From: Candidatus Nealsonbacteria bacterium | Lineage (GTDB): Bacteria; Patescibacteriota; Minisyncoccia; Minisyncoccales; JAUWAW01 | Assembly (NCBI GenBank): GCA_030601865.1 | Contig: JAUWAW010000001.1 | Span: 46,433 to 110,432, forward strand | Direction: 5' to 3' | DNA length: 64,000 nt | Shown here: positions 1-64,000 of the stretch, one piece after another | How the letters are laid out: each line of letters begins with the position of its first letter | Numbering within the stretch: the stretch's first letter is position 1 | The notes under the pieces: generated by a model | Databases searched by the model: none | Told to the model about the DNA's origin: nothing | The model's input: only the letters and a program-made list of their open reading frames with translations | Program-made: the position numbers and the translations under genes

Positions 1-302
1 GCCTCCAAGATATTAATCCTGTCAATAACCTTATGCCCGACTCTACCTATCCCCCACTCTATATCTGGATGCTGTTTCAAAAATTTGTAAACCTCCTCTC
101 TTTTTTTAGGTGATAATTTTTTACTATCTTTAAGGGTTGTCATCCTGAGCGAAGCCCGCCCAACTTTCTTCGAAAGTTGGGCGGGCGAAGCGAAGGATCC
201 CGTCGTTTTTACTACTACCGCCGCAGCCACCACTGGGCCTGAAAGCGGTCCGCGGCCTGCTTCATCAATTCCCACCATACGTTTATATCTCTTTTTCGCC
301 AT
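1..302 (-). CDS. rnhB: Ribonuclease HII (partial, N-terminal part; runs off the window start)
   Basis: My own translation of the minus strand from the ATG at 302..300 gives MAKKRYKRMVGIDEAGRGPLSGPVVAAAVVV...LKDSKKLSPKKREEVYKFL, the classic RNase HII N-terminus. It carries a roughly 60-nt in-frame palindromic insert at 140..200. Confidence 0.8.
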   Translation of the reverse strand, partial: MAKKRYKRMVGIDEAGRGPLSGPVVAAAVVVKTTGSFASPAQLSKKVGRASLRMTTLKDSKKLSPKKREEVYKFLKQHPDIEWGIGRVGHKVIDRINILE

Positions 303-975
303 TGACTTATTATATCATATTTGCTAAATTCAAAGCGATGGAGGGATAGATCTTTGAAAACAAGGTTGTCCCGTTTGATTGTGTTTCAATGTTTTATTCT
401 CTATGAAGGGAGAGAGTGCAATGAAAAGATTAATTGAAGCAGACGAAGTGTCATTGTAGCCTGTGTGGAGTTTACCAACGGCAACAGAAAATATTAGAAT
501 GTACACCAATGGAATGTTTAATCCGAAGGATTAAACACATTGCTGACTGAAATTTTAGGAAAGGATGAGAAATCTTTGCAGAATAAAGGGAAAAGGAGGT
601 TTATTTCTTATTTCGAATATGGTAAAGGTCGACATTATCATCTTTTTTTACGTTCTCTTAAATTTAAGATAAGATGTTACGTTTTAAAGCTTATTGCCAA
701 AATCCTTAATCTTGGCAAACCGTATTGTCGTATATGCTATCATACTGGAATGTATTGGTGTAAATGTAAACCATGGCAAGTTTCGGGCAATGGACCCAAA
801 CTCTGGAGAAGGCATTGTTATATGAAAGGATTTGAAAAGAAATACTAATTTTAGTTTTTTTGAAGAGGAAAAATAGAACCTTTCACCAAGCGCTAGGAAT
901 AGAAAAGAGGAAAAATTCTTTGGCGCTTTTTTATTTTGGCAAAAAAATCTATATATGATACAATACAACAATTGT

Positions 976-3900
976 ATGAAATTCACTCATCTTCACGTCC
1001 ATAGCCACTACTCCCTACTTGATGGACTTCCCAAAATAGACCAACTTTTGGATTATGTTAAGGAACTGGGAATGGATTCTGTGGCTTTAACTGACCACGG
1101 TGTTTTGTATGGGGCGGTTGAATTTTACAAAAAAGCAAAAGGAAAAGGCATCAAGCCCATTATTGGCTGCGAGGTCTATGTGGCCTACGAAAGAATGCAG
1201 CAAAAACGGCCTAATATTGATGACAAAAGATACCACTTGGTTCTTTTGGCCAAAAACGAACAGGGTTATAAAAACTTGGTTAAACTTGTTACCAAAGCCC
1301 ATTTAGAAGGTTTTTATTACAAACCAAGAATTGACCATCAGCTTCTTGAAAAACACGCCTCAGGTCTAATTGGCCTATCGGGCTGCCTGCAAGGCAGAAT
1401 TCCAAAGTTGGTCATAGCTGGCAAAACTGAAGAAGCAGAAAAACTGGCTCTTTACTATCAAAAAATCTTTGGCCAAGATAGTTTTTATTTGGAAATTCAA
1501 GACCATCCCAATCTCAAAGAGCAGCAAAAAGTAAACAATGCCTTAATTGATTTTTCCAAAAAACTTAATATCCCTTTAGTGGCTACCAACGACTGCCATT
1601 ATTTGAAATCAGAAGATGCCGAAGCCCAGGATATTTTAATGTTAATCAACACCGGCTCCAAGCAGGACGACCCGGAACGGCTCACAATGAAGGCGGACGA
1701 TTTTTCAATGCGCACGCCCCAGCAGATGAGTGAATTCTGCGCAAAACAAGGCGCGGCTGAAGCAGTAGAAAATACAGAAAAGATTAGCCAGATGTGCAAT
1801 TTTGAGTTTAAACTAGGTGAAACAAAATTGCCCTTTTTTGAAACACCCAATGACAAAACCCCAGATGAATATCTAAAAGAACTCTGCTATAAGGGGCTCG
1901 GAGAAAAGAAAAAACAAATTGAAAAGAAAAAACAAGCAATTGAGCGATTGGAATATGAACTGTCGGTAATAAAAGAAACTGGCTTTGCCCCCTACTTTTT
2001 GATTGTCCAGGATTTTGTTAACTGGGCAAAAGGGGAAAGAATTGTAGTTGGTCCCGGCAGAGGGAGTGATGCAAGCTCTCTGGTTTGCTACCTCTTGAAT
2101 ATTACCGAAGTTGACCCTTTGAAGCACGGTTTACTGTTCGAGCGCTTCCTTAATAAAGATCGTATCTCAATGCCCGATTTTGATCTTGATTTTACTGACA
2201 GAAGAAGGGACGAAGTCATTGACTATGTGGCTCAAAAATACGGCCGAGACAGGGTAGCTCAAATCATTACTTTTGGCACCATGGCCGCCAGAGCTGTCAT
2301 CCGAGATGTGGGCCGAGCCATGGGCGTAAGTTATGCCTTCTGCGACCAAACTGCTAAGATGATTCCCTTTGGCTCCACATTAGATGAGTGTTTAGAAAAA
2401 GTTTCAGAATTCCGCCAACTTTACGATACTGACGAGCAAGCCAGAAAACTGATTGACTCGGCTAAAAAATTAGAAGGAGTGGCTCGCCACGCCTCAACTC
2501 ATGCCTGCGGAGTAGTCATTTCCAAAGAACCCTTAACAGAACTTGTTCCTCTGCAGCACCCTACTCAAAACGACGAGAATATTGTGACTCAGTATGAGAT
2601 GCACGCCATAGAGGACTTAGGTCTTTTAAAAATAGACCTCTTGGGTTTAAAAAACCTAGCCATTATTGAAGACACTTTAGCCAAGATTTATGTTATTCAT
2701 AAGAAAAATATTGATATTTCTAAAATCCCTTTTGATGACAAAAAAACTTTCAGAATTTTCCAACAAGCCCAGACCACCGGCGTATTCCAATGTGAAAGTT
2801 CGGGCTTTAAAAGATACTTAAAACAATTAAAGCCCACTGTTTTTGACGATATAGTGGTCATGATTTCCCTTTATCGGCCAGGGCCCATAGAACTTATTCC
2901 TGAATATATTGCCAGAAAACATAAAAGAAAGAAAATAGAATATATCCATCCGTCTTTAAAGCCAGTCTTGGAAGCAACCTACGGATTACCGGTCTTTCAG
3001 GAACAGATTATGCAGATTGCCCGCACTTTGGCTGGCTTCTCCCTTTCTGAAGCCGATGTTTTAAGAAAAGCAATCGGTAAAAAAATTAAAGATTTATTAG
3101 AAGCCCAAAGAGAAAAGTTTATCCAGGGATGCATTAAAAAGAATATTTCTCAAGGAATTGCTGAAAAAGTTTTCCAATGGATTGAGCCGCATGCTCGTTA
3201 CTCATTCAATAAGGCCCATGGTACAGCCTACGGCATGATCGCCTATCAAACCGCCTATCTCAAAGCCCATTATCCATTGGAACTGATGGCTTCGGTTTTA
3301 ACCTCAGAAAAAACAGATGTGGAAAGAGTTGCTTTCTTAATTGAAGAATGCAAAGATATGGGCGTTGAAGTGCTGCCTCCCGATATTAATGAAAGTTATC
3401 GCCATTTCTCAGTGGTCCCCGAAGAAAATAAAATAAGATTCGGGCTTTTGGCCATAAAAAATGTTGGCTCTAATGTGGTGGAAGCCATAGTTAAAGAAAG
3501 AAAAGAAAGAGGAATTTTTAAATCTGTGGAAGATTTTATAAGCCGTATTAGTGCCCGAGATTTAAATAAAAGATCTTTGGAGAGTTTAATTAAAGCCGGT
3601 GCTTTTGATAAGTTAGCAGAAAGAAAACAACTTTTATTCAATTTGGAAAAACTTTTAGAATGGGGCAGGGAAACCCAGAAAACCAAGACCAATGGCCAAA
3701 AAGGACTTTTTGATAATACCACCTACACCGCTACCTTAGTCCTTGAAGAGACTGCACCTGCTTCCAAAAAAGAAAAATTAGAATGGGAAAAAGAATTATT
3801 AGGACTTTTTGTTACCAGCCATCCCCTGGAAGAGTTCAAGCATATCTTTGCCCAAAAAGCCATTTCCTTGCAAAAAATCAGCGATGGATTTATAAATAAA

Positions 3901-4149
3901 AGAGTAAGGGTGGGCGGCATTATTTCTGGCATTAAAAGGATTATCACTAAAAATGGCAAGCCAATGCTTTTTGTCAACTTGGAAGACCAGACCACTAAAG
4001 TTGAAGTCATTGCTTTTCCGGGGGTTCTGGAGAAAAACCCGAGTGTTTTCCAGGAAAATAAAATTGTTTTTGTTTCGGGCAGAGTAGACAGCCGAGACGG
4101 CGTGCCCAAAATAATTGCGGACGAAGTAGAAGAAATCGTGGAGAAATAA
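976..4149 (+). CDS. dnaE: DNA polymerase III alpha subunit
   Basis: 1064-aa ORF with the PHP-domain N-terminus (MKFTHLHVHSHYSLLDG), polymerase core, and an OB-fold at the C-terminus. The start is probably the internal ATG at 976 (MKFTHLH), not 955. Confidence 0.9.
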   Translation: MKFTHLHVHSHYSLLDGLPKIDQLLDYVKELGMDSVALTDHGVLYGAVEFYKKAKGKGIKPIIGCEVYVAYERMQQKRPNIDDKRYHLVLLAKNEQGYKNLVKLVTKAHLEGFYYKPRIDHQLLEKHASGLIGLSGCLQGRIPKLVIAGKTEEAEKLALYYQKIFGQDSFYLEIQDHPNLKEQQKVNNALIDFSKKLNIPLVATNDCHYLKSEDAEAQDILMLINTGSKQDDPERLTMKADDFSMRTPQQMSEFCAKQGAAEAVENTEKISQMCNFEFKLGETKLPFFETPNDKTPDEYLKELCYKGLGEKKKQIEKKKQAIERLEYELSVIKETGFAPYFLIVQDFVNWAKGERIVVGPGRGSDASSLVCYLLNITEVDPLKHGLLFERFLNKDRISMPDFDLDFTDRRRDEVIDYVAQKYGRDRVAQIITFGTMAARAVIRDVGRAMGVSYAFCDQTAKMIPFGSTLDECLEKVSEFRQLYDTDEQARKLIDSAKKLEGVARHASTHACGVVISKEPLTELVPLQHPTQNDENIVTQYEMHAIEDLGLLKIDLLGLKNLAIIEDTLAKIYVIHKKNIDISKIPFDDKKTFRIFQQAQTTGVFQCESSGFKRYLKQLKPTVFDDIVVMISLYRPGPIELIPEYIARKHKRKKIEYIHPSLKPVLEATYGLPVFQEQIMQIARTLAGFSLSEADVLRKAIGKKIKDLLEAQREKFIQGCIKKNISQGIAEKVFQWIEPHARYSFNKAHGTAYGMIAYQTAYLKAHYPLELMASVLTSEKTDVERVAFLIEECKDMGVEVLPPDINESYRHFSVVPEENKIRFGLLAIKNVGSNVVEAIVKERKERGIFKSVEDFISRISARDLNKRSLESLIKAGAFDKLAERKQLLFNLEKLLEWGRETQKTKTNGQKGLFDNTTYTATLVLEETAPASKKEKLEWEKELLGLFVTSHPLEEFKHIFAQKAISLQKISDGFINKRVRVGGIISGIKRIITKNGKPMLFVNLEDQTTKVEVIAFPGVLEKNPSVFQENKIVFVSGRVDSRDGVPKIIADEVEEIVEK

Positions 4150-4174
4150 CCCTACGAATTACGAATTTACAAAT

Positions 4175-5914
4175 ATGTCAAACAAAAAAATAGAAAAAAT
4201 TCGGCATTCGCTGGCGCATATTATGGCTGCAACGGTTAAGGAGCTTTATCCAAGAGTCAAATTCGGTATTGGCCCGGCCATTGAAAATGGTTTTTATTAT
4301 GATTTTGATTTAACCTCTCCTCTGTTCCCTGAAAATCTGCCAAAAATTGAAAAGAAAATACGGGAATTGATTAGAAAAGATTTAAAGTTTGAGAAAGAAA
4401 GTATTTCAAGAACAGAAGCCAAAAAAATATTTAAAAACCAACCATATAAATTCGAATTAATTAAAGAACTAAAAGGGCTACAAGTTTCATGTTTCAAGTT
4501 TCATGATTTCGTTGACTTGTGCAAGGGGCCTCATATTAAATCAACCAAAGAAATAAATCCCAAGGCGTTCAAATTAACTAAAATCGCCGGGGCTTACTGG
4601 CGGGGTGATGAGAAAAACCCCATGCTCACCCGCATTTATGGCGTGGCCTTTGAAACAGAAAAAGAATTAAAAGATTATTTAAAACAAGTTGAAGAAGCAG
4701 AACAAAGAGACCATCGTGTTTTGGGTGAAAAATTGGACTTATTTCATATTGATAAAGCCATCGGCCCAGGCCTTATCCTTTGGCATCCCAAAGGCGCACT
4801 CCTCAAAAAAATCATTGAGGATTATGTGCTTTCAGAATACCTAAAAGCCGGCTATCAACTGGTTAACACTCCCCATATTGCTAAAATTTCCATTTGGGAT
4901 ACCTCGGGCCACACCAAATTCTACAAAGACAGTATGTTCCCAGTCATGCAACTCAAGGAAATGGGCAAGGTAATCCCTTATCAGCTCAAACCAATGAATT
5001 GCCCTTTTCATATCTTGATTTATCAAAAAGAAATTAGAAGTTATCGCCAATTACCTATCCGATACACTGAATTAGGCACGGTTTATAGATACGAGAAATC
5101 AGGCACCTTGCACGGGCTGACGCGAGTGCGTGGTTTTACTCAAGATGATGCTCATATTTTCTGCACTCCTGAACAACTTGGTAAAGAGTTAGTGTCTGTT
5201 TTAAAACTAACTTTAAAAATATTTAAAACTTTTGGTTTTAAAGAATTTGAGATATGTCTTTCCACCCGGCCAAAAAAATATGTTGGCACTTTAAAAAGTT
5301 GGCAGAAAGCCACCAATGCTTTAAAATATGCCTTGGAAAAAGTAAAACTTGCCTATCAAATTGACCCTGGCGAGGGCGTTTTCTATGGACCCAAGATTGA
5401 CATTAAAATCAAAGATTCTTTGGGAAGGGCTTGGCAGTGTACCACCATCCAAGTTGATTTCAATTTACCTGAGGGATTTAATTTAAGCTATATTGATAAA
5501 AAAGGCAAAAAGAAACAGCCCATTATGATTCACCGAGCGCTTCTGGGTTCTTTGGAAAGATTTATTGGCGTTTTGATTGAGCATTATGCAGGCGCTTTCC
5601 CTTTGTGGCTGGCTCCAGAACAGACTTGGATTATTCCCGTAGGTACCCGTCACAAAAAATACGCCCGTGAAACATGCAAACAACTCTACGAGAACAGTTC
5701 TCGTAGTATTGTAAAAGACGCCAATGAAACCGTTTCCAAAAAAATAAGGGAAGGGGAAATCCAAAAAATTCCCTATCTCTTGGTTGTCGGCGACAAAGAA
5801 ATAAAAAGAAAATCAGTTAGGGTCCGCCAGCGAGGCAAGGGCGATATTGGAAAAATGAAACTGAATAAATTTATAGAAAAATGCCAGAATTGTCTTTGCA
5901 AACGCAAAAATTAA
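4175..5914 (+). CDS. thrS: Threonyl-tRNA synthetase (short form lacking N-terminal TGS/N1 domains)
   Basis: Starts in the N2/editing-type region (RHSLAHIMAA) and contains class II motifs including HRALLGSLERFIGVLIEHYAGAFPLWLAP, with the anticodon-binding domain at the C-terminus. Confidence 0.9.
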   Translation: MSNKKIEKIRHSLAHIMAATVKELYPRVKFGIGPAIENGFYYDFDLTSPLFPENLPKIEKKIRELIRKDLKFEKESISRTEAKKIFKNQPYKFELIKELKGLQVSCFKFHDFVDLCKGPHIKSTKEINPKAFKLTKIAGAYWRGDEKNPMLTRIYGVAFETEKELKDYLKQVEEAEQRDHRVLGEKLDLFHIDKAIGPGLILWHPKGALLKKIIEDYVLSEYLKAGYQLVNTPHIAKISIWDTSGHTKFYKDSMFPVMQLKEMGKVIPYQLKPMNCPFHILIYQKEIRSYRQLPIRYTELGTVYRYEKSGTLHGLTRVRGFTQDDAHIFCTPEQLGKELVSVLKLTLKIFKTFGFKEFEICLSTRPKKYVGTLKSWQKATNALKYALEKVKLAYQIDPGEGVFYGPKIDIKIKDSLGRAWQCTTIQVDFNLPEGFNLSYIDKKGKKKQPIMIHRALLGSLERFIGVLIEHYAGAFPLWLAPEQTWIIPVGTRHKKYARETCKQLYENSSRSIVKDANETVSKKIREGEIQKIPYLLVVGDKEIKRKSVRVRQRGKGDIGKMKLNKFIEKCQNCLCKRKN

Positions 5915-7455
5915 TCTCCCGCTATCAAGAGTGGTATCAATCTAAACAACCTCAAGAAGGTGTGCCGACCATCCATGTTGATGAAGTGGCCTCTAAGGTG
6001 GCTGCTTTTTATGAGAGAATCAGAGAGGTAGTGGATTGGAAAGAAGAACATCTGATGAGAAGAGCGGCCATAAGCAGGATGGTCAAAAGAAGGTTGCTTT
6101 TGGGCGAAAACCACCAGGATATGGCTGAATCCTTAATAATGGAATTAATCAGAGGAGGACACTTTCCTAACGATAAAATTGAAGAAAACAAGATTGAAGA
6201 GGTGCAAAAAATAATTGATAAGTATAGATTTATTCTTAAAAAGAGTCCTAAACCGCCCAAGGAAAAATTAAAAATCCAACTTTACAACTGGATTTTGGGA
6301 ATTGCTGCTTGTGAGGTTGAAGAAGCCTTGTCACCTCCCCTGAGAGAAAGAGCCCTGATGAATTATATGACTAAATTGATGCAGGAAAGAATTAGAATCA
6401 GCCAAGGAATTCTTGTCATCGGAGGGATGACAGAAGAAGAAAAAAATATCCAAACATATATCGCAGTGCAGCGGGCTTTATTTAAATTAGACGCGCCCCT
6501 TATCAGTTATAATCTTTTTAAAAAAAGATACCCTAACTACTATAGTGAGAACATTTACTCTGTTTGGGAAAGTGTAGAAAATGACTTAAACCATCCTCTG
6601 GCTGACAAGTTCTATAGAATCTGCGAAAAATATGACACGGCTTATCTACTTTTAGGTGATGTTCTATCTAAAGACCCCATGGGAGTCCAAGAAAAAATCT
6701 CACAACCGGCGGTTTTAGAAAGCGCTATCAAAAATGCCTATAATCAACGACTCAGCACACTCAAATCTCGGCTCTCTCGAGCAGCTGTTTATGCCACTTT
6801 ATCTATATTTCTGACCAATATTGTCTCCCTTTTAGCAGTGGAGATTCCATTTACTTGTTATGTTACCGGCCATTTTAATTTTTGGGCCATTGGCGTAGAT
6901 ATCCTAGGCCCCACTTTTTTAATGGCCTTTTTAGTAGTAACCATTAGGCCTCCTAAAAAAGAAAATTTGACTCATGTAATAATGGAAACGATGAAAATTG
7001 CCTATCAAAAAGAGAGAAAAGACATTTATGAGATTAAAATTAGAAAAAAACGAGGAATTATTCTCAATTTTATTATCAGTCTTTTTTACTTTTTCAGTTT
7101 CTGTCTATCGGTTGGTTTAGTAATTTGGGGGCTTTATAAAGTGCATTTTCCCATACTTTCTTATCCTATTTTTGTTATCTTTATTTCCTTAATTGCCTTT
7201 GCTGGAGCTAAAATCAGAGAAAGAGCCAAAGAATTACATATTATAGAAAAGAAAGAAAGTATGCTCAATATCGTGCTTGATTTATTTTCTGTACCCATTG
7301 TCCATTTGGGAAAATGGTTGTCAATCCGCTGGAAAAAGTATAATGTTATCTCGGTTTTTTTCAGCGCCTTAATAGATATGCCCTTTTTGCTTTTTGTAGA
7401 ATTCTTAGAACAATGGAGATACTTTCTCAAAGAAAAGAAAGAAGAAATCCACTAA
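5881..7455 (+). CDS. Hypothetical protein with soluble N-terminal domain and C-terminal multi-TM region
   Basis: Long ORF with no family I can recognise. The C-terminal 200 aa are strongly hydrophobic (about 4 TM). The 5' end overlaps thrS by 34 nt, so the true start is probably an internal ATG. Confidence 0.45.
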   Translation: MPELSLQTQKLISRYQEWYQSKQPQEGVPTIHVDEVASKVAAFYERIREVVDWKEEHLMRRAAISRMVKRRLLLGENHQDMAESLIMELIRGGHFPNDKIEENKIEEVQKIIDKYRFILKKSPKPPKEKLKIQLYNWILGIAACEVEEALSPPLRERALMNYMTKLMQERIRISQGILVIGGMTEEEKNIQTYIAVQRALFKLDAPLISYNLFKKRYPNYYSENIYSVWESVENDLNHPLADKFYRICEKYDTAYLLLGDVLSKDPMGVQEKISQPAVLESAIKNAYNQRLSTLKSRLSRAAVYATLSIFLTNIVSLLAVEIPFTCYVTGHFNFWAIGVDILGPTFLMAFLVVTIRPPKKENLTHVIMETMKIAYQKERKDIYEIKIRKKRGIILNFIISLFYFFSFCLSVGLVIWGLYKVHFPILSYPIFVIFISLIAFAGAKIRERAKELHIIEKKESMLNIVLDLFSVPIVHLGKWLSIRWKKYNVISVFFSALIDMPFLLFVEFLEQWRYFLKEKKEEIH

Positions 7456-7460
7456 CCTAA

Positions 7461-9419
7461 ATGAAATATCATATTGTTACTTACGGCTGTCAAATGAATA
7501 AAAGCGACAGTGAGAGGATTGCTACACTATTAGAGAATAAAGGATATCAGCCCGCGAAAGATATTTCTCGGGCTGATTTGGTAGTAATTAATATGTGTTC
7601 TGTTCGCCAAAAACCGGTAGACAAAGCCAAAAACCAGATTGCTCGTCTCCGCAATAAAAAAATTATTTTAATAGGTTGTATTTTAGATGCTGACAAAAAA
7701 GAATTTGCAAAAATGGGAGTTAAAATCTGGAGAGGTCTGACCTCTGCAAAACTTGCAGAGGTCAGACCTCTAACTGGTTTTGTGCCCATTATGAGAGGGT
7801 GTAATAATTTTTGTTCATACTGTGTTGTGCCTTACACTCGAGGGCCGGAAAAATATCGCAGTCAAAAAGAAATTATTGGCGAAGTTAAACATCTTCTTAA
7901 AAAAGGAATTAAAGAAATTACTTTGCTGGGTCAAAATGTCGATAGTTATAAATATAAACCACCACGGGATCCTTCGGCTTCGCCTCAGGATGATAACTCC
8001 GTTGTCAATTTTGTAAAATTACTTCAGAAAATTACTGTCTTGCCCGGCGATTTTAAGATTAAATTTATTACCAATCATCCCAAAGATTTTTCTGATGAAC
8101 TAATCGATGAGATTGCTCGGAATGACAAAATAATCAAATATGTTCACTTGCCAGTGCAGTCAGGTGATAATAAAATCTTAAAAAAGATGAACCGCAATTA
8201 TACTGGTGAGCAGTATTTGGCTTTGATTAAAAAAATTAAAAAGAAAATACCTAATGTTGACCTAACAACTGATATTATTGTTGGCTTTCCCGGTGAAACC
8301 GAAAAACAATTCCAAAAGACAGTTAACTTGTTTAAAAAGATTAAATTTGCTACCGCCTACATTGCCAAATACAGCCCCCGCCCCGGCACCGTTGCCTATA
8401 AACTAAAAGACAACGTCCCCCTCGCAGAAAAAAAGCGCCGAGAACAAACCCTGAGAAAATTAATACCTCCTACCCGTCATTCTGAGGCGAAGCCGAAGAA
8501 TCTCAACCAACGAGATCCTTCGGCTCGCTATCACTCGCCTCAGGATGACAATAACAAACTTATTGTTATTTTGGGGCCGACGGCTGTAGGGAAAACAGAG
8601 TTTTCAATAAAGCTGGCCAAAAAATTTAACGGCCAGGTGATTTCGGCTGACTCCCGTCAGGTCTATAAAGGAATGAACATCGGAACAGGTAAAATAAGCA
8701 AAAAAGAAAGGCAAGGTATCCCCCACTATCTTTTAGATATTGCCTCCCCCAGAAGAAGGTTTTCGGTTGCCCAATATCAAAAAAAGGCGATTGAAGTCAT
8801 AAACAAAATTTTAAAAAAGAAAAAAATCCCGTTTTTAGTAGGCGGAAGTCCTTTTTATATTTACTCTATTGTTGAGGGTTGGGTTTTTCCCAAAATGAAA
8901 GCCGACTTAAAACTGAGAAAAGAATTGGAAAAAAAATCAATTGAAGAACTTTTCAACATATTAAAAAAACTCTCTCCGCAGAGAGCCAAAACAATTGAAA
9001 AGAAAAACAAAAGACGGCTTATCAGGGCAATTGAGATTGCCAAGGCTTTAGGCAAAGTTTTGCCTCTGAAAAAAAATCCCCAATTTGATTGTTTGTTAAT
9101 AGGGATTAAACTAACAAAAGAAAAATTACAAAAAAAAGTTTCCCAAAGAGTTGATAAAATGATTGAATTAGGTCTTGAAAAAGAAGTAAAAAAATTATCT
9201 GAAAAATACGGCTTCAATTCTGTGTTGGGAGAAAGTATTGGCTACCAAGAATGGGAAAAAAGCGGCAGCCGGGCTGCCGCTGAAATAGCAGAGGAAATAA
9301 AATTTAATACTTATCATCTTGCCAAGCGGCAAATGACCTGGTTCAAAAAAGATAAAAGAATCCTTTGGGTTGAGAATTATAAACAAGCGGAAAATTTGAT
9401 CAAAAATTTCTTGGTATAA
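7461..9419 (+). CDS. miaB: Fusion protein: MiaB-like methylthiotransferase (MTTase N-domain + radical SAM, no TRAM) fused to MiaA tRNA dimethylallyltransferase
   Basis: N-terminus MKYHIVTYGCQMNKSDSE followed by the radical SAM motif GCNNFCSYCVVP. The C-terminal half has the MiaA P-loop LIVILGPTAVGKTEFSIKLA...ISADSRQVYKGMNIGT. The linker between the two halves is built from palindromic element sequence. Confidence 0.85.
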   Translation: MKYHIVTYGCQMNKSDSERIATLLENKGYQPAKDISRADLVVINMCSVRQKPVDKAKNQIARLRNKKIILIGCILDADKKEFAKMGVKIWRGLTSAKLAEVRPLTGFVPIMRGCNNFCSYCVVPYTRGPEKYRSQKEIIGEVKHLLKKGIKEITLLGQNVDSYKYKPPRDPSASPQDDNSVVNFVKLLQKITVLPGDFKIKFITNHPKDFSDELIDEIARNDKIIKYVHLPVQSGDNKILKKMNRNYTGEQYLALIKKIKKKIPNVDLTTDIIVGFPGETEKQFQKTVNLFKKIKFATAYIAKYSPRPGTVAYKLKDNVPLAEKKRREQTLRKLIPPTRHSEAKPKNLNQRDPSARYHSPQDDNNKLIVILGPTAVGKTEFSIKLAKKFNGQVISADSRQVYKGMNIGTGKISKKERQGIPHYLLDIASPRRRFSVAQYQKKAIEVINKILKKKKIPFLVGGSPFYIYSIVEGWVFPKMKADLKLRKELEKKSIEELFNILKKLSPQRAKTIEKKNKRRLIRAIEIAKALGKVLPLKKNPQFDCLLIGIKLTKEKLQKKVSQRVDKMIELGLEKEVKKLSEKYGFNSVLGESIGYQEWEKSGSRAAAEIAEEIKFNTYHLAKRQMTWFKKDKRILWVENYKQAENLIKNFLV

Positions 9420-9429
9420 CTTTATGTAA

Positions 9430-9451
9430 ATAACTCACGATCGTGAGTTAT
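9430..9451. terminator. 22-bp perfect palindrome (ATAACTCACGATCGTGAGTTAT) between convergent miaB-miaA and gatB; candidate bidirectional terminator
   Basis: Perfect self-complementary 22-mer with a CGATCG core, lying between two converging stop codons. Confidence 0.5.
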
Positions 9452-9456
9452 AAACA

Positions 9457-10914
9457 TTAAAGAAGTTGCTTTAATATTTGATTAACCAGTCCCGGGCTGG
9501 CTTTTCCTTTTGTTTGAGCCATAACTTTGCCCACCAGGAATTGTAAGGCGTTTTCTTTTCCCTTTTTATAATCCTCAACTGGTTTTGGGTTTTTATTAAT
9601 AACTTCTTTTATTATTTTTTCAATTTTTTTCTCATCAGTCATTTGTTGCCAGCCCTTTTCTTCAATAATATGGGAAGGGTCTCCTCCAGTGCCAAACATC
9701 TCTTTGAGAACGGTCTTAGCGATTTTGCTTGAAATCTCACCTTTGTAAATCAAAATAATAAACTCAGCAAAATTCTCGGGAGTGATGAGAAAATCCTCGC
9801 CGACAATAGAGGCCCCCTTCAAAAGACCTTGTAGGTCAGTAACAATATAGTTGACAGCCAATTGGGTGAACTTTTTAGTTTGCTTAATCTTTTCAATCTT
9901 TGCCCAGTTGTCCAGTTCAGACATAACTTTCTCAAGATATTCGCCCAAATTTTTATTAAAAACAAAAATTTCAATTTCCTCATCTTTGAGCGCGTATTCT
10001 CTTTTGAAACGTTCTCTACGGGACTGAGGCAATTCAGGAATTTCTGCTTTAATTTCATTGATAAAATCTTCTTCAAGATGAAGCGGAGGAAGGTTAGGTT
10101 CTGGAGCATGCAGGTCTTCCGTGGAAAACATACCACCTCCTTTTTTTCTCTGAGAAAAAGTCATTCCTTTTTCATCGTCCCATCCTCTTGTTTCGGGAAG
10201 CACTTTTTTACCCTTTTTCAAGAGTTCTCTTTGTCTTTCAATCTCAAATTCTGTTGCTTTTTCTGCTGCCCGGAAAGAATTTAAATTTTTAATCTCTACC
10301 TTTGTTCCTAATTTTTTACTGCCTTTCAGCGCCATTGAGATATTTACCTCCACCCTCATCTGACCTTTTTCCATATTAGCTTCAGAGACATTTAAGTATC
10401 TTAAGAGTATTTGCAATTCTTGGGCGAATTTCCTTGCTTCTCTTGCTGAACTAATATCGGGCTCTGTCACTAATTCTATAAGGGGTATCCCAGCTCGATT
10501 AAAATTAACTAAAGAATAATCTTCTTTATGGATTAACGTCCCCACATCTTCTTCTAAATGGAGTTCATGGATTCGTATTTTCTTAGCATCAATTTTTAAA
10601 AAACCATTCTTGCCCAAAGGAGAAATATCTTTACTTATTTGGTATCCTTTAGGTAAATCTGGATAGAAATAAAGCTTGCGAAAGAATTCGGACTTTCTAA
10701 CAATCTCACAATTCAGAGCTAGAGCAGTTTTAACTATCTTTTTCACCGTTTCTTTATTGAGAACCGGAAGCACTCCTGGGTGACCCATACAAATCGGACA
10801 AATATTGACATTGGCATGACTTTCGTTAACGTTATTCAGGCAAGAACAAAACATTTTGCTCTTGGTATTAAGTTCTATATGTATTTCTAAGCCAATTGTT
10901 GGTTGATAGTTCAT
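9457..10914 (-). CDS. gatB: Asp/Glu-tRNA amidotransferase subunit B
   Basis: N-terminus MNYQPTIGLEIHIELNTKSKMFCSC and a GatB/YqeY C-terminal domain. Confidence 0.9.
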   Translation of the reverse strand: MNYQPTIGLEIHIELNTKSKMFCSCLNNVNESHANVNICPICMGHPGVLPVLNKETVKKIVKTALALNCEIVRKSEFFRKLYFYPDLPKGYQISKDISPLGKNGFLKIDAKKIRIHELHLEEDVGTLIHKEDYSLVNFNRAGIPLIELVTEPDISSAREARKFAQELQILLRYLNVSEANMEKGQMRVEVNISMALKGSKKLGTKVEIKNLNSFRAAEKATEFEIERQRELLKKGKKVLPETRGWDDEKGMTFSQRKKGGGMFSTEDLHAPEPNLPPLHLEEDFINEIKAEIPELPQSRRERFKREYALKDEEIEIFVFNKNLGEYLEKVMSELDNWAKIEKIKQTKKFTQLAVNYIVTDLQGLLKGASIVGEDFLITPENFAEFIILIYKGEISSKIAKTVLKEMFGTGGDPSHIIEEKGWQQMTDEKKIEKIIKEVINKNPKPVEDYKKGKENALQFLVGKVMAQTKGKASPGLVNQILKQLL

Positions 10915-11561
10915 GTTTCCTTTATTATTTCAACACCGGAGCTAGTCCCGATAATATCAGCGCCGGCTTTGACCATGGCTTTGAGGTCTTTTAAGCTTTT
11001 AATTTTTCCTGCTGCTTTGATTAAAAGCCCTGGCACTGCTTTTTTCATAATGGCTAAGTGTCTGGCTTTTTCTTTTAGTTCTCTGTGTTCTAAAGGGTCT
11101 TTAAAGGTGGCTGTTTTAACGCAAATAGCGCCTGCTTTTTTAACAATTTGTGAGGCCTTTTTTATTTCTTCTTCAGTTAAATAGCCCGAACCAATAATCA
11201 CTTTAGTGGACAGAATTTTACAAAGCCCTTTTAGATCTTTCAAAACTTTGTCGTATCTTTCGTACTTCAAGTCAACAATATTCATCACCACATCTAATTC
11301 ATCAGCCCCGTCATTCTTTGCTTTTTGGCACATTTTTACTCTCTTTTGATGCGCGCTTTGACCCATTGGCGGGTCAATTAAAACAACAATTTTAATATCG
11401 GTATCTTTCAACTCCTTCTTCACCAACCCCACCCTTTCTGGATTAATACAAACACTCCGAAAACCGTATTTTTTAGCTTCCTGGCAAGTTTTTTTTATTG
11501 CTTTAGCCGTCGCCAACCGTTTTATATTCGTATGGTCAATAAGTTTTGCTATGTTTCTCAT
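10911..11561 (-). CDS. deoC: Deoxyribose-phosphate aldolase
   Basis: DeoC-like TIM-barrel motifs (GFRSVCINP, LIKAAGKIKSL..AGADIIGTSSG), with the Schiff-base lysine region present. Confidence 0.75.
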   Translation of the reverse strand: MRNIAKLIDHTNIKRLATAKAIKKTCQEAKKYGFRSVCINPERVGLVKKELKDTDIKIVVLIDPPMGQSAHQKRVKMCQKAKNDGADELDVVMNIVDLKYERYDKVLKDLKGLCKILSTKVIIGSGYLTEEEIKKASQIVKKAGAICVKTATFKDPLEHRELKEKARHLAIMKKAVPGLLIKAAGKIKSLKDLKAMVKAGADIIGTSSGVEIIKET

Positions 11562-12340
11562 GTTAAATTAAACTTGCTTTTCGCCTCTTCATACATATCT
11601 TTATAGATATGCATACTCACAGAAAAATGAGTATATGTTCCCACTGCCACGTCGAGCTCGTCTGCCATATGTTTTTGCAAAGCAGTAAAGGCGTAAGCGT
11701 TCTCAGGCCAGGCATTGTATAAATCATTGGTCTTCATCACCACAAACATATGCAGTTTTCCGTCCACCAATTGAGGATAGGCCAAAAGCAGACAGGGAGA
11801 AGATGTATCCTCTCTTTTGGGACCAAACTTCATTAAATCTCTAAAAGGAATCCAGGTGTGCATCACCACTGTTCGACGAGTTGGATCTTTTTTTAAGATT
11901 TGAATTGCTTTATCTACCTGGTCAATACGTTGAACCACGCACTTGCCATCAGGAGAAATCTTCTTTACTGCTGTCGCCAATTCCTCATCAGAATCTGTAA
12001 CACTCGGCAACCAAGCCCTTACTTTACAGTCTGGATAACAACGAAGCCGAGAATAATAAGTGTAATCAAAACTGTTTTCTTGCTCTTTTCCTGAACCGTG
12101 TATTAATTTCTTGGCATACTCATCAGCTTGTTCCCGGTTGGCATTAGCCTTTGAAGAAAGCCTGGGCTCGGAAAAAGGTTCTGAAACCTTTATCATTAAA
12201 GGTAGGTCTTTTGTTTCTATTTTGTATTCCGGGGCCTGGACGTACCTATCATGACCTTGCTTCATTACTAAGACACAGGCCTTTTCCCAGGCCTCGCCTA
12301 ACGTTTTTGCTTCAATTATTGTTGTATTGTACATAAGCAC
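11558..12340 (-). CDS. Thymidylate synthase family protein (archaeal-type ThyA-like)
   Basis: RRTVVMHTWIP aligns with the ThyA SRRIIVSAWNP motif. SPCLLLAY matches the catalytic PCH cysteine region, and WPENAYAF matches the Asn-containing motif (PFNIASY) that distinguishes dUMP- from dCMP-specific enzymes. Overall the match to bacterial ThyA is divergent. Confidence 0.6.
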   Translation of the reverse strand: MLMYNTTIIEAKTLGEAWEKACVLVMKQGHDRYVQAPEYKIETKDLPLMIKVSEPFSEPRLSSKANANREQADEYAKKLIHGSGKEQENSFDYTYYSRLRCYPDCKVRAWLPSVTDSDEELATAVKKISPDGKCVVQRIDQVDKAIQILKKDPTRRTVVMHTWIPFRDLMKFGPKREDTSSPCLLLAYPQLVDGKLHMFVVMKTNDLYNAWPENAYAFTALQKHMADELDVAVGTYTHFSVSMHIYKDMYEEAKSKFNLT

Positions 12341-12365
12341 TTTGCTAAGCTTTTAATTTTTTACT

Positions 12366-13250
12366 TTAGTCGTGCCAGCCGTATTCGTCGGCTGACTCGT
12401 ATTCGTCGGCTGACTCTTGGTTTTCTTTCTCGACCTTTTTGATGAACAGCTTCTGGTCCTGTTCATAATCTAAGCCATTCTTGAGAGCTATTTCAGCCTT
12501 CTGAAGCTCCCGGCCCAAATACATAGCATGTTCCTTGGTCTGTTGGAAATCACCGATTAAGTCAAGATTGACTATTGTTTTACAAATACGTTCTGCTGAA
12601 TCTCCTGTTATTTTACATTTTAATTTATTGTCTTGGAAATGTTCAACGATTATCTTATTCCTTTCTTTATTAATTAAAACAACAAAGAATCCTTTTGGGT
12701 CAGGTATCCAGTCAGGGCAGGAATGAGCTTCTATTTCTGCTACTTTCTCAATTTTCAAAACCTTTGGAGAAAACTCGCTGGGTTTGGTTTGCAAAAGCTT
12801 ATCAATCACTTCTTCAATTTTCTTACCGTCCCTCTCACCTACCATATTGACAGGTGAAATCTGTTTTCTGAATTGTTCAATCAGTTCTTTATCAATACCT
12901 TTTAGATAGGACATATTGCCTTTGGCTCCGATAATCATTTTATCATTGTCTATACCGCTTTTTACAAGACATTCTATTGCTTGAGAGACAAAATGACCTT
13001 TGGAAATTTTCCCGCAAAGAATCAAATACCTGATATTGGGATTGGAAACTATGTTTTGGATTATTTTTTCTATGCCGATGTTCTCTGTAACACATTTACC
13101 CCAGATTGCTACTTTCTGAGGACTGATTTTTATTTCATCAATACTAGCATTAGTGCAAACAGCCACTGGCGAAATTTTATTGCCCACCTCGTATCTTCCC
13201 TGAACTGGCGGCCAATTTTGCAGCTTGCTTTCCATATTGATAAGTCGCAC
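12366..13250 (-). CDS. MtrA-like (tetrahydromethanopterin S-methyltransferase subunit A fold) protein with extra C-terminal domain and acidic ESADEY repeats
   Basis: PVAVCTNAS...AIWGKCVTENIGIEKIIQNIVSNPNIRYLILCGKISKGHFVSQAI matches my recollection of the MtrA/PF04208 signature, including the His in a GH motif. The annotated start is a GTG at 13250; an ATG at 13235 (MESKLQ) is an alternative. The C-terminal ESADEYESADEY comes from an 18-bp tandem repeat. Confidence 0.55.
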   Translation of the reverse strand: MRLINMESKLQNWPPVQGRYEVGNKISPVAVCTNASIDEIKISPQKVAIWGKCVTENIGIEKIIQNIVSNPNIRYLILCGKISKGHFVSQAIECLVKSGIDNDKMIIGAKGNMSYLKGIDKELIEQFRKQISPVNMVGERDGKKIEEVIDKLLQTKPSEFSPKVLKIEKVAEIEAHSCPDWIPDPKGFFVVLINKERNKIIVEHFQDNKLKCKITGDSAERICKTIVNLDLIGDFQQTKEHAMYLGRELQKAEIALKNGLDYEQDQKLFIKKVEKENQESADEYESADEYGWHD

Positions 13251-13864
13251 TAACAGTGCGACGGGTCTGTCGCACTGTTAGTGCGACAATTAGGCCTAAA
13301 TTCTTGGTTTATTTTGCTGGCTTGAGGAGATTCCTGTTTATCGTATTTCTGAGCTTTTTTTTCTGAATAGGAAACCTCGCAAGGACCAGAAAGCGTCTCA
13401 AAAGTCAAGGCGCAAACCCGCATCCCGGCATATAAAATAATGGGCATAATTCCCAAATTCCCCAATTCCATCACTGCTTTTCCCTGCCAACCAGGGTCAA
13501 AGCGAGCGGCGGTTGAATGAACTATCATTCCCAACCTACCCAAAGAACTTCTACCATCCAGTCTTGCCATTATATCATTGGGTAAAATTATTTCTTCTTT
13601 TGTTATAGCAATCACAAATTCTTTTGATTGCAAGATAAAAGGAGCTCCATCTTCTATTTTTACTTCCTCCATTAATTTTTCGAAATTGATATCTCTTTTA
13701 AGGTCTAAATAGGGATATTGAGAGGGCTTAAAAGTTTTAAAAATATTGCCTAAATGTAAATCTAAGGAACAAGGTCCTAATTGCTTTTCAAAATCGGGCT
13801 CAGGCTTGATTGTGATTTTTCCTTCCCTAATATATTTTTTTATGTCTTTGTCTGAGAGAATCAT
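13250..13864 (-). CDS. dcd: dCTP deaminase (Dcd/dUTPase superfamily) with palindrome-encoded C-terminal extension
   Basis: MILSDKDIKKYIREGKITIKPEP...LGPCSLDLHLGN matches the Dcd N-terminus. The last 13 aa or so (..RPNCRTNSATDPSHC) are encoded by the palindrome at 13244..13287. Confidence 0.8.
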   Translation of the reverse strand: MILSDKDIKKYIREGKITIKPEPDFEKQLGPCSLDLHLGNIFKTFKPSQYPYLDLKRDINFEKLMEEVKIEDGAPFILQSKEFVIAITKEEIILPNDIMARLDGRSSLGRLGMIVHSTAARFDPGWQGKAVMELGNLGIMPIILYAGMRVCALTFETLSGPCEVSYSEKKAQKYDKQESPQASKINQEFRPNCRTNSATDPSHC

Positions 13865-14012
13865 TGATGTTTAAGACAGAAAAATTAGTCGTTGTTTTAT
13901 CATAGCACATTTTTGGAAATAAAAAAAATGGAAGGGGCCTTGTTAGACAAGACACCTTCTTGTGAATTGTGGATATTCTCAGATCATTCCTCCTTTTCAC
14001 TACCTCCTCTCA

Positions 14013-14690
14013 TTAGATAACCGGGCATTGGCATTTCTCTTTGAGACAGGTCCGGCATTTTCCAGGATAGGTTTGCCAAGTGACTTCGGAAAGAGATATC
14101 TGCAGTTTATTGCAAGCAGCAACAAGCCAGGCAAAAGCATCAGCCAATTCGGCCTCCAATTCTGCTCTCGGGCCTAATCTAAAGGCTCGGCTTATTTCCC
14201 CTATCTCTTCAAAAAGATGAAACCATATTTGGACTTGGAATTTTATTTTATTCACTCGTCCATAAATCCTTTCAAACATCTGCTGCCAACCGTCAAGGAT
14301 AAAGGGCTTTTGTTTCATTCTGTTCCTGTATTTCTCCAATAGTTCTCTATCGTCTTTGTATTTCAGTTCTTGAGAAATACAAGTACAGTTCTTTTCCTGT
14401 AAACAGTAAGGGCAGACACTCGGATATTTGTGCCAGACGGCATTCTCCAAATCAATCCCTGTTGGCTCGCAAGTATTGCAAAAGGCCAATAGCCAACCGA
14501 AAACATCCGGGATATTCTTTACCACACTTTCTCTGTCTTCCTTGCGCAGATGTTCAGCCAGTTCAGCCATCTCCTCAATAACATGAAGCAAGATATCAGA
14601 GGGACTGTAAATTTCGTCATTCCTTGCTCCATAAATTGAAAAAAATAACCCTTGCCATTGTCTAATACTTTGCGGTTTTTCCATCTCCAC
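14013..14690 (-). CDS. Tandem MazG-like all-alpha NTP pyrophosphohydrolase (two domains, each followed by a Cys4 motif)
   Basis: Two repeats of an EExxEL...D helix motif (IEEMAELAEHLRKEDRE and FEEIGEISRAF...ELEAELADAF), each followed by YPxxCxxCLxEKxCxC. Candidate dimeric dUTPase-like enzyme. Confidence 0.65.
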   Translation of the reverse strand: MEMEKPQSIRQWQGLFFSIYGARNDEIYSPSDILLHVIEEMAELAEHLRKEDRESVVKNIPDVFGWLLAFCNTCEPTGIDLENAVWHKYPSVCPYCLQEKNCTCISQELKYKDDRELLEKYRNRMKQKPFILDGWQQMFERIYGRVNKIKFQVQIWFHLFEEIGEISRAFRLGPRAELEAELADAFAWLVAACNKLQISLSEVTWQTYPGKCRTCLKEKCQCPVI

Positions 14691-14799
14691 ACTCCTTTCG
14701 TTTAAGTTAAAGAACTATGTTACAATCCTTTCGCACTGCGACCAAAGAGTACAAATTGCTACATTACTTTTAAGATTCCCCAGAACCAGCAAGTTCTTT

Positions 14800-15159
14800 T
14801 TATAAATTGGCCACTTCATTTTTTACCTCTAATTGTCGCCGAACAAGAAACGCAAAAAGCAGAAAATAACGTTCAAGGTCTTTAAGGGAACTCTGATAAT
14901 TCTTTCCCCCAAAAACAGCGTCGCAGAACACTTCCCGCACTCTTGCAATCTCCCGAAGACGACCACGCCAGCGAGAATCCGCAAGAGTCAGATCGAAGAG
15001 TTCAAGAGCTCTGTCAACTGCGCCCCAAAAAATATTTTTGTCTTTTCCTTGCCATTTACGCGCTCGTGTTACTTCACTACCAATATTTGCCAATTGCTCT
15101 GCCAAAGAAAGCTGAAACCATCTATTTTTAGCTAACTCTTTGTGAAAAAGTTTCTTCAT
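14800..15159 (-). CDS. Hypothetical small alpha-helical protein
   Basis: 119-aa ORF, co-directional with and overlapping the upstream gene by 4 nt. No family assigned. Confidence 0.4.
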   Translation of the reverse strand: MKKLFHKELAKNRWFQLSLAEQLANIGSEVTRARKWQGKDKNIFWGAVDRALELFDLTLADSRWRGRLREIARVREVFCDAVFGGKNYQSSLKDLERYFLLFAFLVRRQLEVKNEVANL

Positions 15160-15521
15160 CTTGATACGAGTTTTTCTACAATTTTTCTAATTTTTTCTTG
15201 AATCACGGGATTATCCACCTCTCGGGAGCGATTCCCAAAAGAGGGCTTCAGATTAATCACAGAATCAATCTCAATCCAGTCATTACCCGTTTTCTCAGGA
15301 TATAGGTTAATACCCCAGGTATGCTCTCTCTTTGAGTTTTCTTGCTCCATAAGAGAGACCTCTTCATCAGAGTGAAGTTCTCCTCCAACTGCCATAATTC
15401 CTTGCTCTACATCTACCACTGCCTTTACTAAATCACCGAACTGCTCTTTGGCAATACGTTTCAATTCTTCTCGTTTTATTGAATCTTTAATAATTATTAT
15501 TGGCATATATAATTTTCCCAA
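15156..15521 (-). CDS. Conserved hypothetical protein (DUF5674-like, recollection only)
   Basis: The motif ...FGDLVKAVVDVEQGIMAVGGELHSDEE...WGINLYPE resembles a conserved uncharacterised family. Confidence 0.4.
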   Translation of the reverse strand: MGKLYMPIIIIKDSIKREELKRIAKEQFGDLVKAVVDVEQGIMAVGGELHSDEEVSLMEQENSKREHTWGINLYPEKTGNDWIEIDSVINLKPSFGNRSREVDNPVIQEKIRKIVEKLVSR

Positions 15522-15525
15522 TAGC

Positions 15526-15948
15526 CTACTCTACTTCAATACCCATATTCTTGGCAGTGCCTTGTACAATGCGCATGGCCGCTTCAATGTCTTGGGTGTT
15601 GAAGTCAGGCATTTTCTTTTGGGCGATTTCTTTTAACTGGGCTTTGGTGATTTTGGCCACTTTTTTACGATTGGGTTCGCCCGAGCCTTTTTCAATGGCC
15701 GCTGCTTTTTTCAAAAGCTCGGAGGTTAAGGGCTGCTTTAATTTAAAAGTATAGGAGCCGTCTTCATAAACAGTCAGGTCAACCGGAATCTTAAAACCAG
15801 CCATATTTTTTGTTTGGTCATTAAACTTTTGGCAAAATTCAGCAATGTTTATGCCGTGTGGAGCCAAAGCCGGCCCAACCGGAGGAGCAGGGGTCGCTTT
15901 CCCTGCTGGAATCTGTAATTTTACTACTGTCTTGATTGATTTTGACAT
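15526..15948 (-). CDS. rplK: 50S ribosomal protein L11
   Basis: [33 protein letters not shown] is the L11 signature. The likely start is the ATG at 15948 ([12 protein letters not shown]); the ORF-track start at 15987 is an upstream extension. Confidence 0.9.
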
Positions 15949-15950
15949 AA

Positions 15951-16090
15951 TGAAATAACCAATAACCAAGATACAATAACCAAACAAATCTCAATAACCA
16001 ATAATCAATAACCAATTATATAATGTTTGGTTATTGGTGTTTGAAGATTGGTTATTGTTTGGTTATTGTTTCTTGTATCTTGGTGATTGA
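15951..16090. repeat. About 140-bp imperfect palindromic element rich in AATAACCA / TGGTTATT (copy 1 of 2), filling the nusG-rplK spacer
   Basis: Left arm aataaccaagatacaataaccaaacaa pairs with right arm ttgtttggttattgtttcttgtatcttggtgatt. It is about 85% identical to the copy at 56757..56884. Confidence 0.7.
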
Positions 16091-16093
16091 ACA

Positions 16094-16639
16094 TTATATC
16101 TTCTTAATTTGCAGCGAATCCAACTCAACCGGGGTGTCTCGGCCAAACATATTGACTAATACTTTCACTTTGCCTTTCTCGGCGTCAATTTCTGAGACCT
16201 TGCCATCAAAGTCTTTAAAGGGACCGTCAGTAATCTTGACCGGGTCGCCAATTTCAAATTCAATTTTATACTGCGGTTCTTCCACACCCATTCTTTTTTT
16301 CAAAATGTCAATTTCTTCTTTTGACACGGGGACCGGGGTTGTACCAGCCCCCACGAATCCAGTTACATTGGGCGTATTTCTGACCACATACCAGGAATCA
16401 TCAGTGACAATCATTTCCACTAAGACATAACCAGGGTAAATCTTTTCCTCCACTACCTTTCTTTTACCATCTTTAATCTTAATCTTTTTTTCTTTGGGCA
16501 CTAAAACATTAAAAATTTTATCGTCCATATCCAAGGATTCAATCCTTTGTTTTAGATTTTTGGCCACTGCATCCTCATATCCAGAATAAGTGTGAATAAC
16601 ATACCAGTTTTTCTCTTGCGGTAGTCTTTGTTTAGGCAT
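16094..16639 (-). CDS. nusG: Transcription termination/antitermination factor NusG
   Basis: NGN domain (WYVIHTYSGYEDAV) plus a KOW domain (GDPVKITDGPFKDFDGKV). Confidence 0.9.
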   Translation of the reverse strand: MPKQRLPQEKNWYVIHTYSGYEDAVAKNLKQRIESLDMDDKIFNVLVPKEKKIKIKDGKRKVVEEKIYPGYVLVEMIVTDDSWYVVRNTPNVTGFVGAGTTPVPVSKEEIDILKKRMGVEEPQYKIEFEIGDPVKITDGPFKDFDGKVSEIDAEKGKVKVLVNMFGRDTPVELDSLQIKKI

Positions 16640-16650
16640 ATTTGAGCTCT

Positions 16651-16720
16651 AATTCAAGATTATATATTTATACATTAGCGAATCAAGGTTCTAGCGGAGC
16701 GTTAGCGAGGCAGGTTCTTA
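16651..16720. promoter_or_regulatory. Repeat family F copy 1 (AATTCAAGATTATATATTTATACATTAGCGAATCAAGGTTCT...GGTTCTTA), 12 nt upstream of the nusG start; candidate promoter module
   Basis: Four copies occur in the window. Read on the minus strand each gives TTGATT-N17-ATAATC-like -35/-10 boxes pointing into the downstream minus-strand gene. Confidence 0.45.
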
Positions 16721-16918
16721 TAATACAAACTTGTTCAGTAAAGTGCTAAATAAAAAGTCCACGCTCCCCAAAAAAATGGCCACAGCAATTGAGGCGCCAA
16801 TAACAATCAAAGTGTATCTCAAAGTCTCCTGACGAGTAGGCCAGTTAACTTTTTTAATCTCTAGTCGCACTTCTTTCAAAAAAGTGACAATTTTTTTAGG
16901 AAAGGCGCTAATAGCCAT
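16718..16918 (-). CDS. secE: Preprotein translocase subunit SecE
   Basis: 66-aa protein with a single C-terminal TM segment, in the conserved secE-nusG-rplK order. Confidence 0.75.
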   Translation of the reverse strand: MAISAFPKKIVTFLKEVRLEIKKVNWPTRQETLRYTLIVIGASIAVAIFLGSVDFLFSTLLNKFVL

Positions 16919-16922
16919 GTTC

Positions 16923-16993
16923 TTAATTCAAGATTATATATTTATATATTAGCGAATCAAGGTTCTGACGAGCGTTAGCGAGGCAGGTTCTTA
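16923..16993. promoter_or_regulatory. Repeat family F copy 2, 2-5 nt upstream of the secE start
   Basis: Same sequence family as 16651..16720. Confidence 0.45.
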
Positions 16994-17052
16994 AAAACGG
17001 CCTTGCCGGCCATTTTTTATGGTAGCAAGCTAAAAGCAGGATGTCAACCCAG

Positions 17053-17499
17053 CTATCCAGCTATCTCCACTGACTCAATATAATATTGGTTGAGGATTTT
17101 GGTTAAGATGATGGCCTCAATTGTATAACCTATTTCGTCTTTCTCGTATATCTTGACTATGAAGCGGAATTTATCGTCCGTTAACTTTTCACTCTTTAAA
17201 ATCTCGTAACTTGTAAAATCATTAATTAAAGTAAATTGCTCTTTAAGTTTCTGCTCCATTGCTTGTTCAGTAAGATAAAGATTGGCCTGGGCTTCGTTTT
17301 TCTCAACCCGCGCTAAAATAAATCTATCCAGAATATCTTGAGCCGAGCCCTGTTCCATCTCTTGCTGCTGTTTTTCTAATTTTTCTTCAATCAGAGGAAT
17401 TCTTTTCTTTTCCAGCCGATGATACTGCCAAGCCAAAACCACCTCACCCAAAACAACAATCAAAAGAGCAATAACAAATGCTTTGATAACGTCTTTCAT
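17053..17499 (-). CDS. Hypothetical N-terminally membrane-anchored coiled-coil protein
   Basis: 148 aa with an N-terminal TM segment (AFVIALLIVVLGEVVLAW), directly downstream of gyrB. Confidence 0.4.
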   Translation of the reverse strand: MKDVIKAFVIALLIVVLGEVVLAWQYHRLEKKRIPLIEEKLEKQQQEMEQGSAQDILDRFILARVEKNEAQANLYLTEQAMEQKLKEQFTLINDFTSYEILKSEKLTDDKFRFIVKIYEKDEIGYTIEAIILTKILNQYYIESVEIAG

Positions 17500-17500
17500 A

Positions 17501-19480
17501 TTAAATATCTAAATTTTTGACCTTTTTAGCATGGGTTTGAATAAATTTTTTGCGCGGTAAAACCTCCTCGCCCATCAAAATGTCAAAAATTTGGTCGGCT
17601 TCTTTAACGTTCTCAATGGTCACTTGCAGTAAAATTCGGTTTTCTGGATCCATAGTCGTGGACCATAATTCTTCTGGATTCATTTCTCCCAAACCTTTAT
17701 AACGTTGAATTGAGGGAGTTATCTTTTTTCCCAAAGAACTTAAAATCTCAGTTTTATCTCCTTCAGTATAGGCATATTCAATTTGCTTGCCTGACTGAAT
17801 TTTGTAGAGCGGCGGCTGGGCAATGTAGAGATAACCTTCTTCAATAAGCGGTCTAAAGTATCTGTAAAAAAGAGTTAAAAGTAAAGTCCGAATATGATTT
17901 CCGTCAGAATCCGCGTCGCACATTAGGATTATGCGATGGTATCTCAATTTATCAAGATTAAAATCTTCGGCAATGGCGGTACCCAAGGCAATAATTAAGG
18001 CCTTAATTTCTTTGGAGGTTAAAATTCTATCTAAGCGGGTACGTTCAACATTCAAAATTTTGCCTCGCAAAGGTAAAATAGCTTGAAAATGTCTATCGCG
18101 AGCTTGGCGTCCCGACCCGCCGGCTGATTCTCCTTCCACCAAATAAAGCTCAGATTCTTCTGGTTTGCGAGAAATACAATCAGCTAATTTGCCGGGCAGG
18201 GCCAAGCCCTCCAATATTCCTTTTCTTAAAACTGTCTGACGAGCCGCCTTAGCTGCCTCTCTGGCTTTGGCTGATAAAATACAGTTTTCAATAATGGCTC
18301 TGGCATCTTGAGGATTATGTTCTAAGAAGTCGCTCAGGGTTTCAGAAATCACGCTCTCGACGGCCGGCTTAGCCTCCGGATTGCCCAGTTTTCGTTTGGT
18401 CTGACCCTCAAATTGCGGGTCTTTTATTTTAACTGAGATGACAGTAGTCAGGCCTTCTCGAATATCCTCACCTGATAAATTTGACTCTTTTTCTTTAAGT
18501 AAACCATTCTTACGAGCATAATCATTGAGGGTTCTGGTTAAAGCGGCCCGAAAGCCGGTTAGATGGCTGCCCCCATCTGAAGTACAAATATTATTGGCAA
18601 AGCTTTCTTCAAAGCACTCGTATTCCTTGGTATACTGAAAAGCACTCTCAACAATCATGCCATTTCTTTCACCCTGGCCATAGAAAATATTGGTATGACG
18701 AGGGATATTGCCCCGGATTAAATATTTAATGTAAGAAACAAGGCCCCCCTCAAAATAAAAAGTGGAGGATTTGGGAAGAAGGGCCGAGTGCGTGACCCCC
18801 TCTCTTTGGTCTGAAAAAATTATCTTCACTCCTTTCATCAGATAGGCCTGCTGACGAAGATGATTCAAGATTTTTCTCAGATTGAGTTTTATTTCTTTGA
18901 AAATTTCTGGATCTGGTTCAAAAATAATGCTCGTGCCCGACTTTTTACAGCGGCCTAATTTTTTAAGCTTGGTCTTTGCCTTACCTCGAGAGTATTCTTG
19001 AACATATCTAAACCCCTTTCGACAAACCTCCGCCTTTAAATAATTAGACAAAGCACAAACTGCTGAGACTCCCACTCCGTGTAGGCCTCCAGTGGACGCA
19101 TAAACCTTGCCGCCGAATTTAGCTCCTGCATGCAAGGTGGTCATTACTGTTTCCAGGCCCGATTTTTTAGTTTGAGGATGTTTTTCCACAGGAATACCCC
19201 GACCATTATCTTCAACCTTAACCCGGTTTTTGGGCAAGAGTGTGACCTTAATCTCATTACAATAGCCCATCAGCGCCTCGTCGATCGAATTCCCGATAAC
19301 CTCTACGAGTAAATGATGCAGACCTTCGGGTCCGGTTGAACCAATATACATTCCCGGTCTTTTGCGAACCGGCTCCACTCCTTTCAAAACATAAATTTCC
19401 TCAACGCCGTAGTCATCGCGACGTTTCTTCTTCGCTCGGCTACTTGTCTTTTTAGTTTTGGATGTTTTTTTGGGTGGCAT
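17501..19480 (-). CDS. gyrB: DNA gyrase / topoisomerase IV subunit B
   Basis: GHKL ATPase motifs, a TOPRIM domain (LYLVEGESAGGS) and the PLRGKILNVE motif, with a basic N-terminal extension. Confidence 0.85.
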   Translation of the reverse strand: MPPKKTSKTKKTSSRAKKKRRDDYGVEEIYVLKGVEPVRKRPGMYIGSTGPEGLHHLLVEVIGNSIDEALMGYCNEIKVTLLPKNRVKVEDNGRGIPVEKHPQTKKSGLETVMTTLHAGAKFGGKVYASTGGLHGVGVSAVCALSNYLKAEVCRKGFRYVQEYSRGKAKTKLKKLGRCKKSGTSIIFEPDPEIFKEIKLNLRKILNHLRQQAYLMKGVKIIFSDQREGVTHSALLPKSSTFYFEGGLVSYIKYLIRGNIPRHTNIFYGQGERNGMIVESAFQYTKEYECFEESFANNICTSDGGSHLTGFRAALTRTLNDYARKNGLLKEKESNLSGEDIREGLTTVISVKIKDPQFEGQTKRKLGNPEAKPAVESVISETLSDFLEHNPQDARAIIENCILSAKAREAAKAARQTVLRKGILEGLALPGKLADCISRKPEESELYLVEGESAGGSGRQARDRHFQAILPLRGKILNVERTRLDRILTSKEIKALIIALGTAIAEDFNLDKLRYHRIILMCDADSDGNHIRTLLLTLFYRYFRPLIEEGYLYIAQPPLYKIQSGKQIEYAYTEGDKTEILSSLGKKITPSIQRYKGLGEMNPEELWSTTMDPENRILLQVTIENVKEADQIFDILMGEEVLPRKKFIQTHAKKVKNLDI

Positions 19481-19489
19481 AGTTAAAAA

Positions 19490-21181
19490 TTATTTTCTCA
19501 CTTCCCACGATGGCTCCTTTTCCAAGGCTTTAACTATCTTGGCCATCAGTTTATCAATCTCCTCGGCAGTCAAAGTGTGGTCTTCTGCCTGGAAAATAAT
19601 ATGAAAGGCCAAATTTTTCTTTCCAGCTGGAATCTCTTCTCCTCCATACATATCAAAAAGGTCAACGTCTCGAATTAAAGGGCCGCCAGCCGCATTAATT
19701 TTATTTAAAACCTCTTCCACTAAAACTCCTTGGACAATTATAACCGCTAAATCTCGAACAGCAGCAGGGAATTTAGAAATTGGCTGATATTCATGTTCTT
19801 CTGAAGCCAACTTAATCAGTTTTTCAAAATCAAAATCAAAAGCAACTACCTCTTCAGAAGAAATCTTGCCCAGAAAACCAATCTCTTGATTATCTACCTT
19901 TATCTCAGCGCATTCTCCTTTCTGCCATATGTCAATCTTGCTCTGTTCCGGGGTCGGCTGATAACTATCATACCAGATATTACTTAGGCCAAGTTTTTTT
20001 AACATCAAATCAACCACTCCTTTAACTTGGTAAAAGATATCTATTGTCTTATTCTCGGCTGTCATCAATCCGGCAAGCATTTTTTTCTCCTGTCCGCCAA
20101 GAAATATCTTGCCCAATTCAAAGATTTTGATTTTTTTAAAATTATTTAAATTGTCTTTTACATTTTTGAGCAAATTAGGAATTAAGCTGGGCCGTAAATA
20201 TTTTTGTTTTCTGCTAATTGGGTTGGCTACTTCAATCTCTCCGCCTTGTTCAACAAAAGAATAGTTGTAAACTTCAGAAAAACCAAGTTCTTTCAGAATA
20301 TCTTTTATTCTGTCCTCCCAGAAGATATCAATGTTTCTTTGAGGCGGGATTAAAGAAGCTCTTGGAAAGACCGACTTAATCTTTCCGTAGCCATAAATCC
20401 TGCCAATCTCTTCAATTAAATCCTCCGGTAAAGAAACATCCAATCTCCTGGTTGGCACCTCTACCTGAAACATGAAACCCAAACTTCTTAAAATCTTGGA
20501 TATTTCTCTTTTGGGGATTTTAATTCCTAATAATCTTTCAACATAATCTAAATTTAATTGAATCTTTTTCACTAAAACTTTTTTAGGATAGAAATCTACC
20601 ATTCCCCTAAGCACTTTCCCTCCAGCTATCTCCTGAATCAAAGCGCAAACCCTTTCTTGAGCCAAGTCAATTAAATTTGGGTCTATACCATTTTCAAAAC
20701 GCCAGGAAGCATCTGTTTTTAATTTTAATTTTTGACAAGCGCGCCTTGTTAGCAAACGGTTAAAATTAGCTGCCTCAATAACTATATTTTTGGTTTTTTT
20801 ATCAACACCTGTTGTGTCCCCTCCTTTAATTCCGGCAATAGCAATCGGTTTGTTTGAATCAGCAATAACCAAAATATCTTTGTCTAATTTGTAGGTCTTA
20901 TCATCTAAGGTTTTAATTTTTTCTCCTTTTTTGGCTCTCCTGACAATGATTTTTTTACCCACTTTGTCCAAATCAAAAGCGTGAATGGGCTGGCCCATCT
21001 CCAGCATCACATAGTTGGCCGCATCAACAATATTGTTAATCGGCTGAAGGCCACAGGCCTTTAATCTCTGCTGAATCCATTTTGGCGAAGATTTTACTTT
21101 GACTCCAGTAATTACTTTGGCAGTATATCGCGGACAATCTTCTTGATTTTCAATTTGTAATTTAATAAAATCTTTTTTCAT
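19490..21181 (-). CDS. pheT: Phenylalanyl-tRNA synthetase beta subunit (main body: B3/4, B5, catalytic-like, anticodon-binding)
   Basis: EDCPRYTAKVITGVKVKSSPKWIQQRLKACG...HAFD aligns with E. coli PheT from residue 215 or so onward. Confidence 0.85.
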   Translation of the reverse strand: MKKDFIKLQIENQEDCPRYTAKVITGVKVKSSPKWIQQRLKACGLQPINNIVDAANYVMLEMGQPIHAFDLDKVGKKIIVRRAKKGEKIKTLDDKTYKLDKDILVIADSNKPIAIAGIKGGDTTGVDKKTKNIVIEAANFNRLLTRRACQKLKLKTDASWRFENGIDPNLIDLAQERVCALIQEIAGGKVLRGMVDFYPKKVLVKKIQLNLDYVERLLGIKIPKREISKILRSLGFMFQVEVPTRRLDVSLPEDLIEEIGRIYGYGKIKSVFPRASLIPPQRNIDIFWEDRIKDILKELGFSEVYNYSFVEQGGEIEVANPISRKQKYLRPSLIPNLLKNVKDNLNNFKKIKIFELGKIFLGGQEKKMLAGLMTAENKTIDIFYQVKGVVDLMLKKLGLSNIWYDSYQPTPEQSKIDIWQKGECAEIKVDNQEIGFLGKISSEEVVAFDFDFEKLIKLASEEHEYQPISKFPAAVRDLAVIIVQGVLVEEVLNKINAAGGPLIRDVDLFDMYGGEEIPAGKKNLAFHIIFQAEDHTLTAEEIDKLMAKIVKALEKEPSWEVRK

Positions 21182-21417
21182 TTTGCATTTTGTATTTTTA
21201 ATTTAGTTATAGCAGCTATCTCTCTGGCAATGCCCAGATGACAAAAACAATCATGCGCTCTATTGGGCAGAACATCAATATCCAAAATCCAATCTTTGCC
21301 TTTTTTCTCAACGCTCTCCACCTCAAAACTATGCATGGTCAAAAGCTGAGCCAAGTCCTTTGGTTTAGGCAGTTTCTTATTAAAAAAAGATTGTAGCCAA
21401 TTGTAAGAGAAAATCAT
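21178..21417 (-). CDS. pheT: PheT N-terminal fragment (79 aa), overlapping the main pheT ORF by ATGA in a different frame
   Basis: MIFSYNWLQSFF...LPNRAHDCFCHLGIAREIAAI matches the PheT N-terminus and B1 region. The OB-fold tRNA-binding domain is absent. Confidence 0.65.
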   Translation of the reverse strand: MIFSYNWLQSFFNKKLPKPKDLAQLLTMHSFEVESVEKKGKDWILDIDVLPNRAHDCFCHLGIAREIAAITKLKIQNAK

Positions 21418-21460
21418 AACCCTACGAATTACGAATTATTACGAATATACGAATAATTAA

Positions 21461-22303
21461 TTATTTAATTGCTAAATTTTTGTGTCTTTCCAATCCTTCT
21501 GCATAAAGCTTCTGGATTTGGGCAGCGCTCAGGGCTTGGGAATAGATGCGGACGTCGTCGATGAGGCCGTGAAACTTATCACTATCTGTAAGGCTATAAG
21601 CCCCTATTAAACACTTCTTATCTGGCGTCGCTGTTGGCAAAGAAGACTGACCACCCAAGGCTATCTGTTTACCGTCTACATATATCTTTAAATTCGTTCC
21701 ATCAGCGACGCCAACCACATAATGCCAAGTGTTTAACTCCAAAAAACCACTACCAGAATCAAGGGCACCAAAAGTCCCTTTCAATCTAATACTACCATTC
21801 AACTCAATGCTTAGGATATAGTTGTGAACACTGAAAACCGGAGACTGCCCTTTGCTCAAAATAGTTCTCCAATTATTACGTGAAATTTGCTTTATCCACG
21901 CTCCTACTGTTAATCCGTCAGTAATATCTAAAGTTGAATCAGTCCCGCAATCCACATAATTATCTATTCCGTCAAAACTCAAAGCCATGCCACCAGTGCC
22001 TCCGCCAGGAACTTCTACTCCTTGAGCCTGAACAGCTCCATAAATAGTGCCATCATTACCATAGCCAGACCTGTCAGGAGTTTTATTGCCTTCTATTGTC
22101 TCAAAGCTCCAAATACCAACTGCTTCTGCTCCTAAAGCATTCTGAATTGACTGACTGAATTGTAAGGATTTAACAAGTTCGGCTGCTCTTCTTTTTCCCG
22201 GTAAGTCCAAGGCGACCAAAACAATACTGGCCAATAACCCGATAATCGCAATGGCTACTAATAGTTCAATAACAGTAAAAGAATTTTGTGTCTGGAATTT
22301 CAT
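21461..22303 (-). CDS. Type IV pilin-like protein (N-terminal FTVIELLVAIAIIG methylation/cleavage motif) with C-terminal LamG/concanavalin-like domain
   Basis: The N-terminal hydrophobic segment matches the class III signal/prepilin motif. The C-terminal approximately 180 aa have a LamG-like jellyroll pattern (TWHYVVGVADGTNLKIYVDGK). Confidence 0.65.
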   Translation of the reverse strand: MKFQTQNSFTVIELLVAIAIIGLLASIVLVALDLPGKRRAAELVKSLQFSQSIQNALGAEAVGIWSFETIEGNKTPDRSGYGNDGTIYGAVQAQGVEVPGGGTGGMALSFDGIDNYVDCGTDSTLDITDGLTVGAWIKQISRNNWRTILSKGQSPVFSVHNYILSIELNGSIRLKGTFGALDSGSGFLELNTWHYVVGVADGTNLKIYVDGKQIALGGQSSLPTATPDKKCLIGAYSLTDSDKFHGLIDDVRIYSQALSAAQIQKLYAEGLERHKNLAIK

Positions 22304-22305
22304 TT

Positions 22306-23319
22306 TTAAAATTGTTGCAGAAATCTTAAATCGCCGTTGTAAAACAAACGGATGTCGTTAATTTTGTATTTCATCATAGCTAATCTATCCATGCCTATAC
22401 CAAAGGCAAACCCTTGCCAGTTCTTAGGATTTAGGCCAACAGCTTTAAATACAGCTGGATGAACCATGCCCGCTCCCATTATTTCTACCCAGCCAGTACG
22501 TGAGCAAGTGGAGCAACCCTTTCCTCCGCAGACCAAGCAACTGATATCTATCTCAAAACTGGGTTCAGTAAAAGGAAAAAAGCTTGGTCTGAGACGAATT
22601 TGAACCGGCTTGCCAAAGAATCTTTTGAAAAACTCTTCAATAATGGCTTTAAAATTACTAGCTGAAACATTTTTATCCACCATTAACCCTTCAACTTGAT
22701 AAAAGTTAATCTCATGAGAAGCATCAGTTGCTTCATGCCGGAAAATTCTTCCCGGAACAATAATCCTCAGGGGTGGCTGATTCTTTTCCATATATCTAAT
22801 CTGCACCGGCGAAGTATGAGTACGGAGTAAACGTCCGTTCTTTAAATAAAACGTATCCCACATATCTCTGGCAGGGTGTTCTTTGGGGATATTCAAGGCA
22901 TCAAAATTATACCATTCTGTTTCAATTTCCGGACCCTCAACCACTGAAAAACCCATCTGTTGGAAAATCTCCTCTGTTTTTCTTTTTACCTGGGTTAACG
23001 GATGGAGATGGCCGACAATCGGTTTTTTACCGGGCGCTGTCACATCAATCCATTCTTTCTCTTCCATTTCTTTGACCGCTTTTTGCTTAAGTTGCCGAGC
23101 TTTCTTATCAAACAAGATGGTTAAAGAATTCTTAACCTCATTTGCCTTTTTACCCAAGAGCTGTCTTTTTTTGGCTGGTAAATTTTTTAAAGAACGCAAA
23201 ACCTGGGTAACTTCTCCCTTTTTACCTAAATATTTTTTGTAAAGAGTATTGAGGGCTTTCAAATCTTGAGCCCTTTTTATTTCTCCTGAGGCGGTTTTTT
23301 TGAGACGAAAAATGTCCAT
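22306..23319 (-). CDS. pheS: Phenylalanyl-tRNA synthetase alpha subunit
   Basis: Class II core motifs (FRHEATDASHEINFYQVEGL, GIGMDRLAMM). Confidence 0.9.
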   Translation of the reverse strand: MDIFRLKKTASGEIKRAQDLKALNTLYKKYLGKKGEVTQVLRSLKNLPAKKRQLLGKKANEVKNSLTILFDKKARQLKQKAVKEMEEKEWIDVTAPGKKPIVGHLHPLTQVKRKTEEIFQQMGFSVVEGPEIETEWYNFDALNIPKEHPARDMWDTFYLKNGRLLRTHTSPVQIRYMEKNQPPLRIIVPGRIFRHEATDASHEINFYQVEGLMVDKNVSASNFKAIIEEFFKRFFGKPVQIRLRPSFFPFTEPSFEIDISCLVCGGKGCSTCSRTGWVEIMGAGMVHPAVFKAVGLNPKNWQGFAFGIGMDRLAMMKYKINDIRLFYNGDLRFLQQF

Positions 23320-23459
23320 ACATCTGTTCTCATTTTACCCTATTCCTAATGCAAAATCAACCAAAAAGTGTGGATAAAAAAATAGAGCGAATGGCTCAAT
23401 ATATACAAGAAACATGTCAAGCGCTTGACCTTGTTTTAGGTTTTTGTTATCATTAATAA

Positions 23460-23834
23460 ATGTCGTTGCGGAAGTTAGTTTTGCAATTAGGAGTTGGGGT
23501 TTTAGGGCTTTATTTAGCGGTCAGGTTTGTCCCTGAAATTGAGCTTACGAAAGGAATAAAAACTCTAATCTTGGCTGGCCTTGTTTTGGGCTTTCTTAAC
23601 TATTTTATCAAACCTGTCCTCAAAACAATCAGCCTGCCTCTAAGAATTTTAACTCTTGGTCTTTTTAGTTTTGTCATTAATATGGGCTTGATCTGGGCAG
23701 TAGACATTATTTTCCCTGACTTAATAATTAAGGGACTTTTGCCTCTTTTCTGGACCGCGCTCATTATCTGGGGACTGGGACTTCTTTTACCTCTTCTCAT
23801 TCCCAAAAAGAAGACAGTCCCTGTTAACGAATAA
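23460..23834 (+). CDS. Small 4-TM membrane protein (DUF360 / holin-4_2-like, recollection)
   Basis: 124 aa, almost entirely hydrophobic helices. Confidence 0.45.
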   Translation: MSLRKLVLQLGVGVLGLYLAVRFVPEIELTKGIKTLILAGLVLGFLNYFIKPVLKTISLPLRILTLGLFSFVINMGLIWAVDIIFPDLIIKGLLPLFWTALIIWGLGLLLPLLIPKKKTVPVNE

Positions 23835-24049
23835 TGAAACAATATCTTCCTTTGGCACAAATTATCACTGCTATCTTACTTATCGTCTCTATTCTCCTCC
23901 AGCAGCGGGGTACTGCTCTGGGTAGTGCCTTTGGAGGTGGAGGAGGATTTTATGCTACCCGTCGTGGCATCCAAAAAAAACTTCTCTTCGCCAGCGTAGT
24001 TTTGGGCAGCCTTTTTATTCTTCTGGCTTTGTTAAACTTATTAATCTAA
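23834..24049 (+). CDS. secG: Preprotein translocase subunit SecG
   Basis: 71 aa with two TM segments and a glycine-rich loop (GSAFGGGGGFYATRRG). Confidence 0.75.
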   Translation: MKQYLPLAQIITAILLIVSILLQQRGTALGSAFGGGGGFYATRRGIQKKLLFASVVLGSLFILLALLNLLI

Positions 24050-24050
24050 A

Positions 24051-26042
24051 ATGACCTCAAAAATTAAGGATTCCTTAAAGTTATTTTCCCTTGAACGAGG
24101 TAAACAGTTTTTTAAAATCCTGAGTAAAAAAGAGAGAGTAATTTTTTTGGCTCTCGTGGTTTTATTCTTCGGTTCATCTATTTTTCTTTGTTTCAATTTT
24201 TATTTTAAACATAGCGAATTTCGCCCCACGTTTGGAGGAACTTACACCGAAGGTGTAATTGGCCAACCCCGCTGGATTAACCCCATCTACTCGCCCACCA
24301 ATGATGTTGACCGCGACCTGGTAGAACTTATTTTTTCGGGCTTGGTAAAATATAATGGGCAGGGCGAAATTATTCCTGACTTAGCCCGTGAATACAAAAT
24401 TAAAGAAGAAGGAAGGGTGTTTGAGTTTTATTTAAAAGAGAATTTGGTCTGGCAGGATGGCCAACCCTTAACCACCGACGATATAATTTTTACTGTCAAA
24501 ACGGTCCAGAATTCAGATTATAAAAGTCCTCTGCGAGCCAGCTGGTTGGGCGTTCAAACAGAAAAAATTTCCGACCTTGAAATTCGCTTTACATTAAAAG
24601 ACCCTTATCCTCCTTTCCTTGAAACGCTCAGCTTGAAAATCTTGCCCCAACATATCTGGGAGGATGTACCCCCGCAAAGATTTCCTTTGGCTCTCTACAA
24701 TCTTCAGCCTGTTGGCTCAGGCTCCTATAAATTAACAGAAATCAAGCAAGATAAATTGGGCTATATAAAATCTTTAGCTCTTCAAACCAATCAAAAATAT
24801 TTCGGCCAAAAACCATTTATTCCAAAAATCAATTTTTTATTTTTTGACAATGAAGAAAACCTAATTAAAGCTGCTAATCAAGAAGAAATTAATGGCTTCA
24901 GTGTATTTCTTAAAGATCCTTTCTTATTTGAAAACCGTTTCGTCCCTCATAATATAGTTTTGCCCAGGTATTTTGCTATCTTTTTCAATTCCAAACAATC
25001 AAAAATTTTAGCAGACGAAAAAATAAGGCAGGCCTTAAACTACGGCACAGACAAAAAAGCTATCTTAGACAATGTTTTTAGCTCTTTGGGAAAAATCGTC
25101 CACTCCCCTATCCTGCCTGATGTTTACGGCTATTCAAAACCTGAAAAAATTTACGTATTTGACTCCAGAAAAGCCAAAGAACTTTTGGAAAAAGCCGGCT
25201 TTCGGGACCAAGATGGGGATGGCAAAAGAGAAAAAATTCTTACAAAACAAAAAGCATCTGCTTTCAAAAACCAGCTTAAATCCGGAAGTCAGAGTGCTGA
25301 AGTGACGGAATTACAAAGATGTTTGGCTCAAGACCCCCAAGTTTATCCAGAAGGTGAAGTTATTGGCTATTTTGGACCAGCCACTAAAAGAGCGGTTATT
25401 AGATTTCAGGAAAAATACGCTCAGGAGATCTTAGAGCCCTCGGGACTGAAAAAAGGTACGGGAATTGTCGGCCCAAGCACAAGAAGCAAATTAAATGAAA
25501 TTTGCGGAAAAACTTCAGAGGAAATCTTGCCCCTTAAATTCTCTTTAGTCACAGTAGACCAACCGCCTTTAGTCCAAACAGCCCAACTTTTAAAAGAACA
25601 ATGGGGGGCTTTAGGAGTTGAAATTGAAATTAGAACGGTTGGGCTCTCGCAGCTTGAAAAAGATTTTATCAAAAAAAGAAATTACGAAAGTTTGTTGTTT
25701 GGCGAGGTCTTAGGTAGTATGCCCGACCCTTTTCCCTTCTGGCATTCATCTCAAAAAAACGACCCGGGTTTAAATTTAGCTCTCTATGAAAATAAAAAGG
25801 TGGATAAATTACTTGAAGAGGCGCGCCAATCCCTAAATCCAGAGGTAAGGGCGCAAAAATATGAGCAGTTTCAGGAAATCTTGATTGAAGACGCTCCCTG
25901 TGTCTTTTTATACAGCCCTGATTATCTTTATTTGGTTTCCAAAACAATCAAGGGAATAGATATGGAGATGATTGTTGACCCTTCAAAAAGGTTCAGTACC
26001 ATAGAAAATTGGTATATTAAAACAAAAAGAAAATGGAAATAA
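24051..26042 (+). CDS. Extracellular solute-binding protein family 5 (oligopeptide-type SBP) with inserted peptidoglycan-binding-like domain
   Basis: N-terminal signal/TM, an SBP_bac_5-like body, and an internal segment (SAEVTELQRCLA...GYFGPATKRAVIRFQEKY) resembling PG_binding_1. Confidence 0.65.
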   Translation: MTSKIKDSLKLFSLERGKQFFKILSKKERVIFLALVVLFFGSSIFLCFNFYFKHSEFRPTFGGTYTEGVIGQPRWINPIYSPTNDVDRDLVELIFSGLVKYNGQGEIIPDLAREYKIKEEGRVFEFYLKENLVWQDGQPLTTDDIIFTVKTVQNSDYKSPLRASWLGVQTEKISDLEIRFTLKDPYPPFLETLSLKILPQHIWEDVPPQRFPLALYNLQPVGSGSYKLTEIKQDKLGYIKSLALQTNQKYFGQKPFIPKINFLFFDNEENLIKAANQEEINGFSVFLKDPFLFENRFVPHNIVLPRYFAIFFNSKQSKILADEKIRQALNYGTDKKAILDNVFSSLGKIVHSPILPDVYGYSKPEKIYVFDSRKAKELLEKAGFRDQDGDGKREKILTKQKASAFKNQLKSGSQSAEVTELQRCLAQDPQVYPEGEVIGYFGPATKRAVIRFQEKYAQEILEPSGLKKGTGIVGPSTRSKLNEICGKTSEEILPLKFSLVTVDQPPLVQTAQLLKEQWGALGVEIEIRTVGLSQLEKDFIKKRNYESLLFGEVLGSMPDPFPFWHSSQKNDPGLNLALYENKKVDKLLEEARQSLNPEVRAQKYEQFQEILIEDAPCVFLYSPDYLYLVSKTIKGIDMEMIVDPSKRFSTIENWYIKTKRKWK

Positions 26043-26168
26043 ACTTTCCAAAACAATTTAATTATCCACAGTCCCCCCTTGACAAAGATTTTGCTTCTGC
26101 TATACTTAAAATAGTTAACCCCCCCTGCGACATCTTTTTGATCTCGCAGGGTTTAACTTTTATGCTTT

Positions 26169-26711
26169 ATGTCTAAAGTAAAGGTTTTTATTCAAGTTGA
26201 CGGGAGTAATTTTTATCACCGCCTTAAAGAATTAGAGTTAAGAAATCTTTTGGACTTTGATTATCAAAAATTTACACAATTTATTATAAACGAAGAGAAA
26301 GAAGAAATATCTCTGGCAAATTATTATATCGGCTCGATTCGAACAGAAGCAGATAACCCCAAAAGTCAAGAATTATGGAGAAATCAGAGAATTTTATTGG
26401 GCCGACTTCAAAAACAAGGTTTTAAAATCGGCTTTGGCCATATGTTAAAGACAGACACATATCACGAAAAAGGCGTTGATGTTTTAATTGCTGTTGATAT
26501 GTTAATTGCTGCTTATGAAAACTTGTATGATAAGATAATTTTAGTAAGTTCTGATACTGACTTGTTGCCCGCCATTCTCAAGACCAAGGAGTTAGGCAAA
26601 ACTGTTGAATACATTGGCTTCTCTCACAAAGCCAGTCATGCAATGATTGCCAATTGTTCTTCAAGTTATTTACTAAGAAAAGGTGATGTAGAGAAATTTC
26701 TAAAATTATGA
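26169..26711 (+). CDS. NYN-domain (LabA-like) protein
   Basis: VFIQVDGSNFYHRL...GVDVLIAVDMLIAAYENLYDKIILVSSDTDLLPA is the NYN nuclease-fold signature. Confidence 0.7.
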   Translation: MSKVKVFIQVDGSNFYHRLKELELRNLLDFDYQKFTQFIINEEKEEISLANYYIGSIRTEADNPKSQELWRNQRILLGRLQKQGFKIGFGHMLKTDTYHEKGVDVLIAVDMLIAAYENLYDKIILVSSDTDLLPAILKTKELGKTVEYIGFSHKASHAMIANCSSSYLLRKGDVEKFLKL

Positions 26712-26770
26712 CCAAAAACAAAAAAATATTTTATGGGGTTTTATGAAACAATTTGTGAGAATATTATACT

Positions 26771-27403
26771 ATGGAACTCAAAAAACCTGACATCCGTTAT
26801 CTTAATAATATGAAAGAGGTACTTTGTGACCAGGAGTGGGCAAAAGATGCTCCTAATCTTGAGCTTTATTATATGTATCGCTACACAAAACGCGACGGCG
26901 CTTTGAGATATGACATTACTGAAATCCCATTTCAAATGTTAGGCAAAGAATATGTTAAAACAAAAGGCCACAGTCACGCAGGCGCCGAAACCTACGAGGT
27001 TTTACAAGGCAAAGCTATCTTCCTTCTCCAAAAATGTAACGAGAAAAAACCTGACGAGAAGACTTCTCGTCAGGTTGAGGATGTTTATGCGGTTGAGGTA
27101 AAAAGTGGTGATAAGGTATTTATTCCTGCTCATTACGGACATGTAACCATTAATCCCGGACCCGAAGACCTCAAAATGGCAAATTGGGTTTCCGACGCAT
27201 TCAAGTCAGATTATTCCCTTTATCTTGAAAAACAAGGCGCTTGCTATTACTGTATTAAAGGAAATCGGCCCCCATCACTCTGCAAGAGTGAGGGGGTAAA
27301 CTGGATTAAAAACGAAAATTATGGTAAAGTGCCAGAACTAAGATTTGAAAAGCCAAACAAAAATATTCCTGAAGATTTAAAGAAAGCTTTGATGGGAGAA
27401 TAA
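26771..27403 (+). CDS. Cupin-type (archaeal-type) glucose-6-phosphate isomerase-like protein
   Basis: The KTKGHSHAGAETYEVLQGKA motif resembles the metal-binding motif (TKGHYH..E.Y) of Pyrococcus-type cupin PGI. This is a recollection-level match. Confidence 0.5.
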   Translation: MELKKPDIRYLNNMKEVLCDQEWAKDAPNLELYYMYRYTKRDGALRYDITEIPFQMLGKEYVKTKGHSHAGAETYEVLQGKAIFLLQKCNEKKPDEKTSRQVEDVYAVEVKSGDKVFIPAHYGHVTINPGPEDLKMANWVSDAFKSDYSLYLEKQGACYYCIKGNRPPSLCKSEGVNWIKNENYGKVPELRFEKPNKNIPEDLKKALMGE

Positions 27404-27409
27404 AATCTT

Positions 27410-27493
27410 GCCGCGGTGGTGAAACTGGTAAACACGTTAGCTTCAGGAGCTAATGCTTGCAAAAGCTTGAGAGTTCGAATCTCTCCCGCGGCA
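27410..27493 (+). tRNA. tRNA-Leu (anticodon CAG), type II with long variable arm
   Basis: Hand-folded: acceptor GCCGCGG/CCGCGGC, 3-bp D-stem, anticodon stem TTAGC/GCTAA with loop TTCAGGA, a variable arm hairpin GCTT-GCAA-AAGC, T-arm GAGAG-TTCGAAT-CTCTC, discriminator A. No CCA is encoded. Confidence 0.8.
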
Positions 27494-27551
27494 CAAATTA
27501 GGCGGGTGGGAGAAATCCCGTGGGGGTGCAAATCCTCCTGCCCGTACAACT

Positions 27552-29231
27552 ATGCAAAAAGCAAAACAACCCTATTTGCGGATTATTCCGCTGGGCGGCT
27601 TAGGGGAAGTGGGTCGCAATATGATGCTCTTAGAATACAAAAGAGCGATTTTGATTATTGATGTGGGTCTTCGTATGCCGGAAGAAGATATGCCCGGCAT
27701 TGACTATATTATTCCCAACATAAACTATCTCAAGGGAAGAAGCAAAGATGTGTTAGGTGTTGTTTTCACTCATGGACATTATGACCATATTGGCGCTGTC
27801 CCCTATTTGATAGAAAAGATTGGCAATCCTCCAATCTTTGCTTCACGACTGACCAAGGGAATTATTCTAAGAAGGCAAGAGGAATTTCCTCTCCAGCCCA
27901 AATTAGAAATTGAGGAAGTAAAAGACGGCTCTAAAATTCAGTTAGGTCCTTTTAAGATTGAGTTTTTCAAACAAAACCATAATATCCCGGATAATTTAGG
28001 TCTTTTTATTGAAACGCCAGTGGGAAATATTCTGCACACTTCTGATTTTAAGTTTGACCCGCATCCCATTTATGACAGGCCAACTGATTTTAGAAAACTC
28101 AATGACTTAGCCAGACGAAGAATTCTGCTCTTAATGTCTGATTCAACCGGAGCAGAAAACGAAGGTCATTCTTTTTCTGAAAAAACCATTATGGAGAACT
28201 TGGAAGAAATCTTTAAGCAGGCAAAGGGCAGAATAATTGCCGCTACTTTTGCTTCCCTGATTAACAGAATTCAGCAGATTATTACTTTGTCTGAAAAATA
28301 TAAAAGAAAAGTGGTGCTTGAGGGCTATAGTATGAAAAACTATGTAGAACTCGCCAAGACGCTTGGTTATCTCAAAATGGAAAAAAACACTCTTATTAAG
28401 GCAAAAGAAGCAAGAAATTTTCCTGATTCAAGAATCACTATTTTATGCACCGGAGCCCAGGGCGAAGGTTCGGCCGCCCTGATGAAAATCGCCAACAAAG
28501 AGCATAAATATATTCGGCTAAGAAGGGACGACTCGGTTATTCTTTCTTCTTCGGTAATCCCTGGCAATGAAAGAACAGTACAAATTGTCAAGGATGAAAT
28601 TTTGCGGCAAAAAGCCAAGGTCTTTCACTACAAGATGATGGATATTCATGCCGGGGGCCACGGCCAGCAGGAAGAATTATTAGAAATGCTCAAGATTATG
28701 CGGCCGAAATGTTTTCTGCCCATCCATGGCCAAATTTCAATGTTAGTGGCTCATAATGAACTTGCCAAAGCCGCGGGTCTAAGCGAAAAAAATGTGCTTC
28801 TAATAGAAAACGGTCAGATAATTCGGCTTTTCGCTAACGGGATTTCTGTTGAAAAAAAACGAGCGGCTCATTACTATGTCATGGTTGATGGCTTGGGCAT
28901 AGGAGATATTGGCGAGGTTGTTTTGCGCGATCGCCAGATGTTAGCCAAAGATGGTATGTTTGTCATTGTGGCGGTGGTTGATAGGCAAACAGGCAAAGTC
29001 AAAAGTTCTCCCGACATTATCTCCAGGGGCTTTGTTTATTTACGGGAGTCAAAACAACTTTTGGCTGAAACTCGCAAAAAAGTTATTGCCATTGTTAATA
29101 AAGCAGCTGGCAAAGGGGGAGCAGTCAACTGGGCTTATATTAAAGATGAAATCCGCAACAAAATCGGCCAGTTTCTGTATAAGAAAACACAACGTCGACC
29201 CATAATTTTACCCGTTGTTATAGAAGTGTAA
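27552..29231 (+). CDS. rnj: Ribonuclease J (metallo-beta-lactamase / beta-CASP)
   Basis: LRIIPLGGLGEVGRNMM plus HTHGHYDHIGAVPYL and the beta-CASP and C-terminal domains. Confidence 0.85.
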   Translation: MQKAKQPYLRIIPLGGLGEVGRNMMLLEYKRAILIIDVGLRMPEEDMPGIDYIIPNINYLKGRSKDVLGVVFTHGHYDHIGAVPYLIEKIGNPPIFASRLTKGIILRRQEEFPLQPKLEIEEVKDGSKIQLGPFKIEFFKQNHNIPDNLGLFIETPVGNILHTSDFKFDPHPIYDRPTDFRKLNDLARRRILLLMSDSTGAENEGHSFSEKTIMENLEEIFKQAKGRIIAATFASLINRIQQIITLSEKYKRKVVLEGYSMKNYVELAKTLGYLKMEKNTLIKAKEARNFPDSRITILCTGAQGEGSAALMKIANKEHKYIRLRRDDSVILSSSVIPGNERTVQIVKDEILRQKAKVFHYKMMDIHAGGHGQQEELLEMLKIMRPKCFLPIHGQISMLVAHNELAKAAGLSEKNVLLIENGQIIRLFANGISVEKKRAAHYYVMVDGLGIGDIGEVVLRDRQMLAKDGMFVIVAVVDRQTGKVKSSPDIISRGFVYLRESKQLLAETRKKVIAIVNKAAGKGGAVNWAYIKDEIRNKIGQFLYKKTQRRPIILPVVIEV

Positions 29232-29254
29232 AAAAGTTAAGATATATAAAATAT

Positions 29255-30232
29255 ATGCGTGTTTTTTCGGGCATTCGGCCCACCGGCGATATTCATATAG
29301 GCAATTATTTGGGAGCCATAAAAAATTGGGTCAATTTGCAAGATAAAGCAGATTGTATTTTTTGTATTGTTGATTTACATGCTTTGACTACCCCTTACAA
29401 AGCAAAAAAGCTGCAAAAAAACATTTTTGACTTAGCTGTCACTTATTTGGCAGCTGGTCTTAACCCCAAAAGATGTATCTTTTTTGTCCAGTCACAAGTC
29501 AAAGCACACGTTGAATTAGCTTGGCTTCTGTCAACCATTACTCCGCTCGGCGAACTGCAACGAATGACCCAATTCAAAGAAAAATCAACCAAACACCCAG
29601 AAAGCATCAATGCCGGACTTTTAAATTACCCGGTTTTGATGGCCGCTGACATTTTGCTTTACCAAACCGATATTGTGCCAGTAGGCCAAGACCAAAAACA
29701 ACATGTAGAATTAGCCCGAACCATTGCCCGAAAGTTCAACCAACGATTTGGCAAGGTTTTCAAAGAGCCAAAGGTCCAGCTGCAAAAAATCGGAGCTAAA
29801 ATAATGTCTCTGCAAAATCCAAATAAAAAAATGTCCAAAACCGACTCCCCTGCTTCTTATATCGGCCTGTTTGAAAATCCCAGAGAAATCAAACAAAAAA
29901 TAATGGCAGCAATGACTGACTCGGGCAAAGAAATAATATATAATCCCAGCAGAAAACCAGGTATTTCTAATCTCTTAAGTATTTATTCTCTTTTCAGCGG
30001 CAAAACAATTAAACAAATAGAAAAAGAGTTTAAAGGTAAGGGTTATGCTCAATTCAAAAAATCTTTGGCTCAAGTTCTAATAAAATCTCTTGCGCTATTT
30101 CGTGAAAAAAGAAAAGAACTTTTGAAAAACAGAACAAAAGTTCAAAAAATCCTTGAAAACGGCGCCAAAAAAGCCCAGACAATCGCTAATAGCACAATGG
30201 AACAAGCCAAGAAAAGAATGGGCCTTAATTAA
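29255..30232 (+). CDS. trpS: Tryptophanyl-tRNA synthetase
   Basis: The HIGH-region variant (TGDIHIGNYLGA) and KMSKT motif. Confidence 0.9.
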   Translation: MRVFSGIRPTGDIHIGNYLGAIKNWVNLQDKADCIFCIVDLHALTTPYKAKKLQKNIFDLAVTYLAAGLNPKRCIFFVQSQVKAHVELAWLLSTITPLGELQRMTQFKEKSTKHPESINAGLLNYPVLMAADILLYQTDIVPVGQDQKQHVELARTIARKFNQRFGKVFKEPKVQLQKIGAKIMSLQNPNKKMSKTDSPASYIGLFENPREIKQKIMAAMTDSGKEIIYNPSRKPGISNLLSIYSLFSGKTIKQIEKEFKGKGYAQFKKSLAQVLIKSLALFREKRKELLKNRTKVQKILENGAKKAQTIANSTMEQAKKRMGLN

Positions 30233-30247
30233 TCCATAACTTGGTGA

Positions 30248-30296
30248 ATGGTCTAAAACCCGAGGTTGTTTGGTCTAACCTCGGGTTTTAGACCAT
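30248..30296 (+). terminator. Hairpin downstream of trpS (ATGGTCTAAAACCCGAGGTT / AACCTCGGGTTTTAGACCAT, 9-nt loop)
   Basis: Perfect 20-bp inverted repeat beginning 16 nt after the trpS stop. Confidence 0.55.
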
Positions 30297-30368
30297 TGCT
30301 TTGCTTGCCTTGTTTTTTCATCACTGAATAATCTCTAAGTATGTGCGGCAATGAAAGGAGAAGGTATA

Positions 30369-30842
30369 ATGGCTGATTGGACTGATTTTATCAAAGAACA
30401 AGAAAAAGCAATACAAGAATTCGTTGGCGAAGAGAAAGTCATCGTGGCTCTCTCTGGGTGTATGGACAGCTCACTAACTACTATGTTAGTCCATCATGCT
30501 CTAAAGAAAGACCAAGTTTCGATGATCACCATCGACGACGGACTCAGAAGGAAAGGCGAACCTCAATGGGTAGTCAACACCTTTGCCAGCTTAGGCATTA
30601 AAGTAGGAACTCTAATAGTGAATCCTAAGTGGCTATTTTCTTCCTTGGGTCAAGCCAGGAATCCAGAAGTGAAAAGAGCAAGGTTTCGCTCTTTCTTTTA
30701 CAAAACCCTTGCTAGTCACGCTGAAAAAACAGGAGCTAAGGTTCTCTTTCAGGGAACCAATAGGGCCGATGTCCAGGAGACGGTTGGTGGTGTTAAACTC
30801 CAACATAAAAAAGTAAATCATTCCCAATCCTCCTTAGGGTAA
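30369..30842 (+). CDS. PP-loop ATP pyrophosphatase fragment resembling the GMP synthase ATP-PPase domain (truncated; possible gene remnant)
   Basis: VIVALSGCMDSS (the SGGxDS variant) and VLFQGTNRADVQETVGG resemble GuaA, but the ORF stops before the dimerisation domain. The probable start is at 30369, preceded by AAAGGAGAAGG. Confidence 0.45.
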   Translation: MADWTDFIKEQEKAIQEFVGEEKVIVALSGCMDSSLTTMLVHHALKKDQVSMITIDDGLRRKGEPQWVVNTFASLGIKVGTLIVNPKWLFSSLGQARNPEVKRARFRSFFYKTLASHAEKTGAKVLFQGTNRADVQETVGGVKLQHKKVNHSQSSLG

Positions 30843-30903
30843 TATGATAAATTTCTCCATTGACAAATTCGTATCTTCGTTGAGGCATAAAGTTAGTTAA
30901 CAG

Positions 30904-30950
30904 CGTTCCGATCCCTGTAAAATTTACGGGGATCGGAACGTTGTTTTTTT
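30904..30950 (+). terminator. Rho-independent terminator (12-bp GC-rich stem CGTTCCGATCCC / GGGATCGGAACG followed by TTGTTTTTTT)
   Basis: Perfect stem, 13-nt loop and a T-run. Confidence 0.7.
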
Positions 30951-30992
30951 GATTAGCCACTGGTCCAGTTTTCACCGATTTCGGGGACGCTA

Positions 30993-31784
30993 CTATTTAC
31001 TATTTAATAATTTCAGAAATTCATTGTGGATTTTGCCGTTTGTTATAATAAGATGGCTTACGTTCTGGCCATGAAATTTCCCATCCAAGCCAGTAATTGT
31101 AGCGCCGGCTTCTTTGGCAATGACTATGCCTGCCGCTACATCCAGCACTTCCTCTTTCCCGCTTAGGTCAAAATATGCCTCATAGCCGCCCTGCGCAATA
31201 AAGCAACAAGCAAAACCTCCTAAGCCCAGAGCGCGAAAACGATAAGCATGCTTAGAAATTAATTCTAATCTTTTTGAAAACAGTTTATGTTCTTCTACTC
31301 TTAACTTATCACTGGAAGCCATATCCAAATAAATTATTGCTTCTTTGAGATTATCAATATCTGAAACTCTAATTCTTTTGTTGTTACAGAAAGCCCCTTT
31401 GTCTTTCTCTGCCCAATATAAATCGCCTATTGTGAGCAGGTAAATAACGCCAATAATCGGTTCATCTCCCTTCCATAAAGCGATTGAGACATTAAAAAGT
31501 TTGATTCCCTTGGCATAATATTTAGTGCCGCATAAAGCATCAAGTATCCAAAGATAGTCGCTATCGCCTTTAATCCTTCCGTATTCCTCACCGTCAATTT
31601 GGTGGCTAGGATACTTCTGTTTAATTTTTTCTATAATTATTTTTTCGGCCTCTAAATCCATATTAGTCAGAATATCTCGTTTGTCGGCTTTAGTTTTTTC
31701 TACCCTGACTCTATCAAATCCATTCATTAAAATCTCTCCTGCCTCTTTAGCGAGTTCTATAGCAAATTTTAATTCTTCACTCAT
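30993..31784 (-). CDS. Inositol monophosphatase family protein
   Basis: IMPase-fold motifs (WILDALCGTKYY is a variant of WIIDPLDGT; GKEEVLDVAAG). Confidence 0.7.
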   Translation of the reverse strand: MSEELKFAIELAKEAGEILMNGFDRVRVEKTKADKRDILTNMDLEAEKIIIEKIKQKYPSHQIDGEEYGRIKGDSDYLWILDALCGTKYYAKGIKLFNVSIALWKGDEPIIGVIYLLTIGDLYWAEKDKGAFCNNKRIRVSDIDNLKEAIIYLDMASSDKLRVEEHKLFSKRLELISKHAYRFRALGLGGFACCFIAQGGYEAYFDLSGKEEVLDVAAGIVIAKEAGATITGLDGKFHGQNVSHLIITNGKIHNEFLKLLNSK

Positions 31785-33204
31785 AAATTTGGCTCACGCC
31801 TGTGTCGTTTACATATTGACATTCTTCGGCTTTTAATAAATTAATTAGTTCTTTTAATTTCGCTTCAAGTAGTCCCCTATCATTTGCCTCAACGCAAAGC
31901 CGAATCAGCGGGTCATTTGCCGATGGCCGAATATTGAAATTCCAGTCAGGATAGCGCACAGTTAAAGTATCAAAATCAGAAATCTCTCCATCAGAATACT
32001 TTTCTCTAACTTTGTCTAAAACCTTATTCATTACCTCCAGCGCCTCGGGAGTCAAATCATCAGTGATAGCAAAACCGGGCAAAGAAAAATTATATTCGCC
32101 GCTCACTGGATATTGAATACGCGCCTCTCTTGTTAATTGACCTAAACTTTTGCCAGATTCTGAAATTATTTGAAAAATCTGACAAAGGGCTATTAAACTA
32201 TTTTCCACCATATAATTGTCGAAATTATAATATATATGACCGGAACATTCAGCGCCAAATAAAGCGTTTTCTTTTCTCATCCGGTTCTTAAAAAAGGCGT
32301 GGCCTACTAACTCTATTTTAGGAATTCCTCCGCTTTCAATAATCTTCTTTTTGATATAACGAGTGGCTCGTATGTCATACAGAATTACTCGTCCTGGCTC
32401 CTTTCTGCACATCATTTCAGTAATTAAAGTATTGAGATAAACTCCGAAAATAAAATCGCCATTTTCGTCAATAAAAAATATTCTATCGGCATCGCCGTCA
32501 AAAGCCACGCCTAAGTCCGCCTTAACTTCTTGCACTTTCTTTACTAATTGTTCTCTATTCTCTTTCAAAAAAGGATTAGGGGGATGGCCAGGGTAATGAC
32601 CATCTAACTGCCAATTAAGTTTGATAAATTCTATTTGCGGCAGGTATTTTTCTAAATGGTCTATTTCTAAACTGCCAACCGCATTTGAAGCGTCCACTAC
32701 AACCTTCAAAAGTTTTATCTTGTTAACATCAACAAACGATAGAACCCTGGCAATAAAATCCTGCCAGATATTTTTTTGAGTTAATTTCCCTTTTTTTTCA
32801 GCTCCTACCTCTTGATAATTTAGATAATTTTCTTTTAATTTCTCCATGCCAAAGCCCTGGCCAAAAGGAGTTGCCCCGGGCCCAATAATCTTTATGCCGC
32901 TTAAATGGCCGGCGGAATGAGAAGCAGTAATCTCCAGACCAATATCAAATTTATAATGACCAGCGGCAAAATAGACCACATCAGTTCCTGCCAGCCCAAT
33001 ATCAGTAACGTCAGACCCCTGGTCAAGCACTCCTTTAATTAATGCTTTGTGGATTTTGGGCGTAACCAAACTTACATCGCGTCCAACCACTACATTTTTA
33101 GCATTAAAAGTACGCACCAAAATCCTGGCAATAGTATAGACAATATTGTCATTAATATCTTTGGGATACTCCCCTCGGATATCATAAGCGCGAAAAATCT
33201 CCAT
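31777..33204 (-). CDS. Phosphoglucomutase/phosphomannomutase family protein
   Basis: Alpha-D-phosphohexomutase motifs (ITASHS...GIKI, GVAFDGDADRIFFIDENG). Confidence 0.85.
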   Translation of the reverse strand: MEIFRAYDIRGEYPKDINDNIVYTIARILVRTFNAKNVVVGRDVSLVTPKIHKALIKGVLDQGSDVTDIGLAGTDVVYFAAGHYKFDIGLEITASHSAGHLSGIKIIGPGATPFGQGFGMEKLKENYLNYQEVGAEKKGKLTQKNIWQDFIARVLSFVDVNKIKLLKVVVDASNAVGSLEIDHLEKYLPQIEFIKLNWQLDGHYPGHPPNPFLKENREQLVKKVQEVKADLGVAFDGDADRIFFIDENGDFIFGVYLNTLITEMMCRKEPGRVILYDIRATRYIKKKIIESGGIPKIELVGHAFFKNRMRKENALFGAECSGHIYYNFDNYMVENSLIALCQIFQIISESGKSLGQLTREARIQYPVSGEYNFSLPGFAITDDLTPEALEVMNKVLDKVREKYSDGEISDFDTLTVRYPDWNFNIRPSANDPLIRLCVEANDRGLLEAKLKELINLLKAEECQYVNDTGVSQIYE

Positions 33205-33254
33205 AATTCAAAATGGGGTTGATTTTAAGACCATTTTCATTATATACTTAAAAT

Positions 33255-34229
33255 ATGTCGTTTTCAATAGGCATTATTGGTCTGCCCAATGCGGGCAAGT
33301 CCACCCTATTTAAGGCCTTAACCAAAAAAGAGGTTGAAATCGCTCCCTATGCTTTTACCACTCGAGACCCCAATATTGGTATTGTTTCTGTTCCCGATAT
33401 AAGGTTAAAAAAAATTGCTGAAAAGATAAAGCCCCAAAAAATAACCCCCACTTTTATTAAATTTGTAGATATCGCTGGGTTGGTAAAAGGTGCCCATAAG
33501 GGAGAGGGTCTAGGCAACCAATTTTTGGCACATATTAGAAACTGCGATGCTGTGGTGGAGGTGGTGCGAGCTTTTGAAAACGCTGAAATAGAACATGTTG
33601 AGGGCTCTGTTGAGCCAAAAAGAGACATTGACATAATTAAAACAGAACTCTTGATGAAAGATTTGGAAATTTTGGAAAAATGCGGTCTTTTTCCAAAAAT
33701 TAAAGAGCAAGTATCTCAAGACAAACTAATTTCAGAAATGAATCTGTCGGAAGAAGAAAAACTTGCCATCAAAGAGTATCAATTTTTAACTGAAAAGCCC
33801 AGAGTTTTTGTTTTTAATGTATCGGGAGGCCATCCCGATAGGAGCGACGAAACGCTTTCTCTGGATCTCAAGTTAGAAGAAGAACTTTCTGAACTCTCAG
33901 AAGCAGAAGCAGAAGAATTAGGCATGGACTCCCAACTTGATAAATTAATCACCGCCTGCTACAATATCCTTGACCTGATTACTTTTTTTACTGTCACCGG
34001 GGGGAAAGAGACCAGGGCCTGGACTCTAAAAAAAGATTCAAAAGTGTTTGAAGCAGCTGGCTACGTCCATTCTGATTTTGCGGAAAAATTTATCAAAGCC
34101 GAAGTCATTCCCTGGCAACAATTAGTAGAAGCTCAATCCTGGACAGGGGCCCGTGAAAAAGGCTGGCTCAGAACAGAAGGAAAAGAGTATATAGTCAAGG
34201 ACGGAGATGTAATTGAATTCAAAATATAA
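33255..34229 (+). CDS. ychF: Ribosome-binding ATPase YchF (Obg-family) with C-terminal TGS domain
   Basis: GIIGLPNAGKSTLFKALT and FTTRDPNIGIV, followed by a TGS-like C-terminus. Confidence 0.9.
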   Translation: MSFSIGIIGLPNAGKSTLFKALTKKEVEIAPYAFTTRDPNIGIVSVPDIRLKKIAEKIKPQKITPTFIKFVDIAGLVKGAHKGEGLGNQFLAHIRNCDAVVEVVRAFENAEIEHVEGSVEPKRDIDIIKTELLMKDLEILEKCGLFPKIKEQVSQDKLISEMNLSEEEKLAIKEYQFLTEKPRVFVFNVSGGHPDRSDETLSLDLKLEEELSELSEAEAEELGMDSQLDKLITACYNILDLITFFTVTGGKETRAWTLKKDSKVFEAAGYVHSDFAEKFIKAEVIPWQQLVEAQSWTGAREKGWLRTEGKEYIVKDGDVIEFKI

Positions 34230-34316
34230 CCCTACGAATTACGAATTCATACGAATATACCAATAATTATCCCTTATTAAAAATTCGTATATTCGTAAGT
34301 ATTCGTAATTCGTAGG
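34230..34316. repeat. About 87-bp palindromic element built from TACGAAT heptamers (ACCCTACGAATTACGAATTCATACGAATATAC ... ATTCGTATATTCGTAAGTATTCGTAATTCGTAGG); repeat family G full copy
   Basis: Arms are reverse complements. Half-copies occur at 4149..4168 and 21418..21450, each abutting a start or stop codon. Confidence 0.65.
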
Positions 34317-34321
34317 AGAAT

Positions 34322-35273
<952 letters not shown>

Positions 35274-35274
<1 letters not shown>

Positions 35275-35471
35275 TGGAATGTTACTTTTGCCAACGTAAT
35301 ATTAAGGAAATCGATTTTAAGGAGACAATGTTGCTCCGAAATTTTATCTCGGGCTTGGGGAAAATCAGGCCGAGAAAAAAAACCGGCCTCTGCGCTAAAC
35401 ATCAGAGGCAATTGGCAAAGGCCATAAAGAGGGCCAGGCATTTGGGATTGCTTTCATATATCTCTAAATGA
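35274..35471 (+). CDS. rpsR: 30S ribosomal protein S18
   Basis: ...[32 protein letters not shown]. Confidence 0.85.
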
Positions 35472-36464
35472 ACCTTTATCTCTAAATAAACCTTCTTTTA
35501 TCTTCTTGGCTATTTTCGGATTCTCTTTCAAAAATGTCCTGGCGCCTTCCATGCCTTGGCCCAGTTTTGTATTCTCATATTGGAACCAAGACCCGGCTTT
35601 TTTTATGATTCCCTGTTTTAAGCCGGTATTTAAAATATCGCCTAAATAAGAAATGCCTTCGTTGTAATAAATGTCAAATTCAGTGGTCTTAAAGGGAGCG
35701 GCCACTTTATTTTTAACAATCTTAGCTTTGATACGACTGCCAATAATTTCATCTTTATATTTTATCTGGGCAATTCTCCTCAAATTAATCCTAACCGAAG
35801 AATAAAATTTCAAAGCCATCCCTCCAGGGGTTGTCTCAGGATTGCCGAAACGGATTCCGATTTTCATTCTAGTTTGATTCAAAAAGACAACTATGGTTTT
35901 GGTTTTAGACACAATTCCGGCCAGCTTTCTCAACGCTTGGCTCATTAACCTAGCTTGAAGTCCTATATGCTGGTCTCCCATCTCTCCAGCAATCTCTGCT
36001 TTGGGAGTTAAAGCAGCTACTGAATCAATAACAATGACATCAACCGTGCCTGACCTGACCAAGGACTCAACAATCTGCAAGGCCTGTTCTCCAGAGTCGG
36101 GTTGAGAAATAAGCAAATCGTCAGTATTTACTCCAAGACGTTTGGCATAATCAGGGTCTAAAGCATGTTCTGCATCAATAAAGGCGGCCACCCCTCCCTT
36201 TTTCTGAGCTTCAGCAGAGATATGTAACGCCAAGGTACTCTTTCCGGTGGACTCAGGCCCAAATATCTCAATAACCCGACCTCTGGGAATGCCTCCCACA
36301 CCCAAAGCCAAATCAAGAGAAATAGAGCCGGTCGGAATAGCATCTACATCTACTGCTCTGATCTCTTTTAGCTTGACAATCGCCCCTTCTCCAAACCGTT
36401 GTTTTATCTCATCTAAAGTTTCTTGAAGGTTGCCTTTTTCATCTTCTTTTTTTTGTTTTGCCAT
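35454..36464 (-). CDS. recA: Recombinase RecA
   Basis: Walker [10 protein letters not shown], the L1/L2 regions and ...[10 protein letters not shown]. Confidence 0.9.
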
Positions 36465-36470
36465 AATGTC

Positions 36471-38984
36471 TCATAATAGCACTTTAAAGGTCTCGGGGTC
36501 AAGCTCTACTCTATCTCCTTTTTTTAGCTCGCCTGATAAGATGGCTTTAGCTAAAACGTTTTCTACTTTATCTTGGATAACCCTTCTCATTTCTCTTGCT
36601 CCAAAAGTAGGAGAATAGCCAAGCTTCACTATTTTCTCTTTGAGGGCATCGGTAATAATAAAGTCAATGTCTTTTCCTTTGAGGTTTTTCTTTAAGTCCT
36701 GAAACATCAGCTGGGCAATATCTAAAAGGTTATCTTTAGTTAAGGGCCTAAAAACAACCACCGCATCAAACCGATTAATAAATTCCGGTCGGAAGATTTC
36801 CTTCTCAAAAAGTTCATCTAAAAGTTTCTGTTTAACTTGAGACCACTCGGTTTTCTCTCGGAGAGCTTTTAAGATAATTTTATAACCAGCATTAGAAGTA
36901 GCAATAATGATTGAGTTCTGAAAACTTACTTTTCTGCCCTGGCCATCGGTTAAATACCCTTCGTCTAAAACCTGTAAAAACAAATTTAAGATGTTGGGAT
37001 GGGCTTTTTCAATTTCATCCAACAGTATTAGGGAAAAGGGATTTTCCCTAACCGGGGTAGTCAAAAGCCCTTCTTGGCCCAATTCTCCAATCAAACGAGG
37101 TATATCTTTTATGGCTTGGAACTCTGACATATCCAGTCGAATCATCCGTTTCTCTGACCTAAAATAAATTTCAGCTAAAACCTTAGAGGTTTCAGTTTTG
37201 CCCACACCAGTGGGGCCTAAGAATAAAAAGCTACCCATGGGACCCTTTCTAATGGTAATCTTAGCCCTGGCTCTTCTCAACGCCTCAGAAATTTCTCTAA
37301 CCGCTTCATCCTGATTAATGATTCTTTTGTGAATTAATTCTTCTAAATTAAGCAAAAGTTTTTTCTCTTTACCCGCTAATTCTCCTACCGGCACCTCTAC
37401 TTTTTCAGCAATAACTTTGGCCACATGACTGGGCAAAACAACAGGGTCTTTGGTTGAGGTGGCCACAAATGCTGCCACCTCATCTAAAAGGTCTATTGCT
37501 TTTTTAGGAAAAGGAAGGTTGGGCAAGTACTGGGCAGCTAAAGAAATTATCTCGCGGAGGGCAGGCTGTGAAATTAATACTTTATGGGTTTTTTCAAGGC
37601 GGAGACATAAACTTTCTAAAAGTTGGAGGGTTTCTTCTTGAGGAATCTCGGAGACCTCTACTTTTTCAAAAAGATTCAAAATAGAAGGATTCTGCTCAAT
37701 TTTTTGGTGCAGACCAGTATAAGTAGTAATGGCCATGATTTGGAATTGAGGAAGATGTAAATAAGAACCTAAAATCCCAGAAATATCAACCACGCCTGGC
37801 CGAGCTTCCCCACCAACATAATTGTGGAATTCATCAATGACCAAAATAATGTTGCCGGCAGAAACCGTTTCCTGGAAAATCTTCTCTAAATTCTCTTCTA
37901 CTTGCTCTGGGTCTGGCAAACGGGCTAAAAAAGAAGGCATATCTAATTCTACTATCCTTTTATAATTTATCGGCTCTGAACTCTCACCCAAAAAACTCTT
38001 TAAAGCGAGGGCCTGAACAATACTTCTTCTGCCGGTGCCTGCTTCCCCCACCAATAAAACATTATTGATTTTTGTGCGAGACAAAATTGTCTCCACCATC
38101 TTTATTTCTTCTTGATGGCCAACAACCTCGGGCAATCTCTTTTTGACAACATCGGTTAAATCCAGGGAATATTTATCTAAGGTTAAGGTATAACCGGCGG
38201 CCCATTCTTTAGCCAAGGTTCCCATTCTGGCTAAATTTTTGGCAGACCAGAATTTTTTTCTTTCTTTTACCTTCCACTCCAGGTTCTCCAACCACCAAGC
38301 CAAATTTTCAATATCTTCTACCTTAAGATTATTTTCAATTAAAATCTTTTGGAAAATAGAATTGTGTTGAGCCAGAGCAACTATTAAATCGGTTATCTCC
38401 ACTCTCACTCCTCCTCTTTCTTGAGCTCTTTTTAAGGCCCCCAGAATTGTCTTCTGGAAACACTCCGAGAAAGTTGCTCTGTCGGGGATGTTAGCCCCGA
38501 CATTTTTTAAGTGTCCTTCTAATGTTTTTTTAATTTTTTCTAAACTTAAAAGGGCCCTTTGAAAGACAAAATTTAATTTTTGGTTATCTATTAAAAGAAA
38601 ATAGAAAAGAAAGTTGGAATTAGTTTCACACTTTTTTCTTCTGGCCCATTTTATTGATTTTTGAACCGCCTTGGCTGTTTCAAAATTTAAAAACTCTGCC
38701 AAATTCTCTTTGTTTTTAATGGCCGGCTTCTTCAGCTTAAACTTGAAAAACGCCTCAATAAGCACGATTAAACCAGCCAAACAAAAGACAAAAATAGATA
38801 CACCCAAAAAACTGCTAAAAGCGAAATTAAAAAAATTGCCCAGGATACACAAGGAAAGAAATATGACAAAAAATACACTCAAAATCTTGCGCAGTTTTCT
38901 AAGGGTGCCCAAACAGAGAATTCTTTGCCATCTTAACGCCTTATAAATACCTGTTTGTTTTAGATTAAAATTAAACCCAGGCAT
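36471..38984 (-). CDS. Clp/Hsp100-family double AAA+ ATPase (ClpB/ClpC-like) with N-terminal transmembrane segments
   Basis: Two Walker A boxes (LLVGEAGTGRRS and FLFLGPTGVGKTE). The N-terminal 90 aa or so are predicted TM helices. Confidence 0.8.
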   Translation of the reverse strand: MPGFNFNLKQTGIYKALRWQRILCLGTLRKLRKILSVFFVIFLSLCILGNFFNFAFSSFLGVSIFVFCLAGLIVLIEAFFKFKLKKPAIKNKENLAEFLNFETAKAVQKSIKWARRKKCETNSNFLFYFLLIDNQKLNFVFQRALLSLEKIKKTLEGHLKNVGANIPDRATFSECFQKTILGALKRAQERGGVRVEITDLIVALAQHNSIFQKILIENNLKVEDIENLAWWLENLEWKVKERKKFWSAKNLARMGTLAKEWAAGYTLTLDKYSLDLTDVVKKRLPEVVGHQEEIKMVETILSRTKINNVLLVGEAGTGRRSIVQALALKSFLGESSEPINYKRIVELDMPSFLARLPDPEQVEENLEKIFQETVSAGNIILVIDEFHNYVGGEARPGVVDISGILGSYLHLPQFQIMAITTYTGLHQKIEQNPSILNLFEKVEVSEIPQEETLQLLESLCLRLEKTHKVLISQPALREIISLAAQYLPNLPFPKKAIDLLDEVAAFVATSTKDPVVLPSHVAKVIAEKVEVPVGELAGKEKKLLLNLEELIHKRIINQDEAVREISEALRRARAKITIRKGPMGSFLFLGPTGVGKTETSKVLAEIYFRSEKRMIRLDMSEFQAIKDIPRLIGELGQEGLLTTPVRENPFSLILLDEIEKAHPNILNLFLQVLDEGYLTDGQGRKVSFQNSIIIATSNAGYKIILKALREKTEWSQVKQKLLDELFEKEIFRPEFINRFDAVVVFRPLTKDNLLDIAQLMFQDLKKNLKGKDIDFIITDALKEKIVKLGYSPTFGAREMRRVIQDKVENVLAKAILSGELKKGDRVELDPETFKVLL

Positions 38985-39328
38985 AAGCCAACTATTAATA
39001 AAGCTGGCAAGGCAAGCCAGCCAATTAAAATTACTATTCCTGCCAAAAAGAATAAAACTTCTATTAAAAGACCAATGACGATTAAAAAGCTTCTCATCAC
39101 CGCGCCGATAAGACGGGTAATCATATTAAAAGTGAAGGTCTCGAAATATCTCTTCAAATCTAATCCTCGGCCATAAGAGGAGCGGTATCTTCGCCAAGGA
39201 GAAAAAAGAGTTCTCAAAAGCAAGCCCATAGAAAAATATTTCAAATTAAAAGCAAGGAAATTCTTCCAAGCTTTTAAAATTGCCCTGGGCACATCAAAAA
39301 AATGCCATTCTAAATATTTAATCAACAT
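38960..39328 (-). CDS. Hypothetical membrane protein
   Basis: 122-aa hydrophobic ORF overlapping the clp start. Weak support. Confidence 0.3.
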   Translation of the reverse strand: MLIKYLEWHFFDVPRAILKAWKNFLAFNLKYFSMGLLLRTLFSPWRRYRSSYGRGLDLKRYFETFTFNMITRLIGAVMRSFLIVIGLLIEVLFFLAGIVILIGWLALPALLIVGLCLGLILI

Positions 39329-40485
39329 AATTGCTTAGTTATTTTATTGTAGCACATTTGAATTAATTTCTTAATATCTATATTTTTCTCTGCTCTTTCT
39401 ACTTCTTTTAGATTGGCTTTGGTTGTTGGATGCTTTGGTAAGAATCTAACGCAGCAGTCCTGGTCCGGCAAAATGGAAATTTCAAAAGTATTGATTTGTC
39501 TTGCCATTTTAATTATCTCTTGTTTGTCCTGACCAAGCAAAGGCCTTAAAATTGGCAGGTCTGTTACTTGCTCAATAACTTTTATATTCTCTAAAGTTTG
39601 CGAAGCCACTTGGCCAATACTCTCTCCGGTAACAACGGCCAGACATTTTTCTTTTTTGGCGACTTCTTGAGCAATTCTGAACATCATCCGACGATACAAA
39701 ATCACTCTTAATTTGGCCGGGGTTTTAAGTAGAATTTCCTTCTGGATACCGGCAAAAGGCGCTAAATAAAGTTTTGAACCCTGCTGAAATTTGTCTAAAA
39801 CCTTGACTATTTTCTGGACTTTTTCAATTGATGCCTTGTTTGTGTAAGGATAGGCGTGAAAGTGCAGGAAAATTATGGCCACTCCCCTTTTGAGCATTAA
39901 AAAAGCAGCCACTGGAGAGTCAATGCCACCTGATAAAAGAGTCACTGCTTTTCCGCTGACGTTGACGGGCAAGCCACCCTGCCCCTTTATTCTTTCTGTA
40001 TATAAAAAGGCAAACTTCTCTACTATTTCAATAAATAAAGTAATATCCGGGTTCTCCAAATCAACTTTTTTCTTTAATTTCTTTAAAATTTCTGCCCCCA
40101 CTTGTTCATTAATCTCTGTTGAGGTTAATAGAAACTCTTTTTTTGACCGTTGCGTGGCAATTTTAAAAGTTTTAAATTTTTGAGTTTTCAAAACTTCAAG
40201 CGCTTTCTTTTTTATTTCGCCAATTTTTTGTGGGCAGTCTACGGCAAAAGCAAAATAAGCAATGCCAAAGACATTTTTTAATACCCCGGCAATTTTTTTT
40301 CCCTCTCCACTGCCCTTCTCACTTATTTTAACCAAAAGCCGTCCTGAAATCCTTTTAACAAATTCAAAAAACTCTGGCCTTAGCGCCTTTTTAATGTTCT
40401 CCACCAACTTTTCCTCAAAAAACCGCCGATTTTTCCCTTTCAACCCAATCTCTGCGTAGTGACAAATAATATACTCCATTAGCAT
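39322..40485 (-). CDS. thiI: tRNA 4-thiouridine synthase ThiI (THUMP + PP-loop, no rhodanese domain)
   Basis: PP-loop SGGIDSPVAAFLMLKRG with an N-terminal THUMP-like region. Confidence 0.8.
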   Translation of the reverse strand: MLMEYIICHYAEIGLKGKNRRFFEEKLVENIKKALRPEFFEFVKRISGRLLVKISEKGSGEGKKIAGVLKNVFGIAYFAFAVDCPQKIGEIKKKALEVLKTQKFKTFKIATQRSKKEFLLTSTEINEQVGAEILKKLKKKVDLENPDITLFIEIVEKFAFLYTERIKGQGGLPVNVSGKAVTLLSGGIDSPVAAFLMLKRGVAIIFLHFHAYPYTNKASIEKVQKIVKVLDKFQQGSKLYLAPFAGIQKEILLKTPAKLRVILYRRMMFRIAQEVAKKEKCLAVVTGESIGQVASQTLENIKVIEQVTDLPILRPLLGQDKQEIIKMARQINTFEISILPDQDCCVRFLPKHPTTKANLKEVERAEKNIDIKKLIQMCYNKITKQLC

Positions 40486-40488
40486 ATT

Positions 40489-41640
40489 TTAACATATAAT
40501 TATTCCGCCGCCTAAAAGTTTTTCTCCTTTATAGAAAACCACTGATTGACCCGGGGTGACGGCGCGTTGGGGCTTGGCAAAAATTACTTTACAGCGCCTG
40601 CCCGCTATTTTTTTTATTGCTTCAACTTCAATTACTGGCGAACGATACCTTATTTTCGCTTTTATCCCAACTATTGGAGTTGAACTCCAATAGTTTGAAA
40701 TCCAGTTAACATCTTTGACAATCAATTCTTTTTTTTCCAAATGTTTTTCGTTCTTGGTGACAATTAAAGCATTATTTTTGACATCCTTGTCTAAAACATA
40801 GTATGGACCTCCGGCAAGCCCTATCCCCTTTCGCTGACCAATAGTATAAAACCACAACCCCTGATGCTCGCCAATACTACGAGAACAGTTCTCGTAGTAT
40901 TCTAAGATGGGGCCAGGATTTGTTTTAAGATGTTTTCTCAAAAATTCCTCTGTTGTTTTTTTAATAAAGCAAACTTCTTGAGATTCTCTGGCTTCAAGTA
41001 CCGGCAAGTCAAACTCCTTGGCCATCTGTCTTACTTGTCTTTTGGTGTAATCCCCAATGGGAAACAAAATGTGTTTTAATTGTTTCTGGCCCAACTGCCA
41101 TAAAAAATATGATTGATCTTTTTCTTTATCTTTTGCTCTTACCAATGTGTAATTTTGTATTTTTGTGTCAGAATTCTGCGACCTGCCCGTAATGCTTCGC
41201 ATAGCGATACAGGCGGGTCGCAGGATTTTGACACAGTTTAGATCTTTATTTGTATTTTCACATTTACGCGCATAGTGGCCAGTGGCAATAAAATCTGCGT
41301 CCAAGCCCAAGGCTTTTTTCAATAAAAGTCCAAATTTTATTTCTTTGTTGCAGACCACACAAGGGTTGGGGGTTCTGCCTCTTTTATATTCTTTCAAAAA
41401 ATAATTAATGATTTTTCTCTTAAACTCTTTTCTTAAATCCAAAACCAAAAATGGAATGCCTAATTTTTTAGCAATTTTTCTGACTCTTCTCTCACTTTCT
41501 CTGAAATGAGACGACTCATAAAGTTTCATAAAAACTCCTGTTACATTAAAATTAGCCCTTTTAAGAAGGGCTGCTGCTACCGAACTATCCACGCCACCGG
41601 ACATCGCCACTATTACCTTATTTTTTCTTTTTGCTTTCAT
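40489..41640 (-). CDS. mnmA: tRNA-specific 2-thiouridylase MnmA (carries two in-frame palindromic inserts)
   Basis: PP-loop VIVAMSGGVDSSVAAALL and the catalytic Cys regions. The inserts are at 41164..41235 and 40874..40900. Confidence 0.85.
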   Translation of the reverse strand: MKAKRKNKVIVAMSGGVDSSVAAALLKRANFNVTGVFMKLYESSHFRESERRVRKIAKKLGIPFLVLDLRKEFKRKIINYFLKEYKRGRTPNPCVVCNKEIKFGLLLKKALGLDADFIATGHYARKCENTNKDLNCVKILRPACIAMRSITGRSQNSDTKIQNYTLVRAKDKEKDQSYFLWQLGQKQLKHILFPIGDYTKRQVRQMAKEFDLPVLEARESQEVCFIKKTTEEFLRKHLKTNPGPILEYYENCSRSIGEHQGLWFYTIGQRKGIGLAGGPYYVLDKDVKNNALIVTKNEKHLEKKELIVKDVNWISNYWSSTPIVGIKAKIRYRSPVIEVEAIKKIAGRRCKVIFAKPQRAVTPGQSVVFYKGEKLLGGGIIIC

Positions 41641-42007
41641 GGTCCTTGATGGCTGATTTAAGGGCTGTTTCGGCTAATCGGATACAATGAAGTTTTGGTT
41701 TGGGAACTTCGCCCACTTGTTCAGCAATATCGTCAAAAGTAATCTTCTTTGCCTGTTTCAACGTCTTGCCTTCTGCCAAAGCGCAAATCATATCTGAAAT
41801 GGCTATGGCGTGTCCGCATCCGAGCGTTTCAAATTTTGCCTCTTTAATACGTTCTTTTCCATCCTTTTTTTCTACTTTGATATAAATTTTCATCACGTCG
41901 CCACACCTCAAATTTTGGGTATCCCCTACTCCATTTGCATCTTTAATCTTGCCCAAGTGTCTGGGGTGTAAAAAATGCTCCATTATTTTTTTTGAGTAAT
42001 AAACCAT
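41618..42007 (-). CDS. iscU: Fe-S cluster assembly scaffold (IscU/NifU-like)
   Basis: MEHFLHPRHLG...LRCGDVMKIYIKV...LGCGHAIAISDM. Confidence 0.8.
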   Translation of the reverse strand: MVYYSKKIMEHFLHPRHLGKIKDANGVGDTQNLRCGDVMKIYIKVEKKDGKERIKEAKFETLGCGHAIAISDMICALAEGKTLKQAKKITFDDIAEQVGEVPKPKLHCIRLAETALKSAIKDHESKKKK

Positions 42008-42011
42008 AAAA

Positions 42012-43142
42012 TTAATATCTTCCCGAAATCTTTCTCAGCCGTTTTATAACCTCGGGTAAGATTTTTAAAACATAGTCAATTTCCTGTTTTGTCGTATACC
42101 TCCCCAAGGTTAATCTCAAAGAACCATGGGCTTGTTCTGGAGTAAGCCCCAAAGCTAAAAGCACATGAGAGGGCTCTAAGCTTCTTGTAGAACAAGCCGA
42201 GCCAGTGGAGGCGGCAATTCCCTCCTGGTCCAAAGCAATCACCATACTTTCTCCTTCTGCGCCTTCAAAAGTAACATTAACATTGTTGGCAAGGCGATAT
42301 TCTCTTGAGCCATTTAATTTTGAGTTGGGAATTTTTTCTAAGATGCTGTCAATGAGTTTGTCGCGCAGTTCTTGGGTTTTGGGGATGTTGGGGATGTTAG
42401 GGATTTGGCTAATGGCAGTGCCCAAACCAACAATTCCAGCTACGTTCTCGGTGCCAGAGCGCATTCCGTGTTCTTGATTTCCACCATAGATTAAAGGTCT
42501 AATTGAAGTGCCCTTTTTAATATACAAAGCGCCGATTCCTTTGGGTCCGTAAATCTTGTGGGCAGACAAAGTCAAAAGGTCAACACCTAATTTTTGCACA
42601 TCACAATCTAAATAATTTACTGCCTGCACTGCATCAGTATGAAATAGAATTTTTGAGTTTTTTAATAACTTACCAATTTCAGCAATTGGCTGGATACTGC
42701 CGATTTCATTGTTGGCATACATTACAGAAACTAAAACTGTGTTTTCTTTAATGGCTTTCTCAACATCAGAAACTTTAACTATCCCTTCTTTACCTACCGG
42801 CAAATAAGTAACTTCTACTCCTTCCTTTTCTAATGCTTCACAAGGTTCAAAAACTGCGTGATGCTCAATTTTGGTTGTAATGATATGTGAAGGACTTATT
42901 CCAAAAATGGCTAAGTTGTTTGCCTCGGTGGCTGAGCCGGTAAAAACAATTTCTGAAGGAGAACAACTCAAAAAACCGGCCACTCTTTCTCTGGCTTTAT
43001 CAACTGCCATTTGAGCTTTTTGACCGAAATTATGAATTGAAGAAGGATTGCCGCATTCCTCTTTCAAATACGGCAACATCTCCTTCAAAACCTTAGGGTC
43101 AACCGGTGTGGTCGCCGCGTAATCAAGATAAATTGGCTTCAT
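42012..43142 (-). CDS. iscS: Cysteine desulfurase (IscS/NifS family)
   Basis: The PLP-lysine region SAHKIYGPKGIGALYIKKG and an active-site loop with GSACS. Contains an in-frame tandem IPNIPNIPK repeat. Confidence 0.85.
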   Translation of the reverse strand: MKPIYLDYAATTPVDPKVLKEMLPYLKEECGNPSSIHNFGQKAQMAVDKARERVAGFLSCSPSEIVFTGSATEANNLAIFGISPSHIITTKIEHHAVFEPCEALEKEGVEVTYLPVGKEGIVKVSDVEKAIKENTVLVSVMYANNEIGSIQPIAEIGKLLKNSKILFHTDAVQAVNYLDCDVQKLGVDLLTLSAHKIYGPKGIGALYIKKGTSIRPLIYGGNQEHGMRSGTENVAGIVGLGTAISQIPNIPNIPKTQELRDKLIDSILEKIPNSKLNGSREYRLANNVNVTFEGAEGESMVIALDQEGIAASTGSACSTRSLEPSHVLLALGLTPEQAHGSLRLTLGRYTTKQEIDYVLKILPEVIKRLRKISGRY

Positions 43143-43234
43143 ATTATTTCTCTAATTTAACACATTTTCTTGTATTATATTACTTTAACAAAAAAGTTTG
43201 TTTTGGTCAATTTAGGCTTTTTGTTATACTAAAT

Positions 43235-45313
43235 ATGATGACTAAGAAAGCATTAATTTTTTCTTTCTTTGTTTTAGGGCTAACCTCGCTTCTCAGTCAA
43301 GTTATGATTCTGCGGGAATTAACCGTGAGTTTTTACGGTAATGAATTTTTTATTGGTTTGGTTTTAGCTTCCTGGTTGGCCTGGGTGGCGGTGGGCAGCG
43401 GGCTGGGAGGAAAACTCTTAAACAAAATTAAGGAAACCTCGGGTCTTTTAATCAGCCTTTACTTCTTAGTTGGACTTTTCTTTTTTTTGGAAATATTTTT
43501 AATTAGGTTTTTAAAGGGATGGATCGGGATGCCCGGAGAAATTCCCAATTTAATCATAGCCGGTCTAACTGCTTTATTAACTCCTGCCCCGCTCTGTTTA
43601 CTTTTGGGTTTGTGGTGGACCTGTGCCACCAGAATGTTTTCCCAGGGAAAAGCTCAACTTGTTAATCGCGCCTATTTCATAGAAACCCTGGGCTTTATTT
43701 TAGGTGGCATTTTGTTTAGCCTTTTTTTGGTCAATCTCCAGTTTCCCTGGATGGCTAACTTTCAATTCAAAGGACAAAACTTATTAGAATCAGTCAATTC
43801 TCCTTACGGCAATATTGCTGTAACTAAAATTGGGGAACAATATAATTTTTATGAAAGTGGATTGCTTTTGGGCTCTGAAGAAGAAATTCAATTTTCAGAA
43901 GATTTAATCCACCTTTCCCTTTTACAACATCCTTCTCCTCAAAAAGTTCTTTTAATTGGCAATGGTTTTAATGGGGCTGTAAATGAGATATTGAAACACC
44001 AGCCAGAAAAAATTTATTATTTAGAACTTGACCCAAAATTAATTGAACTTTCCCAAAAATATATCTCTCAAGAATTTAAAGAAGTATTGACTCATCCAGC
44101 TGTAAAAATTATCAATACTGATGGCCGTTATTTTCTTCAAGGAACTAAAGAAAAATTTGATGCCATTTTGCTTAATTTACCAGACCCCTCAACCGCTTTA
44201 ATTAATCGCTTTTACACACAAGAGTTTTTTGAAAAAGCAAAAGAGAAATTAGCCCCAAACGGGATTTTTGCTACCTATCTTACCTTCTCCCCCAGCACTC
44301 CGGGTAAAAATTTAGAAAACCTTAATGCTTCCATATTTAGAACCTTAAAAAAAGTTTTCAATCAAGTAATTGTTTTGCCGGAAGAAACCAATTTCTTTTT
44401 GGCTTCCCAGAACGAAAATTTGACTTACAATTTTGAAATCTTGATTCAAAGATTTGAACAAAGGAATATTGAAACTAAATTTCTTACTAAAGAATATATA
44501 ACTTATCGTCTGTCTAATGATAGGATTGAAAAGACACTGGCTTTGTTTGAAAAAAATGAAAAAGCTAAAGAAAATAAAGATTTCAAACCCATTGCTTATT
44601 TTTACCAGACCCTATTTTGGTTAGACCGTTTTTACCCTCAATTTTCTAATTTTTTTAAACAGTTGGTTTCTGCTTTTTGGTTAGTATTTGCTGGCGCTTT
44701 AATATTTTTAACCCTGCTTTTGCTTAAAAGAAGAAAAGGTTGGAGAAAAAACTTTTCTCTATTATCTGTAGCTATAGCTGGATTTTCTTTAATGGCCTTG
44801 GAAATAATAATTATTTTCAGTTATCAAATAACCATTGGTTATCTTTATTACCGAATCGCTTTGTTGATTGCTGCCTTAATGGCAGGCATGGCCCTTGGTG
44901 TTTGGTATGGAAATAAGAAAGGGCGACCACACAAGGTCGCCCCTACATTCCATTTATTATTAATAATGTTCTGTGTAATCTTATTTTTAGCATTTCCTTT
45001 TCTTTCAAAAATTCCTTCTGGTCTGACAGCAGAAATTATCTTTTTAATTTGTGCAGGTGTGGCTGGATTTTTAGGAGCGGCTATTTTTTCCTTTGCCAAC
45101 CAACTATATCTTTCTTCTCAATCGGACCCTCATAAAAAAACCGGCACCATCTACGCAGTAGATTTAGCCGGTTCTTGTTTTGGAGCCCTATTGCCCGGTT
45201 TAATTCTTATCCCGGTTTTCGGCGTTTTCCAAACCTTAATTGTTATTGCCTTGGCCAACCTCTGGATAGTATTAATTTTCTTGGGGTTTAATACGGGCGA
45301 TTTTTCTTTTTAG
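43235..45313 (+). CDS. Membrane-embedded spermidine synthase-like (polyamine aminopropyltransferase) protein with N- and C-terminal multi-TM regions
   Basis: Central SpeE-like domain (VLLIGNGFNGAVNEIL...YYLELDPKLIELS...DAILLNLPDP) flanked by hydrophobic segments. The start is probably 43235; the annotated 43106 overlaps iscS. Confidence 0.65.
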   Translation: MMTKKALIFSFFVLGLTSLLSQVMILRELTVSFYGNEFFIGLVLASWLAWVAVGSGLGGKLLNKIKETSGLLISLYFLVGLFFFLEIFLIRFLKGWIGMPGEIPNLIIAGLTALLTPAPLCLLLGLWWTCATRMFSQGKAQLVNRAYFIETLGFILGGILFSLFLVNLQFPWMANFQFKGQNLLESVNSPYGNIAVTKIGEQYNFYESGLLLGSEEEIQFSEDLIHLSLLQHPSPQKVLLIGNGFNGAVNEILKHQPEKIYYLELDPKLIELSQKYISQEFKEVLTHPAVKIINTDGRYFLQGTKEKFDAILLNLPDPSTALINRFYTQEFFEKAKEKLAPNGIFATYLTFSPSTPGKNLENLNASIFRTLKKVFNQVIVLPEETNFFLASQNENLTYNFEILIQRFEQRNIETKFLTKEYITYRLSNDRIEKTLALFEKNEKAKENKDFKPIAYFYQTLFWLDRFYPQFSNFFKQLVSAFWLVFAGALIFLTLLLLKRRKGWRKNFSLLSVAIAGFSLMALEIIIIFSYQITIGYLYYRIALLIAALMAGMALGVWYGNKKGRPHKVAPTFHLLLIMFCVILFLAFPFLSKIPSGLTAEIIFLICAGVAGFLGAAIFSFANQLYLSSQSDPHKKTGTIYAVDLAGSCFGALLPGLILIPVFGVFQTLIVIALANLWIVLIFLGFNTGDFSF

Positions 45314-46321
45314 TTTTTTGTTGGCTCGATACTCCCCTATCTTTCTCTTTCTTGCCTCGGTCCATCTATCCAAGCCAAGCAGTTTTGACTTGAAAATCCA
45401 AATGGCTGAGAAAGCTATGGCCAAAGGCAGCAAAACAGAATCTAAAATTGTGTTACCTATGCCGGTACTAACTTCAGTAGGAAGTCCGGCTGCTTGAGCA
45501 ACAGGCACACCAACGAACCTTCCCTGCACCATAACTTTACAACTATTGCTGCGAGAGAGGTAATTTGTATAAACTAAGGCAACGGTGATTAAATTATTTG
45601 TGCCATAACCTAAATTCTCTATTGAGGCAACTTTTGCTTCAAAAGTGATTGTTTTCGTCTGCTCAGATAATAAATTGCCTACATTAATGGCTCGAGAACT
45701 AATATTGCGAGTATTAGAAACACCGTCTATCCTCAAATTGTCTTGATAGCTTATATTTGGTGGTAAATTTGCTTTGACCTTTATATTTTGAGCTTTAATA
45801 TTACTGGTTGATTCAAGCCTTATCTTAAAAAGTAATTGGTCAAAAGGCTCGGCTTTCAAAGAGTCATACCAAACTGTATCTCCTCTGGAGAGATTCTTGA
45901 CAGATGTTTTAACACTAAAAGAGGGGCATTTGGTGGTAAATGTCTTGTCTTCCCCATAACCATTCTTTTTAGTGTTATTTTGAGCTACAGCCCGAAAATG
46001 ATATTGGGTGCAGGGAGATAAACCAGAAAGATTCACTGAGAAAGCGCCGATATGCCTTCTTTCTTCCACTGGTGTTGTGCGGCCGTAAGAGGTGTTTTTG
46101 CCATATTGAAACCAAAGTTTTAAGTCCACGCACCCGCCATCGTCAGTCACATCACCTCTCAAAAGAACCGAAGATAAAGTAATATTAGTGGCTGAGCGCG
46201 TGACTACCGTAGCGCGCACCACCATAGCAAAAACACAGATTGGGACAAGTAATCCCAAAATGAGTAAAAAGACAAATTGAGTTTTCGAGTTTCTTTGTTT
46301 TTTAACCAGATATTTATTCAT
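45272..46321 (-). CDS. Secreted surface protein with Fn3-like repeat and C-terminal LPXTG-type sorting signal (LPTEVS + hydrophobic segment + basic tail)
   Basis: N-terminal signal/TM. The C-terminus is LPTEVSTGIGNTILDSVLLPLAIAFSAIWIF followed by a Lys/Arg-rich tail. Sits next to a sortase gene. Confidence 0.55.
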   Translation of the reverse strand: MNKYLVKKQRNSKTQFVFLLILGLLVPICVFAMVVRATVVTRSATNITLSSVLLRGDVTDDGGCVDLKLWFQYGKNTSYGRTTPVEERRHIGAFSVNLSGLSPCTQYHFRAVAQNNTKKNGYGEDKTFTTKCPSFSVKTSVKNLSRGDTVWYDSLKAEPFDQLLFKIRLESTSNIKAQNIKVKANLPPNISYQDNLRIDGVSNTRNISSRAINVGNLLSEQTKTITFEAKVASIENLGYGTNNLITVALVYTNYLSRSNSCKVMVQGRFVGVPVAQAAGLPTEVSTGIGNTILDSVLLPLAIAFSAIWIFKSKLLGLDRWTEARKRKIGEYRANKKLKRKIARIKPQEN

Positions 46322-46350
46322 TGTTTTTAGGTTTTTAAGTTTTTAGGTTT

Positions 46351-46950
46351 TTAGTCTAACACTGCCTCCACGGCAATTCTGTAAAGGTCTTTACCCGGAG
46401 GCCAGCAACTTAATAAGATTAACACGGACTTAGAGTTTGTCAACCCGGAAGGAAGCTCCTCTCCTCGGTCAAGGAAAAACTTGTTGGTCACCCGGTAAAC
46501 ATATTGACGGTTATTAAAACAAACATAAATTTCATCTCCTTCAGCTAACTTATTCAAATCAGTAAAAATTCTATCATAATTGATATCAGGCCAGCCCTCA
46601 GGTGCGCTGTGGCCTAAAATTATTGCTCTACCCTGCTCTCCGGGCAAAGCGGAATCCGGGTAATGCAGAACTCCTTCTTTTAGATATTTTTGAAAATCTT
46701 TGTTGTCAGTGCTTTCGGTAAAAACAATGGGGGCTTCCTCCTCAATTTTAGGGATTGAAATAGTATTTTCTAAAACAGTGCTCTCATTTTCAAAGCTATC
46801 AGGTTCTTGTGTTTGCAGCTTGCCATAAATAACTTTGTAATTAAAAAACAAGGAAATCTCCTGCCAATTTATAATCAAAAAAACCACCAGAAATATAAAA
46901 ACAAAGGGTTTCCAGAACTTTTTAATTGCCTCTGTAAAATTCATTAGCAT
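46351..46950 (-). CDS. Sortase family transpeptidase
   Basis: N-terminal TM and a catalytic region with ILGHSAP... and the C-terminal LILLSCWP (TLxTC-type Cys). Confidence 0.65.
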   Translation of the reverse strand: MLMNFTEAIKKFWKPFVFIFLVVFLIINWQEISLFFNYKVIYGKLQTQEPDSFENESTVLENTISIPKIEEEAPIVFTESTDNKDFQKYLKEGVLHYPDSALPGEQGRAIILGHSAPEGWPDINYDRIFTDLNKLAEGDEIYVCFNNRQYVYRVTNKFFLDRGEELPSGLTNSKSVLILLSCWPPGKDLYRIAVEAVLD

Positions 46951-46997
46951 AATTCAAGATGATATATAATAACAAAATTCACCCGTTTTGTCAAACC

Positions 46998-47028
46998 AAA
47001 ACTATCGAGAACTGTTCTCGATAGTTTT
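46998..47028. terminator. 31-bp palindrome AAAACTATCGAGAAC-T-GTTCTCGATAGTTTT abutting the lepA stop (family D variant)
   Basis: 15-bp perfect arms. Related to the in-frame CDS copies TACGAGAACAGTTCTCGTA. Confidence 0.55.
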
Positions 47029-48833
47029 TAACTTCTAAGGAGTTTCAGGTATATTTCCTCGGGAATAGGGGTGCGGCCGTGTTTTTGGAGAATTTTTTTG
47101 CCTTTGCGTTGTTTGACTAAGAGTTTCTTTTTGCGGGTAAAGTCGCCGCCGTACAGGGGCGCGGTCACATCCTTGCGCAGGGCGCGGATATCCTCACGCG
47201 CGATTATTTTGCCGCCAATTTGGGCTTGAAGCGATTGGGTAAAGTTTTTTGGAGGCAGGACATCCTTTAATCTTTTGAGAAACTGACGCGCCTGCTTGCG
47301 CGCCGCGTCTTTATAAACAATGCGCGAGAAACAGGGCTTCAGTTCGCGCGAAACCAAAAACTCAAGTTTAATAAGGTCGCTTTTTTTATACTCGTCAAAT
47401 TCGTAACTAAAGGAAGCGAACCCCTTGCTAATGCTTTTCAGTTTGTCTAAAAAATCCTCAATAATCTCAGCAAGCGGCGCATAAAACTCTAAAAGCAAGG
47501 TATCTTTATCTAAAACTTGCGAGGAAATAAACTTGCCTCGTTTCTGCTCAACTAATTCATGGATTTTGCTGTTGTGTCTGGTCGGGCTGACAATGTTTAA
47601 TTTAACCCAGGACTCCGCTATATAGTCAATCTCGCCCTGGTCCGGCAGTTCTGCGGCCGAATGGACTAAAATCGGCTCTTTTTGCTTTTTTGTCTTTACC
47701 TTGAAAACAACCGAAGGAGAAGTAAGAACCACTTGGGTGCCATACTCCCGCTTTAACCTTTCCATGGTGATTTCCAGATGAAGCATACCTAAAAAGCCGA
47801 TGCGCAGTCCCCTGCCTAAATAAGGATTGCTCATAGGTTTGGCTGTGAGAGAAGTGTCGTTGAGCCGCAGTTTGTCAAAATTGGCTTTCAGGGTTTCAAA
47901 GTTTTGGCCTTGCCCTTGCCCCTGCCCCGGAAAAACATTGGCAAAAACCAATGGCTTGGGCTCTTTATAGCCAGGCAGGCGAGGACAGTCCTCGCCTGAT
48001 TTGGTTGTTATTGTCTCGCCGATTCTGACGTCTGAAACGTTTTTTATGCCCGTGGCGATGTAGCCGATTTGGCCGGCTATTAGTTTTGGCACAGGACTAC
48101 GTTGCGGTATGAAAATGCCGACTTCTCTTGTTTCGGCGCGGACTTTTTGATTGACAAAATAAATTTGGTCGCCTTTTTTGATTTCGTTGCCAAACAGCCG
48201 CACATAGGCAATTACTCCCTGAAAATTGTCGTAAATTGAATCAAAAACCAGGGCTTTTAATACTCCTCCGCCCTCTGTTTTTGGCTGCGGCGCCTGCTTT
48301 ATCAACGCTTCAAGAACTTTCTCTATATTCTCGCCTGTTTTGGCGGAAATAGTTAAAATTTCCCCTGAATCAATACCTAAAAGATTGGCTAATTCCTGCT
48401 TAACTTTTTCTAATTGCTCCTCGCTCGGACAAACATCTATTTTATTGATAACCGGTATTATTTTCAAACTCTGCGCCTGCGCCAGGCGCAGATTAGCCAG
48501 GGTCTGTGCCTGAATGCCTGAAACCACGTCAACCAATAAAATAACACATTCAACAGCGGCCAAAGACCGTTCTACTTCATAGGAAAAATCCATATGGCCA
48601 GGCGTGTCAATCAAGTTTAATTGGTACTTGCGGCCGGCCAGACCATACTCCATTGCACAGGGCTGCATCTTGATAGTGATGCCGCGCTCTCTTTCCAAAT
48701 CCATCTGGTCCAAAACCTGTTCGCGCATCTGCTCTTTCTTCAAGGTGTTGGTAATTTCCAAAAACCGGTCAGCCAGAGTTGATTTGCCGTGGTTTATATG
48801 CGCGATTATAGAGAAATTTCGTATATTTCCCAT
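47028..48833 (-). CDS. lepA: Elongation factor 4 (LepA)
   Basis: G-domain IIAHINHGKSTLADR and DTPGHMDF, and the LepA C-terminal domain. Visibly GC-richer than its neighbours, and contains a GQGQGQ insert. Confidence 0.9.
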   Translation of the reverse strand: MGNIRNFSIIAHINHGKSTLADRFLEITNTLKKEQMREQVLDQMDLERERGITIKMQPCAMEYGLAGRKYQLNLIDTPGHMDFSYEVERSLAAVECVILLVDVVSGIQAQTLANLRLAQAQSLKIIPVINKIDVCPSEEQLEKVKQELANLLGIDSGEILTISAKTGENIEKVLEALIKQAPQPKTEGGGVLKALVFDSIYDNFQGVIAYVRLFGNEIKKGDQIYFVNQKVRAETREVGIFIPQRSPVPKLIAGQIGYIATGIKNVSDVRIGETITTKSGEDCPRLPGYKEPKPLVFANVFPGQGQGQGQNFETLKANFDKLRLNDTSLTAKPMSNPYLGRGLRIGFLGMLHLEITMERLKREYGTQVVLTSPSVVFKVKTKKQKEPILVHSAAELPDQGEIDYIAESWVKLNIVSPTRHNSKIHELVEQKRGKFISSQVLDKDTLLLEFYAPLAEIIEDFLDKLKSISKGFASFSYEFDEYKKSDLIKLEFLVSRELKPCFSRIVYKDAARKQARQFLKRLKDVLPPKNFTQSLQAQIGGKIIAREDIRALRKDVTAPLYGGDFTRKKKLLVKQRKGKKILQKHGRTPIPEEIYLKLLRS

Positions 48834-50434
48834 TAATATTCTTCTTCAAAGATTTGGGCGGTGAAAGTGTAGAGGTCAATATCTTCTTCTTTCCAGCAGT
48901 CCCAGGGCAGACCGACTTTTTGAAAGCAAAGTTCTCCCATAAATTTTTCTAAATCCCAATTATTGTCAGTAGCTACTTGGGGCAGAAAAACACCATTTCT
49001 CAAGCCCTTTCTAATTTGCACGCCGTGTTTGCCAATCTCAATTCCCTGCCAATTATCAATTTTCTCTAAGGGACTCAAAACCGAAATTTCATAGTCAAGC
49101 TCACCAAGTTCATCCTCTCCCACAGGATAAAATCTTTTATCCTGGGTGGCAGCCGCAATGGCCATTTGAGAAACAACTTGATACAGAGGTATGTCAGTGG
49201 GTGAAAAACGGCCAATGCAGCCCCGTAGCTGGCTCTGCTTCTTTAAAGTAACAAAAGCACCCAAGTTTTGATTTAATATGGATTCTTCAACTTGAAATTC
49301 TGGAATTTTACCTTCTTTGACAAAAGTTTCAACTGAATTCTTAGCGATTTCCAAAAGTTTTTCTTGCTCTGTTTTCTTTAATAAATGACTCTGTCTTGGT
49401 CCAAAAAAGCCAATGGCTGCATAGCCAACCACTTGCGATTTATCACCTATGGGCACGTCTCCGGAATTGGCATATTTTAATAATTTAATTTCTTCAGCAG
49501 CCAATTCTTTGGCTACTAACATGATTGTTTTGATAGCATCTTCTGCGCAAACAAAAGTTACTGCTCCAGGAATATTCTCTTTTTCCAAGTCCTGAATTGT
49601 TTTTTCTAACTCCCCTACCCTACCGGTTAAAATGGCTTCAATGGTTTTGCTATCTGCCTGTTGAGCATCACCATAGCTAGGATAATGCGACAAATCAGAA
49701 CTGGCAATCAGTAAAATATTCTTACCTCTGATATTTTTAACAATGGCTTGAGCTAAAATTTTGTAATCTTCTTCTGGGCTGTTGCCCAAAATAATGGGTA
49801 CAATCCGTGGTACGTGCACGGACAAAGGAGATCCTTCGGCCTTCGGCCTCAGGATGACTTGCAAAAAAGGTAATTCCACCTCAAGGGAATGCTCTCTTTG
49901 ATGAACACTCTCTCTGAAAAAAATTCTTTCGTTTTCTGCAATAATTTTTTCAGCTAATTGAGAATCTATTTCTACTTCTCCTAAGGGAGTTTTATAAAAA
50001 CCTCGTGGGAAAATAGAAATACCTTCAAATCTCTCATAATGGCTGTTGCCAATAAGAATCACCGTAGCAAATTGGTTCAAATCGTGACGATCGTCATAAC
50101 TTGAACCACCCATCAGTTGCTTAAAGCCGTAGGCGGCCACGGGGCCAGAAAATGGATAGCCAGCATGGGGCAGAACTAAAGCAAAAATCTCGCCTTCGGT
50201 TTCTGGCGGACTTGCCTTTTCCAAAAATTGGTCAATCATTTTCTCTAACTCCTCAGGGTCTCCAGGATAAAATTGTCCAGCCACTGCCGGCTGCCGAATT
50301 ATTTTTTCTTCTTTTTCAAAAACGTCTGAAACCATAGCTTTTTGAGAAATATCTTCCCCTCCCTTAAATATTAAAAGTATACTAATCGCACCAACAACAA
50401 AAATTAATAAAGCTATTATTAGAACTTTCTTCAT
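48833..50434 (-). CDS. Fusion of AmmeMemoRadiSam system protein B (MEMO1-like) and protein A (AMMECR1 domain), with N-terminal signal/TM anchor
   Basis: MEMO-like motifs (ALVLPHAGYPFSGPVAAY; the SSDLSHY region) in the N-terminal half. The C-terminal half has the AMMECR1 motif GAFVTL...LRGCIG. Confidence 0.7.
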   Translation of the reverse strand: MKKVLIIALLIFVVGAISILLIFKGGEDISQKAMVSDVFEKEEKIIRQPAVAGQFYPGDPEELEKMIDQFLEKASPPETEGEIFALVLPHAGYPFSGPVAAYGFKQLMGGSSYDDRHDLNQFATVILIGNSHYERFEGISIFPRGFYKTPLGEVEIDSQLAEKIIAENERIFFRESVHQREHSLEVELPFLQVILRPKAEGSPLSVHVPRIVPIILGNSPEEDYKILAQAIVKNIRGKNILLIASSDLSHYPSYGDAQQADSKTIEAILTGRVGELEKTIQDLEKENIPGAVTFVCAEDAIKTIMLVAKELAAEEIKLLKYANSGDVPIGDKSQVVGYAAIGFFGPRQSHLLKKTEQEKLLEIAKNSVETFVKEGKIPEFQVEESILNQNLGAFVTLKKQSQLRGCIGRFSPTDIPLYQVVSQMAIAAATQDKRFYPVGEDELGELDYEISVLSPLEKIDNWQGIEIGKHGVQIRKGLRNGVFLPQVATDNNWDLEKFMGELCFQKVGLPWDCWKEEDIDLYTFTAQIFEEEY

Positions 50435-50482
50435 CTTGGTTTTGTATTATACCTTCTTAAAGGGGATTAGCCAATACCTCTT

Positions 50483-51595
50483 TTATTCCCAAACACCAGG
50501 GATTTTTTCGCCATCGGAGCATTGGCCGTTTTGGAGGTTGTTTTGGGTGACAAAAAAGCCTTGCCTGACAATGGCCGGCTCTCCTGATTCAGGGCAAAAG
50601 GTGGTGCTGCCTTCGGGGTCGTAAATGTTGCCGGTGTAAACATATTTCAGGCCATACTCCTGAGCCATTTGCCGGGCTTTCTGCAAGGTCTCAATAGGAG
50701 TGGGAGGCAGATTAAGTAACTTGTAATCAGGATGAAAACGGGTAAAATGCAAAGGGATATCTGTGCCCAGATTTTCTTTAATCCATAAAATTAAATTTCT
50801 GAAATCTTCTTCCCGGTCGTTTTCTGTGGGAATAACCAAATTGACAATTTCCAGCCAGACACCTTGTTCCTTGATAATCTTCATTGCTTCCAAAACAGGC
50901 CCCACATGGCCAGCTGTCATTTCCTGATAAAATTTGTCATCAAAGCCCTTAAAGTCAATTTTGTAAGCATCAATGTAGGGCAAAAGGTCTCTTAAGGGTT
51001 CGGGGTTAATGTAGCCAGCGCTAATAACCACATTTTTCAAACCGTTTTCATGCGCCAATAGAGCAATGTCTAACATATATTCGTAAAAAGCAGTTGGTTC
51101 AGTATAAGTAAAAGCAATTGATTGGGCGCCTGATTTTAAGGCCTTTTCCACCACTTGTTGGGGCGTCATTTTTATTGATGACACCTCCCAAGGGAAAACC
51201 TGGGCAATCTGCCAGTTTTGGCAAAATTTACACTGCAAATTGCAGCCGGTAGTGGCAATAGAATAAGTTTTAGTGCCGGGCAGAAAATGATAAAGCGGTT
51301 TTTTCTCAATGGGGTCAAGGTGTGAGGCAACAATTTGCCCGTAAACTATGGAGTAAAGTTCTCCCTCTATATTCTTTTTGGCTCGGCAAATCCCAATTTG
51401 ACCCTCAGATAAAATACATCTATTGGGACAAAGATTACATCTCACCATTTTACTGCCCAATTTCTCATAGTACTTGGCTAAATGTAAATCTTGGGGAGTA
51501 ACCCCTCCCCCGCGCTCTCTACCCCAAATAAGAAACACAGCCAAACCAACAATGATGATTAAAAATATAATGGCGCCTATCTTTGCTTTAAGCAT
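50483..51595 (-). CDS. AmmeMemoRadiSam system radical SAM enzyme with N-terminal TM anchor
   Basis: CNLQCKFCQNW (CxxxCxxC), with upstream Cys-rich CNLCPNRC...C. The N-terminus is a hydrophobic helix. Confidence 0.7.
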   Translation of the reverse strand: MLKAKIGAIIFLIIIVGLAVFLIWGRERGGGVTPQDLHLAKYYEKLGSKMVRCNLCPNRCILSEGQIGICRAKKNIEGELYSIVYGQIVASHLDPIEKKPLYHFLPGTKTYSIATTGCNLQCKFCQNWQIAQVFPWEVSSIKMTPQQVVEKALKSGAQSIAFTYTEPTAFYEYMLDIALLAHENGLKNVVISAGYINPEPLRDLLPYIDAYKIDFKGFDDKFYQEMTAGHVGPVLEAMKIIKEQGVWLEIVNLVIPTENDREEDFRNLILWIKENLGTDIPLHFTRFHPDYKLLNLPPTPIETLQKARQMAQEYGLKYVYTGNIYDPEGSTTFCPESGEPAIVRQGFFVTQNNLQNGQCSDGEKIPGVWE

Positions 51596-51609
51596 AAAAC
51601 CCTTTTATT

Positions 51610-51645
51610 TGTGTCAAAATCCTGCGATCGCAGGATTTTGACACA
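51610..51645. terminator. 36-bp perfect palindrome TGTGTCAAAATCCTGCGATCGCAGGATTTTGACACA (family B copy), intergenic
   Basis: Perfectly self-complementary. The identical sequence occurs at 56120..56155, and an expanded variant lies inside mnmA. Confidence 0.6.
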
Positions 51646-51651
51646 GTTTTA

Positions 51652-51966
51652 CTACAAAAAATAGAGATAAAATAAGAATATCAGAATAACTAAACTCAAG
51701 ATAATAACATAAATATTTGTCCATTTTTCGTCCTTGAGCCATCTTCTCAGGGTGAATTTAAGATAAATAAAAACATGCAAAATAAAGAATATAATGAAAG
51801 GAATGGGCAGCCATTTATCGTGCAGTTTCTCTGCTAAAACCGGGTCCATAATGCCTTTGGTCATACCATAACCAGAAATAAAATACAACATCATCAGTAA
51901 AGCCAAAACATAGCCAGAAAACCTGGCTGTTTTAATGAGAATTCTATTGATTTGAGTCTTGTCCAT
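51652..51966 (-). CDS. Small hypothetical membrane protein (3 predicted TM)
   Basis: 104-aa hydrophobic ORF in an operon-like arrangement. Confidence 0.35.
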   Translation of the reverse strand: MDKTQINRILIKTARFSGYVLALLMMLYFISGYGMTKGIMDPVLAEKLHDKWLPIPFIIFFILHVFIYLKFTLRRWLKDEKWTNIYVIILSLVILIFLFYLYFL

Positions 51967-51983
51967 AAATTTAATGCAAATGT

Positions 51984-52610
51984 TTAACTTACGATGTTAA
52001 ACATATTATAAATAGCGTAGGCGAAAAATAGAGTTCCGACAATCAAAGCGGCAATTCGGCCTACCAACTGGAATTCTTTCATTTTATTCAAATAGCCCAA
52101 AAAAACAAGGGGCAGGAAATACAGGGTTGTGCCCAAAAAAAACATTAAAAAATAAACTATACCTTTCAAGGCGCTGTGGAGCGTAAAGACATAGGTTAAA
52201 GACATTAAAAAGGGCGGGCAGATATTGACTCCCATTAAAAAACCCATCAAAAGCGGTATTTTAGCATTGTATTTTTTGATTTTGTGACAAAAACTAAACC
52301 TCTTCCATTTCATCAAGCCCAAAGCATGCAGAATTAAAATAAGAGAAAGCAACATTAAAGCGACCATTAAAATAAGATTGAGGACTTGGTTATTAATCCT
52401 CTGCCCCAAATAGCCAAAGACAGCTCCAAAAGTTACGTAGCCGAGCAATCTGCCAAAAATGAATTTAAGAATAACGAAAAGGTTCTCCCTCCTTCCCCGC
52501 GCCTCGGCAATCATCATTGGAGCAACAAAGGGGATACAGAAAGTTAGACAATATATGCCTGCTGACAGCCCTAAAAGAAATGGTGAAATAAAAATCTCTG
52601 ACATAAGCAA
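51984..52610 (-). CDS. Polytopic membrane protein, CcdA/DsbD-like or TauE/SafE-like (uncertain)
   Basis: About 6 TM. Has a CxxxC pair (CLTFC) in TM1 and a CPP motif in a later TM, reminiscent of CcdA-type thiol-disulfide transporters. Confidence 0.35.
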   Translation of the reverse strand: MLMSEIFISPFLLGLSAGIYCLTFCIPFVAPMMIAEARGRRENLFVILKFIFGRLLGYVTFGAVFGYLGQRINNQVLNLILMVALMLLSLILILHALGLMKWKRFSFCHKIKKYNAKIPLLMGFLMGVNICPPFLMSLTYVFTLHSALKGIVYFLMFFLGTTLYFLPLVFLGYLNKMKEFQLVGRIAALIVGTLFFAYAIYNMFNIVS

Positions 52611-52729
52611 TATCTACTTTCATTTTAAGCAATTTTTTGCTAAAATCAAAGGGAGAGGGCCCGTAGCCCCTCACCCAGATTGCTCTGCGCTTTGCGCAAA
52701 TTTGTTGAAAACAGGGCAATCTGGGTGAG

Positions 52730-52803
52730 GGGCCTATAGTATAATGGCATTACACCGCATTCGCATTGCGGAAATGTGAGTTCGATTCTCGCTGGGTCCA
52801 CCA
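52730..52803 (+). tRNA. tRNA-Ala (anticodon CGC), CCA encoded
   Basis: Hand-folded: acceptor GGGCCUA pairs with UGGGUCC including the G3:U70 alanine identity pair. Anticodon stem CCGCA/TGCGG with loop TTCGCAT, T-arm GTGAG-TTCGATT-CTCGC, then discriminator A and CCA. The D-arm is unusually short. Confidence 0.7.
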
Positions 52804-52856
52804 TAGCCGATTTTCGGGCGGCTGAATTATAGAAAAATTTAAGGATTGAAATTTAT

Positions 52857-53357
52857 ATGAGAGAATACAAATCAAACTTCGCAAAATATTCTTCTTTTTG
52901 GTATTCTTTAATTGTTTGTTCGGTAATAATCCTAATTATTGCCTCAAGGTTTGATTCGTGGTCTGTTATTTCTTCATGTTTAGTAATGGGGCCGTTGATA
53001 TTTTTCTGTGTTTGGGTTGTGCTTATTGTTAAGTTTACTTTTTTTAGGATCACTAACGAGGGTAGATTAGAATGCTTTTTGCCCGGAACTTCTTTTAGAA
53101 AGAAAAGTATAGATATTAAGAGTATTACTTCCATAAGGCGAGAACATGTGAGTAAGGGTTTACGCCTTTTACGTAGATTTTCTGTTCCTGTCTTACGTTT
53201 AAGTTGGCTTAATAGATACAATCAAGAAGAGTTTATAGATGTTTCTTACGCTATTTTTAACAGAAAAACACTGACTCAATTTTTAAGGGACCTAAGGCAG
53301 TTAAACCCGAGCATAGAATTAGATTCATATTATAAAAAAATAACAAAAGATTACTAA
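52857..53357 (+). CDS. Hypothetical membrane protein (2 TM + PH-like soluble domain?)
   Basis: 166-aa ORF downstream of tRNA-Ala. Weak bacterial-PH-like pattern. Confidence 0.35.
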   Translation: MREYKSNFAKYSSFWYSLIVCSVIILIIASRFDSWSVISSCLVMGPLIFFCVWVVLIVKFTFFRITNEGRLECFLPGTSFRKKSIDIKSITSIRREHVSKGLRLLRRFSVPVLRLSWLNRYNQEEFIDVSYAIFNRKTLTQFLRDLRQLNPSIELDSYYKKITKDY

Positions 53358-53480
53358 ATTAACAGAGAGACAATTTTTACAAAACCAAAATAATCCCTGC
53401 TGTTTCACGCGGTAAAAGTTGTTTTAGTAGAATTTATAAACCTGAAAGATATTTATATAAAAGCGGCTCGGAGGCTTTTA

Positions 53481-53990
53481 TTGTGTGAGAGAACCGCAAA
53501 GATTATTTTGGGTAGTAAAAGAGACATGATTTCTGGTGACTCATTTCAAGATTTTAGGGAATTCACTTATCATCTTGAGAACTTTTGGTTACGTGCTTTT
53601 GCATATAGGGAAAAGATATGTCAACTCATAAACTTAATGCTGGATTTAAGATTTTCCGAAAAAGAACCTCTGTTTTTTACACTATTGAAAGATTCAAGAG
53701 TAAGAGAAAGTGGGCTGAAAGTGGAGTTAGAAAAATTCAACAAAAACAAGATTTTCCGAGAGGTATTAATGAAACGAAAATTGATTACGCACAGGATATA
53801 TTATGATTCCTTAATTTCCGGCTATGATAGGCAGTTTAAGCCTTTTCAGAAAAAGAATATTGGCTCAATACAAAAAACATGGTTGTCAAATATGAGAGAA
53901 GAGGTGAGTTTTGCCAAAAAGTTTACAGAGAAGGTAATGGATTTTAATGACATTATAATGCGGAAGTTGATAGATTATAAAAAAAGATGA
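53481..53990 (+). CDS. Hypothetical protein with possible HEPN-type Rx4H motif (RKLITH)
   Basis: 169-aa alpha-helical ORF in the tRNA-adjacent islet. The motif MKRKLITHRIYY fits Rx4-6H. Confidence 0.3.
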   Translation: MCERTAKIILGSKRDMISGDSFQDFREFTYHLENFWLRAFAYREKICQLINLMLDLRFSEKEPLFFTLLKDSRVRESGLKVELEKFNKNKIFREVLMKRKLITHRIYYDSLISGYDRQFKPFQKKNIGSIQKTWLSNMREEVSFAKKFTEKVMDFNDIIMRKLIDYKKR

Positions 53991-54152
53991 TTTTCTGAAA
54001 CCATGGCAAGATTTGAATAGCTAAAAAGGGGTGGGGAAGCGAGGAAAACTAAAAATTGCGTTGGCAATTTTTGCCAAAGGCAGAAAAATTTGGTTTTTCC
54101 GTGCCCGGATTTTGTTTGTAGAAAGTTCTAACTTTCTCTAAAAAACACCACT

Positions 54153-54566
54153 ATGCTAAGTCGCAAACAACTGGGGAAATTTGGTGAAGATATTGCTGTT
54201 AAATATCTCAAAAAGCGCGGCTATAAGATTTTGGCAAGGAATTGGCAAAACAAATGGGGAGAGATTGATATTGTGGCCTCGCCCCCCACCACTTTTCTGC
54301 AAAAAGTGGTGGGGGGTAAAAAGAAAAAAATAATTGTTTTCTGCGAAGTTAAAACAATAGAAAAAAAGCCGGGGTTTAGCCCGGAAGATGAAATTGATTG
54401 GAAAAAAGAAAGGCAGCTTTCAAAAATGGCTCAAATTTATTTATCCAGTAATAAAATTCCTCTGGAAAGCCCTTGGCGGATTGATGTTTTAGCCATAGAA
54501 ATTGACCCTTTCTCTGAAAATCCTTCCATCCGCCACTTTGAAAACGTTATCGAGGATAGTTATTAA
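54153..54566 (+). CDS. yraN: YraN-family (UPF0102) endonuclease-like protein with in-frame hairpin insert
   Basis: GEDIAVKYLKKRGYKILARNW..GEIDIVA...IVFCEVK matches the UPF0102 pattern. There is a 35-nt perfect hairpin at 54282..54316 inside the CDS. Confidence 0.65.
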   Translation: MLSRKQLGKFGEDIAVKYLKKRGYKILARNWQNKWGEIDIVASPPTTFLQKVVGGKKKKIIVFCEVKTIEKKPGFSPEDEIDWKKERQLSKMAQIYLSSNKIPLESPWRIDVLAIEIDPFSENPSIRHFENVIEDSY

Positions 54567-54749
54567 TTTTTTTAAATATATTTTTTATTTCTTCTTTCGC
54601 TTTCAAATCCGTTTCCATTATCGACGTTAAATTGGCAATTGCCGAAGTTCAACTTCGGCAGTTTTTTCAATTTAAAACAATATTATCACACTACAAAATA
54701 AAAAGCTTGTCAAGATTGTCAAAGTTTTTGAAATGGATTACTATTAAAA

Positions 54750-56117
54750 TTGATGAACGGAAATTCCTCAAATGAATTGCCAGACAAGATGCCCCCGCAG
54801 AGCGTGGAGGCGGAGCAATGCCTTTTGGGCTGTTTAATGCTGGACAAAAACGCTGTTATCAAGGTGGCTGATTTTTTAGAGCCACGGGATTTTTATAAAA
54901 GAACGCATCAGCAAATCTATCAAGCTGCTATTGACCTCTTTGAAAAAAGAGAGCCGATTGATGTCTTAAGTTTATCCACTCGCTTAAAAGAAAAAGGAGG
55001 ATTAGATGAAATTGGCGGTAATACTTATTTAACCCAGTTGGTTAATTCTGTGCCTACGGCCAGCAATATTTTAAATTATGCTAAAATTGTGCAGCGCAAA
55101 AGAATTTTGCGTGACCTCATTTCTGCTTCTCAGGAAATAGGCGGGATGGGCTATAAAGAAGCGGATGACGTGGATGAGCTTCTTGACCAGGCGGAAAGAA
55201 GAATTTTCAGTATTGCTCAAAAAAGCTTAAGTCAAAGATTTGTGCTAGTCAAAGATACTTTAGAAGAAGCTTTTGAGAGATTTGATACGCTTTCCAAAGA
55301 AGGAGCCAAGCTGCGAGGCATTCCCACCGGCTTTTCTGACCTTGATAATATTTTAGCCGGCTTGCAAAAATCAGACCTCATAATTTTGGCCTCACGCCCC
55401 AGTTTGGGTAAATCAAGCATGGCCGTGGACATTGCCCGGTATGTGGCCGTGCATGAAAAAATCCCGGTGGGTATATTTAGTTTGGAAATGTCCAACGACC
55501 AGATTGTGGATAGGTTAATTGCAGCTCAAGCCAATGTTGACCTTTGGAGATTGAGAACGGGTCGGCTTTCAAGTGAGGGAGAAAATAATGATTTTGTCAG
55601 AATTCGCAAAGCACTTGATGTTCTTTCCTTAGCCCCTATTTTTATTGACGATGCAGCCACTTCTAATATTTTGCAAATGAGGGCCATGGCCAGAAGATTG
55701 CAGGCAGACCAGGGCTTAGGTTTAATCATTGTTGATTATTTGCAGCTTATGGAACCGAGAAATCCCAATGTCAACATGGTGCAGCAAGTAACTGAAATCT
55801 CTAAGTCCTTGAAAGGGCTGGCCCGAGAACTCCAGATACCGGTTTTAGCCCTCTCGCAATTATCACGTGCTGTTGAACAAAGAACACCCCAGATTCCAAG
55901 ATTATCCGACCTTCGTGAAAGCGGCTCGCTGGAGCAGGATAGCGACGTGGTTTTGTTTATACATCGTGAGGATCGCTACAAGCCCGACACGCCTAGGAAA
56001 AATATCGCTGATATACTTATTGCCAAACACAGGAATGGACCCATCGGCAAAATAGAATTATATTTTGATGAACAAAGGGTCACTTTCCGCAACCTGGAGA
56101 AAAAACAACAAGAGTAA
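54750..56117 (+). CDS. dnaB: Replicative DNA helicase DnaB
   Basis: N-terminal domain (SVEAEQCLLGCLML), Walker A (SRPSLGKSS) and the arginine finger region. Confidence 0.9.
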   Translation: MMNGNSSNELPDKMPPQSVEAEQCLLGCLMLDKNAVIKVADFLEPRDFYKRTHQQIYQAAIDLFEKREPIDVLSLSTRLKEKGGLDEIGGNTYLTQLVNSVPTASNILNYAKIVQRKRILRDLISASQEIGGMGYKEADDVDELLDQAERRIFSIAQKSLSQRFVLVKDTLEEAFERFDTLSKEGAKLRGIPTGFSDLDNILAGLQKSDLIILASRPSLGKSSMAVDIARYVAVHEKIPVGIFSLEMSNDQIVDRLIAAQANVDLWRLRTGRLSSEGENNDFVRIRKALDVLSLAPIFIDDAATSNILQMRAMARRLQADQGLGLIIVDYLQLMEPRNPNVNMVQQVTEISKSLKGLARELQIPVLALSQLSRAVEQRTPQIPRLSDLRESGSLEQDSDVVLFIHREDRYKPDTPRKNIADILIAKHRNGPIGKIELYFDEQRVTFRNLEKKQQE

Positions 56118-56119
56118 AC

Positions 56120-56155
56120 TGTGTCAAAATCCTGCGATCGCAGGATTTTGACACA
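56120..56155. terminator. 36-bp perfect palindrome (family B copy) between dnaB and recR
   Basis: Identical to 51610..51645. Confidence 0.6.
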
Positions 56156-56160
56156 AAATT

Positions 56161-56754
56161 ATGTATCCAAATTCTATTCAAAAACTTATAGATTTGTTCT
56201 CCAAATTTCCCACGGTGGGTCCTCGGACGGCCTCGCGTTTTGTTTTTTATTTAATGTATCTTCCCAAAGAAAAAATTGAAGAACTCGTTCAAGCCATCTC
56301 TAATTTTAAAAACAAGATTAAACTTTGTCAGCTTTGTTTCAATCCCTTGGAAGGCGAAGGAGGCCTTTGCAAAATTTGTTCTGACCCTACCAGAGACAAA
56401 ACCTTGCTCTGTATTGTTGAAAAAGAAACTGATTTGCAAGCCATAGAAAAAATTAAAAAATATAAGGGTCTTTATTTTATTTTGGGAGGCACGGTTTCTA
56501 ATCTGAAACCAGAAGCCCTAAAAAAACTACGGCTCAAAGAATTAGAAGAACGGGTTAAAAGTCCTGAAATCCAGGAAGTTATCCTGGCAACCAATTCTAC
56601 TACCGAGGGTCAAGCCACGGCTTTATATTTACAAAGATTATTAAAACCCTTCAATAAAAAAATCGTCCAACTCGGACGAGGATTACCTATGGGCGGCGAA
56701 TTAGAGTATGCTGATGAAGAAACACTCTCTTCGGCTCTGGAGAGCAGAAGGTAA
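56161..56754 (+). CDS. recR: Recombination protein RecR
   Basis: HhH N-terminus (LIDLFSKFPTVGPRTASRFVFYL), a C4 zinc finger (CQLC...CKIC) and a Toprim domain. Confidence 0.9.
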   Translation: MYPNSIQKLIDLFSKFPTVGPRTASRFVFYLMYLPKEKIEELVQAISNFKNKIKLCQLCFNPLEGEGGLCKICSDPTRDKTLLCIVEKETDLQAIEKIKKYKGLYFILGGTVSNLKPEALKKLRLKELEERVKSPEIQEVILATNSTTEGQATALYLQRLLKPFNKKIVQLGRGLPMGGELEYADEETLSSALESRR

Positions 56755-56756
56755 AA

Positions 56757-56884
56757 CACCAATAACCAAGAAACAATAACCAAACAAATTTCAATAACCA
56801 ATAACCAATTTCCAAACTGTTTGGTTATTGATGTTTGAAGATTGGTTATTGTTTGGTGATTGTATCTTGTATCTTGGTTATTTC
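56757..56884. repeat. About 130-bp AATAACCA/TGGTTATT palindromic element, copy 2, between convergent recR and rplU (overlaps the rplU 3' end)
   Basis: About 85% identical to 15951..16090. Its right arm supplies the last codons of rplU. Confidence 0.7.
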
Positions 56885-57172
56885 TACTTCTGTAAAGGGC
56901 TGTCTATGCCCTGTTTTTTTCTTATACCGTGTTTTAGGTTTGTACTTAAAAACAATTACTTTTTTGCCTTTGCCCTGTTTCAAAACTTTGCCCATAACTT
57001 TGGCTCCTTTAACCAAAGGAGTGCCAATCTCCACTTTTTTATTCTTCTCCACTAATAAAACCTGGTCAAAGATTACTTCTTTGCCCTCTTTCTCCTCTAT
57101 TTTCTCTATTTTGATTTTATCCCCGGGAGCAACAAGATATTGTTTGCCTCCGGTTTTAATGACAGCTAACAT
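56846..57172 (-). CDS. rplU: 50S ribosomal protein L21
   Basis: MLAVIKTGGKQYLVAPGDKIKIEKI...GHRQPFTEVEITKI. Confidence 0.85.
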   Translation of the reverse strand: MLAVIKTGGKQYLVAPGDKIKIEKIEEKEGKEVIFDQVLLVEKNKKVEIGTPLVKGAKVMGKVLKQGKGKKVIVFKYKPKTRYKKKTGHRQPFTEVEITKIQDTITKQ

Positions 57173-57174
57173 AA

Positions 57175-58212
57175 TTATTCTAAACTGGCAGGTCTTTCTA
57201 TTTGTTTAACTTCCATTTTGGACTGGCCGCCAGTTACCTTGAGCACATCTTTATCAATCTTGCCAAATTCTTTGTAAGCATTATTATAGCTGTTTATCGT
57301 GGTACCAAGATGAGTGCCCAGTTTCTCCATATAATTATTGTAGTTTGCCAAGTGGCGGCCGAGCATCTCTACTCTTTTGCGGATTTCCTTGGCCGACTTC
57401 TCAATTTGAAACGCTCTCAAGCCCTGCAAAATTGTCTGTAAATAAGCGTAAAAAGAAGTGGGAGAAACAATATGAACGTGCTTTTCTCGCACTGCATACT
57501 CAATCAAATCCCGGGTGTTGCTTTTAATCGCTCCAATCTTATTAACCAATAAATCATAATAAACTGCTTCAGCTGGAATAAACATAAAAGCAAATCCCAA
57601 AGTGCCTTCCCGGGGTCTGATATACTTGGCTGTTTCTTCAATGCGGTTTTTCAAATCCTGTCTGAAGGTTTTTTCTAATTGTTCTCGTCGGCCCGGGTCT
57701 TTTTCTTCAATAATTCTATTATAATTTTCTAAGGAAAACTTAGAGTCAATGGGAATAATTTTATCTTCTCTAACAAATATGACCGCATCAACAATTTGAC
57801 CGTCTTTAAATTGATACTGCATTTGATACTGACTGGGGCTGAAAACATTTTTTAATAACTCTTCCAAATAATATTCTCCTAAAATGCCACGCTGCTTAGG
57901 ATTTTTTAAGATATTTTCCAAGGACTGCAGCTGCTCAGCAAAACCAACCACTTGCTTGTTGGTTTCATCAAGCTTGGTCAACTTTTCTGTTACATCGCGG
58001 ATAATTTTAGCGCTCTGACTAAATTGCTCTTGGATGGCTTTACCGGATTCAGACAATCTATTATCCAGAACTTGATTAAGATTATTAAGTTGCTGCTGCA
58101 GCATTAACAATGACTGAGTTTCCTTTTCTGGCCTTCTTTTTAATAGCAAAAAAATAACCATGCCCAATCCTATCAAAAGAACCAAAAAAAATATCAAAAA
58201 AAAGTAATCCAT
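57175..58212 (-). CDS. rmuC: DNA recombination protein RmuC
   Basis: N-terminal TM, coiled coil and the RmuC C-terminal domain (GFAFMFIPAEAVYYDLL). Confidence 0.8.
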   Translation of the reverse strand: MDYFFLIFFLVLLIGLGMVIFLLLKRRPEKETQSLLMLQQQLNNLNQVLDNRLSESGKAIQEQFSQSAKIIRDVTEKLTKLDETNKQVVGFAEQLQSLENILKNPKQRGILGEYYLEELLKNVFSPSQYQMQYQFKDGQIVDAVIFVREDKIIPIDSKFSLENYNRIIEEKDPGRREQLEKTFRQDLKNRIEETAKYIRPREGTLGFAFMFIPAEAVYYDLLVNKIGAIKSNTRDLIEYAVREKHVHIVSPTSFYAYLQTILQGLRAFQIEKSAKEIRKRVEMLGRHLANYNNYMEKLGTHLGTTINSYNNAYKEFGKIDKDVLKVTGGQSKMEVKQIERPASLE

Positions 58213-58316
58213 TAGATTACTTTAGCATGAGAAATAAAATGAAGCAAGGAGGGGTGTCAACTCAATACTCCAAGCAAAATCTTCAAATCGTTGCGATCGT
58301 CATAATCTGAAGTATG

Positions 58317-58931
58317 TTATTTTTCCTCCTTTAGTAAGTTAAGTATTTCTTCTGGTCGGTCAACTTTATCAACAGTGAAAATGAAAATATACTTCCTTAG
58401 TCCAGCATCATCTATTTCTTTTATGAAACTGGCAGGAATTGGATATTTACCGACATAGACACTTTTTTGAAGTTGTTGGAACTGCATCAAAAGAAGTTCT
58501 TGACGAATAATCCTTCTCCAATGTTTTCTTTTTTCAGGAATATCAAAAATCACTATTCTTAGTTTTCCGTCCCAAGGTTTTTTTAGAATTAAATATCTGT
58601 TTTCAACATAACTCACAACTTTCTTGCCTTTGTCAGTTAAATGATAAATTTTTTGTTTTGGGTCTTTGCTGATTAAACCATCCTCTATTAAACGATAGAG
58701 GTTTGTCTCTATTGTCTTTTTCTTAAAAGTCAGTTCTTTGTAAGATTTGACACCAAACATCTGCTTCATCAATCCAAAGGCAGGATAAGAGTCGGGCAAT
58801 CCTCTTAAAAAGTCCTTTCCTCCTTCTTTGAGGGAAAACAAAATATAGGAGGCAGCATTCAATCCCTGATTAAATAATCTTTGGGCAAAGTTTCTTTTTT
58901 TAAGTTGAAAAAAATATCTTTTTGTCGGCAT
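58317..58931 (-). CDS. Winged-helix protein with C-terminal Cas2/VapD-like or PaaX_C-like segment (uncertain family)
   Basis: The central LYRLIEDGLISKD...YHLTDKGKKVV is wHTH-like. LRIVIFDIPEKRKHWRRIIRQELLLMQFQQLQKSVYVG resembles the Cas2 beta1-alpha1 signature (hydrophobic strand + RRR..L...G.Q.SV). No CRISPR array nearby. Confidence 0.4.
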   Translation of the reverse strand: MPTKRYFFQLKKRNFAQRLFNQGLNAASYILFSLKEGGKDFLRGLPDSYPAFGLMKQMFGVKSYKELTFKKKTIETNLYRLIEDGLISKDPKQKIYHLTDKGKKVVSYVENRYLILKKPWDGKLRIVIFDIPEKRKHWRRIIRQELLLMQFQQLQKSVYVGKYPIPASFIKEIDDAGLRKYIFIFTVDKVDRPEEILNLLKEEK

Positions 58932-59006
58932 AATAGGTTATTATTACTTCTTCAAATCGTTGCGATCGTCATAAGTTGAAGGAAGGAAAAATTCATTTTA
59001 ATAAAA

Positions 59007-59054
59007 TTTCAACGGCATAAAATCTCAACGGCATAGAATTTCAACGGCAACGAA
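59007..59054. repeat. Three perfect-period 16-bp tandem repeats (TYTCAACGGCAWARAA)
   Basis: tttcaacggcataaaa / tctcaacggcatagaa / tttcaacggcaacgaa. Copies 2-3 overlap the last codons of the cation/Ca antiporter gene. The array lies upstream of the wHTH gene. Confidence 0.6.
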
Positions 59055-59984
59055 AATGATGTAAAGGAAAAGTAAAACCAAGGCTTCTTTTTTGGTGATT
59101 TTTTGGCCGGTGCGAACGATAATTAAGAAAAATATGGCGGCTATGACCAGGAAAATCCGGGCGATAGCAAAAGGAGAAAAGTCCGTAATCTCAATGGGAC
59201 AAATCAAACAAACCACGCCCAAGACCAAGGTGGCAGGCACAATAATAGAACCCATTAGATTTCCCAGGACCATCCAATTCTGACCTCTCTTAGCAGAAAC
59301 AATGGCAAAATAGATTTCGGGTAAGGCATTAACCAAGCCGATGATTAAAATTCCCATTATGGGAATTGATAAGTTAAAGCTCTCAAAAAAATAAATACTG
59401 CTATTAACCAAACCTTCAGCTGCTAAAAACAGAAGGGCTAAAGCTAAAACCATTTTCCCTAAGTCCTTGACAAAGGTCTTAAACTCTCTGATAATTCCTT
59501 CGTCCGCATCTTCATAAACTTTTTTGAATCTTTCTTTTTTAGAAAAAAGCCAAAAAATATAAAGAGTAAAAGCTGAAAGCAAAACTAAGCCATCTCCCCT
59601 GCCCAATTTTCCATCTAAGATTAAAATTAAGGGCAAGATGGCCACCCCGGCGGTAAAAAGAGTGCTGGTCTGAACCATGCGACTGGGGGCAGGGAGAGTG
59701 GCTCCGGCAACCAAAACTGCCAAAGCCACAGCTAAAGTCAAATCAACCACATTCCCTCCCATTATGTCGCCCAAAGAAAGCTGAGGAATCTTATGCAAGG
59801 CAGCATTTATGCCAACAAAAAGATTGGGCAGAGAACCAACCACCGCCATAACAAAGAAAGCCAGCACAAACTCCCGCCAACCCAAATATTTAGCCATTCT
59901 TATTAAAGCGCTGACCAACCACGAGCCCGCACAAAAAAGCATCAGACACGAACCTATGAAAATAAAGATATAAAGCCAAATCAT
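59025..59984 (-). CDS. Sodium/calcium exchanger (CaCA, YrbG-like) membrane protein
   Basis: Two alpha-repeat regions (GSLPNLFVGINAA; GNALPEIYFAIVSA) and about 10 TM. Confidence 0.7.
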   Translation of the reverse strand: MIWLYIFIFIGSCLMLFCAGSWLVSALIRMAKYLGWREFVLAFFVMAVVGSLPNLFVGINAALHKIPQLSLGDIMGGNVVDLTLAVALAVLVAGATLPAPSRMVQTSTLFTAGVAILPLILILDGKLGRGDGLVLLSAFTLYIFWLFSKKERFKKVYEDADEGIIREFKTFVKDLGKMVLALALLFLAAEGLVNSSIYFFESFNLSIPIMGILIIGLVNALPEIYFAIVSAKRGQNWMVLGNLMGSIIVPATLVLGVVCLICPIEITDFSPFAIARIFLVIAAIFFLIIVRTGQKITKKEALVLLFLYIIFVAVEILCR

Positions 59985-62602
59985 ACTGTTTTTTTAGTGA
60001 TGAAAAACCATTTAGTGATTTCAATCAGTAATATATTGAACAATCCCAAGCCGAGAACCAATTGCCAATCAAAAAAGTTCAGGGGCACAGTTTTTAAGAG
60101 TGTTTGTAAAACCGGCAGATAGAGGGCGGCAATGAGGGCAATTACTCCAAAAGTCCAGGCAAAGATTAAAAATTTATTAGAAAAAGGATTTATATGCCAA
60201 AGATTTCTTCTTAAACTTTTGCAAGAGAAAATATAAAACATTGAGTCAATGGTTAAACCAGCAAAGATTATGGATCTAATATGGGGAATTTCATAACCAG
60301 AATACTTTATTAACCAAAAAAATAATCCCAAAAGCAAAATATCAGTTATCAGTCCAATAATAAAAATCAAGGTCTTCATTTCTTTGGTTAAAAGAGGGGT
60401 ATTGTGACCCTGGGGTTTTTGCTTCATTATGTCTTTTTCCTTTGGTTCAAATGCCAAACAAAGACTAAGTGGACCATCTTCAATCAGATTGACCCACAAA
60501 ATTTGGACAGCTAAAATCGGTAAGGGCCAACCTAAAACAAGACTCACCCCAATCAAAATTACCTCGGTAAAACTATCCGAAAGTAAATAGGTAATAACCT
60601 TGCGGATGTTGTCAATAATCACTCTCCCCTCCTCAACTGCCGCCACAATAATATTAAAATTATCAGTCAGCAGAACCAAATCAGAAACCTCTTTGGCCAC
60701 ATCTGTGCCTGAGCCCAGGGCCACGCCAATGTCGGCTTTCTTTAAAGCCGGAGCATCATTGATGCCGTCTCCGGTCATAGCCACCACCTCTCCTCTCGCC
60801 TGCCAGGCCTCAATAATCCTCATTTTGTGCTGAGGTTCAGCTCGAGCGTAAATCTCAATATGTTTTACTTTCTTTTGGAACTCCTCGTCTGACATTGCAT
60901 CCAGGTCCTTGCCCTCAATAATGTTTTCTTTTTTTGTTCTCAAGCCAATTTCTTTAGCCACGGCTTTAGCCGTAAGCAGATGGTCGCCAGTAACTAAAAT
61001 AGGTCTCATGCCTGCTTTTCGGCAAAGATTGATTGCTTCTTTGGCTTCTTTTCGCAAAGGGTCTCTCAATCCAATAAAACCAACAAAGGTTAAATTGTTA
61101 ACTGCCAATTTTTTTGTTTTTTTGTAAGCCACGGCTATCACCCTTAATCCTTGGCTGGTTAAATCCTCCAATTTTTTAAATAATTCTGTCTCCTTTTTTT
61201 TAGTTAATTTGGAAAGGGAAAGAATTTTTTCTGGAGCTCCACAAATATAAAGAATATTGCCTTGCTTTCCTTGGTACAAGGTAGCGATAAATTTATTCTG
61301 AGGATTAAAAGGAATTTCATCAATTTTGGGAAATTCTTCTTCCAAATCTGGTTTTCTTATTCCTATCTCTGCCCCGGCCAAAATCAAGGCTCTGTCAGTT
61401 GGTCTACCCCTAACCTTCCATAAGGGATAGGGTTTTTGAGGATTCTCAATAAAGGCTTCGTTACAAAGAACGGCAATGGTTACGGCTAAAACTTGGTCTG
61501 GGTCTTTTTTAGTTTTAAAAACTTCCGGCCATTTCTTTTTTTCCTCCTCCGCAATCTCTTTTCTTAGAGTTGAGGTTTTAGCCACAACCATTTTGCCTTC
61601 TGTTAAGGTTAAGGTTTTGTCGGTGCAAATTGTTGAAGTGCTGCCCAGGGTTTCCGCGGCCACCAATTTTCTGACCAGACCCTTCTTCTTTAAAATCCTT
61701 TCCATGCCCAAGGCTAAAATAACGGTCATGGCCACGGGCAGGCCTTCGGGGATGGCCGCTACTGCCACGGCCACCGCGGTTTCAAACATTTCCAAGAATT
61801 TCCTTTCCCTTAAGAGCCCTCCTAAAAAAATTAAAATACAAACCAAGGCAATGACCACCCCAATTATTTTACTGAGCCGAGCTAATCTCTTTTGAAGAGG
61901 AGTTTTTTCTTCTTTGGTCTCTTTAACTAAAATGGCGACTTTACCTATTTCGGTACCACACCCAATAGCCGTCACCACTGCCTTGGCTTTCCCATCTTGC
62001 ACCAAACATCCCATATAGACCATATTATCCCGGTCAGCTACGGGAGTGTTCTTTGGTAAAATTTTGAGCGTTTTTTGTGCTGCCAGCCACTCTCCGGTCA
62101 AAGGGGCCTCGTTTATTTTTAAATCACGACTCTCAAGCAATCTTGCATCAGCCGGAACCTTGTTTCCGGCAGAGAGCATGATAATATCGCCTTTAACCAG
62201 CGCCTTGGAACCAATTTCTTTCTGATGGCCATCTCTAATGACTTGGGCTTCAATCTTAACTACTTTCTTCAGTTTTCTTAAAGCACCAGTGGCTTTATTT
62301 TCCTGCCAAAAACCAACCACAGTGTTTAAAACCACAGCCCCAAAAATAACAATGGCATCGGTAAATTTTTGAAAAAGTAAAACTATTATTCCTGCCACCA
62401 CCAAAATATAAATCAAAGGACTCTTGAACTGGGTCAAAAATATTCTTAGTTTTGACAAGGGTTTTTCTTCAGGAAGAACATTGGAACCTGACTTTTTTCT
62501 TCTCTCCCTTACTTCGTCCTCAGTTAAACCCTGCTCAATGTCTGAGTTTAATAACTTTAATACTTTTTGCCTTGAAAGACTGTGCCAACTATTGTTAGCC
62601 AT
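59981..62602 (-). CDS. Cation-transporting P-type ATPase (P2-type, Ca2+-ATPase-like)
   Basis: TGES-type actuator region, phosphorylation site ICTDKTLTLT (an unusual variant of DKTGTLT), the hinge MTGDGINDAPALKKADIGVA and 10 TM. Confidence 0.85.
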   Translation of the reverse strand: MANNSWHSLSRQKVLKLLNSDIEQGLTEDEVRERRKKSGSNVLPEEKPLSKLRIFLTQFKSPLIYILVVAGIIVLLFQKFTDAIVIFGAVVLNTVVGFWQENKATGALRKLKKVVKIEAQVIRDGHQKEIGSKALVKGDIIMLSAGNKVPADARLLESRDLKINEAPLTGEWLAAQKTLKILPKNTPVADRDNMVYMGCLVQDGKAKAVVTAIGCGTEIGKVAILVKETKEEKTPLQKRLARLSKIIGVVIALVCILIFLGGLLRERKFLEMFETAVAVAVAAIPEGLPVAMTVILALGMERILKKKGLVRKLVAAETLGSTSTICTDKTLTLTEGKMVVAKTSTLRKEIAEEEKKKWPEVFKTKKDPDQVLAVTIAVLCNEAFIENPQKPYPLWKVRGRPTDRALILAGAEIGIRKPDLEEEFPKIDEIPFNPQNKFIATLYQGKQGNILYICGAPEKILSLSKLTKKKETELFKKLEDLTSQGLRVIAVAYKKTKKLAVNNLTFVGFIGLRDPLRKEAKEAINLCRKAGMRPILVTGDHLLTAKAVAKEIGLRTKKENIIEGKDLDAMSDEEFQKKVKHIEIYARAEPQHKMRIIEAWQARGEVVAMTGDGINDAPALKKADIGVALGSGTDVAKEVSDLVLLTDNFNIIVAAVEEGRVIIDNIRKVITYLLSDSFTEVILIGVSLVLGWPLPILAVQILWVNLIEDGPLSLCLAFEPKEKDIMKQKPQGHNTPLLTKEMKTLIFIIGLITDILLLGLFFWLIKYSGYEIPHIRSIIFAGLTIDSMFYIFSCKSLRRNLWHINPFSNKFLIFAWTFGVIALIAALYLPVLQTLLKTVPLNFFDWQLVLGLGLFNILLIEITKWFFITKKTV

Positions 62603-62703
62603 ATTACTTTTATTTTAACATTTTAACAAAAATTAACAAAAAAATTGGCTATCTCCAAGCCAATCAAAAAAAACAAACTGTAACAAAATCAAATTTCTTT
62701 TAT

Positions 62704-62828
62704 TTCAAGAATATATGTTTATACATTAGCGAATCAAGGTTCTTGAGCGAAGCGAGAGGTTCTTAATTCAAGAATATGTGATTATTCCTTAGCGAATCAA
62801 GGTTCTCGAGCGAAGCGAGAGGTTCTTA
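62704..62828. promoter_or_regulatory. Two tandem copies of repeat family F (62704..62766 and 62765..62828) upstream of the P-type ATPase gene, overlapping the murF 3' end
   Basis: Same family as 16651..16720 and 16923..16993. Confidence 0.45.
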
Positions 62829-63873
62829 ATTCTTCCACTATCTTGGACATCTCCATTTCTTGGGAGCCGTCGATGAGGATGAGGTCGCCTTGCCTAAGTT
62901 CTTTTTGCAGGGCCAGGCCGGCCTCTTCCGGCTGCATAAACTGGAAAACTTTTCCTTGGCTCATCCCCTGTATGATAGCTCCTTGAGTAATAAACTTGGC
63001 GCGCGCGCCTACTGTAAAAAGCAAATCGCAAGACCCGGCTACTTTCTCACCAATGGCCTCATGTGACTGAGTGGTATATTTGCCAATGCCCAAAACATCG
63101 CCCAAAACAGCAATTTTTCTGCCAGAAGCAGGGATTTTTCCTAAAATTCCCAGAGCCTCAACCATAGAAAAAGGGTTGGCATTGGCACTATCATCTAAAA
63201 TTTGGGAATTTTTTATCCCCTTAATTAGTCGCATCTTGCCGGGAAGGGATTGATAAAACCTGAGGGTCTGAGAGAGTTTCACTAAATTAATATCTAAGAC
63301 CATTCCCACAGCAGTAGCTGCCAGCACGCTATACATCTGTTTTTTGCCAAAAAGATTCTCCAGCCAAATCGGAACAATATTTCCTTTATAATTGAGTTTA
63401 AAATTTGTTCCCTTTTCACTTATATGAATATCACTTGCTTGAAAATCTGTTGCTTCAGAAAGGCCAAAAGTTAAAGCAGGGGTTTTGCTCTCATCCTTTA
63501 TCTCCCTGACCGTCTCATCATCAGCATTCAAAACCAAATGTGCTCGCCTCGCCGAAAACGGCGAGGCGAGGCGGGCCTGCTTTGGCAAAACTTTAGCCAA
63601 CTCTATTACCCTGACCACATCTTTTTTCTCCCCAGCAAACAAAACCTCATCAGCAGGTATCTCGCCTACGGCAGTAATCACTAAAATAGTTTTTCTTGCT
63701 TTTTTCACAAAAAAAAGGTCAGGAATGCCTTCTAAAATTAAAAATTTTGTTTTGCCAAAGTGCTTTTTTAGAACTTGAAAAATCGCCTCAGCCGCACAAG
63801 CCCGACCCTTGCCAGTGACAACGATTAGTATGGGACGTTTAATAAGAAATAAAAGTTTGGTGAGAAAACTCAT
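62797..63873 (-). CDS. murF: Mur ligase family protein, MurF-like (short form) with in-frame GC-rich hairpin insert
   Basis: DDSANANPFSMVEALGIL matches the MurF DDSYNANP motif, with a Mur ligase middle and C-terminal domain pattern. A 28-nt perfect hairpin lies at 63543..63570. Confidence 0.65.
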   Translation of the reverse strand: MSFLTKLLFLIKRPILIVVTGKGRACAAEAIFQVLKKHFGKTKFLILEGIPDLFFVKKARKTILVITAVGEIPADEVLFAGEKKDVVRVIELAKVLPKQARLASPFSARRAHLVLNADDETVREIKDESKTPALTFGLSEATDFQASDIHISEKGTNFKLNYKGNIVPIWLENLFGKKQMYSVLAATAVGMVLDINLVKLSQTLRFYQSLPGKMRLIKGIKNSQILDDSANANPFSMVEALGILGKIPASGRKIAVLGDVLGIGKYTTQSHEAIGEKVAGSCDLLFTVGARAKFITQGAIIQGMSQGKVFQFMQPEEAGLALQKELRQGDLILIDGSQEMEMSKIVEELRTSRFAREP

Positions 63874-63882
63874 ATGTATATT

Positions 63883-64000
63883 TTATTCATAATCCGGTGG
63901 AATTTGCCAATAATCAATGATATATTTGGCTAATTGTTGAAAAATAGGCACAGCCGAGTATTCAGCTGTTCTTGTTTTTGGATTGTTTAGTTTTATTAAG
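63883..64000 (-). CDS. 3' end of an upstream minus-strand gene (partial; product unknown)
   Basis: Open frame ending ...AEYSAVPIFQQLAKYIIDYWQIPPDYE* with its stop at 63883..63885. Too short to classify. Confidence 0.3.
   Translation of the reverse strand, partial: LIKLNNPKTRTAEYSAVPIFQQLAKYIIDYWQIPPDYE

Follow-up and report, generated by a model that had tools for sequence, protein, structure and literature searches.

Rickettsia palindromic elements (RPEs) were reportedly described by Ogata and co-workers in 2000 and 2002. The REPINs and GTAG REPs, associated with Bertels and Rainey in 2011 and with Nunvar in 2010, are said to be mobilised by RAYT transposases. The SDR of heterocyst-forming cyanobacteria, attributed to Elhai and colleagues in 2008, are reportedly palindromic mobile repeats of ~21–27 nt that have no known transposase and insert into one another.

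Closest in anatomy to the elements treated here are the CGTC-tagged REPs, which, in the passages of Di Nocera, De Gregorio & Rocco 2013 (BMC Genomics 14:522; PMC3733652) drawn on here, carry a terminal unpaired CGTC tag with TGTC and CCTC variants, a stem of 8–9 bp that starts with A-T and then T-A, a loop of 4–5 nt, and a short unpaired tail of 3 nt that is mostly CCA. The same passages describe them as mainly head-to-head dimers with spacers of 20–100 bp and no dedicated transposase. They are mostly intergenic, and the intragenic ones, often in replication/repair genes, are commonest in R. conorii, whose copies are equated with RPE-4 and RPE-6; in these passages five phyla are reported, Patescibacteria not being listed, and four families, CGTC-1 to CGTC-4, are distinguished (PMC3733652). 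[quoted passage not shown] 2013, PMC3767692); the RPE inserts tabulated there measure 68–192 bp. Finally, the portion of Roske et al. 2010 (PMC2996958) used here presents PARCELs as palindromic coding repeats that are horizontally distributed and translated in minimal-genome bacteria.

The window, by which we mean the whole 64-kb stretch of DNA that was analysed, carries five units of a repeat family that we call family A. Our overall reading, which we hold with a probability of roughly 0.75, is that these are CGTC/TGTC-tagged hairpins of the REP class that are tolerated in frame in the loops and linkers of a dense genome. The units, their host genes and two associated palindromes are as follows.

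1..302, minus strand: 5' part of rnhB (RNase HII), start codon at 302-300, gene running off the window
138..201, core 140-199, plus strand: family-A unit 1, within rnhB (gene on the minus strand), its loop widened by a nested palindrome
155..185, no strand assigned: nested palindrome in the loop of unit 1, 31 nt and perfect, CCCGCCCAACTTTCTTCGAAAGTTGGGCGGG
6414..6432, no strand assigned: possible minimal relative of family A, TGTCATC-GGAGG-GATGACA
7461..9419, plus strand: miaB-miaA fused gene, 652 aa, host of units 2–4
7965..7995, core 7968-7993, minus strand: family-A unit 2, in the MiaB radical-SAM domain, core GATCCTTCGGCTTCGCCTCAGGATGA
8475..8504, core 8477-8502, plus strand: family-A unit 3, left half of a doublet in the MiaB-MiaA linker
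8512..8550, core 8514-8548, minus strand: family-A unit 4, right half of the doublet, loop 9 nt larger
48833..50434, minus strand: Memo-AMMECR1 gene (AmmeMemoRadiSam B/A fusion), 533 aa, host of unit 5
49828..49859, core 49830-49857, minus strand: family-A unit 5, in the Memo domain of Memo-AMMECR1, stem one pair longer

The first-pass annotation had reported a repeated element of ~26 bp in rnhB, miaB-miaA and the Memo gene. The repeat is real at all three. The 26-mer GATCCTTCGGCTTCGCCTCAGGATGA occurs exactly at 7968-7993 and on the opposite strand at 8477-8502 with 2 mismatches, and dinucleotide-preserving shuffles predict 0 matches; the identity of 19–26 nt among the five sites is beyond chance expectation. 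The count changes, however, when the two arms are searched separately: what had been taken for one copy at 8477-8548 is an inverted doublet, so that rnhB holds one unit, miaB-miaA three (one solo and the doublet) and Memo-AMMECR1 one. The hosts had been described as four essential genes, but miaB-miaA is a single fused open reading frame and the genes are three, and calling them essential is an overstatement. In line with the original description, the units are GC-rich islands, since the window as a whole has a G+C content of 38.6%.

The five units carry the tags TGTC, TATC, CGTC, TGTC and AGTC in order, and family-A units end in ...GGATGAC or ...GAATGAC, or in the complement GTCATCC. Unit 1 reads on the plus strand TGTC-ATCCTGAGCGAAG, then the nested insert, then CGAAGCGAAGGAT-CCC, and unit 3, with its CGTC tag, has a compensated stem variant in which the arms are ATTCT/AGAAT. 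Two of the element's six frames contain stop codons, and host genes in the window make use of each of the other four. Every one of the five units lies within an ORF whose frame runs through it stop-free, which bears out the earlier claim of open frames in every case, and both orientations relative to the mRNA occur. About 93% of the genome is coding, so the presence of all five copies inside genes does not amount to an enrichment. The putative minimal relative at 6414-6432 lies in a 10-codon insert of ORF 5881-7455 that is specific to the window by comparison with the syntenic contig of a relative, L122; it shares only the tag and outer stem with family A, and its assignment to the family is tentative.

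The consensus of family A is GATCCTTCG-CTNCG-CTCAGGATGA, preceded by A and followed by CA; on the other strand it is YGTC-ATCCT-GA-GC-GNA-GC-GA-AGGAT-CYN, ~24 nt in length. The unit folds as 5 bp, a conserved 2x2 mismatch, 2–3 bp and a triloop. Two of its nine stem positions are this non-Watson-Crick mismatch, and the loop is GNA with 3 nt, or 5 nt without the inner GC pairs. The earlier description as perfect hairpins therefore does not survive: in addition to the mismatch, solo units compared with shuffles under nearest-neighbour parameters give no significant folding excess (z −0.4 to −1.8). The stem shows strong compensatory covariation. Among 471 copies with three or fewer arm mismatches, 106 of the 109 double changes keep pairing, with C-G to T-A seen 59 times and C-G to G-C 12 times, while the four bases of the mismatch core and the 3' GA are nearly invariant, as a tandem G·A/GNA-loop core. 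Wobble-pair counts do not tell the folding strand apart. The centre of the loop is unconstrained (G 27, T 18, A 8, C 5) and loop length varies freely between copies; the longer loops resemble secondary inserts, several of which are flanked by repeated CTNCG, as in rnhB. In 499 exact copies the tag is TGTC in 377, CGTC in 71 and CCTC in 23, and the 3-nt tail is CTC in 197, CTG in 77, CTT in 63, CTA in 45 and CCA in 23.

Close pairs of units have a strongly preferred arrangement, with 164 of 218 in the -/+ orientation and 28, 9 and 17 in the others, and the doublet spacers measure 2–134 nt, mostly 16–40. The doublet in the window has this canonical arrangement, of which each solo unit represents one half. 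Together, units 3 and 4 can form a 76-nt hairpin with a calculated energy of −25.2 kcal/mol as DNA and a z of −7.9 against shuffles.

The full RNase HII protein (P0242) has 212 aa, and the peptide through unit 1 reads ...KTTGSFASPAQLSKKVGRASLRMTT... The relative on contig L122, which we refer to as the sister, has a plain 24-nt unit at the same rnhB codon (L122:719-742), and the window copy equals this unit plus a 36-nt (12-codon) insert made up of the nested palindrome and an extra CGAAG. The nested palindrome noted in the first-pass annotation is thus confirmed at 155-185 and is absent from the orthologous copy of the sister. The copy that contains it folds better than shuffles (z −6.4). The nested palindrome was considered as a second repeat family and rejected as such, as it is single-copy, with no second occurrence in the window or in 363 loci. 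Among 120 RNase HII homologues, TTGSFASLRMT is found only in the window protein and in that of the sister (L122/P0241), and the T. maritima RNase HII is without 7 residues at the insert site. As a separate observation, the loop of RNase HII flanked by VAAAV and LKDSKKLS is an insertion hot spot across Patescibacteria (P0241-P0360), as is the MiaB loop after LLGQNVNSY (P0001-P0120), and both loops hold unrelated peptides such as FLIFNFKFLN, PADGAG, SPTRAAAKGEEEDISS and GGQSSVFTEDCPP. Next to rnhB, the stretch of ~650 bp at 303-954 that leads to a 1064-aa ORF is unusually long and contains no convincing gene; Pfam gives no match to its 102-aa ORF (540-848), nor does Rfam at the gathering threshold match anything in the stretch.

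In the case of MiaB, unit 2 encodes ...RDPSASPQDD..., residues 169-178, and alignment with PDB 7mjz shows a 9-residue gap exactly at DPSASPQDD. The eight nearest MiaB homologues (56–69% identity) read LLGQNVNSYP-NFVKLL where the window protein has ...SYKYKPPRDPSASPQDDNSVVNFVKLL. At the DNA level, unit 2 sits in a window-specific insert of 54 nt (7953-8006), and the empty sites are present in L122 and in the contig of a second relative, L121. The inserted entity is not cleanly defined, because this insert is longer than the unit, and comparison of the filled site in the window with the empty ones in L122 and L121 reveals no visible target-site duplication. A further palindrome lies in miaB at 7731-7771, perfect with 19-nt arms and encoding RGLTSAKLAEVRPL. 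The L122 orthologue (LAKIKPKT) matches its 3' arm only, and neither the window nor the 363 loci contain a second copy. Its appearance suggests that template switching duplicated one arm in inverted orientation, rather than that it belongs to a repeat family.

The doublet of units 3 and 4 falls in the linker between the MiaB and MiaA domains, where it encodes ...RHSEAKPKNLNQRDPSARYHSPQDD... The linker doublet is absent in P0002 and present in P0003, for which the DNA is found at L121:2824-2889, with the T-variant on the left and the C-variant on the right as in the window. We considered whether the element might have created the miaB-miaA fusion and rejected this, since the fusion is widespread in Patescibacteria (593–730 aa) without the element. 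An AlphaFold2 model of MiaB-MiaA, built from a 60-sequence alignment, has a mean pLDDT of 86, and only three segments fall below 50: 123-127, 174-179 and 339-362. The second of these corresponds to unit 2 and the third to the doublet, and both are predicted to be coil.

Unit 5 in Memo-AMMECR1 gives the peptide ...VILRPKAEGSP..., and its tag, stem-loop and tail add up to 33 nt, an 11-codon insert. None of 119 Memo homologues carries these 11 residues, and the Memo protein including the insert is recorded from two sources. Taken with the MiaB and RNase HII alignments, this result supports the expectation that the insertions are lineage-specific. The further proposal that they occupy surface loops holds in the form of loops or linkers, with the MiaB-MiaA placements predicted from the AlphaFold model. 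The same Memo-AMMECR1 gene has a second insert of 10 residues at ~50078-50107, missing in more than 80% of the 119 homologues, and its DNA, GGTTCAAGTTATGACGATCGTCACGATTTGAACC, is an imperfect palindrome with ATGAC/GTCA.

From the comparison with the two relatives, insertions of at least three ages are visible in the aligned sequences: the rnhB copy is common to L122, the linker doublet is common to L121 and not to L122, and the MiaB-loop and Memo copies are found in the window only. An inner GGC/GCC stem is common to the newer window copies, and the older rnhB copy has the generic form. The sharing of this stem by the younger copies argues for activity within the lineage.

The orthologous copies also make it possible to compare the arms of the units with the DNA around them. 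The arms are identical at 24/24 positions in rnhB and at 19/19 and 19/19 in the doublet, 62/62 in all, against an identity of 79% and 75% in the coding DNA on either side and of 56% at third codon positions. At a per-site identity of 77%, the probability of 62 unchanged sites is about 1e-7. This difference suggests selection at the level of sequence, on the hairpin, or else gene conversion among copies or re-insertion at hot spots, and not passive junk. The first-pass annotation had called the elements selfish. Selfish spread is something that we infer, and the conservation of the arms is unlike what simple decaying junk would display.

We scanned with the pattern GATCCTTCG-N2-32-CTCAGGATGA, using a GGC/GCC variant of it for the JGI metagenomes. 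Matches were found at a minimum of 120 loci in each of three collections, namely one-genome-per-species bacterial genomes, JGI metagenomes and IMG/VR viral contigs, and the matches in genomes span at least 16 phyla. These include Chloroflexota, Acidobacteriota, Bacteroidota (including cultured Hymenobacter and Mucilaginibacter), Bacillota, several classes of Pseudomonadota (Rickettsiales, Legionellaceae, Coxiellaceae), Planctomycetota, Cyanobacteriota, Nitrospirota, Nitrospinota, Omnitrophota, Gemmatimonadota, Verrucomicrobiota, Fibrobacterota, Actinomycetota, Bdellovibrionota and Patescibacteria. Among cultured isolates, Planktothrix, Gloeothece, Hymenobacter, Granulicella and Nostoc have family A on complete plasmids, and on the Planktothrix agardhii plasmids NZ_LR882964.1 and NZ_LR882951.1 annotated MmeI and PglX genes overlie two of the matches. 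Cultured-phage genomes hold essentially no copies, unlike the IMG/VR contigs. An origin as a sequencing adaptor or linker was rejected, given that frames are respected, complete isolate plasmids carry the unit and the loops vary.

Outside this lineage the family lives mostly between genes. Long spanning ORFs contain only 5%, 19% and 22% of the copies at low-, mid- and high-GC loci, as against 59–76% of random 25-mers, and in other Patescibacteria four loci look intergenic. One in-frame unit was found on a metagenome contig (L228:586-611), in a 1107-aa UvrD/AddA-like ORF. There is no sign of a partner gene: when the 3,615 ORFs of 120 loci are clustered, no neighbour protein recurs, the DNA between distant inverted pairs contains GroEL, a symporter, RelE and similar genes and no mobilising gene, and a Pfam search of 20 small ORFs in the window identifies neither a Y1 nor any other transposase.

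These features allow family A to be set beside the described systems. By its described anatomy it fits the class of CGTC/TGTC-tagged REPs: as in the passages of PMC3733652 drawn on here, its tag is TGTC, CGTC or CCTC, its stem opens with A-T followed by T-A (ATCCT...AGGAT in all copies), its tail is short, and it occurs as inverted dimers, lies mostly between genes and has no linked transposase. It differs from the elements in those passages in having a conserved tandem mismatch, which reads G·A/A·G along the tagged strand, and a GNA triloop in place of a plain stem and loop, in a tail of CTC/CTN instead of CCA, in TGTC as the main tag, and in a range of at least 16 phyla plus viral contigs compared with the five phyla published. 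This is a comparison by described features; no strings matching family A occur in the text and supplements of PMC3733652. The analogy with RPEs made in the first-pass annotation is upheld, and is probably right by homology, since the units resemble the superfamily of RPE-4 and RPE-6 in their tag, in the way the stem begins and in forming dimers, and also carry the ATGAC motif. [quoted passage not shown]

The other systems are more distant. With REPINs and GTAG REPs, family A shares short hairpins that occur mainly as inverted doublets forming one long hairpin, and a conserved unpaired tetranucleotide at one end. The tag, however, is TGTC/CGTC/CCTC and not GTAG, no RAYT or Y1 transposase is found near the copies or among the small ORFs of the window, and REPIN sequences are lineage-specific whereas family A is common across phyla. 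The SDR are similarly tiny and palindromic, with no known transposase and with nesting as in rnhB, but belong to different sequence families. As for MITEs, their features are not seen here, there being no target-site duplication, no transposase between distant inverted pairs and no autonomous partner. PARCELs, so far as the portion of their description used here goes, are likewise palindromic coding repeats in minimal-genome bacteria, but form tandem intragenic modules that encode amphipathic structure in place of dispersed REP-type hairpins. The claim of novelty in the first-pass annotation therefore needs to be narrowed. The kind of element and its intragenic habit are already known, with intragenic REPs published and the element itself found across at least 16 phyla as well as on viral contigs. 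What is new is the host lineage, for which the literature that we searched contains no description of such insertions in Patescibacteria/CPR, and possibly a distinct sub-family; literature searches by sequence or peptide strings returned nothing relevant.

On the basis of these comparisons, family A is probably a non-autonomous, structure-dependent DNA element that normally resides between genes as inverted doublets and would spread, or be maintained, as a single-stranded DNA hairpin through a factor acting in trans. A copy that enters a gene would be expected to survive only if the added 8–24 codons keep the frame, avoid the two stop frames and fall in a surface loop or linker. The preservation of frame suggests that surviving inserts pass into transcript and protein, where they would form short, hydrophilic, disordered stretches, with predicted junction peptides such as DPSASPQDDNSVVNFVK and TTGSFASPAQLSK. 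In rnhB, the second palindrome would have entered the loop of the existing copy later.

The near-identity of the unit across at least 16 phyla, and arms that stay perfect while the gene around them diverges by 20–25%, also led us to consider a more specific account. Here the hairpin would be propagated or maintained by a universal host activity on single-stranded hairpins, either a replication/repair enzyme or conversion between copies, and the intragenic copies of Patescibacteria would be under selection at the nucleic-acid level. We regard this account as doubtful, if worth keeping in mind.

A related alternative is that the hairpins are kept within genes as nucleic-acid signals, whether as mRNA structure for translation or decay at domain boundaries or as a DNA hairpin bound by a host factor. 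The unchanged arms within diverged flanks and third positions would be expected of such a signal, as would the compensatory stem changes around an invariant G·A core across phyla and the near-identical unit in at least 16 of them. However, close relatives differ in which units they carry, the host genes have no relation to one another, both mRNA orientations occur, loop lengths are free and no Rfam model matches; moreover, gene conversion among genomic copies would conserve the arms equally well. We consider a signalling role unlikely.

In some yeasts, GC-rich palindromic inserts in mitochondrial genes are bypassed. By this precedent the inserts described here could be excised in an intron-like manner or bypassed by the ribosome, leaving proteins without them. 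Neither process would need an insert to be a multiple of three or free of stops, yet in context both properties hold for all five units, for the nested insert and for the three units at orthologous sites in relatives. Nor does any intron or ribozyme model match: at the gathering threshold, Rfam identifies two tRNAs only in the whole window, and a permissive scan of 7900-8600 returns chance matches below threshold only. A hammerhead-like CUGAG...CGAAG was rejected by eye, as its core is without the conserved UGA and GAAA, and it has no Rfam match. Removal of the inserts from RNA or during translation is very improbable. Finally, we give next to no credence to the idea that the segments are ordinary variable loops or assembly artefacts whose DNA likeness is incidental, for although the RNase HII and MiaB sites are length-variable across Patescibacteria, identity over 19–26 nt at five sites is not chance, hundreds of copies with conserved flanks exist elsewhere, and an artefact would not respect frames, recur at the rnhB and linker sites in independent assemblies or yield the Memo insert from two sources.

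The reading that we prefer, of REP-class hairpins tolerated in frame in loops and linkers, would extend to Patescibacteria (CPR) the in-frame insertion of REP/RPE-type elements, for which the examples so far come mostly from Rickettsia and a small number of other bacteria. Genomes of this group, being ~93% coding, offer such elements almost no intergenic refuge. Orthologous sites that are filled in one genome and empty in another, with insertions of at least three ages, provide material, along with the nested insertion, on how CGTC REPs without a known transposase move and why their arms are conserved. In practical terms, the units yield spurious small ORFs and lineage-specific loops, which annotators and structure predictors should recognise.

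The window contains further palindromic repeats. A second palindrome family, GTGTCAAAATCCTGCGA/TCGCAGGATTTTGACAC, which also starts with TGTC and ends with GACA, has perfect copies at 51610-51645 and 56120-56155 in short intergenic gaps, and an expanded copy at 41164-41235 that is in frame in ORF 40489-41640 and encodes NCVKILRPACIAMRSITGRSQNSDTK. Long AT-rich intergenic inverted arrays are present at 15954-16089, 56753-56883 and 34224-34323, composed of AATAACCAA-like and ACGAATT-like units that are 71–83% complementary. At 13244-13287, two adjacent perfect 19-nt hairpin units, GTCGCACTAACAGTGCGAC and GTCGCACTGTTAGTGCGAC, mark the junction of two minus-strand genes.

Follow-up and report, generated by a model that had tools for sequence, protein, structure and literature searches.

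Both REPtrons and REPs in the form of short perfect palindromes, the latter served by a cognate group-3 TnpA_REP, are known systems (PMC8266576). GTAG REPs have also been documented inside genes, for example in Opitutus terrae, and the Rickettsia elements RPE-4 and RPE-6 are CGTC-tagged and have no dedicated transposase (PMC3733652). The DNA analysed here, a stretch of 64,000 nucleotides from Candidatus Nealsonbacteria to which we refer as the window, carries a palindrome that resembles these systems and departs from each of them. We consider it probable that this palindrome belongs to a family of REP-type hairpin repeats which Patescibacteria carry together with a cognate RAYT, a Y1 HUH transposase of the TnpA_REP kind. 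The copies in the window, the palindromes related to them and the host genes are as follows.

4175-5914, plus strand: thrS, threonine--tRNA ligase (TIGR00418, 717 bits)
5682..5710: repeat copy in thrS, in frame, with the perfect 21-nt palindrome CTACGAGAACAGTTCTCGTAG at 5686-5706
27048..27076: related palindrome AACCTGACGAGAAGACTTCTCGTCAGGTT, inside ORF 26771-27403
40489-41640, minus strand: mnmA, tRNA 2-thiouridine synthase (NF001138, 401 bits)
40873..40901: repeat copy in mnmA, the full 29-nt perfect palindrome AATACTACGAGAACAGTTCTCGTAGTATT
46998..47028: repeat variant at the 3′ end of lepA, intergenic, 31 nt, AAAACTATCGAGAACTGTTCTCGATAGTTTT
47028-48833, minus strand: lepA (TIGR01393)
47976..47998: related palindrome CAGGCGAGGACAGTCCTCGCCTG, inside lepA

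The original prediction had placed the palindrome in thrS and mnmA and a variant of it at the lepA stop, and all three are present at these sites. The copies in thrS and mnmA have 25 consecutive identical bases in common. In thrS, where the 19-mer TACGAGAACAGTTCTCGTA occupies 5687-5705, the right outer arm (GTATT) is intact, while the left reads AACTC in place of AATAC because its codon CTC encodes a conserved Leu. The variant at lepA had been described as a related repeat; it does share the 15-nt core of the family, but it is a diverged subfamily with one additional T.A pair per arm, and its sequence is not identical to that of the thrS and mnmA copies. Of the two related palindromes, that at 27048..27076 resembles, in its TGACGAGAA..TTCTCGTCA core, the repeats on either side of the transposase genes at two other loci (L065 and L066), and that inside lepA is of the CGAGGAC type, a sister lineage within the repeat superfamily. 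The core CGAGAACNGTTCTCG has three exact matches in the window and two with two mismatches (27055 and 47980), against a mean of 0.03 under shuffling and five or more matches in 0 of 100 shuffles. Folded as single-stranded DNA, the three copies reach -9.8, -11.1 and -12.5 kcal/mol (z-scores between -5.6 and -7.3). Perfect palindromes of all kinds (arm of at least 9, loop of at most 6) number 24 in the window, compared with about 2 in shuffles. An Rfam scan of the window returned two tRNAs only, and no known RNA family covers the hairpins. A Logan contig, L132 (run SRR14872663), is 100% identical to window positions 38655-51098 over 12,444 bp and spans the mnmA and lepA copies, an agreement that need not be independent confirmation, as the contig may derive from the same reads as the assembly of the window.

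Searching 185,579 species genomes for exact matches to the 19-mer TACGAGAACNGTTCTCGTA identified 63 sites in 50 loci, where about 9 would be expected by chance (596e9 / 4^18). All but two of these matches lie on contigs labelled as Patescibacteria or a member lineage, several under automatic 'Saccharibacteria' labels. The repeat is a multi-copy hairpin family almost confined to Patescibacteria (Paceibacteria, Minisyncoccales and Nealsonbacteria lineages). Exact copies of the 19-mer reach 10 per genome, and high-copy reference genomes hold 5-10, a lower bound that leaves degenerate copies out of the count. REP copy numbers in E. coli and Pseudomonas run to hundreds. A scan of 2.9 M viral contigs gave one match only, and a phage origin was rejected on this result. 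CRISPR-like or TIGR-like arrays were also rejected, the copies being dispersed and free of any array-and-spacer layout.

The anatomy of the copies is that of a hairpin with a fixed core and variable arms. The conserved core is CGAGAAC-N-GTTCTCG, commonly extended to CTAC...GTAG, and outside it lie 4-5 outer base pairs whose sequence is genome-specific. Two-fold symmetry extends over the whole element save the centre base; this base (W or S) and the outer arms are uniform within each genome, and all four Watson-Crick pair types are seen at stem positions. In the window copies, and in the majority of the rest, GTAG closes the stem on its 3′ side, paired with CTAC; in some genomes GTAT (JACPGX) or GTAA (PFOG) takes its place. 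No separate conserved 5′ motif outside the stem was found in the copies compared. A LexA (Cheo) box, in which GAAC and GTTC are spaced by 4, was rejected as a description of the core, given a spacing of 1 nt here and the presence of copies inside ORFs.

Copies are found within genes nearly as often as between them. Intragenic copies account for 35 of 74 when ORFs of at least 90 aa are considered and for about 30 when the ORFs are at least 150 aa (roughly 40-47%), and two of the three main copies in the window are intragenic. In the ORFs of at least 150 aa, about 19 copies are read as YENxSR, about 10 as TRTVLV and one in the third frame; this lone copy belongs to a genome whose variant (..GTAT) has no TAG stop. 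Among classified intergenic copies, 32 of 35 lie between unidirectional or convergent genes, in spacers with a median of 77 nt. Occupancy is kept at orthologous sites in genes that are 55-63% identical, as in pth (L020/L030/L035) and a 524-aa gene (L010/L039/L047). No filled-site versus empty-site polymorphism for the repeat family was seen among the near-identical loci fetched, so that mobility of the repeat is an inference; the one difference that the search did return was in another palindrome, where an arm of 12 nt had been gained or lost.

The repeat family is associated with a transposase gene. A repeat-flanked ORF of 232-241 aa, with an internal copy at about aa 55-63, is present in L003, L037, L046, L007 and L016; this set coincides with the genomes that have at least 5 repeat copies, all five of which carry the gene (~235 aa) with the palindrome upstream, downstream and inside the ORF. 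A RAYT is typically a single-copy gene of housekeeping character. At the loci examined, four genomes each showed one flanked gene, and JAGMDC showed in addition a partial paralog (L041, 60% identity). The protein scores 36-47 bits against Pfam Y1_Tnp (PF01797; gathering score 23), and its best NCBIfam match is NF047646, the REP-associated tyrosine transposase, at 50.7-53.3 bits (E 1e-13 to 1e-14), which is below the curated cut-off of 80 bits for that model; the NCBIfam IS200 model gives 17 bits. H85 and H87 (NHVHLL) and Y145 (YIHTNP) are invariant in 54 transposase sequences, and the C-terminal region contains YRWSSY. Profile searches against PDB sequences matched ISDra2 TnpA marginally (E 0.05-0.4), with E. 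coli TnpA_REP absent from the hits at E <= 10, and an AlphaFold2 model built from the 54-sequence alignment was unusable (mean pLDDT 46, pTM 0.35). The family comprises at least 2,643 proteins, now labelled just 'transposase' or 'hypothetical'.

The link between repeat and enzyme extends across transposase lineages. Among 85 homologous loci, the same core (at most 2 mismatches) recurs upstream of the gene, inside it (nt 120-260) and downstream in 54, and upstream and downstream in a further 10. The core itself varies by transposase lineage, for example CGAGAACNGTTCTCG, ACGAGGAAAGNCCTCGT, CGGGAACAGTTCCCG, AGAGGTCCGACCTCT, GGGTCTCCGAGACCC and TGTGAGCTCGGGGCTCACA. Translation of the internal copy gives xENxSRx in some transposases and xRTVLx in others, and because either of two frames is used, comparison of the sequences indicates that it is conserved at the nucleic-acid level rather than the protein level. 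The 64-kb window contains no cognate transposase gene. It does contain a RAYT relic, a 27-aa N-terminal piece at 30808-30888, which was rejected as a remnant of the cognate enzyme: it belongs to a different lineage, with best matches to L129 and L128, whose repeats are of the ACAGGTCTGACCTGT type.

By analogy with E. coli TnpA_REP and IS200/IS605 TnpA, the transposase would bind the hairpin extruded on single-stranded DNA, cleave beside it and seed further copies by strand transfer. Many copies would land in genes because intergenic spacers are very short. Gene-borne copies would survive only in the two stop-free frames, which encode either Y-E-N-x-S-R-S, a likely polar turn, or the strand-like T-R-T-V-L-V, and only where the encoded residues suit the host protein. 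Selection for the conserved Leu may likewise have eroded the left outer arm of the thrS copy. We know of no settled mechanism for the spread of REPs, E. coli included.

Alignments of the two host proteins bear on how the copies arrived. In thrS the copy is read as L-Y-E-N-S-S-R-S-I and lies in a helix-to-strand loop of the anticodon-binding domain. The segment L-YE-NS-SRS-IVKD aligns column for column with L-xx-xG-fRv-xvKD in about 100 orthologs, with zero extra residues, and the repeat-coded Arg coincides with a conserved loop Arg. In mnmA the copy is read on the minus strand as Y-Y-E-N-C-S-R-S-I, in a variable-length loop directly ahead of the conserved IGxHxGL motif. Compared with its nearest homologs this loop lacks 1 residue, and compared with the short-loop class it has 3 extra; the repeat-coded Ile coincides with a conserved hydrophobic residue preceding GxH. 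YENxSRS is not part of a conserved motif of either enzyme, occurring in 0 of 119 ThrRS and 0 of 119 MnmA orthologs, which excludes convergent protein evolution. The nearest thrS locus (L131) has no repeat copy within 15 kb, and the thrS loop of this nearest relative contains a different slippage product, (AACTTAC)x4. On these alignments, thrS and mnmA each acquired a copy in this lineage specifically, and their loops did not grow with it, the length of the mnmA loop being ambiguous. Copies in L008 and L040 are length-neutral too, and net gains are seen at other sites (+8 aa in a PheT-like gene, L027 versus the window; +6 aa in L026/L028 versus L040).

These results divide the original proposal that a mobile hairpin had been inserted into both genes. 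Membership of a multi-copy family that is associated with a Y1 transposase gene supports a DNA-level hairpin repeat, probably a mobile one, but the term insertion does not survive the ortholog alignments (thrS +0, mnmA -1/+3). Since thrS gains no length and mnmA shows no clean gain, the event has the look of a patch replacement and not of a simple insertion, and the element appears to have overwritten the existing loop, or to have been compensated within it, instead of simply adding codons. Length-neutral copies are not predicted by the known cut-and-paste chemistry of Y1 transposases. It is conceivable, though we hold this only tentatively, that Patescibacteria have a distinct type of REP/RAYT system in which the hairpin is always kept in the transposase ORF, in either frame, and spreads by length-neutral patch replacement. 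If so, the hairpin inside the transposase ORF could serve self-regulation or be part of the mobile or processing unit, and patch replacement would let the hairpin colonise thrS and mnmA without altering protein length.

Length neutrality would also be accounted for if the palindromes had been made or perfected in place by template switching (snap-back, quasi-palindrome correction) and homogenised by gene conversion, with the transposase a bystander or host. This would fit the thrS copy, nearly fit mnmA (-1 versus its nearest homologs) and fit the two other neutral sites. Several further observations point the same way: the 12-nt indel is exactly the second arm of a palindrome in loci 93-94% identical (L093 vs L097-L102), the changes in the lepA variant are symmetric across both arms, and the nearest relative carries its slippage product in the thrS loop. 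A process acting within a locus, however, cannot make the same 25-29 nt at unlinked loci, and it leaves unexplained both the co-variation of core with transposase lineage and the flanked transposase in five of five high-copy genomes. We therefore judge it unlikely as an account of the family, and template switching may instead be the step that installs copies.

The genome-specific outer arms bear on another reading, in which the palindrome is a selected, non-mobile duplex site, that is, an operator or structural site for a regulator or nucleoid protein, or a restriction-modification or uptake motif. A perfectly two-fold symmetric 19-mer conserved across genera would suit such a site, as would persistence at orthologous positions in the diverged genes described above and the many copies that adjoin gene starts or ends. 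The outer arms are nevertheless complementary yet variable between genomes, a pattern that indicates a hairpin; about half of the copies lie deep within ORFs, the tie is specifically to the gene of an HUH enzyme acting on ssDNA, and no regulator gene is associated with the repeat. We consider this reading quite improbable, and the REP-type hairpin with its cognate transposase is preferred.

The copy at lepA raises the question of termination. It occupies a 77-nt spacer and shares one base with the lepA stop codon (47028-47030), so that its 14-bp stem begins 1 nt into the stop; GTTTTT lies on one side and AAAAC on the other (A4 and T5 runs). Beyond it, at 46994-46966 on the minus strand, is a strong promoter-like site for a sortase gene. 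A consensus terminator scan did not call the copy, because the T-run lies partly within the stem, and the copy may double as a terminator-like hairpin. Extending this to the whole family, so that copies are plain intrinsic terminators or mRNA-stabilising hairpins with a lineage-typical stem and the intragenic ones are accidental, seems highly improbable. The arrangement of A-run, hairpin and T-run does recur at several intergenic copies (L001 and L021, besides AAAAC...GTTTTT at lepA), and the orientation of genes around intergenic copies and the promoter-like site after the lepA copy agree with it. Yet the scan result tells against it even at lepA, the thrS and mnmA copies have no T-runs and lie within essential genes, and neither the identity between loci nor the copies that lie within the transposase ORF or upstream of it would be explained. 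Termination is at most a secondary role of some copies.

That ThrRS and MnmA convergently evolved a functional YENxSRS peptide, or match by chance, is hardly credible, with nothing except the common peptide in its favour against 25 consecutive identical nucleotides that include synonymous positions, an expectation of 0.03 matches, a motif present in 0 of 238 orthologs, and the same DNA being non-coding or in another frame elsewhere. The original view of the common segment as a DNA-level repeat is thus upheld, the palindrome being found between genes and in unrelated ORFs in two frames.

If the REP-type reading is correct, some protein oddities of CPR bacteria, such as short unalignable loops and small insertions, would have been written in part by selfish hairpin DNA and not by protein-level adaptation, which would matter for annotation, alignment and phylogeny of CPR genomes. 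The large transposase family would gain a concrete candidate substrate. The Patescibacteria repeat, being symmetric, lodged inside its own transposase gene and length-neutral in essential genes, also offers a natural experiment on insertion versus patch replacement versus template switching.

The closest described counterparts are the group-3 TnpA_REP REPtrons of Stenotrophomonas maltophilia and Marinomonas (PMC8266576, PMC2817692, PMC3733652), which have in common with the present family a short, perfectly palindromic multi-copy hairpin whose stem has GTAG / CTAC at its base, a Y1 HUH gene bracketed by cognate repeats, co-evolution of repeat sequence and transposase lineage, and intergenic copies mostly between unidirectional or convergent genes. 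The repeat also agrees with REPs in being a stem-loop palindrome of 20-50 nt (21, 29 and 31 nt) with a repeat-flanked RAYT gene, in related genomes, but it is not predominantly extragenic. It differs from group-3 REPtrons in its Patescibacteria hosts, and our literature search found no paper joining RAYT or REPIN with CPR. It differs further in its two-fold symmetry, by which REP equals iREP bar the centre base, and in a GTAG that is paired in the stem and does not serve as an unpaired 5′ guide. Intragenic copies make up about 47% of the total, and the transposase ORF conserves a third copy; the encoded protein, at ~235 aa, exceeds theirs in length and falls below the curated RAYT cut-off, and some coding copies are length-neutral.

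With the Rickettsia RPE and the GTAG REPs of Opitutus terrae the family has in common in-frame palindromes in probably functional genes, located in surface loops, and hosts with small or compact genomes. RPE-1-type elements are roughly 100-150 bp long and add tens of residues. The unit described here measures 21-31 nt (7-9 codons) and has CTAC/GTAG ends; it is associated with a transposase, and not all of its copies lengthen the protein, so that the in-frame intragenic habit alone is shared with RPE. Finally, the enzyme appears from its motifs to belong to the fold family of the IS200/IS605 TnpA proteins (IS608, ISDra2), sharing an HUH motif (here HVH) and a YxHxNP helix that carries the Tyr, and like them it would recognise a DNA hairpin on ssDNA. 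In IS200/IS605 the hairpins mark the two ends, different on left and right, of a multi-copy insertion sequence, whereas those of this family are dispersed alone, and the two that flank the transposase gene are identical.

Family D, a hairpin repeat, had been noted to have copies in thrS and mnmA and a variant copy at the lepA stop, and all three sequences were located where that reading had placed them.

4175–5914, plus strand: thrS host gene ORF (TIGR00418, 717 bits)
5686–5706: thrS repeat copy CTACGAGAACAGTTCTCGTAG, translated CKQ-L-Y-E-N-S-S-R-S-I-VKD
40489–41640, minus strand: mnmA host gene ORF
40873–40901: mnmA repeat copy AATACTACGAGAACAGTTCTCGTAGTATT, a perfect 29-nt palindrome with minus-strand translation ILE-Y-Y-E-N-C-S-R-S-I-GEH
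47028–48833, minus strand: lepA ORF
46998–47028: lepA-end copy AAAACTATCGAGAACTGTTCTCGATAGTTTT, overlapping the lepA stop codon at its last base

The thrS and mnmA copies are identical over 25 consecutive bases, and strong DNA hairpins are predicted for the copies (folding z-scores −5.6 to −7.3). Matches to the 15-nt core CGAGAACNGTTCTCG in the window comprise 3 exact and 2 two-mismatch sites (the latter at 27055 and 47980), compared with 0.03 in the shuffled window, and perfect palindromes, many within ORFs, number 24 versus about 2 in shuffles. A Logan contig from run SRR14872663, which may not represent independent reads, spans two copies at 100% identity over 12.4 kb. The lepA copy lies in a 77-nt spacer and has an A run and a T run at its two sides, and a strong promoter-like sequence of the sortase gene comes after it; a role as terminator is plausible, and the terminator scan called none there. 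Also present are a 63-nt intergenic repeat in four copies (TTAATTCAAGA.TATAT..TTATACATTAGCGAATCAAGGTTCT...) and two low-complexity AACCAATAACC repeats of about 130 nt, located at 16649–16985 and 62700–62825, and at 15953–16109 and 56753–56882.

Presence of the repeat in thrS and mnmA is lineage-specific and brings no gain in length in thrS and no clear one in mnmA. The closest homologs of both proteins are from Patescibacteria (CPR), such as 'Candidatus Paceibacterales' and 'Patescibacteria group bacterium', and because the nearest relatives share only 75% (ThrRS) and 62% (MnmA) amino-acid identity, no relative is close enough for a direct comparison of filled and empty sites. In the comparison with 119 ThrRS homologs, the palindrome-encoded residues form a helix-to-strand loop of the anticodon-binding domain, where orthologs have L-xx-xG-(F/L)R-x-x-(V/I)KD and the window has L-YE-NS-SR-S-I-VKD at equal length, with the repeat-encoded Arg at the position of the conserved Arg. 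Genuine insertions in this loop occur in a few orthologs (P0019, P0043, P0060 and P0066) and not in the window. In the thrS copy, AACTC takes the place of AATAC as left outer arm, and the deviating codon, CTC, encodes the conserved Leu, which shows a repeat trimmed by selection at the protein level. In MnmA, the loop preceding IGxHxGL falls into short and long classes among homologs, and that of the window has 3 residues more than the short class and 1 fewer than the long class of the nearest homologs. Neither YENxSR nor TRTVLV, the peptides encoded in the two stop-free frames of the repeat, nor related repeat-encoded peptides occur anywhere in the 238 ThrRS and MnmA homologs (0/238), so the segment is not a conserved motif of either enzyme in other lineages. 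The earlier reading thus holds as to a spreading DNA hairpin rather than protein convergence; its simple insertion was wrong or incomplete, there being no net gain in length.

The thrS of the nearest relative (locus L131, about 11490–11555) has a tandem (AACTTAC)x4 in the palindrome-bearing loop, encoding LQLTTYNLRT, and this loop is a hot spot of replication-slippage-type events. Within mnmA, a 72-nt composite palindrome at 41164–41235 consists of a 36-nt palindrome, TGTGTCAAAATCCTGCGA|TCGCAGGATTTTGACACA, whose centre is split by a second, nested palindrome; the 36-nt form is intact at two intergenic sites (51610–51645 and 56120–56155), and the composite produces a genuine in-frame insertion of about 21–24 aa (CVKILRPACIAMRSITGRSQNSDT) relative to MnmA orthologs. 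Patescibacterial ThrRS/MnmA homologs P0019, P0145, P0147 and P0161 have loop insertions such as GPAFGGRVAGG or GPAFAKASAG(N/K)P, which look like translated GC-rich palindromes and suggest that hairpin-encoded inserts are widespread across CPR proteins.

The repeat belongs to a family almost entirely restricted to Patescibacteria. Scanning one genome per bacterial or archaeal species with TACGAGAACNGTTCTCGTA gave 63 sites at 50 loci, with about 9 expected by chance on our estimate, and at most 10 copies per genome. All matches but two lie on contigs whose label is Patescibacteria or one of its lineages (Nealsonbacteria, Portnoybacteria, Minisyncoccales, Parcubacteria and auto-labelled 'Saccharibacteria' bins). 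The flanks of the copies are mutually unrelated, and the unit is therefore the hairpin only. The outer 4–5 base pairs keep their complementarity and vary in sequence by genome: AAACA..TGTTT in JACPGX (5/5 copies), AACAC..GTGTT most commonly in JBARPC, and AATAC..GTATT in both JAGMDC and the window. Which base stands at the centre, W (A/T) or S (G/C), likewise depends on the genome, and together these patterns indicate copying or homogenisation within genomes.

Physical and evolutionary coupling ties the family to a transposase gene. A 232–241 aa ORF encoding a Y1 HUH transposase (Pfam Y1_Tnp, 36–47 bits; gathering score 23) is bracketed and interrupted by three repeat copies, spaced by about 200 and about 540 bp, in five genomes, and it is precisely these five that have 5 copies or more. 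Among NCBIfam models the ORF best matches 'REP-associated tyrosine transposase' (E 1e-13 to 1e-14, under the curated cut-off), and across 54 homologs the HUH histidines and the YIHTNP Tyr do not vary; structure prediction gave no usable model (pLDDT 46). A metagenome scan by transposase protein alignment added 80 loci. Of the total of 85 compared, 54 have the same core (≤2 mismatches) closely upstream of the start, within the ORF (nt 120–260) and closely after the stop, and 10 further loci have it upstream and downstream. This arrangement is the REPtron architecture, a REP repeat with its cognate RAYT (TnpA_REP) transposase gene. At least 2,643 proteins belong to this transposase family, named in their sources just 'transposase' or 'hypothetical protein'. 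The palindrome core varies by transposase lineage; all four Watson-Crick pair types are seen at stem positions, and the CGAG...CTCG centre is widely retained. Since the linker carrying the internal copy is translated as either xENxSRx or xRTVLx, depending on the family member, it is the nucleic-acid hairpin that is conserved, not the peptide.

No cognate transposase lies within the 64-kb window. A 27-codon N-terminal RAYT-like relic, MPQRRYEFVNGEIYHITLRRIGNDLLF, was found at 30808–30888 (minus strand) with its own hairpin ahead at 30899–30944; its best matches (L129 and L128, 67–74%) have cognate repeats of the ACAGGTCTGACCTGT type, and it was rejected as the Family D enzyme because it is of another lineage. 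Palindromes at 27048–27076, 47976–47998 and 7731–7771 match repeat cores of sister transposase lineages. The last is a AGAGGTCTGACCTCT dimer forming a 41-nt palindrome, in frame within a MiaB-MiaA fusion (ORF 7461–9419) whose NCBIfam MiaB match falls in two separate stretches around it; the AGAGGTCTGACCTCT unit matches repeats beside other transposase lineages (L107 and L113).

Among 74 distinct core copies, a sample biased to intact copies by the exact 19-mer search, 35 lie within ORFs, 26 between unidirectional genes, 6 between convergent and 3 between divergent ones (median spacer 77 nt). Coding copies are filtered by frame: in ORFs of at least 150 aa, our own tally gave about 19 in the YENxSR frame, about 10 in the TRTVLV frame, and 1 in the third, normally TAG-containing frame, in a genome whose stop-free variant ends GTAT. 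Length comparisons with orthologs that happened to be among the retrieved loci were mixed. Net insertions were seen in a PheT-like gene (+8 aa, L027 versus the window pheT; L006 has a decayed copy, SEDSSRW), in L026/L028 versus L040 (+6 aa) and in L013/L019 relative to L015, and equal-length replacements in L008 versus L050 and at the second site of L040. Several sites are filled across two or three genomes, in proteins just 55–63% identical: those in pth (L020/L030/L035) and in a 524-aa membrane protein (L010/L039/L047). The window pheT (19490–21417, minus strand) is itself split into ORFs 21178–21417 and 19490–21181, which overlap by ATGA within A-rich sequence; the split may be genuine or may reflect a frameshift or a sequencing error. 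Heptamer TACGAAT repeats (ATAACCCTACGAATTACGAATT...) at 4141–4170, 21418–21459 and 34221–34269 immediately precede the thrS start, immediately precede the pheT start in the opposite orientation, and lie between genes, respectively, and are candidate regulatory or promoter elements of aminoacyl-tRNA synthetase genes.

By analogy with the biochemically studied enzymes TnpA_REP of E. coli and TnpA of IS200/IS605 (PMC8266576), the transposase would recognise the hairpin on single-stranded DNA and cleave beside it, and strand transfer would then generate new copies and so spread the repeat. Only copies that are read in a stop-free frame and sit where the protein tolerates them would then be retained by selection. 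Y1 chemistry, as far as known, adds DNA; the model does not explain the length-neutral copies, which might arise by insertion followed by a compensating deletion, by replacement between two cleavage sites, or by a template-switch or gene-conversion step. Between L093 and L097–L102 (93–94% identical), a 12-nt indel, TTTTGGTGGGGG, coincides exactly with one arm, the second, of a palindrome, CCCCCACCAAAA/TTTTGGTGGGGG, so that a hairpin arm was gained or lost; a similar palindrome occurs in the window yraN (54282–54316). Together with the slippage product in the thrS loop of L131, this arm gain or loss means that replication errors occur in these genomes.

REPs, RAYTs and REPtrons are already known (PMC8266576, PMC2817692, PMC3733652), and the same holds for short perfect-palindrome REPs (group 3), for intragenic GTAG REPs and for the RPEs of Rickettsia (PMC8266576, PMC3733652). 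A literature search joining REP, RAYT, REPIN or IS200 with Patescibacteria or CPR returned no paper describing such a system, and a REP/RAYT-type system in Patescibacteria appears to be undescribed. In contrast to known REP/RAYT systems, the patescibacterial repeat has two-fold symmetry, is intragenic in about half of its copies and has a third copy conserved within the transposase ORF; these features, and the length-neutral coding copies, likewise appear to be undescribed. The three copies in the window are ordinary members of the family, and it is the family itself that extends REP/RAYT biology in testable ways.

Follow-up and report, generated by a model that had tools for sequence, protein, structure and literature searches.

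A perfect hairpin is translated within the linker of MiaB–MiaA

How does a flawless 19-bp stem come to lie within an essential tRNA-modification gene, and does it serve that gene? In the window, i.e. the whole 64,000-nt (64-kb) stretch of DNA analysed here, such a hairpin with a 3-nt loop occupies positions 7731-7771 inside the coding sequence of a MiaB–MiaA fusion protein, and the features of the locus are as follows.

7461..9419, + strand: host gene for a 652-aa MiaB–MiaA fusion, the MiaB part having UPF0004 and radical SAM but lacking TRAM, and the ORF being intact through the element
7731..7771, + strand: probable REP doublet (REPIN-like hairpin), two inverted palindromic units with the spacer GCAA-AAC-TTGC, translated as RGLTSAKLAEVRPL
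7731-7749, + strand: left arm AGAGGTCTGACCTCTGCAA, direct reading
7750-7752, + strand: loop AAC, direct reading
7753-7771, + strand: right arm TTGCAGAGGTCAGACCTCT, direct reading
7731..7745, + strand: probable REP unit 1, core AGAGGTC-T-GACCTCT with the centre T at 7738, read as RGLTS
7757..7771, + strand: probable REP unit 2, core AGAGGTC-A-GACCTCT with the centre A at 7764, translated as (A)EVRPL and opposite in orientation to unit 1

The arms are complementary at 19/19 positions, and the same hairpin was found in independent assemblies, bearing out the perfect 41-nt inverted repeat that the first-pass annotation had described: Logan contig L085, from another run, is 100% identical over 4226 nt with an identical hairpin, and L086, from another run and representing a strain variant, differs by 5 SNPs over 4221 nt, none of them in the hairpin; the end of a third contig, L087, falls inside it. 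Folding of the hairpin as RNA in its 81-nt context gave a ΔG of −48.6 kcal/mol versus a shuffle mean of −18.5 (z = −9.27), and none of 200 shuffles folded as well. In the window, 15 perfect hairpins with a stem ≥11 were counted versus 0-3 in each of 30 dinucleotide shuffles, the longest stem of which was 14. An Rfam scan returned only sub-threshold matches (20-30 bits versus gathering scores of 50-130). Each arm is built around an inner palindrome of its own (the cores listed above), a feature that had gone unmentioned.

Position 7731 is codon position 1 of ORF 7461..9419, the hairpin plus one base encodes aa 91-104, and the radical-SAM box CNNFCSYC (C114, C118, C121) starts ~10 residues after this peptide; ORF and domain reading therefore agree with the earlier placement of the hairpin in frame within the linker between the MiaB N-terminal and radical-SAM domains. 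The AF2 model of MiaB–MiaA, with a mean pLDDT of 83.6, drops below 50 at residues 92-95 between well-folded domains, and so places the hairpin-encoded peptide in a predicted, low-confidence interdomain loop. In the ortholog alignment that the first-pass annotation had called for, the palindromic peptide proved unconserved: AEVRP/RGLTS is absent from all other listed MiaB–MiaA homologs (0/119), and the closest orthologs read FKGLAKIKPK at this position. Since even the closest ortholog shares no more than 69% identity, and since the linker of the window's protein exceeds that of orthologs by just 3 aa, not 14, neither an empty site nor the boundaries of the element can be demonstrated at miaB. 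Two further palindromic in-frame elements are present in the same gene.

The hairpin unit is dispersed in Patescibacteria

The unit defines a family of ~15-23 nt with the form (TTGC)AGAGGTC-W-GACCTCT(GCAA). The exact 19-nt arm was found at 17 loci in a species-representative genome set, compared with ~4 expected by chance from our own calculation, and 14 of these loci lie in MAGs labelled Patescibacteria/CPR, with seven in one Kaiserbacteria MAG (at least 11 units) and four in one Paceibacterota MAG (at least nine units). In metagenomes, 62 loci carry the 19-nt unit; about 20 high-GC matches were set aside as one or two orthologous classical terminators (GAAGCAGAGGTCAGACCTCTGCTTTTTTG), the 'open frames' of which are GC artefacts. 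No copy of the unit was found in the viral contigs searched, which therefore give no evidence for phage carriage.

Units are present singly, as doublets and in clusters, and inverted pairs are frequent. The tight 41-nt doublet with the 11-nt spacer GCAA-NNN-TTGC recurs at L064, L007 and L030/L063, and spacers between units range over 11-24 nt, varying in length and sequence even inside one genome; T-runs follow many intergenic members. Other copies of the hairpin sequence, the search for which had been proposed earlier, are thus present as the same unit in other Patescibacteria, while the 64-kb window itself holds only one doublet of the miaB type. The flanks of the copies contain no target-site duplication, flanking direct repeat or conserved target motif, and the family shows neither the terminal inverted repeats around a conserved core nor the target-site duplication of a MITE. 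GTAG, CTAC, CGTC and GACG are absent at and next to 7731-7771 and at the transposase-flanking copies described below; GTAG is present in a related CPR REP type at L082.

Copies lie in frame in many genes

Unlike REPs and REPINs of extragenic location, the miaB copy lies inside an ORF, and 22 of 47 distinct units fall in long open frames at low-GC loci, the remaining family copies including intergenic ones. We relate the translation of about half of the copies found, in protein loops, to the scarcity of intergenic space. The in-frame copies are situated in genes for Mur ligases, GatB, MiaA, UvrC, Acs, TsaD, GpsA, RecO, TopA, a ComEA-like protein and a LigB-family protein, and in the RAYT gene itself, many of these proteins being essential and the copies lying in their flexible loops; four reading frames are used, and the frame with a TGA stop is never used.

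The GpsA clade, which is densely sampled, allowed filled and empty sites to be compared. The site is empty in about 90 of 120 orthologs, while a single subclade has a +5-aa element, perfect or decayed, with AAT TTT AAA GAC in the empty DNA versus AAA TGC AGA GGT CAG ACC TCT GCA GAT in the filled one. Comparison of these orthologs shows the empty site as the apparent ancestral state, into which the element was inserted. The GpsA palindrome is still perfect in lineages whose proteins share only 79% identity, and in two variants the stem pair 5-17 is altered on both sides, leaving a C-G pair or a T.G wobble. Compared with the window's MiaA, the MiaA of Kaiserbacteria has its copy as a cleanly inserted block of ~20 aa, and the GatB copy adds a net 5 aa.

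Units flank genes of RAYT-like transposases

Among the loci fetched via the DNA motif alone, nine contain RAYT-like genes. At L008, units at 1214/1243 and 1969/1999 surround a RAYT-like gene at 1294-1977; at L001, units at 1831 and 2558 surround one at ~1850-2542; and at L022 degenerate units lie on both sides. Conversely, RAYT homologs retrieved with the protein as the only query have palindromes of the same design on their flanks, different RAYT loci having different palindromes, and one of them (L083) has the miaB-type unit, degenerate, on both sides. L080 and L081 hold RAYT-like genes in a common FtsW neighbourhood, and one Paceibacterota contig contains two divergent copies (L001, L009).

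The RAYT-like protein matched Pfam Y1_Tnp (PF01797) with 39.3 bits versus a cut-off of 23, and the N-H-x-H (HUH) motif and the Tyr are invariant across the alignments, as in Y1 HUH transposases. The NCBIfam model of REP-associated tyrosine transposases, NF047646, was the best for 45/45 family members (best E 3.5e-14), and the IS200 model matched none of the 45. Scores were listed for two members, and both (38.8 and 24.8 bits) lie under the 80-bit cut-off of NF047646; the CPR proteins are therefore regarded as distant RAYT relatives rather than curated RAYTs. The family has at least 3085 homologs, the few named ones being annotated 'transposase [Patescibacteria group bacterium]'; the proteins are ~240 aa long, and RAYTs with as little as ~27% identity to each other have the same unit at their flanks. 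A PDB sequence search with the RAYT profile gave nothing significant, and the AlphaFold model of one protein, P0176, was poor (pLDDT 47.5).

RAYT genes flanked by units were found in other genomes and not inside the 64-kb window, which contains a relic of the family and a neighbouring palindrome.

30796..30888, − strand: truncated RAYT-like Y1 transposase relic (hmmsearch with the family profile, 24.5 bits, E 6e-6)
30899..30945, no strand assigned: strong palindrome with 23-nt arms, 91%, 10 nt upstream of the relic's ATG

The first 27 aa of the relic, MPQRRYEFVNGEIYHITLRRIGNDLLF, match the family N-terminus and are followed by four more codons and a stop; a single-query tblastn with RAYT missed it, and the profile HMM detected it. 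The palindrome is of a REP type different from that in miaB.

The miaB hairpin is probably a REP doublet tolerated in a permissive linker

Collectively, we consider it probable that the miaB hairpin is a REP doublet, i.e. a miniature mobile element akin to REPINs, and that the linker is permissive enough to tolerate it. Two inverted palindromic units of ~15-23 nt, as in the hairpin at 7731-7771, have the architecture called REPIN, and the family to which they belong is dispersed in Patescibacteria, with units flanking genes of putative HUH/Y1 tyrosine transposases of the RAYT-like kind. By analogy with characterised REP-RAYT and IS200/IS605 systems, the element would fold as a hairpin in single-stranded DNA, and a RAYT would cut and rejoin such hairpins in trans; the miaB copy may have landed in, or come to occupy, the variable interdomain linker in a stop-free frame, where it would be translated as a 14-residue flexible loop and tolerated. 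RAYT mobilisation, neutrality and the timing of the event are what we infer here. The probable assignment of the doublet to an already described type of element, REP/REPIN, had escaped the first-pass annotation, as had the two further palindromic in-frame elements of the gene. Its proposal that the perfect repeat reflects recent insertion or active maintenance pointed to the right class of explanation, a dispersed repeat family tied to RAYT-like transposases, while a simple recent insertion at miaB is not established given the distance of the closest ortholog and the +3-aa linker.

Several observations go against the REPIN reading, namely the single doublet in 64 kb, the truncated window relic with its different palindrome, the miaB linker longer by just 3 aa than in the closest orthologs, the missing GTAG/CGTC tag, the RAYT scores under 80 bits, and the sharing of one unit by ~27%-identical RAYTs, which is unusual for normally lineage-specific REP-RAYT pairs.

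Alternative explanations of the hairpin

Among the alternatives, the one that survives best, unlikely as it is, holds that the hairpin, whatever its origin, is now functional in miaB, by slowing ribosomes between the N-terminal and radical-SAM domains, by changing mRNA stability or RNase III processing, or by partial termination that uncouples MiaB from MiaA. Its great stability, its position at a domain boundary and its unaltered state in the strain with 5 SNPs nearby are consistent with such a role, as are the persistence of the GpsA palindrome and its two paired stem changes, although the persistence of perfect copies may partly reflect their ascertainment by exact match. A simple scan also scores the hairpin as terminator-like, with the tail AACTGGTTTT, yet it stands 270 nt into a 1959-nt ORF and its stem is not directly abutted by a U-tract, the T-run starting 6 nt past it. 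Moreover, the same element occurs between genes as well as within genes that have nothing in common, its position in them differing, it has decayed in many GpsA lineages, and none of the other MiaB–MiaA homologs carries it, all of which speaks against such a role.

Palindromic pairs at terminator-like positions resemble the uptake-sequence pairs of Neisseria. This likeness, the identity of the unit across class-level lineages and the frequent replacement of a native loop with little length change (GatB +5 aa, MiaB +3 aa) would suit a conserved CPR protein-binding or uptake-type motif, such as an operator, a site used in segregation or by the nucleoid, or an analogue of DNA uptake sequences, with mutation and recombination instead of transposition building up the copies. 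We regard this as improbable, because an uptake signal would be far denser than one site in 64 kb, the units are tightly linked to Y1 transposase genes with different same-design palindromes at different RAYT loci, and in GpsA and MiaA the element is gained as a whole block.

A local template-switch error that perfected a quasi-palindrome, the right arm being copied inverted over the left as a private mutation, was our first hypothesis from the ortholog alignment, in which the right-arm reading LAEVRPL is alignable to LAKIKPK of the orthologs and the net change is only +3 aa. Template-switch mutations do yield perfect in-gene hairpins with complementary arms and small net length changes; however, they are private to one locus, whereas the 19-nt arm, the 15-nt units and the 41-nt layout recur in many genomes and genes and beside RAYT genes, and repeated independent creation of an identical sequence is implausible. 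The hypothesis was dropped when the 19-mer was found at 17 other genome loci, and we now consider it very improbable. Finally, amplification chimeras can yield perfect inverted repeats and one Logan contig breaks inside the hairpin, but an assembly or amplification artefact is refuted, practically beyond doubt, by the identical hairpin in two further independent assemblies from different runs, one a strain variant, and by its in-frame position with the gene intact downstream.

Implications for Patescibacteria

If the REP-doublet reading is right, a flawless 19-bp stem in an essential tRNA-modification gene is explained as selfish DNA and not as a regulatory device, and annotating the hairpin as a frameshift site or riboregulator would accordingly be a mistake. 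Tiny, gene-dense CPR genomes would then be hosts of REP-RAYT-type elements, the insertions of which inflate protein lengths, may mislead the alignment of orthologs, fragment assemblies from short reads (some contigs here stop at palindromes), and offer natural strain-typing markers as well as a test bed for ribosomes meeting very stable in-ORF hairpins. The kind of element is already known from intragenic REPs in other phyla, and Patescibacteria are a new lineage for it; our literature searches joining RAYT, REPIN or palindromic repeats with Patescibacteria/CPR found no paper linking them.

A bolder proposition, which we hold only tentatively and think rather unlikely, is that Patescibacteria possess a phylum-wide REPIN-RAYT system, the hairpins of which are routinely translated in essential genes including RAYT itself, with one REP kept identical across class-level lineages despite ~27%-identical RAYTs and with some stem changes preserving pairing. 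If true, it would imply that REPINs spread horizontally among CPR lineages or that the hairpins are under selection at the host level, e.g. through co-translational pausing at domain boundaries or RAYT autoregulation via the internal REP.

Comparison with known palindromic elements

REP sequences and REPINs with their RAYT transposases (Bertels & Rainey 2011, PMC3116915, PMC3337134; Bertels et al. 2017, PMC5581495) resemble the present family in having short palindromic units, inverted doublets that form a long hairpin, and singlets, doublets and clusters, and in flanking Y1/HUH transposase genes in housekeeping neighbourhoods (here beside FtsW at L080/L081). They differ in that the doublet is 41 nt here and ~89 nt in the P. 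fluorescens REPIN, and in that the units here are almost perfect palindromes that have a single-base centre and lack the GTAG tag. Here, roughly every second copy found is intragenic and the copy number appears low; one unit is common to class-level lineages and to RAYTs of ~27% identity, and the proteins of ~240 aa do not reach the cut-off of the curated RAYT model.

Intragenic GTAG/CGTC REPs, documented exceptions to the extragenic location, are known from Proteobacteria, Cyanobacteria, Chloroflexi, PVC and Rickettsia, and encode ~7-30 extra residues argued to be flexible linkers or loops (Di Nocera et al. 2013, PMC3733652). Like the copies described here, they occur as singles or dimers in protein genes, many of them for replication and repair (here UvrC, RecO and TopA), whereas the present family has a Patescibacteria host, lacks the tag and also places units inside the RAYT gene.

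Rickettsia palindromic elements (RPEs; Ogata et al. 2000, as summarised in PMC3184786) are ~105-146 bp long and Rickettsia-specific, and are not known to have a dedicated transposase. They likewise are palindromic selfish repeats inserted in frame into essential genes, in a genome that is reduced and gene-dense, and are translated as surface loops. The miaB element shares the in-frame location, but it is 41 nt long, unrelated to the Rickettsia families and linked to RAYT-like genes; it works like an RPE without being one.

The miaB hairpin and its host gene

The perfect hairpin in miaB is probably a REP doublet (two inverted units of a ∼15–23-nt palindrome with the core AGAGGTC-W-GACCTCT), a REPIN-like non-autonomous element that lies in a variable linker in a stop-free frame and would be tolerated as a 14-residue loop. 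Its arms, 7731–7749 (AGAGGTCTGACCTCTGCAA) and 7753–7771 (TTGCAGAGGTCAGACCTCT), are fully complementary around an AAC loop, precisely as the first-pass annotation had described, and each was found to contain an internal palindrome absent from that annotation (left, AGAGGTC-T-GACCTCT; right, AGAGGTC-A-GACCTCT). The hairpin is far above chance expectation: the window contains 15 hairpins whose perfect stems reach 11 bp or more, versus 0–3 per dinucleotide shuffle (n = 30; longest stem, 14), and folding of the 81-nt context yielded −48.6 kcal/mol (z = −9.27). The host ORF has the following features:

7461..9419, + strand: MiaB-MiaA fusion, 652 aa, no TRAM (ORF with domain matches)
aa 2–85: UPF0004, the MiaB N-terminal domain
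aa 108–290: radical SAM domain, CNNFCSYC at 114–121
aa 367–639: MiaA, complete

Position 7731 is codon position 1 of this ORF, and the hairpin plus one base translates as RGLTSAKLAEVRPL (residues 91–104). MiaB-MiaA fusions are common among Patescibacteria; most of them, the window's (7461–9419) included, lack TRAM, which is kept between both enzymes in five of 120 listed fusions (P0040, P0088, P0104, P0112 and P0116; 703–730 aa). In the MiaB alignment A1, the closest orthologs (61–69% identity) read VEVKQ---FKGLAKIKPKT versus VKIWRGLTSAKLAEVRPLT in the window, and none of AEVRP, RGLTS, RGQTS and QRSDL was present in the 119 other homologs listed. The first-pass annotation had ascribed the hairpin to insertion or maintenance rather than to protein-level conservation across MiaB orthologs, and no such conservation was found in A1 or among these homologs; by these comparisons, the peptide is not conserved MiaB sequence. 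In an AlphaFold model (34-sequence alignment, mean pLDDT 83.6), pLDDT fell below 50 at residues 92–95, with the N-terminal and radical-SAM domains well folded on either side; this fits the proposal that flexible linkers are where intragenic REPs persist (PMC3733652). pLDDT was also low at 173–179 and 338–363, the gene's two other palindrome-encoded segments.

Relatives of the hairpin in other genomes

Judged by sequence, the miaB hairpin belongs to a dispersed repeat family. Exact matches to the 19-nt arm were found at 17 loci in the species-representative genome collection, against a chance expectation of ∼4 loci in 596 Gb by our own calculation; MAGs labelled Patescibacteria/CPR hold 14 of these loci, with seven in one Kaiserbacteria MAG and four in one Paceibacterota MAG. 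The unit they share is a palindrome, (TT)GCAGAGGTC[A/T]GACCTCTGC(AA); it is often present as an inverted pair, one centred on A and the other on T, with a variable 11–24-nt spacer between them. Scanning with the 19-nt unit yielded 62 metagenome loci and no viral locus. About 20 high-GC metagenome matches, representing one or two orthologous classical terminators, were set aside, and the low-GC ones share the core GAGGTC-W-GACCTC with varied stem length, some in terminator-like positions and some within genes. The tight doublet (two units, 11-nt spacer GCAA-NNN-TTGC) is independently present in L064, L007 and L030/L063, suggesting that the element propagates as a doublet.

Locus L003 (387–610) carries an intergenic stutter of partial units, CTGCAGAG(T)T fragments being repeated between full AGAGGTCTAACCTCT units, which suggests slippage or abortive copying at the palindromes. 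One or two orthologous sites of a high-GC (0.64–0.73) soil bacterium use the 19-nt palindrome as a textbook intrinsic terminator (GAAGCAGAGGTCAGACCTCTGCTTTTTTG); they are represented by L025, L027, L028, L032, L036–L038, L041, L042, L045 and further metagenome loci of high GC, and the resemblance probably reflects convergence.

Open frames of 150 codons or more make up 83% of the bases of the low-GC loci and contain 22 of their 47 distinct exact units; units are thus under-represented in genes, though by no means barred from them. RGLTSA, RGQTSA, AEVRPL and QRSDLC are readings of one DNA unit in different frames, and its single TGA-containing frame is used by no in-frame copy in these loci.

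Genes hosting an in-frame unit (Pfam)
L002, L007: Mur ligases
L004: GatB
L013: MiaA
L016: UvrC
L019: acetyl-CoA synthetase
L020: TsaD
L021/L055: GpsA
L064: RecO
L060: topoisomerase I
L035: ComEA-like protein
L034/L044: LigB-family protein
L030: DeoR-HTH protein

The element is missing from the window's own MiaA and GatB. By comparison with these, it forms a clean insertion of ∼20 aa in Kaiserbacteria MiaA and occupies a variable loop (+5 aa) in Paceibacterota GatB.

The GpsA site and alternative origins

Of 120 GpsA homologs (58–100% identity), about 90 are empty at the site (LKLK-R-FK-N-LPPLLGIAKGIE), and the +5-aa element is confined to one subclade, perfect in some members (KKCRGQTSA[DN]YP) and mutated in others (CTGLTGA, YIGLTCA, YTGLIRA, CRARSSV, CRGRTPA, YIGQAHV, CIGDTYI). 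The DNA reads AAA AAT TTT AAA GAC when empty versus AAG AAA TGC AGA GGT CAG ACC TCT GCA GAT when filled. As read from these homologs, GpsA shows block arrival in a putatively ancestrally empty loop, then persistence or decay. The palindrome is still perfect in L091, a copy of 79% protein identity that was not motif-ascertained, and two variants altered stem pair 5–17 on both sides (one C-G, one T.G), a hint of structure-preserving change. Homologs P0275 and P0285 carry a different 11-aa insert (LPRTERSLVRD / LPRTEKSLGRG) at the REP-hosting loop, marking it as a recurrent insertion site.

That the hairpin was exapted for a function is unlikely, with persistence and the stem change on one side and decay on the other, and a conserved binding or uptake motif is distinctly improbable. 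A local template switch was suspected at first, since the linker is only 3 aa longer (net) than in the closest orthologs and the native LAKIKPK can be loosely aligned with the right arm (A1); ruled out by the 17 genome loci of the arm, it has very little chance of having made the miaB hairpin. An artefact is practically inconceivable: the hairpin is real DNA, reproduced in other sequencing runs of the organism by independent Logan assemblies, with L085 (SRR14872663) 100% identical to the window across 4226 nt, hairpin included, and L086 (SRR34846496) differing by 5 SNPs in 4221 nt, none within the hairpin. A third contig, L087 (SRR34846495), terminates within it; de Bruijn assemblers tend to break at palindromes.

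RAYT-like transposases and a relic in the window

Locus L008, fetched solely by DNA motif, encodes at 1294–1977 a Y1_Tnp protein (PF01797, 39.3 bits, cut-off 23) with HUH and Tyr motifs, whose best NCBIfam model is 'REP-associated tyrosine transposase' (RAYT). Homologs (28–33% identity) were identified in eight further motif-fetched loci, with at least five distinct sequences, and a profile search added a RAYT-like fragment in L011. The same flanking-palindrome design was observed around homologs fetched by protein similarity alone (L080, L082, L083); an FtsW-adjacent housekeeping neighbourhood is common to L080 and L081.

Palindromic units around RAYT-like genes
L008: REP units at 1214/1243 and 1969/1999
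L001: one REP unit abuts the start codon, one right after the stop
L022: degenerate REP units on both sides, perfect unit in frame in the gene
L040 group: different palindrome, CCCGAGG-CCCGT-CCTCGGG, at the same three positions
L080: GGGAGA-CCCGT-TCTCCC and its inverse
L082: GTAG-tagged units, perfect 19-bp hairpin in frame in the gene
L083: degenerate AGAGGYCAGATCTCT units, perfect unit within the gene

The units in frame in RAYT-like genes (L022 907–919, L083 1588–1622, L082 6187–6225, L040 6012–6030) always occupy the same variable loop and match their own gene's flanking palindrome, being its perfect version in L022 and L083; they may serve autoregulation or may just result from self-targeting. 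At E ≤ 1e-10 the family (∼240 aa) counts no fewer than 3085 members, of which the few named ones are annotated as 'transposase [Patescibacteria group bacterium]'. The RAYT model matched 45 of 45 aligned members and the IS200 model none of them, the two RAYT-model scores seen (38.8 and 24.8 bits) being under the strict 80-bit cut-off.

No intact RAYT-like gene is present within the 64-kb window, in which a relic was detected:

30796–30888, − strand: truncated RAYT-like N-terminus (profile match)
30899–30945: strong palindrome with 23-nt arms, the relic starting 10 nt downstream

The minus strand at 30888–30808 encodes MPQRRYEFVNGEIYHITLRRIGNDLLF, which is near-consensus for the N-terminal 27 residues of the family; the frame then continues for four codons before a stop. 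The palindrome is of a different type from the miaB doublet. The source organism thus has, or had, a REP-RAYT-type system. ORF 30351..30842, tail-to-tail with the relic, is a PP-loop/GuaA-like gene and likewise seems truncated, which suggests that a deletion removed most of a REP-RAYT unit here.

Other palindromes in the window

The miaB-miaA ORF holds two more GC-rich palindromic in-frame elements (7955–8000 and 8477–8550) of another family, GATCCTTCGGCTTCGCCTCAGGATGA and its inverse, with resembling motifs at 142–198 and near 49845. The former encodes YKPPRDPSASPQDDNS, which orthologs lack; the latter is an inverted repeat encoding the entire MiaB-MiaA linker (RHSEAKPKNLNQRDPSARYHSPQDDN), the position of TRAM in some relatives; the linker of homolog P0003 resembles it. 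The ends of three independent Logan contigs (L084, L085, L086) fall at 8476–8505, implying a multi-copy repeat. Another perfect 19-bp hairpin (13244–13287), like that of miaB, consists of two palindromic units (GTCGCACT-AAC-AGTGCGAC and GTCGCACT-GTT-AGTGCGAC); it straddles the junction of ORFs 13250..13864(−) and 12366..13250(−) and has no copies among the fetched loci. Two identical intergenic copies of a 36-nt perfect palindrome (TGTGTCAAAATCCTGCGA|TCGCAGGATTTTGACACA; 51610–51645 and 56120–56155), 4.5 kb apart, bracket a block including tRNA-Ala. Seven more perfect palindromes (stems 11–15 bp) lie in frame in ORFs (27048, 33670, 40669, 40873, 47976, 54282, 63543) and a further palindrome is intergenic (46998); the core CGAGAA[CG]-N-[CG]TTCTCG, common to 27048, 40873 and 46998, is possibly another repeat or operator family.

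Comparison with known REP-RAYT systems

Under the REP-doublet reading, the doublet would have come to occupy, in a stop-free frame, the variable linker of miaB, its translated 14-residue loop would be tolerated by MiaB, and a RAYT would mobilise it through single-stranded hairpins, as we infer by analogy with characterised systems; the mobilisation evidence from E. coli and Pseudomonas is summarised in PMC3733652 and PMC3337134. REP/REPIN-RAYT systems are already well known, and their hallmarks, namely short palindromes, inverted hairpin doublets and palindrome-flanked Y1 transposase genes (PMC3337134, PMC5581495), are those of the Patescibacteria units and RAYT-like genes. Intragenic REPs are known too, dimers included and many in repair genes (PMC3733652), as are the in-frame palindromic elements RPE and BRE (PMC3184786). 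In the literature searched, no paper was found linking RAYT, REPIN or REP with Patescibacteria/CPR. Some traits of the Patescibacteria elements are unusual: the miaB-type unit carries no GTAG/CGTC tag, REP units lie in frame within RAYT genes, and one REP sequence is common to class-level lineages and to RAYTs only ∼27% identical.
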